Origin: Botryllus schlosseri
Lineage: Eukaryota
NCBI GenBank assembly: GCA_051294905.1
Contig: CM119372.1
Location: forward strand, 40,488,001-40,552,000
DNA length: 64,000 nucleotides
Direction of reading: 5' to 3'
The notes beneath the pieces were generated by a model. That model made no database searches, was not told the origin of the DNA, and saw only the letters and a list, made by a program, of their open reading frames with translations. The translations under genes were made by a program, and so were the position numbers. Positions 1-64,000 of this stretch are shown here, one piece after another; position 1 is the first letter of the stretch, and every line of letters starts with the position of its first letter.

Positions 1-3000
1 ATGTAAGATGATTGTATTACGGGCGCTTAAGTAGTTCGTGAGTCGTATGTACATTCGCTGGACACGGCGCAATCTTCGGAAGCCAGCAATCGAACCAATC
101 TTATCTACAGACCCTGAACAAACTATCATTGGCCAGCTGATAATACCGTCTGTTTAGTTCCGTTCCTGCGTAATGTGAAATATCGAATCACGATGCAGGC
201 CAAAACTCACATATTATTTCTCAAAATTATCTAGCAAGCTCGGCTACTAGGAAGCCTGCTTATCAAATACGACTAATTGAAAAATCCGAGCGCACTCGGA
301 GCATTTTGTAATGCGGACTCACCTTAACACAATCAATATGTAAGATGATTGTATTACGGGCGCTTAAGTAGTTTGTGAGTCGTATGTACATTTGCTGGAC
401 ACGGCGCAATCTTCGAAAGCCAGCAATCGAACCAATCTTATCTACAGACCCTGAACAAACCATCATTGGCCAGCTGATAATACCGTCTGTTTCGGTCCGT
501 TCCTGCGTAATGTGAAATATCGAATCACGATGCAGGCCAAAACTCACATTTTATTTCTCAAAATTATCTAGCAAGCTCGGCTACAAGGAAGCCTGTTTAT
601 CAGATACGACTAATTGAAAAATCCGAGCGCACTCGGAGCATTTTGTAATGCGGACTCACCTTAACACAATCAATATGTAAGATGATTGTATTACGGGCGC
701 TTAAGTAGTTTGTGAGTCGTATGTACATTTGCTGGACACGGCGCAATCTTCGAAAGCCAGAAATCGATCCAATCTAATCTACAGAACCTGAACAAACCAT
801 CATTGGCCAGCTGATAATACCGTCTGTTTAGATCGGTTCTTGCGTAATGTGAAAAATCGAATCACGATGCAGGCCAAAACTAACATTTTATTTCTCAAAA
901 TTATCTAGCAAGCTCGGCTACTAGGAAGCCTGCTTATCAGATACGACTAATTGAAAAATCCGAGTGCACTCGGAGCATTTTGTAATGCGGACTCACCTTA
1001 ACACAATCAATATGTAAGATGATGGTATCACGGGCGCTTAAGTAGTTTGTGAGTCGTATGTACATTTGCTGGACACGGCGCAATCTTCGGAAGCCAGCAA
1101 TCGAACCAATCTTATCTACAGAACCTGAACAAACCATCATTGGCCAGCTGAAAACACCGTATTTTAGGTCGGTTCTTGCGTAATGTGAAATATCGAATCA
1201 CGATGCAGGCCAAAACTCACATATTATTTCTCAAAATTATCTAGCAAGCTCGGCCACTAGGAAGCCTGCTTATCAGATACGAATAATTGAAAAATCCGAG
1301 CGCACTCGGAACATTTTGTAATGCGGACTCACCTTAACACAATCAATATGTAAGATGATTGTATTACGGGCGCTTAAGTAGTTCGTGAGTCGTATGTACA
1401 TTCGCTGGACACGGCGCAATCTTCGGAAGCCAGCAATCGAACCAATCTTATCTACAGACCCTTAACAAACTATCATTGGCCAGCTGATAATACCGTCTGT
1501 TTAGTTCCGTTCCTGCGTAATGTGAAATATCGAATCACGATGCAGGCCAAAACTCACATATTATTTCTCAAATTTATCTAGCATGCTCGGCTCCTAGGAA
1601 GCCTGCTTATCAGGTACGACAAATTGAGAAATCCGAGCGCACCAGGAGCATTTTGTATTGCGGACTCACCTTAACACAATCAATATGTAAGGTGATTGTA
1701 TTACGGGCACTTGAGTAGTTCGTGAGTCGTATGTCCTTTTACTGGACACGGCGCAATCTTAGGAAGCCAGCAATCGAACCAATCTTATCTACAGACCCTG
1801 AACAAACCATCATTGGCCAGCTGATAACACCGTCTGTTTAGATCGGTTCTTGCGTAATGTGAAAAATCGAATCACGATGCAGGCCAAAACTCACATTTTA
1901 TTTCTCAAAATTATCTAGCAAGCTCGGCTACTAGGAAGCCTGTTTATCAGATACGACTAATTGAAAAATCCGAGCGCACTCGGAGCATTTTGTAATGCGG
2001 ACTCACCTTAACACAATCAATATGTAAGATGATGGTATCACGGGCGCTTAAGTAGTTTGTGAGTCGTATGTACATTTGCTGGACACGGCGCAATCTTCGG
2101 AAGCCAGCAATCGAACCAATCTTATCTACAGACCCTGAACAAACTATCATTGGCCAGCTGATAATACCGTCTGTTTCGGTCCGTTCCTGCGTAATGTGAA
2201 ATATCGAATCACGATGCAGGCCAAAACTCACATATAATTTCTCAAAATTATCTAGCATGCTCGGCTCCTAGGAAGCCTGCTTATCAGGTACGACAAATTG
2301 AAAAATCCGAGCGCACTCGGAGCATTTTGTAATGCGGACTCACCTTAACACAATCAATATGTAAGATGATTGTATTACGGGCGCTTGATTAGTTCGTGAG
2401 TCGTATGTACATTCGCTGGACACGGCGCAATCTTCGAAAGCCAGAAATCGATCCAATCTAATCTACAGAACCTGAACAAACCATCATTGGCCAGCTGATA
2501 ATACCGTCTGTTTAGATCGGTTCTTGCGTAATGTGAAAAATCGAATCACGATGCAGGCCAAAACTCACATATTATTTCTCAAAATTATCTAGCAAGCTCG
2601 GCTCCTAGGAAGCCTGCTTATCAGGTACGACAAATTGAAAAATCCGAGGGCACCAGGAGCATTTTGTAATGCGGACTCGCCTTAAGACAATCAATATGTA
2701 AGGTGATTGTATTACGGGCGCTTAAGTAGTTCGTGAGTCGTATGTACATTCGCTGGACACGGCGCAATCTTCGGAAGCCAGCAATCGAACCAATCTTATC
2801 TACAGACCCTGAACAAACTATCGTTGGCCAGCTGATAATACCGTCTGTTTAGTTCCGTTCCTGCGTAATGTAAAATATAGAATCACGATGCAGGCCAAAA
2901 CTCACAGATTATTTCTCAAAATTATCTAGCAAGCTCGGCTACTAGAAAGCCTGCTTATCAGATACGACTAATTGAAAAATCCGAGCGCACTCGGAGCATT

Positions 3001-4875
3001 TTGTAATGCGGACTCACCTTAAGACAATCAATATGTAAGGTGATTGTATTACGGGCGCTTGATTAGTTCTTGAGTCGTATGTCCTTTTACTGGACACGAC
3101 GCAATCTTCGGAAGCCAGCAATCGAACCAATCTTATCTACAGACCGTGAACAAACCATCATTGGCCAGCTGATAATACCGTCTGTTTATATCGGTTCTTG
3201 CGTAATGTGAAATATCGAATCACGATGCAGGCCAAAACTCACATATTATTTCTCAAAATTATCTAGCAAGCTCGGCTCCTAGGAAGCCTGCTTATCAGGT
3301 ACGACAAATTGAAAAATCCGAGGGCACAAGGAGCATTTTGTAATGCGGACTCGCCTTAAGACAATCAATATGTAAGGTGATTGTATTACGGGCGCTTAAG
3401 TAGTTCGTGAGTCGTATGTACATTCGCTGGACACGGCGCAATCTTCGAAAGCCAGCAATCGAACCAATCTTATCTAGAGTCCGTGAACAAACCATCATTG
3501 GCCAGCTGATAATACCGTCTGTTTAGGTCCGTTCCTGCGTAATGTGAAATATCGAATCACGATGCAGGCCAAAACTCACATATTATTTCTCAAAATTATC
3601 TAGCAAGCTCGGCTACTAGGAAGCCTGCTTATCAAATACGACTAATTGAAAAATCCGAGCGCACTCGGAGCATTTTGTAATGCGGACTCACCTTAACACA
3701 ATCAATATGTAGGATGATTGTATTACGGGCGCTCAAGTAGTTCGTGAGTCGTATGTACATTGGGTGGACACGGCGCAATCTTCGGAAGCCAGCAATCGAA
3801 CCAATCTTATCTACAGACCCTTAACAAACTATCATTGGCCAGCTGATAATACCGTCTGTTTAGTTCCGTTCCTGCGTAAGGTGAAATATCGAATCACGAT
3901 GCAGGCCAAAACTCACAGATTATTTCTCAAAATTATCTAGCAAGCTCGGCTCCTAGGAAGCCTGCTTATCAGGTACGACAAATTGAAAAATCCGAGGGCA
4001 CCAGGAGCATTTTGTAATGCGGACTCGTCTTAAGACAATCAATATGTAAGGTGATTGTATTACGGGCGCTTAAGTAGTTCGTGAGTCGTATGTACATTCG
4101 CTGGACACGGCGCAATCTTCGAAAGCCAGCAATCGAACCAATCTTATCTACAGAACCTGAACAAACCATCATTGGCCAGCTGAAAACACCGTATTTTAGG
4201 TCGGTTCTTGCGTAATGGTAAAAATCGAATCACGTTGCAGGCCAAAACTCACATATTATTTCTCAAAATTATCTAGCAAGCTCGGCTACTAGGAAGCCTG
4301 CATATCAGATACGAATAATTGAAAAATCCGAGCGCACTCGGAGCATTTTGTAATGCGGACTCACCTTAACACAATCAATATGTAAGGTGATTGTATTACG
4401 GGCGCTTGATTAGTACTTGAGTCGTATGTCCTTTTACTGGACACGGCGCAATCTTCGGAAGCCAGCAATCGAACCAATCTTATCTAGAGTCCGTGAACAA
4501 ACCTTCATTGGCCAGCTGATAATACCGTCTGTTTAGGTCCGTTCCTGCGTAATGTGAAATATCGAATCACGATGCAGGCCATAACTCACATATTATTTCT
4601 CAAAATTATCTAGCAAGCTCGGCTACTAGGAAGCCTGCTTATCAAATACGACTAATTGAAAAATCCGAGCGCACTCGGAGCATTTTTTAATGCGGACTCA
4701 CCTTAAAACAATCAATATGTAAGATGATTGCATTACGGGCGCTTAAGTAGTTCGTGAGTCGTATGTACATTCGCTGGACACGGCGCAATCTTCGGAAGCC
4801 AGCAATCGAACCAATCTTATCTACAGACCCTGAACAAACTATCATTGGCCAGCTGATAATACCGTCTGTTTAGAT
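1..4875 (+). repeat. Satellite DNA array, 337-bp monomer, forward orientation, ~14.5 copies (continues beyond the left edge)
   Basis: Head-to-tail recurrence of TCAGATACGACTAATTGAAAAATCCGAGCGCACTCGGAGCATTTTGTAATGCGG...CTAGCAAGCTCGGCTACTAGGAAGCCTGCTTA every 337 bp. Repeated ORF ends in the track are spaced by multiples of 337 (e.g. 263, 937; 3295, 3969), with occasional 336-bp units. Confidence 0.98.
4868..4875 (+). other. Left target-site duplication GTTTAGAT (8 bp; 9 bp if the C at 4876 is counted)
   Basis: Identical to 8618-8625; removing the insert and one copy restores an intact monomer. Confidence 0.92.
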
Positions 4876-4933
4876 CACTGAGCTATATAAACACTGGAGT
4901 GCGCTACTCGCGATATTTACGTTGTCACTAGAA

Positions 4934-5145
4934 ACAGTTGCATTGTGGGGGATAGGCTGGACGATTTAGTGCAGGAGCTTATGGAAAAACGTCCAGTTCT
5001 AAAATATATTTGATTCGTATTGGGTTTGTAGTATTTTATACGAATGGAGCTTTGAATGAATAATCATCGTAACATTCAGGATTTGTTTCAGCCCAATATC
5101 TCGTGTTTATATCTGTGTTATCGGTGTATTTCGACATGTCGAAGA
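4934..5145 (+). repeat. Left subterminal inverted repeat of the transposon (212-bp core; degenerate extension out to ~4915)
   Basis: ACAGTTGCATTGTGGGGGATAGGCTGGACG...TTTCGACATGTCGAAGA is the reverse complement of 8351-8562 with 5 mismatches by manual alignment. Confidence 0.95.
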
Positions 5146-6187
5146 TATAAGTGGTTTCGACTGTTCGTGGTAAAATAAGGTTGTCTATGTGTCATCGTAT
5201 GTATTTTTTTGTGGTTATATTCCTGATGTAGATTGCTTTACTCGTTGTATCCAGCATATTTTACGTGTACAGAAATAACCAAGCTGTCAAAAGATGTATA
5301 ATGCCAGTTCAGTTATCTTTCAGATATATGTTTCTATAGGAAGTAAAAGCATCTACGATTGTCAGCTTGAAGTTATTATCGGAGCGTGCCTCGGAATTAC
5401 CTATCCTGGATTCAAAATCTTCATACTTCAATGGAGCTGATGTGAATGCTATAACTGCCAGCTGTGAATATTGCTGATGGAGAAAATTCAGCATCATGGG
5501 ACATATCAAAAGGCACTGCTGAAATCAACTGAATGCCATTGTGGTTATTCTACGTATTTATTGGTTCAGCGTATTTAAATAAATCCAAAAAAGAGAAAGT
5601 AAAGATATGTCTGCTATGTGTGGCGATGGGGTAGTGATTTCTGTAGAAGTGACTGAATGAGTTCATTGAATGAGAGAAACAAGAAATGCATGGGTCCTTA
5701 TTCAGATGTAGCTAGAATTGCCCAATTCACAGTGAAATTGGGGCTATGTTGGTTGTAACAGCAATCTGTGCACTTTGGGAGTTCATAATAAATATTAATT
5801 TTATCGAATCAAAACGGCACAAGATACAATCTAAACGGCGTACATGTATTTTATCATAATTACACCTATAGCTACCCATATGCGTGTGTACATGAAGCTT
5901 GGCTCGTTTTGCACTTTCATGAAACCAGAAATTAGTTTGGATTCAAAACTAACTGGAGATGTGAACTGTGCTGCCTCGTCACACGAAATACCGCGCTGTA
6001 CTGTCTCGTACCAAAATGCTGAACTCTCGTTTTCAGAAACACCAGCTTCGGTTATGAGAAACGAATTTTTCTATTAAAATAACAACATAAAAAATAAAAC
6101 CAGAAATAAATTAATTGTTATCGACTTTACGTCGCCTTCGGCGTAATTAACGGTGATCTGAAAGTCAAATGTGGGATAAGTTAGGGC

Positions 6188-6338
6188 TTAATATCTGCGA
6201 ACGAGGTATAATAAACGAACCGATTCTGATCTTAGTTCCAACTTAATGGAATTTCTTCTCTTCTTACGCGGCACAGGCACAGTCACATTGAAGGCCACCC
6301 CACTACGGGTCCTACGACGACGACGTCGTTTTTGGGCA
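6188..6338 (-). CDS. Possible terminal exon of the THAP gene: basic, NLS-like peptide (AQKRRRRRRTRSGVAFNVTVPVPRKKRRNSIK...)
   Basis: Candidate acceptor TTCATTTATCTTGAACAG| at 6339, phase-compatible with the exon 2 donor; part of ORF 6188..6391(-). No homology evidence, and intervening exons cannot be excluded. Confidence 0.3.
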
Positions 6339-6456
6339 CTGTTCAAGATAAATGAACTAACATATGAGAAATTGTTCACTTGAAGACACATTGATCGACA
6401 TACCTTGATGTCACGACAACGTTTTTATACCAAAATGCGTATAAAATAGTAAAGAA

Positions 6457-6661
6457 AGTGTGTTAGCCGGTGTCTTCTACGGGTTTGAAGTATGTGTTGG
6501 CTAGACTTGCTCCCTTTTTTGTTTTCTTATTATCTGTAAAGATACCAAAAACTGTGAGTACAGAATTACAATAATGAAAATTCTACGGCATACGAAGAAA
6601 GTGGCCTCACCTCATTCAGTGGGTTAGCCGGTGTCTTCCGTGGGTTTGAAGTAAGAGTTGG
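6457..6661 (+). repeat. Pair of 44-bp imperfect direct repeats inside the transposon (6457-6500 and 6618-6661)
   Basis: AGTGTGTTAGCCGGTGTCTTCTACGGGTTTGAAGTATGTGTTGG vs AGTGGGTTAGCCGGTGTCTTCCGTGGGTTTGAAGTAAGAGTTGG; 38/44 identical, offset 161 bp. Confidence 0.85.
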
Positions 6662-7318
6662 GTATGTAAATATTCTCTCTGGCGACGCAGGGTTGGCTTT
6701 ACAGCTTAACGATGGTCGATTCCAAAACCTTTGAATGGAAAAGAAAACAGCCACGAGCAAGTATGTAATAAAGCGATAGTTACATCTGTGTACCAGAGCA
6801 CATATCATATAAATTATATATTGACAGTTAACCGCTAAAGGTATTGGACACTGAATGCAGCCTAATGATAAAAGGATGACAGATGTAACAAAATTGTTAT
6901 CCACCTTCTCAACGACAACATCGGAAAGCGGTAACGAATTGTCATTTTCTTTTTCAACGGAAGGGTGAAGGTAATTCAACAATTGAATCACCTTGAGCCT
7001 CATTATTGAACATATGGCAAAGGTGTCAATCGCCGTAACAGAACCAGCTTAATGAAATAACATTAATGCCCAATCTGTGCTAGTAGAGAATATATTTTAA
7101 TGGAAGCCTATAAAATACGCATGATCGAAAAAACACCTGAATATGTTCTATAGATAGAACCAACTCTTGGATTTTTTTTAAACATAAAGATTTGAGCTAT
7201 CCACATAATTTATATTATCATGACATTACGTCTCTGGAAACACAACTATAAGCCCTAGCAATGACCAGAGGTGGTCAGTTAAGAAGTACTTCTACTTAAA
7301 GTGGTTTTGCTCACTCAC

Positions 7319-7465
7319 GTCCTTAAACGAATTCTCCCGCCAACACGGTAAATATCACTTTCTGAAAAATGATCAGAACAGACGACCGACGATCTTGCTG
7401 GCTCCCAGTCTTTTCTTCTAATACATTCTATCCATCTTTCTTTCAGGGAATCATTGGTAGGAAAG
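7319..7465 (-). CDS. THAP zinc-finger protein, coding exon 2 (R-FPTNDSLKERWIECIRRKDWEPARSSVVCSDHFSESDIYRVGGRIRLR-T)
   Basis: Acceptor TTCTCTACAACACAG| at 7466, phase-compatible with exon 1 (CG|C = Arg). Supplies the FP, W and CxxHF motifs of the THAP C2CH fold. The 3' end is either a donor AC|GTGAGT (GT at 7318-7317) or an in-frame TGA at 7317-7315. Absent from the ORF track. Confidence 0.88.
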
Positions 7466-8199
7466 CTGTGTTGTAGAGAACATTGTATCAGTTCACAAGT
7501 AATTCTATGATACGAAGCACACCAAATTGACCATTCTTTGTTATGAACGATGATAAAAGTAGCAGGAACATATGTGAAATTATCTTGTTTGATTTAGATA
7601 TATCTGTTACTTTCTACCCCTGAAGGATAAACTATTAGGTAACCTTTTAAATCCAAAGCCAAAGGTTAACCTAAAAAAAACATCTTACAAGACAAATCGA
7701 ACGTCTCGCACGCACAAAGCTATAATGAACTCGACCACGGAATTAGCAATTTGAACTTTAGTGTGAGCATCTGGCACCAGAAATATAGAGTTATTACTCA
7801 ACTATGCTGGACAAAACCGTGTGGCCCTCAATTATACCTTTCCTTCTAGTCCTACCTCCAACCTTCACGACAATTTTAAGCAAGGATTGAGTACTAAGCT
7901 AGTTATTGGCTGAACTGCCCATACAGAATACAAACAGTGACCTGGCTGGTCATGCTATTACAGGTATACTGATGAACTGACATGGTGCTGAGACTGCTGA
8001 TATAGTCTGCTCTGATCATACCAACATCATTATACTTGTGACAAAATGTTCTGGTATAATGACACTTTAACATGGCCTATTCATTAATGCTGTGGCTTAT
8101 CTGGACATTGATTAACTGTGATGGTCAGGAAATATTAAAAATAGAAACTGATTCTTCAAAGATAGTCTTGCTGCCCTGCATATTCTGCCATTCACTCAC
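7466..8199 (-). other. Spliceosomal GT-AG intron 1 of the THAP gene (734 bp)
   Basis: GTGAGT donor and pyrimidine-rich CAG acceptor; splicing creates the FHRFP motif typical of THAP domains. Confidence 0.82.
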
Positions 8200-8360
8200 C
8201 GGTGAAATGTTCTTGGATGCCGACGCTTTACCAAAGACTCTTCATCGCTACTACCATCGCTATTACTTCTCATATATGACTCCGTGGATATCTTTTTCTG
8301 CCTTTTACTGCACCAACAGGCGCAACAAACGCTACCACCAAAACGAGATGTCTTCGACAT
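8200..8360 (-). CDS. THAP zinc-finger protein, coding exon 1 (MSKTSRFGGSVCCACWCSKRQKK...KRRHPRTFH-R)
   Basis: ATG at 8360. N-terminal CxxxxC (CCACWC) and TFHR motif. Ends at a consensus donor CG|GTGAGT (GT at 8199-8198), phase 2. Corresponds to the 3' part of ORF 8196..8393(-). Confidence 0.85.
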
Positions 8361-8562
8361 GTCGAAATACACAGATAACACAGATATAAACACGAGATAT
8401 TGGGCTGAAACAAATCCTGAATGTTACGATGATTATTCATTCAAAGCTCCATTCGTATAAAATACTACAAACCCAATACGAATCAAATATATTTTAAAAC
8501 TGGACGTTTTTCCATAAGCGCCTGTACTAAGTCGTCCAGCCTATCCCCCACAATGCAACTGT
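8351..8562 (-). repeat. Right subterminal inverted repeat of the transposon (212-bp core; degenerate extension out to ~8582); contains the THAP start codon and its upstream region
   Basis: TCTTCGACATGTCGAAATACAC...CCTATCCCCCACAATGCAACTGT is the reverse complement of 4934-5145. Confidence 0.95.
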
Positions 8563-8617
8563 AACATGGTGACAACGCAAATTTGCTTAGCCGGAGATGG
8601 CAGTAGTTCGGGGCTTG

Positions 8618-8625
8618 GTTTAGAT
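8618..8625 (+). other. Right target-site duplication GTTTAGAT
   Basis: Identical to 4868-4875 and followed directly by the satellite continuation CCGTTCCTGCGTAATG. Confidence 0.92.
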
Positions 8626-11600
8626 CCGTTCCTGCGTAATGTGAAATATCGAATCACGATGCAAGCCAAAACTCACATATTATTTCTCAAATTTATCTAG
8701 CATGCTCGGCTCCTAGGAAGCCTGCTTATCAGGTACGACAAATTGAGAAATCCGAGCGCACCAGGAGCATTTTGTATTGCGGACTCACCTTAACACAATC
8801 AATATGTAAGGTGATTGTATTACGGGCACTTGAGTAGTTCGTGAGTCGTATGTCCTTTTACTGGACACGGCGCAATCTTAGGAAGCCAGCAATCGAACCA
8901 ATCTTATCTACAGACCCTGAACAAACCATCATTGGCCAGCTGATAACACCGTCTGTTTAGATCGGTTCTTGCGTAATGTGAAAAATCGAATCACGATGCA
9001 GGCCAAAACTCACATTTTATTTCTCAAAATTATCTAGCAAGCTCGGCTACTAGGAAGCCTGTTTATCAGATACGACTAATTGAAAAATCCGAGCGCACTC
9101 GGAGCATTTTGTAATGCGGACTCACCTTAACACAATCAATATGTAAGATGATGGTATCACGGGCGCTTAAGTAGTTTGTGAGTCGTATGTACATTTGCTG
9201 GACACGGCGCAATCTTCGGAAGCCAGCAATCGAACCAATCTTATCTACAGATCCTGAACAAACTATCATTGGCCAGCTGATAATACCGTCTGTTTCGGTC
9301 CGTTCCTGCGTAATGTGAAATATCGAATCACGATGCAGGCCAAAACTCACATATAATTTCACAAAATTATCTAGCATGCTCGGCTCCTAGGAAGCCTGCT
9401 TATCAGGTACGACAAATTGAAAAATCCGAGCGCACTCGGAGCATTTTGTAATGCGGACTCACCTTAACACAATCAATATGTAAGATGATTGTATTACGGG
9501 CGCTTGATTAGTTCGTGAGTCGTATGTACATTCGCTGGACACGGCGCAATCTTCGAAAGCCAGAAATCGATCCAATCTAATCTACAGAACCTGAACAAAC
9601 CATCATTGGCCAGCTGATAATACCGTCTGTTTAGATCGGTTCTTGCGTAATGTGAAAAATCGAATCACGATGCAGGCCAAAACTCACATATTATTTCTCA
9701 AAATTATCTAGCAAGCTCGGCTCCTAGGAAGCCTGCTTATCAGGTACGACAAATTGAAAAATCCGAGGGCACCAGGAGCATTTTGTAATGCGGACTCGCC
9801 TTAAGACAATCAATATGTAAGGTGATTGTATTACGGGCGCTTAAGTAGTTCGTGAGTCGTATGTACATTCGCTGGACACGGCGCAATCTTCGGAAGCCAG
9901 CAATCGAACCAATCTCATCTACAGACCCTGAACAAACTATCGTTGGCCAGCTGATAATACCGTCTGTTTAGTTCCGTTCCTGCGTAATGTAAAATATAGA
10001 ATCACGATGCAGGCCAAAACTCACAGATTATTTCTCAAAATTATCTAGCAAGCTCGGCTACTAGGAAGCCTGCTTATCAGATACGACTAATTGAAAAATC
10101 CGAGCGCACTCGGAGCATTTTGTAATGCGGACTCACCTTAAGACAATCAATATGTAAGGTGATTGTATTACGGGCGCTTGATTAGTTCTTGAGTCGTATG
10201 TCCTTTTACTGGACACGACGCAATCTTCGGAAGCCAGCAATCGAACCAATCTTATCTACAGACCGTGAACAAACCATCATTGGCCAGCTGATAATACCGT
10301 CTGTTTATATCGGTTCTTGCGTAATGTGAAATATCGAATCACGATGCAGGCCAAAACTCACATATTATTTCTCAAAATTATCTAGCAAGCTCGGCTCCTA
10401 GGAAGCCTGCTTATCAGGTACGACAAATTGAAAAATCCGAGGGCACAAGGAGCATTTTGTAATGCGGACTCGCCTTAAGACAATCAATATGTAAGGTGAT
10501 TGTATTACGGGCGCTTAAGTAGTTCGTGAGTCGTATGTACATTCGCTGGACACGGCGCAATCTTCGAAAGCCAGCAATCGAACCAATCTTATCTACAGAA
10601 CCTGAACAAACCATCATTGGCCAGCTGAAAACACCGTATTTTAGGTCGGTTCTTGCGTAATGTTAAAAATCGAATTACGTTGCAGGCCAAAACTCACATA
10701 TTATTTCTCAAAATTATCTAGCAAGCTCGGCTACTAGGAAGCCTGCTTATCAGATACGACTAATTGAAAAATCCGAGCGCACTCGGAGCATTTTGTAATG
10801 CGGACTCACCTTAACACAATCAATATGTAAGGTGATTGTATTACGGGCGCTTGATTAGTACTTGAGTCGTATGTCCTTTTACTGGACACGGCGCAATCTT
10901 CGGAAGCCAGCAATCGAACCAATCTTATCTAGAGTCCGTGAACAAACCATCATTGGCCAGCTGATAATACCGTCTGTTTAGGTCCGTTCCTGCGTAATGT
11001 GAAATATCGAATCACGATGCAGGCCAAAACTCACATATTATTTCTCAAAATTATCTAGCAAGCTCGGCTACTAGGAAGCCTGCTTATCAAATACGACTAA
11101 TTGAAAAATCCGAGCGCACTCGGAGCATTTTGTAATGCGGACTCACCTTAACACAATCAATATGTAGGATGATTGTATTACGGGCGCTTAAGTAGTTCGT
11201 GAGTCGTATGTCCTTTTACTGGACACGGCGCAATCTTCGGAAGCTAGCAATCGAACCAATCTTATCTACAGACCCTGAACAAACCATCATTGGCCAGCTG
11301 ATAATACCGTCTGTTTAGATCGGTTCTTGCGTAATGTGAAAAATCGAATCACGATGCAGGCCAAAACTCACATTTTATTTCTCAAAATTATCTAGCAAGC
11401 TCGGAAACTAGGAAGCCTGCTTATCAGATACGACTAATTGAAAAATCCGAGCGCACTCGAAGCATTTTGTAATGCGGACTCACCTTAACACAATCAATAT
11501 GTAAGATGATTGTATTACGGGCGCTTAAGTAGTTTGTGAGTCGTATGTACATTCGCTGGACACGGCGCAATCTTCGGAAGCCAGCAATCGAACCAATCTT

Positions 11601-14600
11601 ATCTACAGACCCTGAACAAACTATCATTGGCCAGCTGATAATACCGTCTGTTTAGGTCCGTTCCTGCGTAATGTGAAATATCGAATCACGATGCAGGCCA
11701 AAACTCACATATAATTTCTCAAAATTATCTAGCATGCTCGGCTCCTAGGAAGCCTGCTTATCAGGTACGACAAATTGAAAAATCCGAGCGCACCAGGAGC
11801 ATTTTGTAATGCGAACTCACCTTAACACAATCAATATGTAAGGTGATTGTATTACGGGCGCTTAAGTAGTTCGTGAGTCGTATGTACACTCGCTGGACAC
11901 GGCGCAATCTTCTAAAGCCAGCAATCGATCCAATCTTATCTACAGACCCTGAACAAACTATCATTGGCCAGCTGATAATACCGTCTGTTTAGGTCCGTTC
12001 TTGCGTAATGTGAAAAATCTAATCACGATGCAGGCCAAAACTCACATATTATTTCTCAATATTATCTAGCAAGCTCGGCTACTAGGAAGCCTGCTTCTCA
12101 GATACGACTAATTGAAAAATCCGAGCGCACTCGGAGCATTTTGTAATGCGGACTCACCTTAACACAATCAATATGTAAGGTGATTGTATTACGGGCGCTT
12201 GATTAGTACTTGAGTCGTATGTCCTTTTACTGGACACGGCGCAATCTTCGGAAGCCAGCAATCGAACCAATCTTATCTAGAGTCCGTGAACAAACCTTCA
12301 TTGGCCCGCTGATAATACCGTCTGTTTAGGTCCGTTCCTGCGTAATGTGAAATATCGAATCACGATGCAGGCCAAAACTCACATATTATTTCTCAAAATT
12401 ATCTAGCATGCTCGGCTCCTAGGAAGCCTGCTTATCAGGTACGACAAATTGAAAAATCCGAGCGCACCAGGAGCATTTTGTATTGCGGACTCACCTTAAC
12501 ACAATCAATATGTAAGGTGATTGTATTACGGGCACTTGAGTAGTTCGTGAGTCGTATGTCCTTTTACTGGACACGGCGCAATCTTCGAAAGCCAGCAATC
12601 GAACCAATCTTATCTACAGACCCTGAACAAACTATCATTGGCCAGCTGATAATACCGTCTGTTTCGGTCCGTTCCTGCGTAATGTGAAATATCGAATCAC
12701 GATGCAGGCCAAAACTCACATTTTATTTCTCAAAATTATCTAGCAAGCTCGGCTACTAGGAAGCCTGTTTATCAGATACGACTAATTGAAAAATCCGAGC
12801 GCACTCGGAGCATTTTGTAATGCGGACTCACCTTAACACAATCAATATGTAAGATGATTGTATTACGGGCGCTTAAGTAGTTTGTGAGTCGTATGTACAT
12901 TTGCTGGACACGGCGCAATCTTCGGAAGCCAGCAATCGAACCAATCTTATCTACAGACCCTGAACAAACTATCATTGGCCAGCTGATAATACCGTCTGTT
13001 TAGATCGGTTCTTGCGTAATGTGAAAAATCGAATCACGATGCAGGCCAAAACTCACATATTATTTCTCAAAATTATCTAGCAAGCTCGGCTCCTAGGAAG
13101 CCTGCTTATCAGGTACGACAAATTGAAAAATCCGAGCGCACTCGGAGCATTTTGTAATGCGGACTCACCTTAAGACAATCAATATGTAAGGTGATTGTAT
13201 TACGGGCGCTTAAGTAGTTCGTGAGTCGTATGTACATTCGCTGGACACGGCGCAATCTTCGGTAGCCAGCAATCGAACCAATCTTATCTACAGACCCTGA
13301 ACAAACCATCATTGGCCAGCTGATAATACCGTCTGTTTCGGTCCGTTCCTGCGTAATGTGAAATATCGAATCACGATGCAGGCCAAAACTCACATATTAT
13401 TTCTCAAAATTATCTAGCATGCTCGGCTCCTAGGAAGCCTGCTTATCAGGTACGACAAATTGAAAAATCCGAGCGCACCAGGAGCATTTTGTATTGCGGA
13501 CTCACCTTAACACAATCAATATGTAAGGTGATTGTATTACGGGCACTTGAGTAGTTCGTGAGTCGTATGTCCTTTTACTGGACACGGCGCAATCTTCGAA
13601 AGCCAGCAATCGAACCAATCTTATCTACAGACCCTGAACAAACTATCATTGGCCAGCTGATAATACCGTCTGTTTAGATCGGTTCTTGCGTAATGTGAAA
13701 AATCGAATCACGATGCAGGCCAAAACTCACATATTATTTCTCAAAATTATCTAGCAAGCTCGGCTCCTAGGAAGCCTGCTTATCAGGTATGACAAATTGA
13801 AAAATCCGAATGCACCAGGAGCATTTTGTAATGCGGACTCGCCTTAAGACAATCAATATGTAAGGTGATTGTATTACGGGCGCTTAAGTAGTTCGTGAGT
13901 CGTATGTACATTCGCTGGACACGGCGCAATCTTCGGTAGCCAGCAATCGAACCAATCTTATCTACAGACCCTGAACAAACTATCATTGGCCAGCTGATAA
14001 TACCGTATGTTTAGTTCCGTTCCTGCGTAATGTGAAATATCGAATCACGATGCAGGCCAAAGCTCACAGATTATTTCTCAAAATTATCTAGCAAGCTCGG
14101 CTACTAGGAAGCCTGCTTATCAGATACGACTGATTGAAAAATCCGAGCGCACTCGGAGCATTTTGTAATGCGGACTCACCTTAACACAATCAATATGTAA
14201 GATGATTGTATTACGGGCGCTTAAGTAGTTTGTGAGTCGTATGTACATTCGCTGGACACGGCGCAATCTTCGAAAGCCAGCAATCGAACCAATCTTATCT
14301 ACAGACCCTGAACAAACTATCATTGGCCAGCTGATAATACCGTCTGTTTCGGTCCGTTCCTGCGTAATGTGAAATATCGAATCACGATGCAGGCCAAAAC
14401 TCACATTTTATTTCTCAAAATTATCTAGCAAGCTCGGCTACTAGGAAGCCTGTTTATCAGATACGACTAATTGAAAAATCCGAGCGCACTCGGAGCATTT
14501 TGTAATGCGGACTCACCTTAACACAATCAATATGTAAGATGATTGTATTACGGGCGCTTAAGTAGTTTGTGAGTCGTATGTACATTTGCTGGACACGGCG

Positions 14601-17600
14601 CAATCTTCGGAAGCCAGCAATCGAACCAATCTTATCTACAGACCCTGAACAAACCATCATTGGCCAGCTGATAATACCGTCTGTTTAGATCGGTTCTTGC
14701 GTAATGTGAAAAATCGAATCACGATGCAGGCCAAAACTCACATATAATTTCTCAAAATTATCTAGCATGCTCGGCTCCTAGGAAGCCTGCTTATCAGGTA
14801 CGACAAAGTGAAAAATCCGAGCGCACCAGGAGCATTTTGTAATGCGAACTCACCTTAACACAATCAATATGTAAGGTGATTGTATTACGGGCGCTTAAGT
14901 AGTTCGTGAGTCGTATGTACACTCGCTGGACACGGCGCAATCTTCTAAAGCCAGCAATCGATCCAATCTTATCTACAGACCCTGAACAAACTATCATTGG
15001 CCAGCTGATAATACCGTCTGTTTAGGTCCGTTCTTGCGTAATGTGAAAAATCTAATCACGATGCAGGCCAAAACTCACATATTATTTCTCAATATTATCT
15101 AGCAAGCTCGGCTACTAGGAAGCCTGCTTCTCAGATACGACTAATTGAAAAATCCGAGCGCACTCGGAGCATTTTGTAATGCGGACTCACCTTAACACAA
15201 TCAATATGTAAGGTGATTGTATTACGGGCGCTTGATTAGTACTTGAGTCGTATGTCCTTTTACTGGACACGGCGCAATCTTCGGAAGCCAGCAATCGAAC
15301 CAATCTTATCTAGAGTCCGTGAACAAACCTTCATTGGCCCGCTGATAATACCGTCTGTTTAGGTCCGTTCCTGCGTAATGTGAAATATCGAATCACGATG
15401 CAGGCCAAAACTCACATATTATTTCTCAAAATTATCTAGCATGCTCGGCTCCTAGGAAGCCTGCTTATCAGGTACGACAAATTGAAAAATCCGAGCGCAC
15501 CAGGAGCATTTTGTATTGCGGACTCACCTTAACACAATCAATATGTAAGGTGATTGTATTACGGGCACTTGAGTAGTTCGTGAGTCGTATGTCCTTTTAC
15601 TGGACACGGCGCAATCTTCGAAAGCCAGCAATCGAACCAATCTTATCTACAGACCCTGAACAAACTATCATTGGCCAGCTGATAATACCGTCTGTTTCGG
15701 TCCGTTCCTGCGTAATGTGAAATATCGAATCACGATGCAGGCCAAAACTCACATTTTATTTCTCAAAATTATCTATCAAGCTCGGCTACTAGGAAGCCTG
15801 TTTATCAGATACGACTAATTGAAAAATCCGAGCGCACTCGGAGCATTTTGTAATGCGGACTCACCTTAACACAATCAATATGTAAGATGATTGTATTACG
15901 GGCGCTTAAGTAGTTTGTGAGTCGTATGTACATTTGCTGGACACGGCGCAATCTTCGGAAGCCAGCAATCGAACCAATCTTATCTACAGACCCTGAACAA
16001 ACTATCATTGGCCAGCTGATAATACCGTCTTTTTCGGTCCGTTCCTGCGTAATGTGAAATATCGAATCACGATGCAGGCCAAAACTCACATATAATTTCT
16101 CAAAATTATCTAGCATGCTCGGCTCCTAGGAAGCCTGCTTATCAGGTACGACAAATTGAAAAATCCGAGCGCACTCGGAGCATTTTGTAATGCGGACTCA
16201 CCTTAACACAATCAATATGTAAGATGATTGTATTACGGGCGCTTGATTAGTTCGTGAGTCGTATGTACATTCGCTGGACACGGCGCAATCTTCGAAAGCC
16301 AGAAATCGATCCAATCTAATCTACAGAACCTGAACAAACCATCATTGGCCAGCTGATAATACCGTCTGTTTAGATCGGTTCTTGCGTAATGTGAAAAATC
16401 GAATCACGATGCAGGCCAAAACTCACATATTATTTCTCAAAATTATCTAGCAAGCTCGGCTCCTAGGAAGCCTGCTTATCAGGTACGACAAATTGAAAAA
16501 TCCGAATGCACCAGGAGCATTTTGTAATGCGGACTCGCCTTAAGACAATCAATATGTAAGGTGATTGTATTACGGGCGCTTAAGTAGTTCGTGAGTCGTA
16601 TGTACATTCGCTGGACACGGCGCAATCTTCGGAAGCCAGCAATCGAACCAATCTTATCTACAGACCCTGAACAAACTATCATTGGCCAGCTGATAATACC
16701 GTCTGTTTAGTTCCGTTCCTGCGTAATGTGAAATATCGAATCACGATGCAGGCCAAAGCTCACAGATTATTTCTCAAAATTATCTAGCAAGCTCGGCTAC
16801 TAGGAAGCCTGCTTATCAGATACGACTGATTGAAAAATCCGAGCGCACTCGGAGCATTTTGTAATGCGGACTCACCTTAACACAATCAATATGTAAGATG
16901 ATTGTATTACGGGCGCTTAAGTAGTTTGTGAGTCGTATGTACATTCGCTGGACACGGCGCAATCTTCGAAAGCCAGCAATCGAACCAATCTTATCTACAG
17001 ACCCTGAACAAACTATCATTGGCCAGCTGATAATACCGTCTGTTTCGGTCCGTTCCTGCGTAATGTGAAATATCGAATCACGATGCAGGCCAAAACTCAC
17101 ATTTTATTTCTCAAAATTATCTAGCAAGCTCGGCTACTAGGAAGCCTGCTTATCAGATACGACTGATTGAAAAATCCGAGCGCACTCGGAGCATTTTGTA
17201 ATGCGGACTCACCTTAACACAATCAATATGTAAGATGATTGTATTACGGGCGCTTAAGTAGTTTGTGAGTCGTATGTACATTTGCTGGACACGGCGCAAT
17301 CTTCGGAAGCCAGCAATCGAACCAATCTTATCTACAGACCCTGAACAAACCATCATTGGCCAGCTGATAATACCGTCTGTTTAGATCGGTTCTTGCGTAA
17401 TGTGAAAAATCGAATCACGATGCAGGCCAAAACTCACATATTATATCTCAAAATTATCTAGCAAGCTCGGCTCCTAGGAAGCCTGCTTATCAGGTACGAC
17501 AAATTGAAAAATCAGAATGCACCAGGAGCATTTTGTAATGCGGACTCGCCTTAAGACAATCAATATGTAAGGTGATTGTATTACGGGCGCTTAAGTAGTT

Positions 17601-20600
17601 CGTGAGTCGTATGTACATTCGCTAGACACGGCGCAATCTTCGGAAGCCAGCAATCGAACCAATCTTATCTACAGACCCTGAACAAACTATCATTGGCCAG
17701 CTGATAATACCGTCTGTTTAGTTCCGTTCCTGCGTAATGTGAAATATCGAATCACGATGCAGGCCAAAACTCACAGATTATTTCTCAAAATTATCTAGCA
17801 AGCTCGGCTACTAGGAAGCCTGCTTATCAGATACGACTGATTGAAAAATCCGAGCGCACTCGGAGCATTTTGTAATGCGGACTCACCTTAACACAATCAA
17901 TATGTAAGGTGATTGTATTACAGGCGCTTGATTAGTACTTGAGTCGTATGTCCTTTTACTGGACACGGCGCAATCTTCGGAAGCCAGCAATCGAACCAAT
18001 CTTATCTAGAGTCCGTGAACAAACCTTCATTGGCCCGCGGATAATACTGTCTGTTTAGGTCCGTTCCTGCGTAATGTGAAATATCGAATCACGATGCAGG
18101 CCATAACTCACATATTATTTCTCAAAATTATCTAGCAAGCTCGGCTACTAGGAAGCCTGCTTATCAAATACGACTAATTGAAAAATCCGAGCGCACTCGG
18201 AGCATTTTGTAATGCGGACTCACCTTAACACAATCAATATGTAGGATGATTGCATTACGGGCGCTTAAGTAGTTCGTGAGTCGTATGTACATTCGCTGGA
18301 CACGGCGCAATCTTCGAAAGCCAGCAATCGAACCAATCTTATCTACAGACCCTGAACAAACTATCATTGGCCAGCTGATAATACCGTCTGTTTCGGTCCG
18401 TTCCTGCGTAATGTGAAATATCGAATCACGATGAAGGCCAAAACTCACATTTTATTTCTCAAAATTATCTAGCAAGCTCGGCTACTAGGAAGCCTGTTTA
18501 TCAGATACGACTAATTGAAAAATCCGAGCGCACTCGGAGCATTTTGTAATGCGGACTCACCTTAACACAATCAATATGTAAGATGATTGTATTACGGGCG
18601 CTTAAGTAGTTTGTGAGTCGTATGTACATTTGCTGGACACGGCGCAATCTTCGGAAGCCAGCAATCGAACCAATCTTATCTACAGACCCTGAACAAACTA
18701 TCATTGGCCAGCTGATAATACCGTCTGTTTCGGTCCGTTCCTGCGTAATGTGAAATATCGAATCACGATGCAGGCCAAAACTCACATATAATTTCTCAAA
18801 ATTATCTAGCATGCTCGGCTCCTAGGAAGCCTGCTTATCAGGTACGACAAATTGAAAAATCCGAGCGCACTCGGAGCATTTTGTAATGCGGACTCACCTT
18901 AAGACAATCAATATGTAAGGTGATTGTATTACGGGCACTTGATTAGTTCTTGAGTCGTATGTCCTTTTACTGGACACGACGCAATCTTCGGAAGCCAGCA
19001 ATCGAACCAATCTTATCTACAGACCGTGAACAAACTATCATTGGCCAGCTGATAATACCGTCTGTTTAGTTCCGTTCCTGCGTAATGTGAAATATCGAAT
19101 CACGATGCAGGCCAAAACTCACATATTATTTCTCAAAATTATCTAGCAAGCTCGGCTACTAGGAAGCCTGCTTTTCAGATACGACTAATTGAAAAATCCG
19201 AGCGCACTCGGAGCATTTTGTAATGCGGACTCACCTTAAGACAATCAATATGTAAGGTGATTGTATTACGGGCACTTGATTAGTTCTTGAGTCGTATGTC
19301 CTTTTACTGGACACGACGCAATCTTCGGAAGCCAGCAATCGAACCAATCTTATCTACAGACCGTGAACAAACCATCATTGGCCAGCTGATAATACCGTCT
19401 GTTTAGATCGGTTCTTGCGTAATGTGAAATATCGAATCACGATGCTTGCCAAAACTCACATATTATTTCTCAAAATTATCTAGCAAGCTCGGCTCCAGGA
19501 AGCCTGCTTATCAGGTACGACAAATTGAAAAATCCGAGGGCACCAGGAGCATTTTGTAATGCGGACTCGCCTTAAGACAATCAATATGTAAGGTGATTGT
19601 ATTACGGGCGCTTAAGTAGTTCGTGAGTCGTATGTACATTCGCTGGACACGGCGCAATCTTCGAAAGCCAGCAATCGAACCAAATTTATCTACAGAACCT
19701 GAACAAACCATCATTGGCCAGCTGAAAACACCGTATTTTAAGTCGGTTCTTGCGTAATGTTAAAAATCGAATCACGTTGCAGGCCAAAACTCACATAATA
19801 TTTCTCAAAATTATCTAGCAAGCTCGGCTACTAGGAAGCCTGTTTATCAGATACGACAAATTGAAAAATCCGAGCGCACTCGGAGCATTTTGTAATGCGG
19901 ACTCACCTTAACACAATCAATATGTAAGATGATTGTATTACGGGCGCTTGATTAGTTCGTGAGTCGTATGTACATTCGCTGGACACGGCGCAATCTTCGA
20001 AAGCCAGAAATCGATCCAATCTAATCTACAGAACCTGAACAAACCATCATTGGCCAGCTGATAATACCGTCTGTTTAGATCGGTTCTTGCGTAATGTGAA
20101 ATATCGAATCACGATGCAGGCCAAAACTCACATATTATGTCTCAAAATTATCTAGCAAGCTCAGCCACTAGGAAGCCTGCTTATCAGATACGAATAATTG
20201 AAAAATCCGAGCGCACTCGGAGCATTTTGTAATGCGGACTCACCTTAACACAATCAATATGTAAGATGATTGTATTACGGGCGCTTAAGTAGTTCGTGAG
20301 TCGTATGTACATTCGCTGGACACGGCGCAATCGTCGGAAGCCAGCAATCGAACCAATCTTATCTACAGACCCTGAACAAACTATCATTGGCCAGCTGATA
20401 ATACCGTCTGTTTAGTTCCGTTCCTGCGTAATGTGAAATATCGAATCACGATGCAGGCCAAAACTCACATATTATTTCTCAAAATTATCTAGCAAGCTCG
20501 GCTACTAGGAAGCCTGCTTTTCAGATACGACTAATTGAAAAATCCGAGCGCACTCGGAGCATTTTGTAATGCGGACTCACCTTAAGACAATCAATATGTA

Positions 20601-23600
20601 AGGTGATTGTATTACGGGCACTTGATTAGTTCTTGAGTCGTATGTCCTTTTACTGGACACGACGCAATCTTCGGAAGCCAGCAATCGAACCAATCTTATC
20701 TACAGACCGTGAACAAACCATCATTGGCCAGCTGATAATACCGTCTGTTTAGATCGGTTCTTGCGTAATGTGAAATATCGAATCACGATGCAGGCCAAAA
20801 CTCACATATTATTTCTCAAAATTATCTAGCAAGCTCGGCTCCAGGAAGCCTGCTTATCAGGTACGACAAATTGAAAAATCCGAGGGCACCAGGAGCATTT
20901 TGTAATGCGGACTCGCCTTAAGACAATCAATATGTAAGGTGATTGTATTACGGGCGCTTAAGTAGTTCGTGAGTCGTATGTACATTCGCTGGACACGGCG
21001 CAATCTTCGAAAGCCAGCAATCGAACCAAACTTATCTACAGAACCTGAACAAACCATCATTGGCCAGCTGAAAACACCGTATTTTAAGTCGGTTCTTGCG
21101 TAATGTTAAAAATCGAATCACGTTGCAGGCCAAAACTCACATATTATTTCTCAAAATTATCTAGCAAGCTCGGCTACTAGGAAGCCTGCTTATCAGATAC
21201 GAATAATTGAAAAATCCGAGCGCACTCGGAGCATTTTGTAATGCGGACTCACCTTAACACAATCAATATGTAAGGTGATTGTATTACGGGCGCTTGATTA
21301 GTACTTGAGTCGTATGTCCTTTTACTGGACACGGCGCAATCTTCGGAAGCCAGCAATCGAACCAATCTTATCTAGAGTCCGTGAACAAACCATCATTGGC
21401 CAGCTGATAATACCGTCTGTTTAGGTCCGTTCCTGCGTAATGTGAAATATCGAATCACGATGCAGGCCAAAACTCACATATTATTTCTCAAAATTATCTA
21501 GCAAGCTCGGCTACTAGGAAGCCTGCTTATCAAATACGACTAATTGAAAAATCCGAGCGCACTCGGAGCATTTTGTAATGCGGACTCACCTTAACACAAT
21601 CAATATGTAGGATGATTGCATTACGGGCGCTTAAGTAGTTCGTGAGTCGTATGTCCTTTTACTGGACACGGCGCAATCTTCGGAAGCCAGCAATCGAACC
21701 AATCTTATCTAGAGTCCGTGAACAAACCTTCATTGGCCCGCGGATAATACTGTCTGTTTAGGTCCGTTCCTGCGTAATGTGAAATATCGAATCACGATGC
21801 AGGCCATAACTCACATATTATTTCTCAAAATTATCTAGCAAGCTCGGCTACTAGGAAGCCTGCTTATCAAATACGACTAATTGAAAAATCCGAGCGCACT
21901 CGGAGCATTTTGTAATGCGGACTCACCTTAACACAATCAATATGTAGGATGATTGCATTACGGGCGCTTAAGTAGTTCGTGAGTCGTATGTACATTCGCT
22001 GGACACGGCGCAATCTTCGAAAGCCAGCAATCGAACCAATCTTATCTACAGACCCTGAACAAACTATCATTGGCCAGCTGATAATACCGTCTGTTTCGGT
22101 CCGTTCCTGCGTAATGTGAAATATCGAATCACGATGAAGGCCAAAACTCACATTTTATTTCTCAAAATTATCTAGCAAGCTCGGCTACTAGGAAGCCTGT
22201 TTATCAGATACGACTAATTGAAAAATCCGAGCGCACTCGGAGCATTTTGTAATGCGGACTCACCTTAACACAATCAATATGTAAGATGATTGTATTACGG
22301 GCGCTTAAGTAGTTTGTGAGTCGTATGTACATTTGCTGGACACGGCGCAATCTTCGGAAGCCAGCAATCGAACCAATCTTATCTACAGACCCTGAACAAA
22401 CTATCATTGGCCAGCTGATAATACCGTCTGTTTCGGTCCGTTCCTGCGTAATGTGAAATATCGAATCACGATGCAGGCCAAAACTCACATATAATTTCTC
22501 AAAATTATCTAGCATGCTCGGCTCCTAGGAAGCCTGCTTATCAGGTACGACAAATTGAAAAATCCGAGCGCACTCGGAGCATTTTGTAATGCGGACTCAC
22601 CTTAAGACAATCAATATGTAAGGTGATTGTATTACGGGCACTTGATTAGTTCTTGAGTCGTATGTCCTTTTACTGGACACGACGCAATCTTCGGAAGCCA
22701 GCAATCGAACCAATCTTATCTACAGACCGTGAACAAACTATCATTGGCCAGCTGATAATACCGTCTGTTTAGTTCCGTTCCTGCGTAATGTGAAATATCG
22801 AATCACGATGCAGGCCAAAACTCACATATTATTTCTCAAAATTATCTAGCAAGCTCGGCTACTAGGAAGCCTGCTTTTCAGATACGACTAATTGAAAAAT
22901 CCGAGCGCACTCGGAGCATTTTGTAATGCGGACTCACCTTAAGACAATCAATATGTAAGGTGATTGTATTACGGGCACTTGATTAGTTCTTGAGTCGTAT
23001 GTCCTTTTACTGGACACGACGCAATCTTCGGAAGCCAGCAATCGAACCAATCTTATCTACAGACCGTGAACAAACCATCATTGGCCAGCTGATAATACCG
23101 TCTGTTTAGATCGGTTCTTGCGTAATGTGAAATATCGAATCACGATGCTTGCCAAAACTCACATATTATTTCTCAAAATTATCTAGCAAGCTCGGCTCCA
23201 GGAAGCCTGCTTATCAGGTACGACAAATTGTAAAATCCGAGGGCACCAGGAGCATTTTGTAATGCGGACTCGCCTTAAGACAATCAATATGTAAGGTGAT
23301 TGTATTACGGGCGCTTAAGTAGTTCGTGAGTCGTATGTACATTCGCTGGACACGGCGCAATCTTCGGAAGCCAGCAATCGAACCAATCTTATCTACAGAC
23401 CCTGAACAAACTATCATTGGCCAGCTGATAATACCGTCTGTTTCGGTCCGTTCCTGCGTAATGTGAAATATCGAATCACGATGAAGGCCAAAACTCACAT
23501 TTTATTTCTCAAAATTATCTAGCAAGCTCGGCTACTAGGAAGCCTGTTTATCAGATACGACTAATTGAAAAATCCGAGCGCACTCGGAGCATTTTGTAAT

Positions 23601-26600
23601 GCGGACTCACCTTAACACAATCAATATGTAAGATGATTGTATTACGGGCGCTTAAGTAGTTTGTGAGTCGTATGTACATTTGCTGGACACGGCGCAATCT
23701 TCGGAAGCCAGCAATCGAACCAATCTTATCTACAGACCCTGAACAAACTATCATTGGCCAGCTGATAATACCGTCTGTTTCGGTCCGTTCCTGCGTAATG
23801 TGAAATATCGAATCACGATGCAGGCCAAAACTCACATATAATTTCTCAAAATTATCTAGCATGCTCGGCTCCTAGGAAGCCTGCTTATCAGGTACGACAA
23901 ATTGAAAAATCCGAGCGCACTCGGAGCATTTTGTAATGCGGACTCACCTTAAGACAATCAATATGTAAGGTGATTGTATTACGGGCACTTGATTAGTTCT
24001 TGAGTCGTATGTCCTTTTACTGGACACGACGCAATCTTCGGAAGCCAGCAATCGAACCAATCTTATCTACAGACCGTGAACAAACTATCATTGGCCAGCT
24101 GATAATACCGTCTGTTTAGTTCCGTTCCTGCGTAATGTGAAATATCGAATCACGATGCAGGCCAAAACTCACATATTATTTCTCAAAATTATCTAGCAAG
24201 CTCGGCTACTAGGAAGCCTGCTTTTCAGATACGACTAATTGAAAAATCCGAGCGCACTCGGAGCATTTTGTAATGCGGACTCACCTTAAGACAATCAATA
24301 TGTAAGGTGATTGTATTACGGGCACTTGATTAGTTCTTGAGTCGTATGTCCTTTTACTGGACACGACGCAATCTTCGGAAGCCAGCAATCGAACCAATCT
24401 TATCTACAGACCGTGAACAAACCATCATTGGCCAGCTGATAATACCGTCTGTTTAGATCGGTTCTTGCGTAATGTGAAATATCGAATCACGATGCTTGCC
24501 AAAACTCACATATTATTTCTCAAAATTATCTAGCAAGCTCGGCTCCAGGAAGCCTGCTTATCAGGTACGACAAATTGTAAAATCCGAGGGCACCAGGAGC
24601 ATTTTGTAATGCGGACTCGCCTTAAGACAATCAATATGTAAGGTGATTGTATTACGGGCGCTTAAGTAGTTCGTGAGTCGTATGTACATTCGCTGGACAC
24701 GGCGCAATCTTCGAAAGCCAGCAATCGAACCAAATTTATCTACAGAACCTGAACAAACCATCATTGGCCAGCTGAAAACACCGTATTTTAAGTCGGTTCT
24801 TGCGTAATGTTAAAAATCGAATCACGTTGCAGGCCAAAACTCACATAATATTTCTCAAAATTATCTAGCAAGCTCGGCTACTAGGAAGCCTGTTTATCAG
24901 ATACGACAAATTGAAAAATCCGAGCGCACTCGGAGCATTTTGTAATGCGGACTCACCTTAACACAATCAATATGTAAGATGATTGTATTACGGGCGCTTG
25001 ATTAGTTCGTGAGTCGTATGTACATTCGCTGGACACGGCGCAATCTTCGAAAGCCAGAAATCGATCCAATCTAATCTACAGAACCTGAACAAACCATCAT
25101 TGGCCAGCTGATAATACCGTCTGTTTAGATCGGTTCTTGCGTAATGTGAAATATCGAATCACGATGCAGGCCAAAACTCACATATTATGTCTCAAAATTA
25201 TCTAGCAAGCTCAGCCACTAGGAAGCCTGCTTATCAGATACGAATAATTGAAAAATCCGAGCGCACTCGGAGCATTTTGTAATGCGGACTCACCTTAACA
25301 CAATCAATATGTAAGATGATTGTATTACGGGCGCTTAAGTAGTTCGTGAGTCGTATGTACATTCGCTGGACACGGCGCAATCGTCGGAAGCCAGCAATCG
25401 AACCAATCTTATCTACAGACCCTGAACAAACTATCATTGGCCAGCTGATAATACCGTCTGTTTAGTTCCGTTCCTGCGTAATGTGAAATATCGAATCACG
25501 ATGCAGGCCAAAACTCACATATTATTTCTCAAAATTATCTAGCAAGCTCGGCTACTAGGAAGCCTGCTTTTCAGATACGACTAATTGAAAAATCCGAGCG
25601 CACTCGGAGCATTTTGTAATGCGGACTCACCTTAAGACAATCAATATGTAAGGTGATTGTATTACGGGCACTTGATTAGTTCTTGAGTCGTATGTCCTTT
25701 TACTGGACACGACGCAATCTTCGGAAGCCAGCAATCGAACCAATCTTATCTACAGACCGTGAACAAACCATCATTGGCCAGCTGATAATACCGTCTGTTT
25801 AGATCGGTTCTTGCGTAATGTGAAATATCGAATCACGATGCAGGCCAAAACTCACATATTATTTCTCAAAATTATCTAGCAAGCTCGGCTCCAGGAAGCC
25901 TGCTTATCAGGTACGACAAATTGAAAAATCCGAGGGCACCAGGAGCATTTTGTAATGCGGACTCGCCTTAAGACAATCAATATGTAAGGTGATTGTATTA
26001 CGGGCGCTTAAGTAGTTCGTGAGTCGTATGTACATTCGCTGGACACGGCGCAATCTTCGAAAGCCAGCAATCGAACCAAACTTATCTACAGAACCTGAAC
26101 AAACCATCATTGGCCAGCTGAAAACACCGTATTTTAAGTCGGTTCTTGCGTAATGTTAAAAATCGAATCACGTTGCAGGCCAAAACTCACATATTATTTC
26201 TCAAAATTATCTAGCAAGCTCGGCTACTAGGAAGCCTGCTTATCAGATACGAATAATTGAAAAATCCGAGCGCACTCGGAGCATTTTGTAATGCGGACTC
26301 ACCTTAACACAATCAATATGTAAGGTGATTGTATTACGGGCGCTTGATTAGTACTTGAGTCGTATGTCCTTTTACTGGACACGGCGCAATCTTCGGAAGC
26401 CAGCAATCGAACCAATCTTATCTAGAGTCCGTGAACAAACCATCATTGGCCAGCTGATAATACCGTCTGTTTAGGTCCGTTCCTGCGTAATGTGAAATAT
26501 CGAATCACGATGCAGGCCAAAACTCACATATTATTTCTCAAAATTATCTAGCAAGCTCGGCTACTAGGAAGCCTGCTTATCAAATACGACTAATTGAAAA

Positions 26601-29600
26601 ATCCGAGCGCACTCGGAGCATTTTGTAATGCGGACTCACCTTAACACAATCAATATGTAGGATGATTGTATTACGGGCGCTTAAGTAGTTCATGAGTCGT
26701 ATGTACATTCGCTGGACACGGCGCAATCTTCGGAAGCCAGCAATCGAACAAATCTTATCTACAGACCCGGAACAAACTATCATTGGCCAGCTGATAATAC
26801 CGTCTGTTTAGGTCCGTTCCTGCGTAATGTGAAATATCGAATCACGATGCAGGCCAAAAGTCACATATTATTTCTCAAAATTATCTAGCATGCTCGGCTC
26901 CTAGGAAGCCTGCTTATCAGGTACGACAAATTGAAAAATCCGAGCGCACCAGGAGCATTTTGTAATGTGGACTCACCTTAACACAATCAATATGTAAGGT
27001 GTTGTATTACGGGCGCTTAAGTAGTTCGTGAGTCGTATGTCCTTTTACTGGACACGGCGCAATCTTCGTAAGCTAGCAATCGAACCAATCTTATCTACAG
27101 ACCCTGAACAAACCATCATTGGCCAGCTGATAATACCGTCTGTTTAGATCGGTTCTTGCGTAATGTGAAAAATCGAATCACGATGCAGGCCAAAACTCAC
27201 ATTTTATTTCTCAAAATTATCTAGCAAGCTCGGCTACTAGGAAGCCTGCTTATCAGATACGACTAATTGAAAAATCCGAGCGCACTCGGAGCATTTTGTA
27301 ATGCGGACTCACCTTAACACAATCAATATGTAAGATGATTGTATTACGGGCGCTTAAGTAGTTTGTGAGTCGTATGTACATTTGCTGGACACGGCGCAAT
27401 CTTCGAAAGCCAGAAATCGATCCAATCTTATCTACAGACCCTGAACAAACTATCATTGGCCAGCAGATAATACCGTCTGTTTCGGTCCGTTCCTGCGTAA
27501 TGTGAAATATCGAATCACGATGCAGGCCAAAACTCACATATAATTTCTCAAAATTATCTAGCATGCTCGGCTCCTAGGAAGCCTGCTTATCAGGTACGAC
27601 AAATTGAAAAATCCGAGCGCACTCGGAGCATTTTGTAATGCGGACTCACCTTAACACAATCAATATGTAAGATGATTGTATTACGGGCGCTTGATTAGTT
27701 CGTGAGTCGTATGTACATTCGCTGGACACGGCGCAATCTTCGAAAGCCAGAAATCGATCCAATCTAATCTACAGAACCTGAACAAACCATCATTGGCCAG
27801 CTGATAATACCGTTTGTTTAGATCGGTTCTTGCGTAATGTGAAAAATCGAATCACGATGCAGGCCAAAACTCACATATTATTTCTCAAAATTATCTAGCA
27901 AGCTCGGCCACTAGGAAGCCTGCTTATCAGATACGAATAATTGAAAAATCCGAGCGCACTCGGAGCATTTTGTAATGCGGACTCACCTTAACACAATCAA
28001 TATGTAAGATGATTGTATTACGGGCGCTTAAGTAGTTCGTGAGTCGTATGTACATTCGCTGGACACGGCGCAATCTTCGGAAGCCAGCAATCGAACCAAT
28101 CTTATCTACAGACCCTGAACAAACTATCATTGGCCAGCTGATAATACCGTCTGTTTAGTTCCGTTCCTGCGTAATGTGAAATATCGAATCACGATGCAGG
28201 CCAAAACTCACAGATTATTTCTCAAAATTATCTAGCAAGCTCGGCTACTAGGAAGCCTGCTTATCAGATACGACTAATTGAAAAATCCGAGCGCACTCGG
28301 AGCATTTTGTAATGCGGACTCACCTTAAGACAATCAATATGTAAGATGATTGTATTACGGGCGCTTGATTAGTTCTTGAGTCGTATGTCCTTTTACTGGA
28401 CACGGCGTAATCTTCGGAAGCCAGCAATCGAACCAATCTTATCTACAGACCGTGAACAAACCATCATTGGCCAGCTGATAATACCGTCTGTTTAGATCGG
28501 TTCTTGCGTAATGTGAAATATCGAATCACGATGCAGGCCAAAACTCACATATTATTTCTCAAAATTATCTAGCAAGCTCGGCTCCTAGGAAGCCTGCTTA
28601 TCAGGTACGACAAATTGAAAAATCCGAGGGCACCAGGAGCATTTTGTAATGCGGACTCGCCTTAAGACAATCAATATGTAAGGTGATTGTATTACGGGCG
28701 CTTAAGTAGTTCGTGAGTCGTATGTACATTTGCTGGACACGGCGCAATCTTCGGAAGCCAGCAATCGAACCAATCTTATCTACAGACCCTGAACAAACTA
28801 TCATTGGCCAGCTGATAATACCGTCTGTTTCGGTCCGTTCCTGCGTAATGTGAAATATCGAATCACGATGCAGGCCAAAACTCACATATAATTTCTCAAA
28901 ATTATCTAGCATGCTCGGCTCCTAGGAAGCCTGCTTATCAGATACGACTAATTGAAAAATCCGAGCGCACTCGGAGCATTTTGTAATGCGGACTCACCTT
29001 AAGACAATCAATATGTAAGATGATTGTATTACGGGCGCTTGATTAGTACTTGAGTCGTATGTCCTTTTACTGGACACGGCGCAATCTTAGGAAGCCAGCA
29101 ATCGAACCAATCTTATCTACAGACCCTGAACAAACCATCATTGGCCAGCTGATAACACCGTCTGTTTAGATCGGTTCTTGCGTAATGTGAAAAATCGAAT
29201 CACGATGCAGGCCAAAACTCACATTTTATTTCTCAAAATTATCTAGCAAGCTCGGCTACTAGGAAGCCTGTTTATCAGATACGACTAATTGAAAAATCCG
29301 AGCGCACTCGGAGCATTTTGTAATGCGGACTCACCTTAAGACAATCAATATGTAAGATGATTGTATTACGGGCGCTTGATTAGTTCTTGAGTCGTATGTC
29401 CTTTTACTGGACACGGCGCAATCTTCGGAAGCCAGCAATCGAACCAATCTTATCTACAGACCGTGAACAAACCATCATTGGCCAGCTGATAATACCGTCT
29501 GTTTAGATCGGTTCTTGCGTAATGTGAAATATCGAATCACGATGCAGGCCAAAACTCACATATTATTTCTCAAAATTATCTAGCAAGCTCGGCTCCTAGG

Positions 29601-32600
29601 AAGCCTGCTTATCAGGTACGACAAATTGAAAAATCCGAGGGCACCAGGAGCATTTTGTAATGCGGACTCGCCTTAAGACAATCAATATGTAAGGTGATTG
29701 TATTACGGGCGCTTAAGTAGTTCGTGAGTCGTATGTACATTTGCTGGACACGGCGCAATCTTCGGAAGCCAGCAATCGAACCAATCTTATCTACAGACCC
29801 TGAACAAACTATCATTGGCCAGCTGATAATACCGTCTGTTTCGGTCCGTTCCTGCGTAATGTGAAATATCGAATCACGATGCAGGCCAAAACTCACATAT
29901 AATTTCTCAAAATTATCTAGCATGCTCGGCTCCTAGGAAGCCTGCTTATCAGATACGACTAATTGAAAAATCCGAGCGCACTCGGAGCATTTTGTAATGC
30001 GGACTCACCTTAAGACAATCAATATGTAAGATGATTGTATTACGGGCGCTTGATTAGTACTTGAGTCGTATGTCCTTTTACTGGACACGGCGCAATCTTA
30101 GGAAGCCAGCAATCGAACCAATCTTATCTACAGACCCTGAACAAACCATCATTGGCCAGCTGATAACACCGTCTGTTTAGATCGGTTCTTGCGTAATGTG
30201 AAAAATCGAATCACGATGCAGGCCAAAACTCACATTTTATTTCTCAAAATTATCTAGCAAGCTCGGCTACTAGGAAGCCTGTTTATCAGATACGACTAAT
30301 TGAAAAATCCGAGCGCACTCGGAGCATTTTGTAATGCGGACTCACCTTAACACAATCAATATGTGAGATGATGGTATCACGGGCGCTTAAGTAGTTTGTG
30401 AGTCGTATGTACATTTGCTGGACACGGCGCAATCTTCGGAAGCCAGCAATCGAACCAATCTTATCTACAGACCCTGAACAAACTATCATTGGCCAGCTGA
30501 TAATACCGTCTGTTTCGGTCCGTTCCTGCGTAATGTGAAATATCGAATCACGATGCAGGCCAAAACTCACATATAATTTCTCAAAATTATCTAGCATGCT
30601 CGGCTCCTAGGAAGCCTGCTTATCAGGTACGACAAATTGAAAAATCCGAGCGCACTCGGAGCATTTTGTAATGCGGACTCACCTTAACACAATCAATATG
30701 TAAGATGATTGTATTACGGGCGCTTGATTAGTTCGTGAGTCGTATGTACATTCGCTGGACACGGCGCAATCTTCGAAAGCCAGAAATCGATCCAATCTAA
30801 TCTACAGAACCTGAACAAACCATCATTGGCCAGCTGATAATACCGTCTGTTTAGATCGGTTCTTGCGTAATGTGAAAAATCGAATCACGATGCAGGCCAA
30901 AACTCACATATTATTTCTCAAAATTATCTAGCAAGCTCGGCTCCTAGGAAGCCTGCTTATCAGGTACGACAAATTGAAAAATCCGAGGGCACCAGGAGCA
31001 TTTTGTAATGCGGACTCGCCTTAAGACAATCAATATGTAAGGTGATTGTATTACGGGCGCTTAAGTAGTTCGTGAGTCGTATGTACATTCGCTGGACACG
31101 GCGCAATCTTCGGAAGCCAGCAATCGAACCAATCTTATCTACAGACCCTGAACAAACTATCATTGGCCAGCTGATAATACCGTCTGTTTAGTTCCGTTCC
31201 TGCGTAATGTGAAATATCGAATCACGATGCAGGCCAAAACTCACAGATTATTTCTCAAAATTATCTAGCAAGCTCGGCTACTAGGAAGCCTGCTTATCAG
31301 ATACGACTAATTGAAAAATCCGAGCGCACTCGGAGCATTTTGTAATGCGGACTCACCTTAAGACAATCAATATGTAAGATGATTGTATTACGGGCGCTTG
31401 ATTAGTTCTTGAGTCGTATGTCCTTTTACTGGACACGGCGCAATCTTCGGAAGCCAGCAATCGAACCAATCTTATCTACAGACCGTGAACAAACCATCAT
31501 TGGCCAGCTGATAATACCGTCTGTTTAGATCGGTTCTTGCGTAATGTGAAATATCGAATCACGATGCAGGCCAAAACTCACATATTATTTCTCAAAATTA
31601 TCTAGCAAGCTCGGCTCCTAGGAAGCCTGCTTATCAGGTACGACAAATTGAAAAATCCGAGGGCACCAGGAGCATTTTGTAATGCGGACTCGTCTTAAGA
31701 CAATCAATATGTAAGGTGATTGTATTACGGGCGCTTAAGTAGTTCGTGAGTCGTATGTACATTCGCTGGACACGGCGCAATCTTCGAAAGCCAGCAATCG
31801 AACCAATCTTATCTACAGAACCTGAACAAACCAACATTGGCCAGCTGAAAACACCGTATTTTAGGTCGGTTCTTGCGTAATGTTGAAAATCGAATCACGT
31901 TGCAGGCCAAAACTCACATATTATTTCTCAAAATTATCTAGCAAGCTCGGCTACTAGGAAGCCTGCATATCAGATACGACTAATTGAAAAATCCGAGCGC
32001 AATCGGAGCATTTTGTAATGCGGACTCACCTTAACACAATCAATATGTAAGGTGATTGTATTACGGGCGCTTGATTAGTACTTGAGTCGTATGTCCTTTT
32101 ACTGGACACGGCGCAATCTTCGGAAGCCAGCAATCGAACCAATTTTATCTAGAGTCCGTGAACAAACCTTCATTGGCCAGCTGATAATACCGTCTGTTTA
32201 GGTCCGTTCCTGCGTAATGTGAAATATCGAATCACGATGCAGGCCATAACTCACATATTATTTCTCAAAATTATCTAGCAAGCTCGGCTACTAGGAAGCC
32301 TGCTTATCAAATACGACTAATTGAAAAATCCGAGCGCAATCGGAGCATTTTGTAATGCGGACTCACCTTAACACAATCAATATGTAAGATGATGGTATCA
32401 CGGGCGCTTAAGTAGTTTGTGAGTCGTATGTACATTTGCTGGACACGGCGCAATCTTCGGAAGCCAGCAATCGAACCAATCTTATCTACAGACCCTGAAC
32501 AAACTATCATTGGCCAGCTGATAATACCGTCTGTTTCGGTCCGTTCCTGCGTAATGTGAAATATCGAATCACGATGCAGGCCAAAACTCACATATAATTT

Positions 32601-35600
32601 CTCAAAATTATCTAGCATGCTCGGCTCCTAGGAAGCCTGCTTATCAGGTACGACAAATTGAAAAATCCGAGCGCACTCGGAGCATTTTGTAATGCGGACT
32701 CACCTTAACACAATCAATATGTAAGATGATTGTATTACGGGCGCTTGATTAGTTCGTGAGTCGTATGTACATTCGCTGGACACGGCGCAATCTTCGAAAG
32801 CCAGAAATCGATCCAATCTAATCTACAGAACCTGAACAAACCATCATTGGCCAGCTGATAATACCGTCTGTTTAGATCGGTTCTTGCGTAATGTGAAAAA
32901 TCGAATCACGATGCAGGCCAAAACTCACATATTATTTCTCAAAATTATCTAGCAAGCTCGGCTCCTAGGAAGCCTGCTTATCAGGTACGACAAATTGAAA
33001 AATCCGAGGGCACCAGGAGCATTTTGTAATGCGGACTCGCCTTAAGACAATCAATATGTAAGGTGATTGTATTACGGGCGCTTAAGTAGTTCGTGAGTCG
33101 TATGTACATTCGCTGGACACGGCGCAATCTTCGGAAGCCAGCAATCGAACCAATCTTATCTACAGACCCTGAACAAACTATCATTGGCCAGCTGATAATA
33201 CCGTCTGTTTAGTTCCGTTCCTGCGTAATGTGAAATATCGAATCACGATGCAGGCCAAAACTCACAGATTATTTCTCAAAATTATCTAGCAAGCTCGGCT
33301 ACTAGGAAGCCTGCTTATCAGATACGACTAATTGAAAAATCCGAGCGCACTCGGAGCATTTTGTAATGCGGACTCACCTTAAGACAATCAATATGTAAGA
33401 TGATTGTATTACGGGCGCTTGATTAGTTCTTGAGTCGTATGTCCTTTTACTGGACACGGCGCAATCTTCGGAAGCCAGCAATCGAACCAATCTTATCTAC
33501 AGACCGTGAACAAACCATCATTGGCCAGCTGATAATACCGTCTGTTTAGATCGGTTCTTGCGTAATGTGAAATATCGAATCGCGATGCAGGCCAAAACTC
33601 ACATATTATTTCTCAAAATTATCTAGCAAGCTCGGCTCCTAGGAAGCCTGCTTATCAGGTACGACAAATTGAAAAATCCGAGGGCACCAGGAGCATTTTG
33701 TAATGCGGACTCGTCTTAAGACAATCAATATGTAAGGTGATTGTATTACGGGCGCTTAAGTAGTTCGTGAGTCGTATGTACATTCGCTGGACACGGCGCA
33801 ATCTTCGAAAGCCAGCAATCGAACCAATCTTATCTACAGAACCTGAACAAACCATCATTGGCCAGCTGAAAACACCGTATTTTAGGTCGGTTCTTGCGTA
33901 ATGTTAAAAATCGAATCACGTTGCAGGCCAAAACTCACATATTATTTCTCAAAATTATCTAGCAAGCTCGGCTACTAGGAAGCCTGCATATCAGATACGA
34001 CTAATTGAAAAATCCGAGCGCAATCGGAGCATTTTGTAATGCGGACTCACCTTAACACAATCAATATGTAAGGTGATTGTATTACGGGCGCTTGATTAGT
34101 ACTTGAGTCGTATGTCCTTTTACTGGACACGGCGCAATCTTCGGAAGCCAGCAATCGAACCAATCTTATCTAGAGTCCGTGAACAAACCTTCATTGGCCA
34201 GCTGATAATACCGTCTGTTTAGGTCCGTTCCTGCGTAATGTGAAATATCGAATCACGATGCAGGCCATAACTCACATATTATTTCTCAAAATTATCTAGC
34301 AAGCTCGGCTACTAGGAAGCCTGCTTATCAAATACGACTACTTGAAAAATCCGAGCGCACTCGGAGCATTTTTTAATGCGGACTCACCTTAACACAATCA
34401 ATATGTAAGATGATTGCATTACGGGCGCTTAAGTAGTTCGTGAGTCGTATGTACATTCGCTGGACACGGCGCAATCTTCGGAAGCCAGCAATCGAACCAA
34501 TCTTATCTACAGACCCTGAACAAACTATCATTGGCCAGCTGATAATACCGTCTGTTTAGGTCCGTTCCTGCGTAATGTGAAATATCGAATCACGATGCAG
34601 GCCAAAACTCACATATTATTTCTCAAAATTATCTAGCATGCTCGGCTCCTAGGAAGCCTACTTATCAGGTACGACAAATTGAGAAATCCGAGCGCACCAG
34701 GAGCATTTTGTATTGCGGACTCACTTTAACACAATCAATATGTAAGATGATGGTATCACGGGCGCTTAAGTAGTTTGTGAGTCGTATGTACATTTGCTGG
34801 ACACGGCGCAATCTTCGGAAGCCAGCAATCGAACCAATCTTATCTACAGACCCTGAACAAACTATCATTGGCCAGCTGATAATACCGTCTGTTTCGGTCC
34901 GTTCCTGCGTAATGTGAAATATCGAATCACGATGCAGGCCAAAACTCACATATAATTTCTCAAAATTATCTAGCATGCTCGGCTCCTAGGAAGCCTGCTT
35001 ATCAGGTACGACAAATTGAAAAATCCGAGCGCACTCGGAGCATTTTGTAATGCGGACTCACCTTAACACAATCAATATGTAAGATGATTGTATTACGGGC
35101 GCTTGATTAGTTCGTGAGTCGTATGTACATTCGCTGGACACGGCGCAATCTTCGAAAGCCAGAAATCGATCCAATCTAATCTACAGAACCTGAACAAACC
35201 ATCATTGGCCAGCTGATAATACCGTCTGTTTAGATCGGTTCTTGCGTAATGTGAAAAATCGAATCACGATGCAGGCCAAAACTCACATATTATTTCTCAA
35301 AATTATCTAGCAAGCTCGGCTCCTAGGAAGCCTGCTTATCAGGTACGACAAATTGAAAAATCCGAGGGCACCAGGAGCATTTTGTAATGCGGACTCGCCT
35401 TAAGACAATCAATATGTAAGGTGATTGTATTACGGGCGCTTAAGTAGTTCGTGAGTCGTATGTACATTCGCTGGACACGGCGCAATCTTCGGAAGCCAGC
35501 AATCGAACCAATCTTATCTACAGACCCTGAACAAACTATCATTGGCCAGCTGATAATACCGTCTGTTTAGTTCCGTTCCTGCGTAATGTGAAATATCGAA

Positions 35601-38600
35601 TCACGATGCAGGCCAAAACTCACAGATTATTTCTCAAAATTATCTAGCAAGCTCGGCTACTAGGAAGCCTGCTTATCAGATACGACTAATTGAAAAATCC
35701 GAGCGCACTCGGAGCATTTTGTAATGCGGACTCACCTTAAGACAATCAATATGTAAGATGATTGTATTACGGGCGCTTGATTAGTTCTTGAGTCGTATGT
35801 CCTTTTACTGGACACGGCGCAATCTTCGGAAGCCAGCAATCGAACCAATCTTATCTACAGACCGTGAACAAACCATCATTGGCCAGCTGATAATACCGTC
35901 TGTTTAGATCGGTTCTTGCGTAATGTGAAATATCGAATCGCGATGCAGGCCAAAACTCACATATTATTTCTCAAAATTATCTAGCAAGCTCGGCTCCTAG
36001 GAAGCCTGCTTATCAGGTACGACAAATTGAAAAATCCGAGGGCACCAGGAGCATTTTGTAATGCGGACTCGTCTTAAGACAATCAATATGTAAGGTGATT
36101 GTATTACGGGCGCTTAAGTAGTTCGTGAGTCGTATGTACATTCGCTGGACACGGCGCAATCTTCGAAAGCCAGCAATCGAACCAATCTTATCTACAGAAC
36201 CTGAACAAACCATCATTGGCCAGCTGAAAACACCGTATTTTAGGTCGGTTCTTGCGTAATGTTAAAAATCGAATCACGTTGCAGGCCAAAACTCACATAT
36301 TATTTCTCAAAATTATCTAGCAAGCTCGGCTACTAGGAAGCCTGCATATCAGATACGACTAATTGAAAAATCCGAGCGCAATCGGAGCATTTTGTAATGC
36401 GGACTCACCTTAACACAATCAATATGTAAGGTGATTGTATTACGGGCGCTTGATTAGTACTTGAGTCGTATGTCCTTTTACTGGACACGGCGCAATCTTC
36501 GGAAGCCAGCAATCGAACCAATCTTATCTAGAGTCCGTGAACAAACCTTCATTGGCCAGCTGATAATACCGTCTGTTTAGGTCCGTTCCTGCGTAATGTG
36601 AAATATCGAATCACGATGCAGGCCATAACTCACATATTATTTCTCAAAATTATCTAGCAAGCTCGGCTACTAGGAAGCCTGCTTATCAAATACGACTACT
36701 TGAAAAATCCGAGCGCACTCGGAGCATTTTTTAATGCGGACTCACCTTAACACAATCAATATGTAAGATGATTGCATTACGGGCGCTTAAGTAGTTCGTG
36801 AGTCGTATGTACATTCGCTGGACACGGCGCAATCTTCGGAAGCCAGCAATCGAACCAATCTTATCTACAGACCCTGAACAAACTATCATTGGCCAGCTGA
36901 TAATACCGTCTGTTTAGGTCCGTTCCTGCGTAATGTGAAATATCGAATCACGATGCAGGCCAAAACTCACATATTATTTCTCAAAATTATCTAGCATGCT
37001 CGGCTCCTAGGAAGCCTACTTATCAGGTACGACAAATTGAGAAATCCGAGCGCACCAGGAGCATTTTGTATTGCGGACTCACTTTAACACAATCAATATG
37101 TAAGGTGATTGTATTACGGGCACTTGAGTAGTTCGTGAGTCGTATGTCCTTTTACTGGACACGGCGCAATCTTAGGAAGCCAGCAATCGAACCAATCTTA
37201 TCTACAGACCCTGAACAAACCATCATTGGCCAGCTGATAACACCGTCTGTTTAGATCGGTTCTTGCGTAATGTGAAAAATCGAATCACGATGCAGGCCAA
37301 AACTCACATTTTATTTCTCAAAATTATCTAGCAAGCTCGGCTACTAGGAAGCCTGTTTATCAGATACGACTAATTGAAAAATCCGAGCGCACTCGGAGCA
37401 TTTTGTAATGCGGACTCACCTTAACACAATCAATATGTAAGATGATGGTAACACGGGCGCTTAAGTAGTTTGTGAGTCGTATGTACATTTGCTGGACACG
37501 GCGCAATCTTCGGAAGCCAGCAATCGAACCAATCTTATCTACAGACCCTGAACAAACTATCATTGGCCAGCTGATAATACCGTCTGTTTCGGTCCGTTCC
37601 TGCGTAATGTGAAATATCGAATCACGATGCAGGCCAAAACTCACATATAATTTCTCAAAATTATCTAGCATGCTCGGCTCCTAGGAAGCCTGCTTATCAG
37701 GTACGACAAATTGAAAAATCCGAGCGCACTCGGAGCATTTTGTAATGCGGACTCACCTTAACTAAATCAATATGTAAGATGATTGTATTACGGGCGCTTG
37801 ATTAGTTCGTGAGTCGTATGTACATTCGCTGGACACGGCGCAATCTTCGAATGCCAGAAATCGATCCAATCTAATCTACAGAACCTGAACAAACCATCAT
37901 TGGCCAGCTGATAATACCGTCTGTTTAGATCGGTTCTTGCGTAATGTGAAAAATCGAATCACGATGCAGGCCAAAACTCACATATTATTTCTCAAAATTA
38001 TCTAGCAAGCTCGGCTCCTAGGAAGCCTGCTTATCAGGTACGACAAATTGAAAAATCCGAGGGCACCAGGAGCATTTTGTAATGCGGACTCGCCTTAAGA
38101 CAATCAATATGTAAGGTGATTGTATTACGGGCGCTTAAGTAGTTCGTGAGTCGTATGTACATTCGCTGGACACGGCGCAATCTTCGGAAGCCAGCAATCG
38201 AACCAATCTTATCTACAGACCCTCAACAAACTATCATTGGCCAGCTGATAATACCGTCTGTTTAGTTCCGTTCCTGCGTAATGTGAAATATCGAATCACG
38301 ATGCAGGCCAAAACTCACAGATTATTTCTCAAAATTATCTAGCAAGCTCGGCTACTAGGAAGCCTGCTTATCAGATACGACTAATTGAAAAATCCGAGCG
38401 CACTCGGAGCATTTTGTAATGCGGACTCACCTTAAGACAATCAATATGTAAGATGATTGTATTACGGGCGCTTGATTAGTTCTTGAGTCGTATGTCCTTT
38501 TACTGGACACGGCGCAATCTTCGGAAGCCAGCAATCGAACCAATCTTATCTACAGACCGTGAACAAACCATCATTGGCCAGCTGATAATACCGTCTGTTT

Positions 38601-41600
38601 AGATCGGTTCTTGCGTAATGTGAAATATCGAATCACGATGCAGGCCAAAACTCACATATTATTTCTCAAAATTATCTAGCAAGCTCGGCTCCTAGGAAGC
38701 CTGCTTATCAGGTACGACAAATTGAAAAATCCGAGGGCACCAGGAGCATTTTGTAATGCGGACTCGCCTTAAGACAATCAATATGTAAGGTGATTGTATT
38801 ACGGGCGCTTAAGTAGTTCGTGAGTCGTATGTACATTCGCTGGACACGGCGCAATCTTCGGAAGCCAGCAATCGAACCAATCTTATCTACAGACCCTGAA
38901 CAAACTATCATTGGCCAGCTGATAATACCGTCTGTTTAGTTCCGTTCCTGCGTAATGTGAAATATCGAATCACGATGCAGGCCAAAACTCACAGATTATT
39001 TCTCAAAATTATCTAGCAAGCTCGGCTACTAGGAAGCCTGCTTATCAGATACGACTAATTGAAAAATCCGAGCGCACTCGGAGCATTTTGTAATGCGGAC
39101 TCACCTTAAGACAATCAATATGTAAGATGATTGTATTACGGGCGCTTGATTAGTTCTTGAGTCGTATGTCCTTTTACTGGACACGGCGCAATCTTCGGAA
39201 GCCAGCAATCGAACCAATCTTATCTACAGACCGTGAACAAACCATCATTGGCCAGCTGATAATACCGTCTGTTTAGATCGGTTCTTGCGTAATGTGAAAT
39301 ATCGAATCACGATGCAGGCCAAAACTCACATATTATTTCTCAAAATTATCTAGCAAGCTCGGCTCCTAGGAAGCCTGCTTATCAGGTACGACAAATTGAA
39401 AAATCCGAGGGCACCAGGAGCATTTTGTAATGCGGACTCGCCTTAAGACAATCAATATGTAAGGTGATTGTATTACGGGCGCTTAAGTAGTTCGTGAGTC
39501 GTATGTACATTTGCTGGACACGGCGCAATCTTCGGAAGCCAGCAATCGAACCAATCTTATCTACAGACCCTGAACAAACTATCATTGGCCAGCTGATAAT
39601 ACCGTCTGTTTCGGTCCGTTCCTGCGTAATGTGAAATATCGAATCACGATGCAGGCCAAAACTCACATATAATTTCTCAAAATTATCTAGCATGCTCGGC
39701 TCCTAGGAAGCCTGCTTATCAGATACGACTAATTGAAAAATCCGAGCGCACTCGGAGCATTTTGTAATGCGGACTCACCTTAAGACAATCAATATGTAAG
39801 ATGATTGTATTACGGGCGCTTGATTAGTACTTGAGTCGTATGTCCTTTTACTGGACACGGCGCAATCTTAGGAAGCCAGCAATCGAACCAATCTTATCTA
39901 CAGACCCTGAACAAACCATCATTGGCCAGCTGATAACACCGACTGTTTAGATCGGTTCTTGCGTAATGTGAAAAATCGAATCACGATGCAGGCCAAAACT
40001 CACATTTTATTTCTCAAAATTATCTAGCAAGCTCGGCTACTAGGAAGCCTGTTTATCAGATACGACTAATTGAAAAATCCGAGCGCACTCGGAGCATTTT
40101 GTAATGCGGACTCACCTTAACACAATCAATATGTAAGATGATGGTATCACGGGCGCTTAAGTAGTTTGTGAGTCGTATGTACATTTGCTGGACACGGCGC
40201 AATCTTCGGAAGCCAGCAATCGAACCAATCTTATCTACAGACCCTGAACAAACTATCATTGGCCAGCTGATAATACCGTCTGTTTCGGTCCGTTCCTGCG
40301 TAATGTGAAATATCGAATCACGATGCAGGCCAAAACTCACATATAATTTCTCAAAATTATCTAGCATGCTCGGCTCCTAGGAAGCCTGCTTATCAGGTAC
40401 GACAAATTGAAAAATCCGAGCGCACTCGGAGCATTTTGTAATGCGGACTCACCTTAACACAATCAATATGTAAGATGATTGTATTACGGGCGCTTGATTA
40501 GTTCGTGAGTCGTATGTACATTCGCTGGACACGGCGCAATCTTCGAAAGCCAGAAATCGATCCAATCTAATCTACAGAACCTGAACAAACCATCATTGGC
40601 CAGCTGATAATACCGTCTGTTTAGATCGGTTCTTGCGTAATGTGAAAAATCGAATCACGATGCAGGCCAAAACTCACATATTATTTCTCAAAATTATCTA
40701 GCAAGCTCGGCTCCTAGGAAGCCTGCTTATCAGGTACGACAAATTGAAAAATCCGAGGGCACCAGGAGCATTTTGTAATGCGGACTCGTCTTAAGACAAT
40801 CAATATGTAAGGTGATTGTATTACGGGCGCTTAAGTAGTTCGTGAGTCGTATGTACATTCGCTGGACACGGCGCAATCTTCGAAAGCCAGCAATCGAACC
40901 AATCTTATCTACAGAACCTGAACAAACCATCATTGGCCAGCTGAAAACACCGTATTTTAGGTCGGTTCTTGCGTAATGTTAAAAATCGAATCACGTTGCA
41001 GGCCAAAACTCACATATTATTTCTCAAAATTATCTAGCAAGCTCGGCTACTAGGAAGCCTGCATATCAGATACGACTAATTGAAAAATCCGAGCGCAATC
41101 GGAGCATTTTGTAATGCGGACTCACCTTAACACAATCAATATGTAAGGTGATTGTATTACGGGCGCTTGATTAGTACTTGAGTCGTATGTCCTTTTACTG
41201 GACACGGCGCAATCTTCGGAAGCCAGCAATCGAACCAATCTTATCTAGAGTCGGTGAACAAACCTTCATTGGCCAGCTGATAATACCGTCTGTTTAGGTC
41301 CGTTCCTGCGTAATGTGAAATATCGAATCACGATGCAGGCCATAACTCACATATTATTTCTCAAAATTATCTAGCAAGCTCGGCTACTAGGAAGCCTGCT
41401 TATCAAATACGACTAATTGAAAAATCCGAGCGCACTCGGAGCATTTTTTAATGCGGACTCACCTTAACACAATCAATATGTAAGATGATTGCATTACGGG
41501 CGCTTAAGTAGTTCGTGAGTCGTATGTACATTCGCTGGACACGGCACAATCTTCGGAAGCCAGCAATCGAACCAATCTTATCTACAGACCCTGAACAAAC

Positions 41601-44600
41601 TATCATTGGCCAGCTGATAATACCGTCTGTTTAGGTCCGTTCCTGCGTAATGTGAAATATCGAATCACGATGCAGGCCAAAACTCACATATTATTTCTCA
41701 AAATTATCTAGCATGCTCGGCTCCTAGGAAGCCTACTTATCAGGTACGACAAATTGAGAAATCCGAGCGCACCAGGAGCATTTTGTATTGCGGACTCACT
41801 TTAACACAATCAATATGTAAGGTGATTGTATTACGGGCACTTGAGTAGTTCGTGAGTCGTATGTCCTTTTACTGGACACGGCGCAATCTTAGGAAGCCAG
41901 CAATCGAACCAATCTTATCTACAGACCCTGAACAAACCATCATTGGCCAGCTGATAACACCGTCTGTTTAGATCGGTTCTTGCGTAATGTGAAAAATCGA
42001 ATCACGATGCAGGCCAAAACTCACATTTTATTTCTCAAAATTATCTAGCAAGCTCGGCTACTAGGAAGCCTGTTTATCAGATACGACTAATTGAAAAATC
42101 CGAGCGCACTCGGAGCATTTTGTAATGCGGACTCACCTTAACACAATCAATATGTAAGATGATGGTAACACGGGCGCTTAAGTAGTTCGTGAGTCGTATG
42201 TACATTTGCTGGACACGGCGCAATCTTCCGAAGCCAGCAATCGAACCAATCTTATCTACAGACCCTGAACAAACTATCATTGGCCAGCTGATAATACCGT
42301 CTGTTTCGGTCCGTTCCTGCGTAATGTGAAATATCGAATCACGATGCAGGCCAAAACTCACATATAATTTCTCAAAATTATCTAGCATGCTCGGCTCCTA
42401 GGAAGCCTGCTTATCAGGTACGACAAATTGAAAAATCCGAGCGCACTCGGAGCATTTTGTAATGCGGACTCACCTTAACTAAATCAATATGTAAGATGAT
42501 TGTATTACGGGCGCTTGATTAGTTCGTGAGTCGTATGTACATTCGCTGGACACGGCGCAATCTTCGAAAGCCAGAAATCGATCCAATCTAATCTACAGAA
42601 CCTGAACAAACCATCATTGGCCAGCTGATAATACCGTCTGTTTAGATCGGTTCTTGCGTAACGTGAAAAATCGAATCACGATGCAGGCCAAAACTCACAT
42701 ATTATTTCTCAAAATTATCTAGCAAGCTCGGCTCCTAGGAAGCCAGCTTATCAGGTACGACAAATTGAAAAATCCGAGGGCACCAGGAGCATTTTGTAAT
42801 GCGGACTCGCCTTAAGACAATCAATATGTAAGGTGATTGTATTACGGGCGCTTAAGTAGTTCGTGAGTCGTATGTACATTCGCTGGACACGGCGCAATCT
42901 TCGGAAGCCAGCAATCGAACCAATCTTATCTACAGACCCTGAACAAACTATCATTGGCCAGCTGATAATACCGTCTGTTTAGTTCCGTTCCTGCGTAATG
43001 TGAAATATCGAATCACGATGCAGGCCAAAACTCACAGATTATTTCTCAAAATTATCTAGCAAGCTCGGCTACTAGGAAGCCTGCTTATCAGATACGACTA
43101 ATTGAAAAATCCGAGCGCACTCGGAGCATTTTGTAATGCGGACTCACCTTAAGACAATCAATATGTAAGGTGATTGTATTACGGGCGCTTGATTAGTTCT
43201 TGAGTCGTATGTCCTTTTACTGGACACGACGCAATCTTCGGAAGCCAGCAATCGAACCAATCTAATCTACAGACCGTGAACAAACCATCATTGACCAGCT
43301 GATAATACCGTCTGTTTAGATCGGTTCTTGCGTAATGTGAAATATCGAATCACGATGCAGGCCAAAACTCAATTATTATTTCTCAAAATTATCTAGCAAG
43401 CTCGGCTCCTAGGAAGCCTGCTTATCAGGTACGACAAATTGAAAAATCCGAGGGCACCAGGAGCATTTTGTAATGCGGACTCGCCTTAAGACAATCAATA
43501 TGTAAGGTGATTGTATTACGGGCGCTTAAGTAGTTCGTGAGTCGTATGTACATTCGCTGGACACGGCGCAATCTTCGAAAGCCAGCAATCGAACCAATCT
43601 TATCTACAGAACCTGAACAAACCATCATTGGCCAGCTGATAATACCGTCTGTTTAGGTCCGTTCCTGCGTAATGTGAAATATCGAATAACGATGCAGGCC
43701 AAAACTCACATATAATTTCTCAAAATTATCTAGCAAGCTCGGCTACTAGGAAGCCTGCTTATCAAATACGACTAATTGAAAAATCCGAGCGCACTCGGAG
43801 CATTTTGTAATGCGGACTCACCTTAACACAATCAATATGTAGGATGATTGTATTACGGGCGCTTAAGTAGTTCGTGAGTCGTATGTACATTCGCTGGACA
43901 CGGCGCAATCTTCGGAAGCCAGCAATCGAACAAATCTTATCTACAGACCCTGAACAAACTATCATTGGCCAGCTGATAATACCGTCTGTTTAGGTCCGTT
44001 CCTGCGTAATGTGAAATATCGAATCACGATGCAGGCCAAAACTCACATATTATTTCTCAAAATTATCTAGCATGCTCGGCTCCTAGGAACCCTGCTTATC
44101 AGGTACGACAAATTGAAAAATCCAAGCGCACCAGGAGCATTTTGTAATGCGCACTCACCTTAACACAATCAATATGTAAGGTGTTGTATTACGGGCGCTT
44201 AAGTAGTTCGTGAGTCGTATGTCCTTTTACTGGACACGGCGCAATCTTCGGAAGCCAGCAATCGAACCAATCTTATCTAGAGTCCGTGAACAAACCTTCA
44301 TTGGCCAGCTGATAATACCGTCTGTTTAGGTCCGTTCCTGCGTAATGTGAAATATCGAATCACGATGCAGGCCATAACTCACATATTATTTCTCAAAATT
44401 ATCTAGCAAGCTCGGCTACTAGGAAGCCTGCTTATCAAATACGACTAATTGAAAAATCCGAGCGCACTCGGAACATTTTTTAATGCGGACTCACCTTAAC
44501 ACAATCAATATGTAAGATGATTGCATTACGGGCGCTTAAGTAGTTCGTGAGTCGTATGTACATACGCTGGACACGGCGCAATCTTCGGAAGCCAGCAATC

Positions 44601-47600
44601 GAACCAATCTTATCTACAGACCCTGAACAAACTATCATTGGCCAGCTGATAATACCGTCTGTTTAGGTCCGTTCCTGCGTAATGTGAAATATCGAATCAC
44701 GATGCAGGCCAAAACTCACATATTATTTCTCAAAATTATCTAGCATGCTCGGCTCCTAGGAAGCCTGCTTATCAGGTACGACAAATTGAGAAATCCGAGC
44801 GCACCAGGAGCATTTTGTATTGCGGACTCACCTTAACACAATCAATATGTAAGGTGATTGTATTACGGGCACTTGAGTAGTTCGTGAGTCGTATGTCCTT
44901 TTACTGGACACGGCGCAATCTTAGGAAGCCAGCAATCGAACCAATCTTATCTACAGACCCTGAACAAACCATCATTGGCCAGCTGATAACACCGTCTGTT
45001 TAGATCGGTTCTTGCGTAATGTGAAAAATCGAATCACGATGCAGGCCAAAACTCACATTTTATTTCTCAAAATTATCTAGCAAGCTCGGCTACTAGGAAG
45101 CCTGTTTATCAGATACGACTAATTGAAAAATCCGAGCGCACTCGGAGCATTTTGTAATGCGGACTCACCTTAACACAATCAATATGTAAGATGATGGTAT
45201 CACGGGCGCTTAAGTAGTTTGTGAGTCGTATGTACATTTGCTGGACACGGCGCAATCTTCGGAAGCCAGCAATCGAACCAATCTTATCTACAGACCCTGA
45301 ACAAACTATCATTGGCCAGCTGATAATACCGTCTGTTTTTGTCCGTTCCTGCGTAATGTGAAATATCGAATCACGATGCAGGCCAAAACTCACAGATTAT
45401 TTCTCAAAATTATCTAGCAAGCTCGGCTACTAGGAAGCCTGCTTATCAGATACGACTAATTGAAAAATCCGAGCGCACTCGGAGCATTTTGTAATGCGGA
45501 CTCACCTTAAGACAATCAATATGTAAGATGATTGTATTACGGGCGCTTGATTAGTTCTTGAGTCGTATGTCCTTTTACTGGACACGGCGCAATCTTCGGA
45601 AGCCAGCAATCGAACCAATCTTATCTACAGACCGTGAACAAACCATCATTGGCCAGCTGATAATACCGTCTGTTTAGATCGGTTCTTGCGTAATGTGAAA
45701 TATCGAATCACGATGCAGGCCAAAACTCACATATTATTTCTCAAAATTATCTAGCAAGCTCGGCTCCTAGGAAGCCTGCTTATCAGGTACGACAAATTGA
45801 AAAATACGAGGGCACCAGGAGCATTTTGTAATGCGGACTCGTCTTAAGACAATCAATATGTAAGGTGATTGTATTACGGGCGCTTAAGTAGTTCGTGAGT
45901 CGTATGTACATTCGCTGGACACGGGGCAATCTTCGAAAGCCAGCAATCGAACCAATCTTATCTACAGAACCTGAACAAACCATCATTGGCCAGCTGAAAA
46001 CACCGTATTTTAGGTCGGTTCTTGCGTAATGTTAAAAATCGAATCACGTTGCAGGCCAAAACTCACATATTATTTCTCAAAATTATCTAGCAAGCTCGGC
46101 TACTAGGAAGCCTGCATATCAGATACGACTAATTGAAAAATCCGAGCGCACTCGGAGCATTTTGTAATGCGGACTCACCTTAACACAATCAATATGTAAG
46201 GTGATTGTATTACGGGCGCTTGATTAGTACTTGAGTCGTATGTCCTTTTACTGGACACGGCGCAATCTTCGGAAGCCAGCAATCGAACCAATCTTATCTA
46301 GAGTCCGTGAACAAACCTTCATTGGCCAGCTGATAATACCGTCTGTTTAGGTCCGTTCCTGCGTAATGTGAAATATCGAATCTCGATGCAGGCCATAACT
46401 CACATATTATTTCTCAAAATTATCTAGCAATCTCGGCTACTAGGAAGCCTGCTTATCAAATACGACTAATTGAAAAATCCGAGCGCACTCGGAGCATTTT
46501 TTAATGCGGACTCACCTTAACACAATCAATATGTAAGATGATTGCATTACGGGCGCTTAAGTAGTTCGTGAGTCGTATGTACATTCGCTGGACACGGCGC
46601 AATCTTCGGAAGCCAGCAATCGAACCAATCTTATCTACAGACCCTGAACAAACTATCATTGGCCAGCTGATAATACCGTCTGTTTAGGTCCGTTCCTGCG
46701 TAATGTGAAATATCGAATCACGATGCAGGCCAAAACTCACATATTATTTCTCAAAATTATCTAGCATGCTCGGCTCCTAGGAAGCCTGCTTATCAGGTAC
46801 GACAAATTGAGAAATCCGAGCGCACCAGGAGCATTTTGTATTGCGGACTCACCTTAACACAATCAATATGTAAGGTGATTGTATTACGGGCACTTGAGTA
46901 GTTCGTGAGTCGTATGTCCTTTTACTGGACACGGCGCAATCTTAGGAAGCCAGCAATCGAACCAATCTTATCTACAGACCCTGAGCAAACCATCATTGGC
47001 CAGCTGATAACACCGTCTGTTTAGATCGGTTCTTGCGTAATGTGAAAAATCGAATCACGATGCAGGCCAAAACTCACATTTTATTTCTCAAAATTATCTA
47101 GCAAGCTCGGCTACTAGGAAGCCTGTTTATCAGATACGACTAATTGAAAAATCCGAGCGCACTCGGAGCATTTTGTAATGCGGACTCACCTTAACACAAT
47201 CAATATGTAAGATGATTGTATTACGGGCGCTTGATTAGTTCGTGAGTCGTATGTACATTCGCTGGACACGGCGCAATCTTCGAAAGCCAGAAATCGATCC
47301 AATCTTATCTACAGACCCTGAACAAACTATCATTGGCCAGCTGATAATACCGTCTGTTTCGGTCCGTTCCTGCGTAATGTGAAATATCGAATCACGATGC
47401 AGGCCAAAACTCACATATAATTTCTCAAAATTATCTAGCATGCTCGGCTCCTAGGAAGCCTGCTTATCAGGTACGACAAATTGAAAATTCCGAGCGCACT
47501 CGGAGCATTTTGTAATGCGGACTCACCTTAACACAATCAATATGTAAGATGATTGTATTACGGGCGCTTGATTAGTTCGTGAGTCGTATGTACATTCGCT

Positions 47601-50494
47601 GGACACGGCGCAATCTTCGAAAGCCAGAAATCGATCCAATCTAATCTACAGAACCTGAACAAACCATCATTGGCCAGCTGATAATACCGTCTGTTTAGAT
47701 CGGTTCTTGCGTAATGTGAAAAATCGAATCACGATGCAGGCCAAAACTCACATATTATTTCTCAAAATTATCTAGCAAGCTCGGCTCCTAGGAAGCCTGC
47801 TTATCAGGTACGACAAATTGAAAAATCCGAGGGCACCAGGAGCATTTTGTAATGCGGACTGGCCTTAAGACAATCAATATGTAAGGTGATTGTATTACGG
47901 GCGCTTAAGTAGTTCGTGAGTCGTATGTACATTCGCTGGACACGGCGCAATCTTCGGAAGCCAGCAATCGAACCAATCTTATCTACAGACCCTGAACAAA
48001 CTATCATTGGCCAGCTGATAATACCGTCTGTTTAGTTCCGTTCATGCGTAATGTGAAATATCGAATCACGATGCAGGCCAAAACTCACAGATTATTTCTC
48101 AAAATTATCTAGCAAGCTCGGCTACTAGGAAGCCTGCTTATCAGATACGACTAATTGAAAAATCCGAGCGCACTCGGAGCATTTTGTAATGCGGACTCAC
48201 CTTAAGACAATCAATATGTAAGGTGATTGTATTACGGGCGCTTGATTAGTTCTTGAGTCGTATGTCCTTTTACTGGACACGACGCAATCTTCGGAAGCCA
48301 GCAATCGAACCAATCTAATCTACAGACCGTGAACAAACCATCATTGGCCAGCTGATAATACCGTCTGTTTAGATCGGTTCTTGCGTAATGTGAAATATCG
48401 AATCACGATGCAGGCCAAAACTCACATATTATTTCTCAAAATTATCTAGCAAGCTCGGCACCTAGGAAGCCTGCTTATCAGGTACGACAAATTGAAAAAT
48501 CCGAGGGCACCAGGAGCATTTTGTAATGCGGACTCGCCTTAAGACAATCAATATGTAAGGTGATTGTATTACGGGCGCTTAAGTAGTTCGTGAGTCGTAT
48601 GTACATTCGCTGGACACGGCGCAATCTTCGAAAGCCAGCAATCGAACCAATCTTATCTACAGAACCTGAACAAACCATCATTGGCCAGCTGATAATACCG
48701 TCTGTTTAGGTCCGTTCCTGCGTAATGTGAAATATCGAATCACGATGCAGGCCAAAACTCACATATAATTTCTCAAAATTATCTAGCAAGCTCGGCTACT
48801 AGGAAGCCTGCTTATCAAATATGACTAATTGAAAAATCCGAGCGCACTCGGAGCATTTTGTAATGCGGACTCACCTTAACACAATCAATATGTAGGATGA
48901 TTGTATTACGGGCGCTTAAGTAGTTCGTGAGTCGTATGTACATTCGCTGGACACGGCGCAATCTTCGGAAGCCAGCAATCGAACAAATCTTATCTACAGA
49001 CCCTGAACAAACTATCATTGGCCAGCTGATAATACCGTCTGTTTAGGTCCGTTCCTGCGTAATGTGAAATATCGAATCACGATGCAGGCCAAAACTCACA
49101 TATTATTTCTCAAAATTATCTAGCATGCTCGGCTCCTAGGAAGCCTGCTTATCAGGTACGACAAATTGAAAAATCCAAGCGCACCAGGAGCATTTTGTAA
49201 TGCGCACTCACCTTAACACAATCAATATGAAAGGTGTTGTATTACGGGCGCTTAAGTAGTTCGTGAGTCGTATGTCCTTTTACTGGACACGGCGCAATCT
49301 TCGGAAGCTACCAATCGAACCAATCTTATCTACAGACCCTGAACAAACCATCATTGGCCAGCTGATAATACCGTCTGTTTAGATCGGTTCTTGCGTAATG
49401 TGAAAAATCGAATCACGATGCAGGCCAAAACTCACATTTTATTTCTCAAAATTATCTAGCAAGCTCGGCTACTAGGAAGCCTGCTTATCAGATACGACTA
49501 ATTGAAAAATCCGAGCGCACTCGAAGCATTTTGTAATGCGGACTCACCTTAACACAATCAATATGTAAGATGATTGTATTACGGGCGCTTAAGTAGTTTG
49601 TGAGTCGTATGTACATTCGCTGGACACGGCGCAACCTTCGGAAGCCAGCAATCGAACCAATCTTATCTACAGACCCTGAACAAACTATCATTGGCCAGCT
49701 GATAATACCGTCTGTTTAGGTCCGTTCCTGCGTAATGTGAAATATCGAATCACGATGCAGGCCAAAACTCACATATAAAATCTCAAAATTATCTAGCATG
49801 CTCGGCTCCTAGGAAGCCTGCTTATCAGGTACGACAAATTGAAAAATCCGAGCGCACCAGGAGCATTTTGTAATGCGGACTCACCTTAACACAATCAATA
49901 TGTAAGGTGATTGTATTACGGGCGCTTAAGTAGTTCGTGAGTCGTATGTACACTCGCTCGACACGGCGCAATCTTCTAAAGCCAGCAATCGATCCAATCT
50001 TATCTACAGACCCTGAACAAACTATCATTGGCCAGCTGATAATACCGTCTGTTTAGGTCCGTTCTTGCGTAATGTGAAAAATCTAATCACGATGCAGGCT
50101 ATAACTCACATATTATTTCTCAATATTATCTAGCAAGCTCGGCTACTAGGAAGCCTGCTTCTCAGATACGACTAATTGAAAAATCAGAATGCACCAGGAG
50201 CATTTTGTAATGCAGACTCGCCTTAAGACAATCAATATGTAAGGTGATTGTATTACGGGCGCTTAAGTAGTTCGTGAGTCGTATGTACATTCGCTGGACA
50301 CGGCGCAATCTTCGGAAGCCAGCAATCGAACCAATCTTATCTACAGACCCTGAACAAACTATCATTGGCCAGCTGATAATACCGTCTGTTTTTGTCCGTT
50401 CCTGCGTAATGTGAAATATCGAATCACGATGCAGGCCAAAACTCACAGATTATTTCTCAAAATTATCTAGCAAGCTCGGCTACTAGGAAGCCTG
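8618..50494 (+). repeat. Satellite DNA array, 337-bp monomer, forward orientation, ~124 copies, with multi-monomer block duplications
   Basis: Uninterrupted 336/337-bp periodicity. Rare variants recur at offsets of 1011, 1347, 2021, 2358, 2695-2696, 3033, 3703, 4717 and 5050-5053 bp (3 to 15 monomers). Confidence 0.98.
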
Positions 50495-50500
50495 GTAGCT
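50486..50500. other. Satellite orientation-switch (inversion) junction with 6-bp filler GTAGCT at 50495-50500
   Basis: The forward monomer ends ...CTCGGCTACTAGGAAGCCTG (50494), then GTAGCT, then the reverse-complement monomer begins TAGTAGCCGAGCTTGCTAG (50501). The repeated ORFs flip from - to + strand here. Confidence 0.97.
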
Positions 50501-53500
50501 TAGTAGCCGAGCTTGCTAGATAATTTTGAGAAATAAAATGTGAGTTTTGGCCTGCATCGTGATTCGATTTTTCACATTACGCAAGAACCGATCTAAACAG
50601 ACGGTGTTATCAGATGGCCAATGATGGTTTGTTCAGGGTCTGTAGATAAGATTGGTTCGATTGCTGGCTTCCTAAGATTGCGCCGTATCCAGTAAAAGGA
50701 CATACGACTCACCAACTACTCAAGTGCCCGTAATACAATCACCTTACATATTGATTGTGTTAAGGTGAGTCCGCAATACAAAATGCTCCTGGTGCGCTCG
50801 GATTTCTCAATTTGTCGTACCTGATAAGCAGGCTTCCTAGGAGCCGAGCATGCTAGATAATTTTGAGAAATAATATGTGAGTTTTGGCCTGCATCGTGAT
50901 TCGATATTTCACATTACGCAGGAACGGACCTAAACAGACGGTATTATCAGCTGGCCAATGATAGTTTGTTCAGGGTCTGTAGATAAGATTGGTTCGATTG
51001 CTGGCTTCCGAAGATTGCGCCGTGTCCAGCGAATGTACATACGACTCACGAACTACTTAAGCGCCCGTAATGCAATCATCTTACATATTGATTGTGTTAA
51101 GGTGAGTCCGCATTAAAAAATGCTCCGAGTGCGCTCGGATTTTTCAATTAGTCGTATTTGATAAGCAGGCTTCCTAGTAGCCGAGCTTGCTAGATAATTT
51201 TGAGAAATAATATGTGAGTTATGGCCTGCATCGTGATTCGATATTTCACATTACGCAGGAACGGACCTAAACAGACGGTATTATCAGCTGGCCAATGAAG
51301 GTTTGTTCACGGACTCTAGATAAGATTGGTTCGATTGCTGGCTTCCGAAGATTGCGCCGTGCCCAGTAAAAGGACATACGACTCAAGTACTAATCAAGCG
51401 CCCGTAATACAATCACCTTACATATTGATTGTGTTAAGGTGAGTCCGCATTACAAAATGCTCCGAGTGCGCTCGGATTTTTCAATTAGTCGTATCTGATA
51501 TGCAGGCTTCCTAGTAGCCGAGCTTGCTAGATAATTTTGAGAAATAATATGTGAGTTTTGGCCTGCAACGTGATTCGATTTTTAACATTACGCAAGAACC
51601 GACCTAAAATACGGTGTTTTCAGCTGGCCAATGATGGTTTGTTCAGGTTCTGTAGATAAGATTGGTTCGATTGCTGGCTTTCGAAGATTGCGCCGTGTCC
51701 AGCGAATGTACATACGACTCACGAACTACTTAAGCGCCCGTAATACAATCACCTTACATATTGATTGTCTTAAGACGAGTCCGCATTACAAAATGCTCCT
51801 GGTGCCCTCGGATTTTTCAATTTGTCGTACCTGATAAGCAGGCTTCCTAGGAGCCGAGCTTGCTAGATAATTTTGAGAAATAATATGTGAGTTTTGGCCT
51901 GCATCGTGATTCGATATTTCACATTACGCAAGAACCGATCTAAACAGACGGTATTATCAGCTGGCCAATGATGGTTTGTTCACGGTCTGTAGATAAGATT
52001 GGTTCGATTGCTGGCTTCCGAAGATTGCGCCGTGTCCAGTAAAAGGACATACGACTCAAGAACTAATCAAGCGCCCGTAATACAATCATCTTAAATATTG
52101 ATTGTCTTAAGGTGAGTCCGCATTACAAAATGCTCCGAGTGCGCTCGGATTTTTCAATTAGTCGTATCTGATAAGCAGGCTTCCTAGTAGCCGAGCTTGC
52201 TAGATAATTTTGAGAAATAATCTGTGAGTTTTGGCCTGCATCGTGATTCGATATTTCACATTACGCAGGAACGGACAAAAACAGACGGTATTATCAGCTG
52301 GCCAATGATAGTTTGTTCAGGGTCTGTAGATAAGATTGGTTCGATTGCTGGCTTCCGAAGATTGCGCCGTGTCCAGCAAATGTACATACGACTCACAAAC
52401 TACTTAAGCGCCCGTGATACCATCATCTTACATATTGATTGTGTTAAGGTGAGTCCGCATTACAAAATGCTCCGAGTGCGCTCGGATTTTTCAATTAGTC
52501 GTATCTGATAAACAGGCTTCCTAGTAGCCGAGCTTGCTAGATAATTTTGAGAAATAAAATGTGAGTTTTGGCCTGCATCGTGATTCGATTTTTCACATTA
52601 CGCAAGAACCGATCTAAACAGACGGTGTTATCAGCTGGCCAATGATGGTTTGTTCAGGGTCTGTAGATAAGATTGGTTCGATTGCTGGCTTCCTAAGATT
52701 GCGCCGTGTCCAGTAAAAGGACATACGACTCACGAACTACTCAAGTGCCCGTAATACAATCACCTTACATATTGATTGTGTTAAGGTGAGTCCGCAATAC
52801 AAAATGCTCCTGGTGCGCTCGGATTTCTCAATTTGTCGTACCTGATAAGCAGGCTTCCTAGGAGCCGAGCATGCTAGATAATTTTGAGAAATAATATGTG
52901 AGTTTTGGCCTGCATCGTGATTCGATATTTCACATTACGCAGGAACGGACCTAAACAGACGGTATTATCAGCTGGCCAATGATAGTTTGTTCAGGGTCTG
53001 TAGATAAGATTGGTTCGATTGCTGGCTTCCGAAGATTGCGCCGTGTCCAGCGAATGTACATACGACTCACGAACTACTTAAGCGCCCGTAATGCAATCAT
53101 CTTACATATTGATTGTGTTAAGGTGAGTCCGCATTAAAAAATGCTCCGAGTGCGCTCGGATTATTCAATTAGTCGTATTTGATAAGCAGGCTTCCTAGTA
53201 GCCGAGCTTGCTAGATAATTTTGAGAAATAATATGTGAGTTATGGCCTGCATCGTGATTCGATATTTCACATTACGCAGGAACGGACCTAAACAGACGGT
53301 ATTATCAGCTGGCCAATGAAGGTTTGTTCACGGACTCTAGATAAGATTGGTTCGATTGCTGGCTTCCGAAGATTGCGCCGTGTCCAGTAAAAGGACATAC
53401 GACTCACGAACTACTTAAGCGCCCGTAATACAACACCTTACATATTGATTGTGTTAAGGTGAGTGCTCATTACAAAATGCTCCTGGTGCGCTTGGATTTT

Positions 53501-56500
53501 TCAATTTGTCGTACCTGATAAGCAGGGTTCCTAGGAGCCGAGCATGCTAGATAATTTTGAGAAATAATATGTGAGTTTTGGCCTGCATCGTGATTCGATA
53601 TTTCACATTACGCAGGAACGGACCTAAACAGACGGTATTATCAGCTGGCCAATGATAGTTTGTTCAGGGTCTGTAGATAAGATTTGTTCGATTGCTGGCT
53701 TCCGAAGATTGCGCCGTGTCCAGCGAATGTACATACGACTCACGAACTACTTAAGCGCCCGTAATACAATCATCCTACATATTGATTGTGTTAAGGTGAG
53801 TCCGCATTACAAAATGCTCCGAGTGCGCTCGGATTTTTCAATTAGTCGTATTTGATAAGCAGGCTTCCTAGTAGCCGAGCTTGCTAGATAATTTTGAGAA
53901 ATTATATGTGAGTTTTGGCCTGCATCGTGATTCGATATTTCACATTACGCAGGAACGGACCTAAACAGACGGTATTATCAGCTGGCCAATGATGGTTTGT
54001 TCAGGTTCTGTAGATAAGATTGGTTCGATTGCTGGCTTTCGAAGATTGCGCCGTGTCCAGCGAATGTACATACGACTCACGAACTATTTAAGCGCCCGTA
54101 ATACAATCACCTTACATATTGATTGTCTTAAGGCGAGTCCGCATTACAAAATGCTCCTGGTGCCCTCGGATTTTTCAATTTGTCGTACCTGATAAGCAGG
54201 CTTCCTAGGAGCCGAGCTTGCTAGATAATTTTGAGAAATAATATGTGAGTTTTGGCCTGCATCGTGATTCGATATTTCACATTACGCAAGAACCGATCTA
54301 AACAGACGGTATTATCAGCTGGCCAATGATGGTTTGTTCACGGTCTGTAGATAAGATTGGTTCGATTGCTGGCTTCCGAAGATTGCGCCGTGTCCAGTAA
54401 AAGGACATACGACTCAAGAACTAATCAAGCGCCCGTAATACAATCATCTTACATATTGATTGTCTTAAGGTGAGTCCGCATTACAAAATGCTCCGAGTGC
54501 GCTCGGATTTTTCAATTAGTCGTATCTGATAAGCAGGCTTCCTAGTAGCCGAGCTTGCTGGATAATTTTGAGAAATAATCTGTGAGTTTTGGCCTGCATC
54601 GTGATTCGATATTTCACATTACGCAGGAACGGAACTAAACAGACGGTATTATCAGCTGGCCAATGATAGTTTGTTCAGGGTCTGTAGATAAGATTGGTTC
54701 GATTGCTGGCTTCCGAAGATTGCGCCGTGTCCAGCGAATGTACATACGACTCACGAACTACTTAAGCGCCCGTAATACAATCATCTTACATATTGATTGT
54801 GTTAAGGTGAGTCCGCATTACAAAATGCTCCGAGTGCGCTCGGATTTTTCAATTATTCGTATCTGATAAGCAGGCTTCCTAGTGGCCGAGCTTGCTAGAT
54901 AATTTTGAGAAATAATATGTGAGTTTTGGCCTGCATCGTGATTCGATTTTTCACATTACGCAAGAACCGATCTAAACAAACGGTATTATCAGCTGGCCAA
55001 TGATGGTTTGTTCAGGTTCTGTAGATTAGATTGGATCGATTTCTGGCTTTCGAAGATTGCGCCGTGTCCAGCGAATGTACATACGACTCACGAACTAATC
55101 AAGCGCCCGTAATACAATCATCTTACATATTGATTGTGTTAAGGTGAGTCCGCATTACAAAATGCTCCGAGTGCGCTCGGATTTTTCAATTTGTCGTACC
55201 TGATAAGCAGGCTTCCTAGGAGCCGAGCATGCTAGATAATTTTGAGAAATTATATGTGAGTTTTGGCCTGCATCGTGATTCGATATTTCACATTACGCAG
55301 GAACGGACCGAAACAGACGGTATTATCTGCTGGCCAATGATAGTTTGTTCAGGGTCTGTAGATAAGATTGGTTCGATTGCTGGCTTCCGAAGATTGCGCC
55401 GTGTCCAGCAAATGTACATACGACTCACAAACTATTTAAGCGCCCGTAATACAATCATCTTACATATTGATTGTGTTAAGGTGAGTCCGCATTACAAAAT
55501 GCTCCGAGTGCGCTCGGATTTTTCAATTAGTCGTATCTGATAAGCAGGCTTCCTAGTAGCCGAGCTTGCTAGATAATTTTGAGAAATAAAATGTGAGTTT
55601 TGGCCTGCATCGTGATTCGATTTTTCACATTACGCAAGAACCGATCTAAACAGACGGTATTATCAGCTGGCCAATGATGGTTTGTTCAGGGTCTGTAGAT
55701 AAGATTGGTTCGATTGCTAGCTTACGAAGATTGCGCCGTGTCCAGTAAAAGGACATACGACTCACGAACTACTTAAGCGCCCGTAATACAACACCTTACA
55801 TATTGATTGTGTTAAGGTGAGTCCACATTACAAAATGCTCCTGGTGCGCTCGGATTTTTCAATTTGTCGTACCTGATAAGCAGGCTTCCTAGGAGCCGAG
55901 CATGCTAGATAATTTTGAGAAATAATATGTGAGTTTTGGCCTGCATCGTGATTCGATATTTCACATTACGCAGGAACGGACCTAAACAGACGGTATTATC
56001 AGCTGGCCAATGATAGTTTGTTCCGGGTCTGTAGATAAGATTTGTTCGATTGCTGGCTTCCGAAGATTGCGCCGTGTCCAGCGAATGTACATACGACTCA
56101 CGAACTACTTAAGCGCCCGTAATACAATCATCCTACATATTGATTGTGTTAAGGTGAGTCCGCATTACAAAATGCTCCGAGTGCGCTCGGATTTTTCAAT
56201 TAGTCGTATTTGATAAGCAGGCTTCCTAGTAGCCGAGCTTGCTAGATAATTTTGAGAAATAATATGTGAGTTTTGGCCTGCATCGTGATTCGATATTTCA
56301 CATTACGCAGGAACGGACCTAAACAGACGGTATTATCAGCTGGCCAATGATGGTTTGTTCACGGACTCTAGATAAGATTGGTTCGATTGCTGGCTTCCGA
56401 AGATTGCGCCGTGTCCAGTAAAAGGACATACGACTCAAGTACTAATCAAGCGCCCGTAATACAATCACCTTACATATTGATTGTGTTAAGGTGAGTCAGC

Positions 56501-59500
56501 ATTACAAAATGCTCCGAGTGCGCTCGGATTTTTCAATTATTCGTATCTGATAAGCAGGCTTCCTAGTAGCCGAGCTTGCTAGATAATTTTGAGAAATAAT
56601 ATGTGAGTTTTGGCCTGCAACGTGATTCGATTTTTAACATTACGCAAGAACCGACTTAAAATACGGTGTTTTCAGCTGGCCAATGATGGTTTGTTCAGGT
56701 TCTGTAGATAAGTTTGGTTCGATTGCTGGCTTTCGAAGATTGCGCCGTGTCCAGCGAATGTACATACGACTCATGAACTACTTAAGCGCCCGTAATACAA
56801 TCACCTTACATATTGATTGTCTTAAGGCGAGTCCGCATTACAAAATGCTCCTGGTGCCCTCGGATTTTTCAATTTGTCGTACCTGATAAGCAGGCTTCCT
56901 GGAGCCGAGCTTGCTAGATAATTTTGAGAAATAATATGTGAGTTTTGGCCTGCATCGTGATTCGATATTTCACATTACGCAAGAACCGATCTAAACAGAC
57001 GGTATTATCAGCTGGCCAATGATGGTTTGTTCACGGTCTGTAGATAAGATTGGTTCGATTGCTGGCTTCCGAAGATTGCGTCGTGTCCAGTAAAAGGACA
57101 TACGACTCAAGAACTAATCAAGCGCCCGTAATACAATCACCTTACATATTGATTGTCTTAAGGTGAGTCCGCATTACAAAATGCTCCGAGTGCGCTCGGA
57201 TTTTTCAATTAGTCGTATCTGAAAAGCAGGCTTCCTAGTAGCCGAGCTTGCTAGATAATTTTGAGAAATAATATGTGAGTTTTGGCCTGCATCGTGATTC
57301 GATATTTCACATTACGCAGGAACGGAACTAAACAGACGGTATTATCAGCTGGCCAATGATAGTTTGTTCAGGGTCTGTAGATAAGATTGGTTCGATTGCT
57401 GGCTTCCGACGATTGCGCCGTGTCCAGCGAATGTACATACGACTCACGAACTACTTAAGCGCCCGTAATACAATCATCTTACATATTGATTGTGTTAAGG
57501 TGAGTCCGCATTACAAAATGCTCCGAGTGCGCTCGGATTTTTCAATTAGTCGTATCTGATAAACAGGCTTCCTAGTAGCCGAGCTTGCTAGATAATTTTG
57601 AGAAATAAAATGTGAGTTTTGGCCTGCATCGTGATTCGATATTTCACATTACGCAGGAACGGACCGAAACAGACGGTATTATCAGCTGGCCAATGATAGT
57701 TTGTTCAGGGTCTGTAGATAAGATTGGTTCGATTGCTGGCTTTCGAAGATTGCGCCGTGTCCAGCGAATGTACATACGACTCACGAACTACTTTAGCGCC
57801 CGTAATGCAATCATCTTACATATTGATTGTGTTAAGGTGAGTCCGCATTACAAAATGCTCCGAGTGCGCTCGGATTTTTCAATTAGTCGTATTTGATAAG
57901 CAGGCTTCCTAGTAGCCGAGCTTGCTAGATAATTTTGAGAAATAATATGTGAGTTATGGCCTGCATCGTGATTCGATATTTCACATTACGCAGGAACGGA
58001 CCTAAACAGACAGTATTATCCGCGGGCCAATGAAGGTTTGTTCACGGACTCTAGATAAGATTGGTTCGATTGCTGGCTTCCGAAGATTGCGCCGTGTGCA
58101 GTAAAAGGACATACGACTCAAGTACTAATCAAGCGCCTGTAATACAATCACCTTACATATTGATTGTGTTAAGGTGAGTCCGCATTACAAAATGCTCCGA
58201 GTGCGCTCGGATTTTTCAATCAGTCGTATCTGATAAGCAGGCTTCCTAGTAGCCGAGCTTGCTAGATAATTTTGAGAAATAATCTGTGAGTTTTGGCCTG
58301 CATCGTGATTCGATATTTCACATTACGCAGGAACGGAACTAAACAGACGGTATTATCAGCTGGCCAATGATAGTTTGTTCAGGGTCTGTAGATAAGATTG
58401 GTTCGATTGCTGGCTTCCGAAGATTGCGCCGTGTCCAGCGAATGTACATACGACTCACGAACTACTTAAGCGCCCGTAATACAATCACCTTACATATTGA
58501 TTGTCTTAAGGCGAGTCCGCATTACAAAATGCTCCTGGTGCATTCTGATTTTTCAATTTGTCGTACCTGATAAGCAGGCTTCCTAGGAGCCGAGCTTGCT
58601 AGATAATTTTGAGAAATAATATGTGAGTTTTGGCCTGCATCGTGATTCGATTTTTCACATTACGCAAGAACCGATCTAAACAGACGGTATTATCAGCTGG
58701 CCAATGATGGTTTGTTCAGGGTCTGTAGATAAGATTGGTTCGATTGCTGGCTTCCGAAGATTGCGCCGTGTCCAGCAAATGTACATACGACTCACAAACT
58801 ACTTAAGCGCCCGTAATACAATCATCTTACATATTGATTGTGTTAAGGTGTGTCCGCACTACAAAATGCTCCGAGTGCGCTCGGATTTTTCAATTAGTCG
58901 TATTTGATAAACAGGCTTCCTAGTAGCCGAGCTTGCTAGATAATTTTGAGAAATAAAATGTGAGTTTTGGCCTGCATCGTGATTCGATATTTCACATTAC
59001 GCAGGAACGGACCGAAACAGACGGTATTATCAGCTGGCCAATGATAGTTTGTTCAGGGTCTGTAGATAAGATTGGTTCGATTGCTGGCTTTCGAAGATTG
59101 CGCCGTGTCCAGTAAAAGGACATACGACTCACGAACTACTCAAGTGCCCGTAATACAATCACCTTACATATTGATTGTGTTAAGGTGAGTCCGCAATACA
59201 AAATGCTCCTGGTGCGCTCGGATTTTTCAATTTGTCGTACCTGATAAGCAGGCTTCCTAGGAGCCGAGCATGCTAGATAATTTTGAGAAATAATATGTGA
59301 GTTTTGGCCTGCATCGTGATTCGATATTTCACATTACGCAGGAACGGACCTAAACAGACGGTATTATCAGCGGGCCAATGAAGGTTTGTTCACGGACTCT
59401 AGATAAGATTAGTTCGATTGCTGGCTTCCGAAGATTGCGCCGTGTCCAGTAAAAGGACATACGACTCAAGTACTAATCAAGCGCCCGTAATACAATCACC

Positions 59501-62500
59501 TTACATATTGATTGTGTTAAGGTGAGTCCGCATTACAAAATGCTCCGAGTGCGCTCGGATTTTTCAATTAGTCGTATCTGATAAGCAGGCTTCCTAGTTT
59601 CCGAGCTTGCTAGATAATTTTGAGAAATAAAATGTGAGTTTTGGCCTGCATCGTGATTCGATTTTTCACATTACGCAAGAACCGATCTAAACAGACGGTA
59701 TTATCAGCTGGCCAATGATAGTTTGTTCAGGGTCTGTAGATAAGATTGGTTCGATTGCTGGCTTCCGAAGATTGCGCCGTGTCCAGCGAATGTACATACG
59801 ACTCACAAACTACTTAAGCGCCCGTAATACAATCATCTTACATATTGATTGTGTTAAGGTGAGTCCGCATTACAAAATGCTTCGAATGCGCTCGGATTTT
59901 TCAATTAGTCGTATCTGATAAGCAGGCTTCCTAGTTTCCGAGCTTGCTAGATAATTTTGAGAAATAAAATGTGAGTTTTGGCCTGCATCGTGATTCGATT
60001 TTTCACATTACGCAAGAACCGATCTAAACAGACGGTATTATCAGCTGGCCAATGATGGTTTGTTCAGGGTCTGTAGATAAGATTGGTTCGATTGCTAGCT
60101 TCCGAAGATTGCGCCGTGTCCAGTAAAAGGACATACGACTCACGAACTACTTAAGCGCCCGTAATACAACACCTTACATATTGATTGTGTTAAGGTCAGT
60201 CCGCATTACAAAATGCTCCTGGTGCGCTCGGATTTTTCAATTTGTCGTACCTGATAAGCAGGCTTCCTAGGAGCCGAGCATGCTAGATAATCTTGAGAAA
60301 TAATATGTGAGTTTTGGCCTGCATCGTGATTCGATATTTCACATTACGCAGGAACGGACCTAATCAGACGGTATTATCAGCTGGCCAATGATAATTTGTT
60401 CAGGGTCTGTAGATAAGATTTGTTCGATTGCTGGCTTCCGAAGATTGCGCCGTGTCCAGCGAATGTACATACGACTCACGAACTACTTAAGCGCCCGTAA
60501 TACAATCATCCTACATATTGATTGTGTTAAGGTGAGTCCGCATTACAAAATGCTCCGAGTGCGCTCGGATTTTTCAATTAGTCGTATTTGATAAGCAGGC
60601 TTCCTAGTAGCCGAGCTTGCTAGATAATTTTGAGAAATAATATGTGAGTTTTGGCCTGCATCGTGATTCGATATTTCACATTACGCAGGAACGGACCTAA
60701 ACAGACGGTATTATCAGCTGGCCAATGATGGTTTGTTCACGGACTCTAGATAAGATTGGTTCGATTGCTGGCTTCCGAAGATTGCGATGTGTCCAGTAAA
60801 AGGACATACGACTCAAGTACTAATCAAGCGCCCGTAATACAATCACCTTACATATTGATTGTGTTAAGGTGAGTCCGCATTACAAAATGCTCCGAGTGCG
60901 CTCGGATTTTTCAATTAGTCGTATCTGATAAGCAGGCTTCCTAGTAGCCGAGCTTGCTAGATAATTTTGAGAAATAATATGTGAGTTTTGGCCTGCAACG
61001 TAATTCGATTTTTAACATTACGCAAGAACCGACCTAAAATACGGTGTTTTCAGCTGGCCAATGATGGTTTGTTCAGGTTCTGTAGATAAGATTGGTTCGA
61101 CTGCTGGCTTTCGAAGATTGCGCCGTGTCCAGCGAATGTACATACGACTCACGAACTACTTAAGCGCCCGTAATACAATCACCTTACATATTGATTGTCT
61201 TAAGGCGAGTCCGCATTACAAAATGCTCCTTGTGCCCTCGGATTTTTCAATTTGTCGTACCTGATAAGCAGGCTTCCTAGGAGCCGAGCTTGCTAGATAA
61301 TTTTGAGAAATAATATGTGAGTTTTGGCCTGCATCGTGATTCGATATTTCACATTACGCAAGAACCGATATAAACAGACGGTATTATCAGCTGGCCAATG
61401 ATGGTTTGTTCACGGTCTGTAGATAAGATTGGTTCGATTGCTGGCTTCCGAAGATTGCGTCGTGTCCAGTAAAAGGACATACGACTCAAGAACTAATCAA
61501 GCGCCCGTAATACAATCACCTTACATATTGATTGTCTTAAGGTGAGTCCGCATTACAAAATGCTCCGAGTGCGCTCGGATTTTTCAATTAGTCGTATCTG
61601 ATAAACAGGCTTCCTAGTAGCCGAGCTTGCTAGATAATTTTGAGAAATAAAATGTGAGTTTTGGCCTGCATCGTGATTCGATATTTCACATTACGCAGGA
61701 ACTGACCGAAACAGACGGTATTATCAGCTGGCCAATGATAGTTTGTTCAGGGTCTGTAGATAAGATTGGTTCGATTGCTGGCTTTCGAAGATTGCGCCGT
61801 GTCCAGCGAATGTACATACGACTCACGAACTACTTTAGCGCCCGTAATGCAATCATCTTACATATTGATTGTGTTAAGGTGAGTCCGCATTACAAAATGC
61901 TCCGAGTGCGCTCGGATTTTTCAATTAGTCGTATTTGATAAGCAGGCTTCCTAGTAGCCGAGCTTGCTAGATAATTTTGAGAAATAATATGTGAGTTATG
62001 GCCTGCATCGTGATTCGATATTTCACATTACGCAGGAACGGACCTAAACAGACAGTATTATCCGCGGGCCAATGAAGGTTTGTTCACGGACTCTAGATAA
62101 GATTGGTTCGATTGCTGGCTTCCGAAGATTGCGCCGTGTCCAGTAAAAGGACATACGACTCAAGTACTAATCAAGCGCCTGTAATACAATCACCTTACAT
62201 ATTGATTGTGTTAAGGTGAGTCCGCATTACAAAATGCTCCGAGTGCGCTCGGATTTTTCAATCAGTCGTATCTGATAAGCAGGCTTCCTAGTAGCCGAGC
62301 TTGCTAGATAATTTTGAGAAATAATCTGTGAGTTTTGGCCTGCATCGTGATTCGATATTTCACATTACGCAGGAACGGAACTAAACAGACGGTATTATCA
62401 GCTGGCCAATGATAGTTTGTTCAGGGTCTGTAGATAAGATTGGTTCGATTGCTGGCTTCCGAAGATTGCGCCGTGTCCAGCGAATGTACATACGACTCAC

Positions 62501-64000
62501 GAACTACTTAAGCGCCCGTAATACAATCACCTTACATATTGATTGTCTTAAGGCGAGTCCGCATTACAAAATGCTCCTGGTGCATTCTGATTTTTCAATT
62601 TGTCGTACCTGATAAGCAGTCTTCCTAGGAGCCGAGCTTGCTAGATAATTTTGAGAAATAATATGTGAGTTTTGGCCTGCATCGTGATTCGATTTTTCAC
62701 ATTACGCAAGAACCGATCTAAACAGACGGTATTATCAGCTGGCCAATGATGGTTTGTTCAGGGTCTGTAGATAAGATTGGTTCGATTGCTGGCTTCCGAA
62801 GATTGCGCCGTGTCCAGCAAATGTACATACGACTCACAAACTACTTAAGCGCCCGTAATACAATCATCTTACATATTGATTGTGTTAAGGTGTGTCCGCA
62901 TTACAAAATGCTCCGAGTGCGCTCGGATTTTTCAATTAGTCGTATTTGATAAACAGGCTTCCTAGTAGCCGAGCTTGCTAGATAATTTTGAGAAATAAAA
63001 TGTGAGTTTTGGCCTGCATCGTGATTCGATATTTCACATTACGCAGGAACGGACCGAAACAGACGGTATTATCAGCTGGCCAATGATAGTTTGTTCAGGG
63101 TCTGTAGATAAGATTGGTTCGATTGCTGGCTTTCGAAGATTGCGCCGTGTCCAGCGAATGTACATACGACTCACAAACTACTTAAGCGCCCGTAATACAA
63201 TCATCTTACATATTGATTGTGTTAAGGTGAGTCCGCATTACAAAATGCTCCGAGTGCGCTCGGATTTTTCAATCAGTCGTATCTGATAAGCAGGCTTCCT
63301 AGTAGCCGAGCTTGCTAGATAATTTTGAGAAATAATCTGTGAGCTTTGGCCTGCATCGTGATTCGATATTTCACATTACGCAGGAACGGAACTAAACAGA
63401 CGGTATTATCAGCTGGCCAATGATAGTTTGTTCAGGGTCTGTAAATAAGATTGGTTCGATTGCTGGCTTCCGAAGATTGCGCCGTGTCCAGCGAATGTAC
63501 ATACGACTCACGAACTACTTAAGCGCCCGTAATACAATCACCTTACATATTGATTGTCTTAAGGCGAGTCCGCATTACAAAATGCTCCTGGTGCATTCGG
63601 ATTTTTCAATTTGTCGTACCTGATAAGCAGGCTTCCTAGGAGCCGAGCTTGCTAGATAATTTTGAGAAATAATATGTGAGTTTTGGCCTGCATCGTGATT
63701 CGATTTTTCACATTACGCAAGAACCGATCTAAACAGACGGTATTATCAGCTGGCCAATGATGGTTTGTTCGGGTTCTGTAGATTAGATTGGATCGATTTC
63801 TGGCTTTCGAAGATTGCGCCGTGTCCAGCGAATGTACATACGACTCACGAACTAATCAAGCGCCCGTAATACAATCATCTTACATATTGATTGTGTTAAG
63901 GTGAGTCCGCATTACAAAATGCTCCGAGTGCGCTCGGATTTTTCAATTTGTCGTACCTGATAAGCAGGCTTCCTAGGAGCCGAGCATGCTAGATAATTTT
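50501..64000 (-). repeat. Same 337-bp satellite in inverted orientation, ~40 copies (continues beyond the right edge)
   Basis: Reverse complement of the monomer with the same 336/337-bp periodicity and the same variant set. Confidence 0.98.

What the first reader, a model, noticed from the sequence alone, without database searches (positions are those of the whole stretch)
4876..8617. THAP-encoding transposon with 'inside-out' ends: unrelated termini but long, near-identical subterminal inverted repeats
Seen: 8-bp TSD and CA...TG ends, but the outer ends share only CA (left CACTGAGCTATATAAACACTGG; right end reverse-complemented CAAGCCCCGAACTACTGCCATC). Similarity starts only ~40 bp (left) and ~35 bp (right) inside, is patchy for ~20 bp, then runs 207/212. 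Four of the five mismatches fall in the outer ~70 bp, so identity rises inward. Established: P-superfamily elements (P, Galileo) have THAP-domain transposases and 7-8 bp TSDs, and classical cut-and-paste elements conserve their extreme tips best. Inference: this may be an undescribed P-like family with asymmetric cleavage ends in which synapsis relies on internal binding sites. The clean TSD argues that it moved with these ends rather than decaying in place.
Basis: partly seen in the sequence, partly recalled or inferred. Interest (0 to 1): 0.8.

Follow-up and report, generated by a model that had tools for sequence, protein, structure and literature searches.

The report
P transposon with two unlike ends
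This is a deleted copy of a recently mobile animal cut-and-paste transposon of the P-element group whose two ends have become unrelated, and the scars it appears to leave when it jumps out keep only one end, suggesting that its enzyme cuts the two ends in different ways.

Summary
In detail: 3,742-bp element, 8-bp TSD inside a 337-bp satellite, unrelated tips, 207/212 subterminal repeat. It is an internal-deletion copy of a P-superfamily (THAP9-type) transposon. Full-length ~7-kb copies have the same tips, a 912-aa THAP-DDE-GTP-domain transposase and a spliced transcript; 21 of 22 paired copies have exact 8-bp TSDs. The long repeat is not the key: two sister families move with unlike tips and no long repeat, which is a late inverted copy of the 5' leader. 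Relatives from other organisms carry the left-type tip at both ends, so the right (5') tip is the derived one. New result: 104 examined orphan sites read TSD + 13-19 nt of left tip + partial TSD, like P excision footprints, but 0 of 104 keep 5 nt or more of the right tip (Drosophila: 33 of 36 keep both), and right-tip orphans are at background. Best reading (0.6): a P-type 17-19-nt staggered cut at one end and a near-flush cut at the other. Main rival (0.28): both ends staggered, right overhang lost in repair. New variant of a known kind; Repbase/Dfam could not be checked.

The parts
4868..4875 (+). Left 8-bp target-site duplication (GTTTAGAT)
   Evidence: compared with empty satellite monomers
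4876..8617 (-). Non-autonomous P-superfamily element (family 1); lacks nt 1301-4609 of the 7,046-bp full-length copy on C13
   Evidence: 99.2% over both retained parts
4876..4910 (+). Left tip (3' end relative to the gene): ancestral P-type end. First 29 nt identical in families 1-3; found at both ends in relatives; its first 13-19 nt are what the footprints keep
4911..4933 (+). Patchy transition zone holding a ~12-bp subterminal motif that family 2 also has at both ends
4934..5148 (+). Left long subterminal repeat: inverted copy of the 5' leader, ending in ATG TCG AAG ATA TAA (ATG at 5136, stop after four codons); absent in families 2 and 3
5149..7315 (-). 3' region; no Pfam match in the five longer frames tested; imperfect 47-nt direct repeat at 6457-6503 / 6618-6664
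7318..7465 (-). Transposase exon 2 (THAP domain), cut by the internal deletion at about 7318
7466..8199 (-). Predicted intron 1 (GT..AG; joint not seen in reads)
   Evidence: prediction; one search shows no joint
8200..8360 (-). Transposase exon 1 (ATG at 8360; THAP cysteine motif, with YG changed to CW in this copy)
8348..8562 (-). Right long subterminal repeat = 5' leader of the transposase gene plus its first 13 coding bases
8587..8617 (-). Right tip (5' end relative to the gene): derived end, only CAAGC shared with family 3; almost never left in footprints
8618..8625 (+). Right 8-bp target-site duplication
1..4873 (+). 337-bp satellite array hosting the insertion (continues 8618-50494, inverted from 50501)

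Best explanation
The element is a deletion derivative of a recently active P-superfamily transposon and is moved in trans by a ~912-aa THAP / HTH / RNase H (DDE) / GTP-binding transposase encoded by full-length copies (shown: domains, catalytic and GTP residues, intact frames, intron 2 spliced; trans-mobilisation inferred). The ancestor had one P-type tip at both ends. In this genome's lineage the 5' (right) tip was replaced while the 3' (left) tip stayed almost invariant (shown by end comparison and a quick tree). On excision the left end is cut P-style: the non-transferred strand is nicked 17-19 nt inside, so the donor keeps that tail. The right end is cut at or within a few bases of its tip, so the donor keeps little or nothing of it. 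End-joining of the left tail to the right-hand TSD gives TSD + 13-19 nt left tip + filler + partial TSD (footprints shown; the nick positions are inferred). The long subterminal repeat is a later inverted duplication of the promoter/5' leader in family 1 and is not needed for transposition (inferred from families 2 and 3).
For: Classification: Pfam PF05485, PF12017, PF21787, PF21788, PF21789, PF22824; only PDB match is P transposase 6p5a, E 5e-13, with D230, D303, E531 and the eight GTP-site residues named in PMC7776569 aligned to identical residues (my count on the printed alignment). Frames without stops: 5 family-1, 5 family-2 and 1 family-3 copies among 67 matches. Intron 2 (101 nt) spliced in two raw single-cell RNA runs (18 and 23 reads) and absent in the DNA run. 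Footprints: left 13-mer orphans 586 vs control 5; 105 vs 0 with a 15-nt seed. In 104 fetched sites the tip match is 13-19 nt in 103 and 21 in one. A TSD suffix of 4 nt or more follows within 20 nt in 19 of 37 and 35 of 60 sites, against shuffled means of 3.4 and 5.2. 0 of 104 have 5 nt or more of right terminus before the TSD start, against 33 of 36 two-sided junctions with a left tail of 13 nt or more in Table 1 of PMC2895639 (my count). Joined left+right footprints: 0 genome-wide. Right-tip orphans at or below control: 61 vs 147, 46 vs 58, 298 vs 323 for family 3. The one site with a left-type tip on both sides (L127) kept both. Symmetric left-type TIRs in two outside lineages (L176/L177/L182 and L200); families 1-3 plus P0001 form one branch, SH-aLRT 100, stem 0.48.
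Against: Nick positions were not measured; footprints mix cutting with repair. Two right-tip orphans stop at exactly 13 nt behind target-like 8-mers (L106, L107) and one at 11 nt (L264), which fits a short right overhang, though I estimate about 2-3 such 13-mers by chance. A DNA duplex-energy test of fold-back pairing did not separate left (-4.0) from family-1 right (-4.5) at register 17. The Drosophila comparison comes from Rad51-null flies of another species. The 17 vs 19 question is open, and the second sample could not show matches past 19 by design of its pattern. Which family made each footprint is unknown. The tree is the quick one, and the one-clade test did not finish. Only 2 outside families were seen at both ends; 6 others at one end only.
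Confidence: 0.6

Rival explanations
1. Both ends are cut with a stagger (about 17 nt left, about 13 nt right), but the right overhang is nearly always removed in repair. The left tail may be protected by transposase or a host protein, or its 3' end (...AAC) anneals to the AC that ends the preferred target while the right tail offers no matching bases.
For: L106 and L107 stop at 13 nt, just before an ACTG that lies at 14 in the family 1/2 right tip and at 18 in the left tip; L264 has 11 nt. Targets end in AC in 19 of 30 intact insertions. The energy test does not rule out fold-back at the right end.
Against: Right-only scars should then also form through CA microhomology, yet right orphans are at background in three searches. 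Partial right retention is 0 of 104. Most family-3 right tips lack the core at 14 (they read TCTCG). Junctions fall within or at the start of the right TSD, where a near-flush end would lie.
Confidence: 0.28
2. The one-sided scars are not ordinary excision footprints of these families: they come from aborted single-end integration, or from older related families whose other end I did not find.
For: No footprint was tied to a known full or empty allele of the same site. TSD-like 8-mers at scars fit the target consensus less well (GT 30 of 97, AC 34 of 97) than intact insertions do (17 and 19 of 30).
Against: The sharp 17-19-nt limit, TSD remnants and templated fillers match P excision repair. 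No recurrent partner sequence of any kind was seen before the right TSD in the printed sites, and GCTTG, shared by all three families, is missing.
Confidence: 0.07
3. One reading: the tips matter little and synapsis depends on the long, near-identical subterminal repeats.
For: Family 1, which has the long repeat, is the most numerous among the copies seen; Galileo's long TIRs bind THAP (PMC3688188, search listing only).
Against: Families 2 and 3 have exact TSDs and intact frames without it. The repeat ends inside the coding sequence. Each tip is more conserved across families than the repeat (left 29 of 29 nt vs about 82% for the leader). The repeat may still raise activity.
Confidence: 0.04
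4. A chimeric or decayed copy, or a MULE, Zisupton or hAT element that picked up a THAP exon.
For: 8-bp TSD and a GTnnnnAC preference are also hAT-like; long subterminal repeats recall Zisupton (both recalled, not from a call).
Against: Identical tips in 60 of 60 end loci. The THAP exons splice in frame to a P-type transposase inside the same ends in 3 of 3 full-length copies assembled. No 9-bp TSD in 22 pairs.
Confidence: 0.01

Closest known systems
Drosophila melanogaster P element (PMC7776569, sections 6-8 read; PMC2895639, passages and section 7 with Table 1 read)
   Same: THAP-HTH-RNase H-GTP-binding transposase, CA...TG ends, 8-bp TSD, internally deleted non-autonomous copies, a ~17-nt donor tail left at excision.
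   Different: P has 31-bp perfect TIRs and leaves a 17-nt tail at both ends (33 of 36 junctions two-sided by my count). Here the tips share 2 bp and the scars are one-sided (0 of 104 two-sided with the right tip).
D. buzzatii / D. mojavensis P element and the MITE BuT5 (PMC3698922, passages and section 20 read)
   Same: P family with near-absent TIRs (3 bp), so a short terminal match is already known in the superfamily.
   Different: BuT5/P keep 16-17-bp sub-TIRs within the outer 30-32 bp, taken as equivalent to the P TIR, and have 8- or 9-bp TSDs. Here the outer ~35 bp are unrelated, family 3 has no sub-TIR found, the TSD is strictly 8 bp, and no footprint asymmetry was reported in the parts read.
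Zebrafish Pdre2 / THAP9 (PMC10983969, passages read) and invertebrate THAP9-like proteins (Nymphon 54%, Paramuricea 50%, Patella 47%)
   Same: THAP9-type transposase clade; 8-bp TSD; asynchronous end cleavage is reported for Pdre2.
   Different: Pdre2 has matching 13-bp TIRs and 12-bp sub-TIRs. The nearest relatives whose ends I could see (L176/L177/L182, L200) have symmetric left-type TIRs.
Galileo (search listings only)
   Same: P superfamily with long inverted repeats.
   Different: Galileo's long repeats are terminal and its TSD is 7 bp (PMC3698922); here the long repeat is internal, derived and absent in sister families.

Membership tests
P superfamily | THAP domain plus P-type RNase H DDE transposase with GTP-binding insertion | tested here: met
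   Pfam hits in full-length copies; PDB 6p5a alignment with catalytic and GTP residues identical; 912-aa spliced frame. The window copy keeps only the THAP exons.
P superfamily | 7-8-bp TSD | tested here: met
   21 of 22 paired copies exact 8 bp, 0 of 22 9 bp; families 2 and 3 also 8 bp.
P superfamily | CA...TG termini | tested here: met
P element family (canonical) | Matching terminal inverted repeats of about 13-31 bp | tested here: not met
   2-bp match only; relatives do have them. It is therefore filed as a variant of the superfamily, not as a canonical P element.
P element family (canonical) | 17-nt staggered cut at both ends | tested here: inconclusive
   Indirect only: left tail 13-19 nt, right tail absent in 104 of 104 scars; cleavage itself cannot be measured here.
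P element family (canonical) | Fold-back pairing of the transferred strand with the 5' end of the non-transferred strand | tested here: inconclusive
   Left-type tips repeat bases 2-8 after a 16-19-nt spacer; position 7 matches its partner in 8 of 9 families with three different letters (the tips were found by likeness to the left tip, so partly circular). The energy test did not discriminate.
P element family (canonical) | GTP dependence and internal THAP binding sites | not testable with these tools
   Residues conserved; binding not tested.
MULE/MuDR | 9-11-bp TSD and MULE transposase (recalled) | tested here: not met
   0 of 22 9-bp TSDs; transposase is P-type.
Zisupton/KDZ | KDZ transposase with long subterminal repeats (recalled; PMC3424704 passages give only the name) | tested here: not met
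   No such domain; transposase is P-type.
An already named Repbase/Dfam family | Sequence match to a library consensus | not testable with these tools
   No such library is offered.

The most novel reading that the evidence does not exclude
A lineage of P-superfamily transposons has evolved a transpososome that treats its two ends with different chemistry: a GTP-dependent 17-19-nt staggered, fold-back end and a near-flush end with an unrelated sequence, derived from a symmetric ancestor on a long transposase branch. It has stamped hundreds of one-sided 13-19-nt scars, many carrying a TATA-like motif, across an animal genome.
Probability: 0.55. Interest if true: 0.85.

Novelty: new variant of a known kind. 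Interest (0 to 1): 0.72.

Why it matters
[quoted passage not shown] A natural element with one canonical and one unlike end, intact transposases, a spliced transcript and symmetric relatives allows end-swap experiments on exactly that question. It would also show that a eukaryotic cut-and-paste enzyme can lose terminal symmetry and stay mobile. In practice, TIR-based annotation will miss or misplace such elements, and one-sided footprints give a countable record of past excision sites.

Tried and rejected
Zisupton, MULE and hAT readings: rejected on transposase type and TSD length. A second convergent gene from the left repeat: its ATG stops after four codons, and 5 of 5 longer 3' frames had no Pfam match. 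Hybrid of two symmetric families in this genome: no symmetric right-right family was seen; only one left-left scar (L127). Left-tip TATA as an inward promoter: reads over the left repeat run inward, but they carry alleles of older copies and extend to about left position 27, outside the expected start, so read-through is likelier. A conserved core at position 14 of all right tips: true for families 1/2 and one family-3 copy, not for most family-3 copies. Fold-back energy test: no discrimination. TSD-only end calling in metagenome loci: chance pairs dominate. Two offset errors (window identity; right-allele check) were redone. The right end of the older host copy and of two more family-3 copies was not in the stretches fetched (L252, L254, L256), so concerted evolution of the repeat was not tested directly. 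No RNA holder on record was listed by the run index. The careful tree and the one-clade test did not finish. No empty-site allele of a footprint was searched. The 2019 structure paper was not held. Our earlier findings: nothing by words or sequence; 8 listed for this genome, none on this element.
Full report
1. Observation. The element spans 4876-8617 and interrupts a 337-bp satellite array. The 8-mer GTTTAGAT is duplicated at 4868-4875 and 8618-8625, and neighbouring monomers show the single empty site. The ends share CA and then look unrelated (7 of 20 and 9 of 35 ungapped matches). The core repeat is 207/212 with mismatches at left-end positions 90, 96, 101, 124 and 248. A THAP domain is encoded on the minus strand (PF05485, E 5.6e-09).

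2. Family. The window lies in a 495-Mb, 219-contig eukaryotic genome; the named homologues are from animals. Searches with each end scored 40 of 378 and 40 of 307 first-look candidates, all 96-100% identical apart from one partial hit. These are lower bounds, not copy numbers. All 30 left-end and 30 right-end loci fetched start at the same two tips. Of 22 copies paired by position, 21 have an exact 8-bp TSD and none a 9-bp one; the exception carries 4 extra terminal bases before an intact TSD. Targets favour GTnnnnAC (GT in 17, AC in 19 of 30).

3. Autonomous partner. Three ~7.0-7.5-kb copies (C13, C2, C10) have the same tips, a TSD and a 799-codon open frame. Predicted splicing of three exons gives a 912-aa protein. 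Pfam finds the P/THAP9 HTH, RNase H, GTP-binding and C-terminal domains. The only PDB match is Drosophila P transposase (E 5e-13); counting along the printed alignment, D230, D303, E531 and the eight GTP-site residues listed in PMC7776569 face identical residues. Intron 2 (101 nt) is spliced in two raw single-cell RNA runs (18 reads from 7 starts; 23 from 18) and not in the DNA run; intron 1 was not seen. The window copy lacks nt 1301-4609 of the C13 copy and has YG changed to CW in the THAP cysteine motif. It is non-autonomous.

4. The long repeat is secondary. Family 2 (91% DNA identity over the transposase stretch searched; 5 intact frames) has the same two tips and an 8-bp TSD in the one copy checked at both ends, but only a ~12-bp subterminal motif. 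Family 3 (66% protein identity) has the first 29 nt of the left tip identical, a right tip sharing only CAAGC, an exact TSD and no long repeat. 21 intact family-3 right ends were listed among 27 exact hits. In family 1 the repeat covers the 5' leader and the first 13 coding bases. Its two arms are about equally distant from the family-2 leader (82.2 and 81.7%) and differ at fixed sites. I infer a late inverted duplication of the promoter region. One copy has a left tip joined to a right-type interior with an intact TSD (L027/L111), which fits recombination between the arms.

5. Which tip is old. A metagenome scan kept the best 80 of 344 related loci. A scan for left-like tips gave 16 hits on two strands against 3-6 per strand in shuffles, so some are chance; L200's 5' tip, too near the contig edge for the scan, was read from the printed sequence. 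Two families show the left-type tip at both ends (L177/L182 5' with L176 3', 57% identity; L200, 47%); six show it at the one end seen. In a quick tree of 32 proteins, families 1-3 and P0001 form one branch (SH-aLRT 100, stem 0.48) nested among these relatives (midpoint root, careful search and clade test unfinished). Symmetric ends are therefore most likely ancestral, and the 5' tip is derived. Left-type tips repeat their bases 2-8 after a 16-19-nt AT-rich spacer, and position 7 matches its partner in 8 of 9 families with G, T or C. This recalls the fold-back helix of the P transpososome, but the selection was partly circular and an energy test did not separate left from right.

6. Footprints. 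The left 19-mer occurs 889 times with up to one mismatch (control 0), more than long left ends explain. Left 13-mers not continuing as the family-1 element number 586 (control 5); with a 15-nt seed and a purine at position 20, 105 (control 0). I fetched 38 of the first 100 rows, leaving out copies inside amplified host repeats and two tRNA-like hits, and later dropped one family-3 end. I fetched 67 further rows from C3-C16, again leaving out host-repeat copies and one family-3 end; L121 was parsed at a second scar 40 bp away. In these 104 sites the match is 13-19 nt in 103 (13:7, 14:4, 15:14, 16:10, 17:18, 18:24, 19:26) and 21 in one. The second sample cannot exceed 19 by design; in the first, 1 of 6 sites reaching 19 went on. 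A suffix of the upstream 8-mer of 4 nt or more follows within 20 nt in 19 of 37 and 35 of 60 sites (shuffled means 3.4 and 5.2, maxima 10.3 and 13.4), often with short templated repeats. This is the form of P excision junctions (PMC2895639 Table 1). Matches at 18 and 19 exceed chance even when the TSD cannot explain them (21 of 36, 10 of 21), but Drosophila junctions also add A or AC after 17, so I give 17-19.

7. The asymmetry. None of the 104 sites has 5 nt or more of the right terminus before the TSD start; one has GCTTG later, after the TSD remnant. A genome-wide pattern for 12 nt of left tip joined within 30 nt to 9 nt of right tip found 0. Right-tip orphans are at or under their controls: 61 vs 147, 46 vs 58 (left equivalent 413 vs 68, mostly one amplified host repeat) and 298 vs 323. 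In the Drosophila table, 33 of 36 junctions with a left tail of 13 nt or more keep at least 5 nt of the right tail (my count; Rad51-null flies, so only a guide). The one site with a left-type tip on both sides kept both (L127). Against a flush cut: L106 and L107 hold 13 nt, and L264 11 nt, of right tip behind target-like 8-mers.

8. Mechanism. Shown: family, tips, TSD, transposase, intron-2 splicing, one-sided scars. From established P biology: the donor keeps the tail cut from the non-transferred strand. Inferred: a 17-19-nt stagger on the left and a near-flush cut on the right (0.6); or a short right overhang that repair removes (0.28); or scars of another origin (0.07).

9. Novelty. Short TIRs are known in the superfamily (3 bp in the D. 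buzzatii P element and BuT5), and P ends differ in binding-site spacing. I found no report of unrelated tips with one-sided footprints in 10 full-text searches. Those cover open-licence papers only, not Repbase, Dfam or most subscription journals. Papers seen: PMC7776569 (outline, sections 6-8), PMC3698922 (passages, section 20), PMC10983969 (passages), PMC2895639 (passages, section 7), PMC3424704 (passages); the rest as listings only. The 2019 structure paper and the 1997 cleavage paper were not read. No supplements were opened; those of the BuT5 and zebrafish papers (end alignments, excision junctions) may bear on novelty. Zisupton, MULE and hAT features are recalled. Verdict: new variant of a known kind, interest 0.72.

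Noticed in passing
window 50494-50501: The 337-bp satellite flips orientation here through a short palindromic junction; no element tip lies there.
   Followed up: partly
L015:1404-1500 and L033:1939-2229: A family-1 copy is inserted inside the left long repeat of an older, ~92% identical copy of the same family.
   Followed up: partly
L027 with L111:5676: Copy with a left tip joined to right-type interior (THAP exon 1) and an intact TSD: a probable interior-flipped isomer made by recombination between the long repeats.
   Followed up: partly
G000 C1-C3 rows: At least six different host repeats carry a left-only footprint and have since multiplied it to tens or hundreds of copies.
   Followed up: no
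window 4876-4894: The left tip holds a TATA-like motif at positions 9-16, and its reverse strand resembles a tRNA A-box (label recalled); two hits look like tRNA or SINE sequence. ARAGORN finds no tRNA in the window.
   Followed up: partly
L046:1672-1883: Single-cell RNA reads over the left repeat run inward (antisense to the transposase), are deeper than the exon reads, and carry alleles of older copies; probably read-through.
   Followed up: partly
L121: Two left-only footprints about 40 bp apart.
   Followed up: no
G000:C3:11927381-11927436 (again at 11951614-11951669): Two left tips back to back 18 bp apart; by position, a family-3 copy next to a family-1 end, in a duplicated segment.
   Followed up: no
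L044 right flank: The last four bases of the element are repeated before an otherwise exact TSD.
   Followed up: no
L024:2170: A further relative with a near-identical right tip and a diverged leader is nested near another copy.
   Followed up: partly
L067:1-916: The 5' end of a family-2 copy is interrupted in exon 1 by sequence that looks like a hAT element end (judged by eye).
   Followed up: no
L063:3165-5929: A palindromic 2.8-kb insertion holding a LINE-like frame (judged by eye) interrupts the transposase of the C6 copy.
   Followed up: no
alignment A1: Family 1, family 3 and P0001 share 12 changes at positions otherwise at least 80% conserved and four short deletions relative to 33 relatives; candidates for end specificity.
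   Followed up: partly
window 6457-6503 and 6618-6664: Imperfect 47-nt direct repeat in the 3' region.
   Followed up: no

Follow-up and report, generated by a model that had tools for sequence, protein, structure and literature searches.

Two THAP-like exons lie on the minus strand inside a satellite array of Botryllus schlosseri, and they raise the question of whether they form a gene in their own right or are what is left of a larger one. The earlier note on this DNA had left two options standing: a deletion derivative of a P-type element that lacks a catalytic domain, or a mobile THAP-only gene with a repressor-like or cargo role. We analysed the whole 64,000-nt stretch (hereafter the window), and our reading, to which we assign a probability of roughly 70%, is that the exons would be the opening 103 codons of a transposase gene of THAP9/P type carried by a 3,742-bp non-autonomous P-superfamily derivative, likely a dead remnant.

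A truncated THAP domain encoded by two exons

The THAP homology and the repeat beside it are laid out as follows.

8200..8360 (161 nt), minus strand: THAP exon 1, carrying C-x4-C plus a clade-specific serine/acidic insert, RS[DN]SxGSxDEES, in the loop; Cys-Trp replaces Tyr-Gly before the second cysteine
7466..8199 (734 nt), minus strand: intron 1, phase 2, GT-AG, at a position conserved in related loci
7319..7465 (147 nt), minus strand: THAP exon 2, truncated; P, W and C-S-D-H-F present, final AVP-type motif absent
7266..7297, plus strand: start (~32 bp) of an unrelated, very high-copy dispersed repeat; the THAP homology stops 20 bp away

The minus-strand join of 8360-8200 to 7465-7319 across a phase-2 GT-AG intron, as originally proposed, was confirmed; it runs in frame and without a stop for 102 codons plus 2 nt, and the last residue quoted in that proposal requires base 7318, with TGA coming next. 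The letters directly after exon 2, GTGAGT, can be read either as this in-frame TGA or as a splice donor. We found that the exon-2 frame matches Pfam THAP above cut-off (PF05485, E 5.6e-9; 37.1 bits, the cut-off being 23.9; positions 20-68 of the 87 in the profile), which answers the domain search that had been suggested as a check. Both halves of the C2CH zinc site are complete (C-x4-C in exon 1, C-x2-H in exon 2), and the invariant core residues P, W and F all lie in exon 2. Because the join is in frame, the Pfam THAP match lies above cut-off and exon 1 has protein matches (see below), the two-exon gene model is real as homology.

The earlier statement that all conserved THAP residues are present stood for the zinc ligands and for P, W and F, but not for the C-terminal AVP-type proline. 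This fourth invariant residue (P78 of THAP1, within an AVPTIF-type motif) is missing after exon 2, and no AVP-type motif occurs downstream of it in any of the six frames of 4876-7318; the proline motif is found in 14/14 homologous THAP domains with a complete core, and in the 8 loci inspected at this point exon 2 of the relatives continues for 16 codons (48 nt) past the stop of the window copy, through the AVP-type motif to a phase-0 donor. A second departure lies in exon 1, where the glycine before the second cysteine, kept in 20/24 aligned homologues and replaced by Trp in none, is Trp in the window copy. The best exon-1 match, P0001 (96% identical), retains Tyr-Gly where the window copy has Cys-Trp, so that the two copies differ by two residues, both just before the second zinc-binding cysteine. 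According to the accessible text of PMC3479173, the THAP domain has four invariant residues, of which the last is the proline of the C-terminal motif, and changing any of them abolishes DNA binding; the same text reports THAP1 to be destabilised when the glycine preceding the second cysteine is replaced. Because the AVP-type proline is missing and Gly is changed to Trp, the 103-aa peptide is predicted to be incapable of binding DNA.

Evidence from RNA comes from 4 of 24 runs (contigs of X2 and X15, reads of X22 and X24), with ~6% of X24 and ~3% of X22 read and with 16 of 450 contig pieces and 24 of 217 loose ends covered. The 8200/7465 junction is not among the joints listed in these 4 runs, at a raw-read depth there (~2 and 0.3) that is too shallow to be informative. 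Some X2 and X15 contigs run unspliced across the intron-1 donor, and one X2 contig crosses the acceptor unspliced; these contigs may be DNA, pre-mRNA or antisense RNA, and contigs are no evidence that a spliced form is absent. One X2 contig tracks exon 2 to 7318 and then continues with 52 letters that fit nowhere in the element, a length close to the 48 nt missing from exon 2, which is only suggestive of a truncation in the window copy. An X15 contig departs from the element at 7293 with 230 further letters. The dispersed repeat is marked by summed contig depth, which is ~31,000 and ~18,000 at 7280 and ~100 and ~60 in the next bin; contigs over 7266-7297 have varying flanks before 7265-7266 and a common continuation behind 7297, and the repeat may resemble hAT-type ends. 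A deletion that removed the end of exon 2 together with most of this high-copy repeat might explain both the X15 exit at 7293 and the X2 exit at 7318.

An element with unequal ends inserted into satellite DNA

As had been described, the gene sits within a satellite array: the window is almost entirely 337-bp satellite around an insert. What had been overlooked is that the exons belong to a unique 3,742-bp insert (4876-8617) that begins with CA, ends with TG and is bounded by recognisable ends and a target duplication.

1..4875, no strand assigned: 337-bp satellite array left of the element
4868..4875 (8 bp), no strand assigned: left target-site duplication GTTTAGAT, satellite-derived, with an identical 8-mer at 8618-8625
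4876..4908, plus strand: left terminus (3' end with respect to the THAP gene), with the clade-type motif CACTGA-N11-ACTGGA
4934..5148, plus strand: left arm of a 215-bp inner inverted repeat, 97% complementary to 8348-8562 (6 mismatches)
8348..8562, minus strand: right arm of the inner inverted repeat, which includes the first codons of the THAP gene
8563..8617, minus strand: right terminus (5' end), which begins with CA and differs from the left terminus and from the terminal repeat of relatives
8618..8625 (8 bp), no strand assigned: right target-site duplication, the same 8-mer as on the left
8618..50494, no strand assigned: 337-bp satellite array on the right-hand side, continuing the phase of the left part

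With the element and one copy of the duplication removed, the site agrees with another part of the array over 1400 nt, gap-free and at 99.1% identity, so no satellite was lost on insertion and the insertion is likely recent, as judged from flanks that are still ~99% identical to other array units. A 9-bp duplication is formally possible; we prefer 8 bp because relatives begin with CACTGA and because an X15 contig begins at 4876. The motif CACTGA-N9-12-ACTGGA stands at the ends of related elements in 7/26 loci, and in the window it occurs once, exactly at 4876; it appears in 1/100 shuffles, a count that is not an independent test since the pattern was drawn from the left end and the relatives.

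The same motif is absent from the right end, which shares only CA and scattered bases with the left; the outer 55 bp are unlike between the two ends. L006 is the sole relative for which both ends are available; its ends match over 41 bp and its inner repeat is 18 bp long, in contrast to the unequal ends, 215-bp inner repeat and foreign interior of the window element. A clean 8-bp duplication beside a non-matching right end suggests that the transposase can use unequal ends. Both inner-repeat arms end just past an ATG, and the right ATG starts the THAP gene; the right arm is thus positioned as the likely promoter and 5' leader of that gene, the promoter role following from position. An X15 contig with the left terminus carries the four right-arm bases at 4965, 4971, 4976 and 4999; this hints at exchange that keeps the two arms similar, or at a recent change in the window copy.

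Several observations concern neighbouring or related sequence. The first 33 bp of the element recur in X2 and X15 contigs that diverge behind 4908 into a different sequence which they have in common; this points to sister elements sharing the terminus. The satellite has a higher-order structure in which 1.4-kb blocks recur several kb apart at 97-99% identity, and a two-unit test stretch differs at ~42/674 bases from the median array position. At 50494-50501 the orientation of the satellite flips abruptly: the two arrays meet head to head, separated by no more than ~6 unrelated bases, and this creates a very long imperfect palindrome.

Relatives of the THAP exons among P-type transposases

Used as a query against 1.84 billion proteins, exon 1 recovered 48 at E<=0.001, which have the serine/acidic insert of the first loop in common, and THAP was found in 9/14 of the longer matches scanned; exon 2 alone gave no candidate among longer proteins. 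A profile built from the matches was run on proteins of 374-2000 residues and found 7 at E<=1e-8, one of which is named DNA transposase THAP9. Whether such matches are P-type transposases had been raised as a check, and 4 of these 7 full-length proteins are, with P-element Pfam domains. The clade profile also matches the Drosophila P transposase structure 6p5a at 1e-18.

In metagenomes we confirmed 26 loci among 243 candidate stretches, comprising complete single-gene elements and internally deleted ones (L006-L008, L010 and L011), and in these 26 every match beyond THAP falls in one order and on one strand. The same phase-2 intron, after the F-H-x codons, interrupts L008, L009, L013, L015 and L024 (L013 and L024 being the same here), and L001 and L002 are without intron 1. 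P0001 and variants among the reads indicate that further alleles or copies exist. Among viral contigs, nothing related to the THAP alignment was found and neither terminus had an exact match; prokaryote genomes gave no relative, and Rfam gave 0 matches at E<=1. Judged by family hallmarks, Kolobok and Mutator were rejected, given a duplication other than TTAA, ends of the form CA...TG and full-length matches that are P-type.

Comparison with THAP9-like P transposons of invertebrates (Nymphon striatum KAG1655031.1, which is P0056; Sanderia malayensis P0057 and P0059; L001, L009 and L024) brings out the loop insert (41-56% identity over the two exons), intron 1 and the terminal motif at one end as shared features, whereas theirs is a single gene that also encodes the coil, RNase H, GTP-binding and C-terminal domains. 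Set against what defines the P superfamily, the window element has the 8-bp duplication and P-type-derived sequence; the RNase H, GTP-binding and C-terminal domains of autonomous members are absent.

Two kinds of relative lack part of this gene. L006:131-2859 (and likewise L007, L008, L010 and L011) has THAP, coil and the start of HTH fused to the C-terminal domain, and this fused family is a more plausible candidate than the window element for a repressor of the KP kind. L002:92-970 is an intronless open frame with THAP and coil and without a catalytic domain, likely the transcript of a THAP-only gene of the clade.

A search for transposase remnants in the rest of the element

The earlier note had seen no long ORF and no RNase-H/DDE motif in the remaining ~2.1 kb, and our searches bear this out for 5146-7318, with tblastn, profiles and Pfam in agreement. 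With 13 homologues against the element by tblastn, only the two THAP exons exceed noise, and whole-protein profiles find nothing beyond those exons. Domain profiles scored below the best of 30 shuffles in each case: -3.3 vs. 0.7 for coil/HTH, -5.7 vs. -0.9 for RNase H/GTP-binding, and -5.3 vs. 2.9 for the C-terminal domain (15 sequences). As positive controls, the coil/HTH and RNase H/GTP-binding profiles found their domains, and the three control loci held no C-terminal domain. In Pfam searches of 68 ORFs and of six read-through frames, THAP alone exceeded the cut-off. Remnants of the coiled coil, RNase H, GTP-binding and C-terminal domains are thus found on neither strand.

A few candidates were set aside along the way. 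Below-cut-off Pfam matches on 5/68 ORFs were dismissed; the C-x2-C of the plus-strand ORF 5340-5474 was rejected as a C-terminal domain (profile comparison probability 0.1%); and interior pieces that looked PA14- or CS-like by eye have no Pfam support.

Transcription and splicing of the interior

We found that the interior is itself transcribed and spliced, a point missing from the earlier note on these 2.1 kb.

5324..5600, plus strand: transcribed exon with no recognisable protein; AATAAA at 5578; putative end point
5617..6727, minus strand: spliced transcript of non-transposase DNA, with exons 6727 (tentative)-6611, 6533-6404, 6338-6221 and 6157-about 5617
6457..6664, no strand assigned: 47-bp direct repeat, copies at 6457-6503 and 6618-6664, 161 bp apart and 85% identical, one in each of two neighbouring exons

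The interior introns (77, 65 and 63 nt) are all GT-AG, and each is spliced in three or four of the 4 runs; X24 reads and X15 contigs contain all three joints (6533/6611, 6338/6404 and 6157/6221), X22 and X2 contain two each, and the tentative exon start at 6727 is placed at an AG. In the single-cell run X22, with sense set by spliced reads, second mates are plus-strand over 5238-5615, and minus-strand RNA covers ~6000-6500. In 16 X24 reads the AG at 5322-5323 is joined to sequence that the element does not contain, so another locus or copy is the source of some of the plus-strand RNA. A further 13 X24 reads leave the element at 5914 into another sequence, possibly marking a polymorphic insertion.

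Across two proven introns the spliced interior holds a frame open for 86 codons, a length reached by 316/2000 shuffles; if one more intron of 60 nt, picked post hoc, is assumed, the frame is open for 147 codons (5/2000 shuffles), and the interior may on this account hold a relic of a real gene. The assumed intron (6071-6130, GT-AG) is one that X15 and X22 reads retain, and three listed indel variants fall inside it. The frame has no early ATG and has in-frame stops upstream. A protein search with the interior exon 6221-6340 gave nothing at E<=10, and the ESM Atlas gave nothing for 5834-6070; its match of 6569-7048 to PF26215 (0.84, low recognition) was treated as noise. We infer that the interior is unrelated, non-transposase DNA.

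Discussion

We propose that an ancestral single-gene P element would have lost everything past the THAP core, perhaps through a deletion that also took most of the small repeat inserted there; unrelated DNA would then have filled the interior, likely by template switching in gap repair, as for Pack-TIRs. The element has no means of making a transposase of its own; it would have retained usable ends and been cut and pasted into the satellite in trans by a transposase from elsewhere, with a THAP9-type enzyme of another locus binding near the ends and leaving the 8-bp duplication. The deletion-derivative option of the earlier note, a P-type element without its catalytic domain, is supported by homology, by the domain searches and by the ends. 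Cutting against a dead remnant is the fact that exons 1 and 2 are still in frame with their splice signals intact; moreover, given the perfect donor GTGAGT after exon 2, a transcript could splice onward. The unequal ends, in which the element departs from L006, and the 147-codon frame obtained with the assumed intron also weigh against our reading.

That the exons make a functional THAP-only gene, a KP-like repressor that occupies the transposase binding sites near the element ends, strikes us as very unlikely. It can claim in-frame exons around a canonical intron, all four zinc ligands, and the company of catalytic-domain-free THAP-plus-coil proteins in the clade (P0017, P0055 and L002), and the available text of PMC7776569 indicates that small non-autonomous P elements often encode repressors, the 207-aa KP among them. 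Nonetheless, the invariant proline motif is missing, the conserved Gly has become Trp, there is no coiled coil, and the 8200/7465 junction is not among the listed joints of the 4 runs, in which X2 and X15 contigs are unspliced at this intron. The same features, namely a domain cut before its proline motif, two changes and no dimerisation coil, tell against the mobile THAP-only option of the earlier note, whether as repressor or as cargo; the complete THAP domain and dimerisation region in an open frame that characterise KP-type elements were not found here.

A splice onward from the 7318 donor, by which exon 2 would join accessory or captured coding exons of the interior to make the chimeric protein of a mobile family, seems to us decidedly unlikely. 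The donor itself, the three interior introns spliced in RNA and the open frame of 86 codons, or 147 with the assumed intron 6130-6071, speak for it; yet no joint from 7319 to anywhere in the element is listed, the frame has in-frame stops upstream and no early ATG, its 86 codons are matched in 316/2000 shuffles, its 147 (5/2000) depend on a post hoc intron retained in X15 and X22 reads, and no homologue or family was found for the interior. We also regard as unlikely a decayed two-gene P member, in which each inverted repeat would start a gene and the plus-strand gene would encode the C-terminal domain. Here the two inner-repeat arms, both ending just after an ATG, and RNA on facing strands are suggestive, but the mirror ATG at 5136 in the left arm meets a stop at codon 5, the C-terminal profile reaches only -5.3 where shuffles reach up to 2.9 (the profile being built from the single-gene clade), the plus-strand ORF has a profile comparison probability of 0.1%, and the 26 related loci have one order and one strand beyond THAP. 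Doubtful as well is a mobile family that would combine a P-type vector with unequal outer ends, twin promoter-bearing inner repeats, two facing spliced transcripts and a multi-exon gene in place of the transposase, in a layout related to that of two-gene P elements. If the interior were a maintained gene, the element would be a P-type counterpart of Pack-MULEs.

Our preferred reading, a dead P-type derivative, is an ordinary one, as such elements are known from flies and zebrafish. KP includes a leucine zipper and is a protein that dimerises and represses, whereas the window THAP is cut before its last motif, lacks a coil and adjoins an interior that is not transposase. Otherwise the window element resembles Drosophila KP and zebrafish Pdre derivatives in being non-autonomous, in its 8-bp duplication and inverted repeats and in keeping a 5' part of the transposase, and the accessible texts of PMC7776569 and PMC10983969 describe 8-bp duplications, terminal and inner repeats and deleted copies for fly and zebrafish P elements. 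With animal Pack-TIRs (PMC8277862, accessible text) it shares transposon ends around transcribed, spliced non-transposase DNA; the same source has P elements capturing DNA by gap-fill template switching and proposes likewise for Pack-TIRs. Unlike in Pack-TIRs, capture of the element's interior from a parent locus is conjectural.

The element further points to an invertebrate THAP9 clade whose zinc-finger loop carries a conserved serine/acidic insert. A literature search found no paper on the element or on the loop insert, a weak result since most subscription papers fall outside the texts covered. The insert RS[DN]SxGSxDEES (8200-8360 in the window, and P0002-P0059) is conserved among jellyfish, arthropods and a herring, and may be a cluster of phosphorylation sites.
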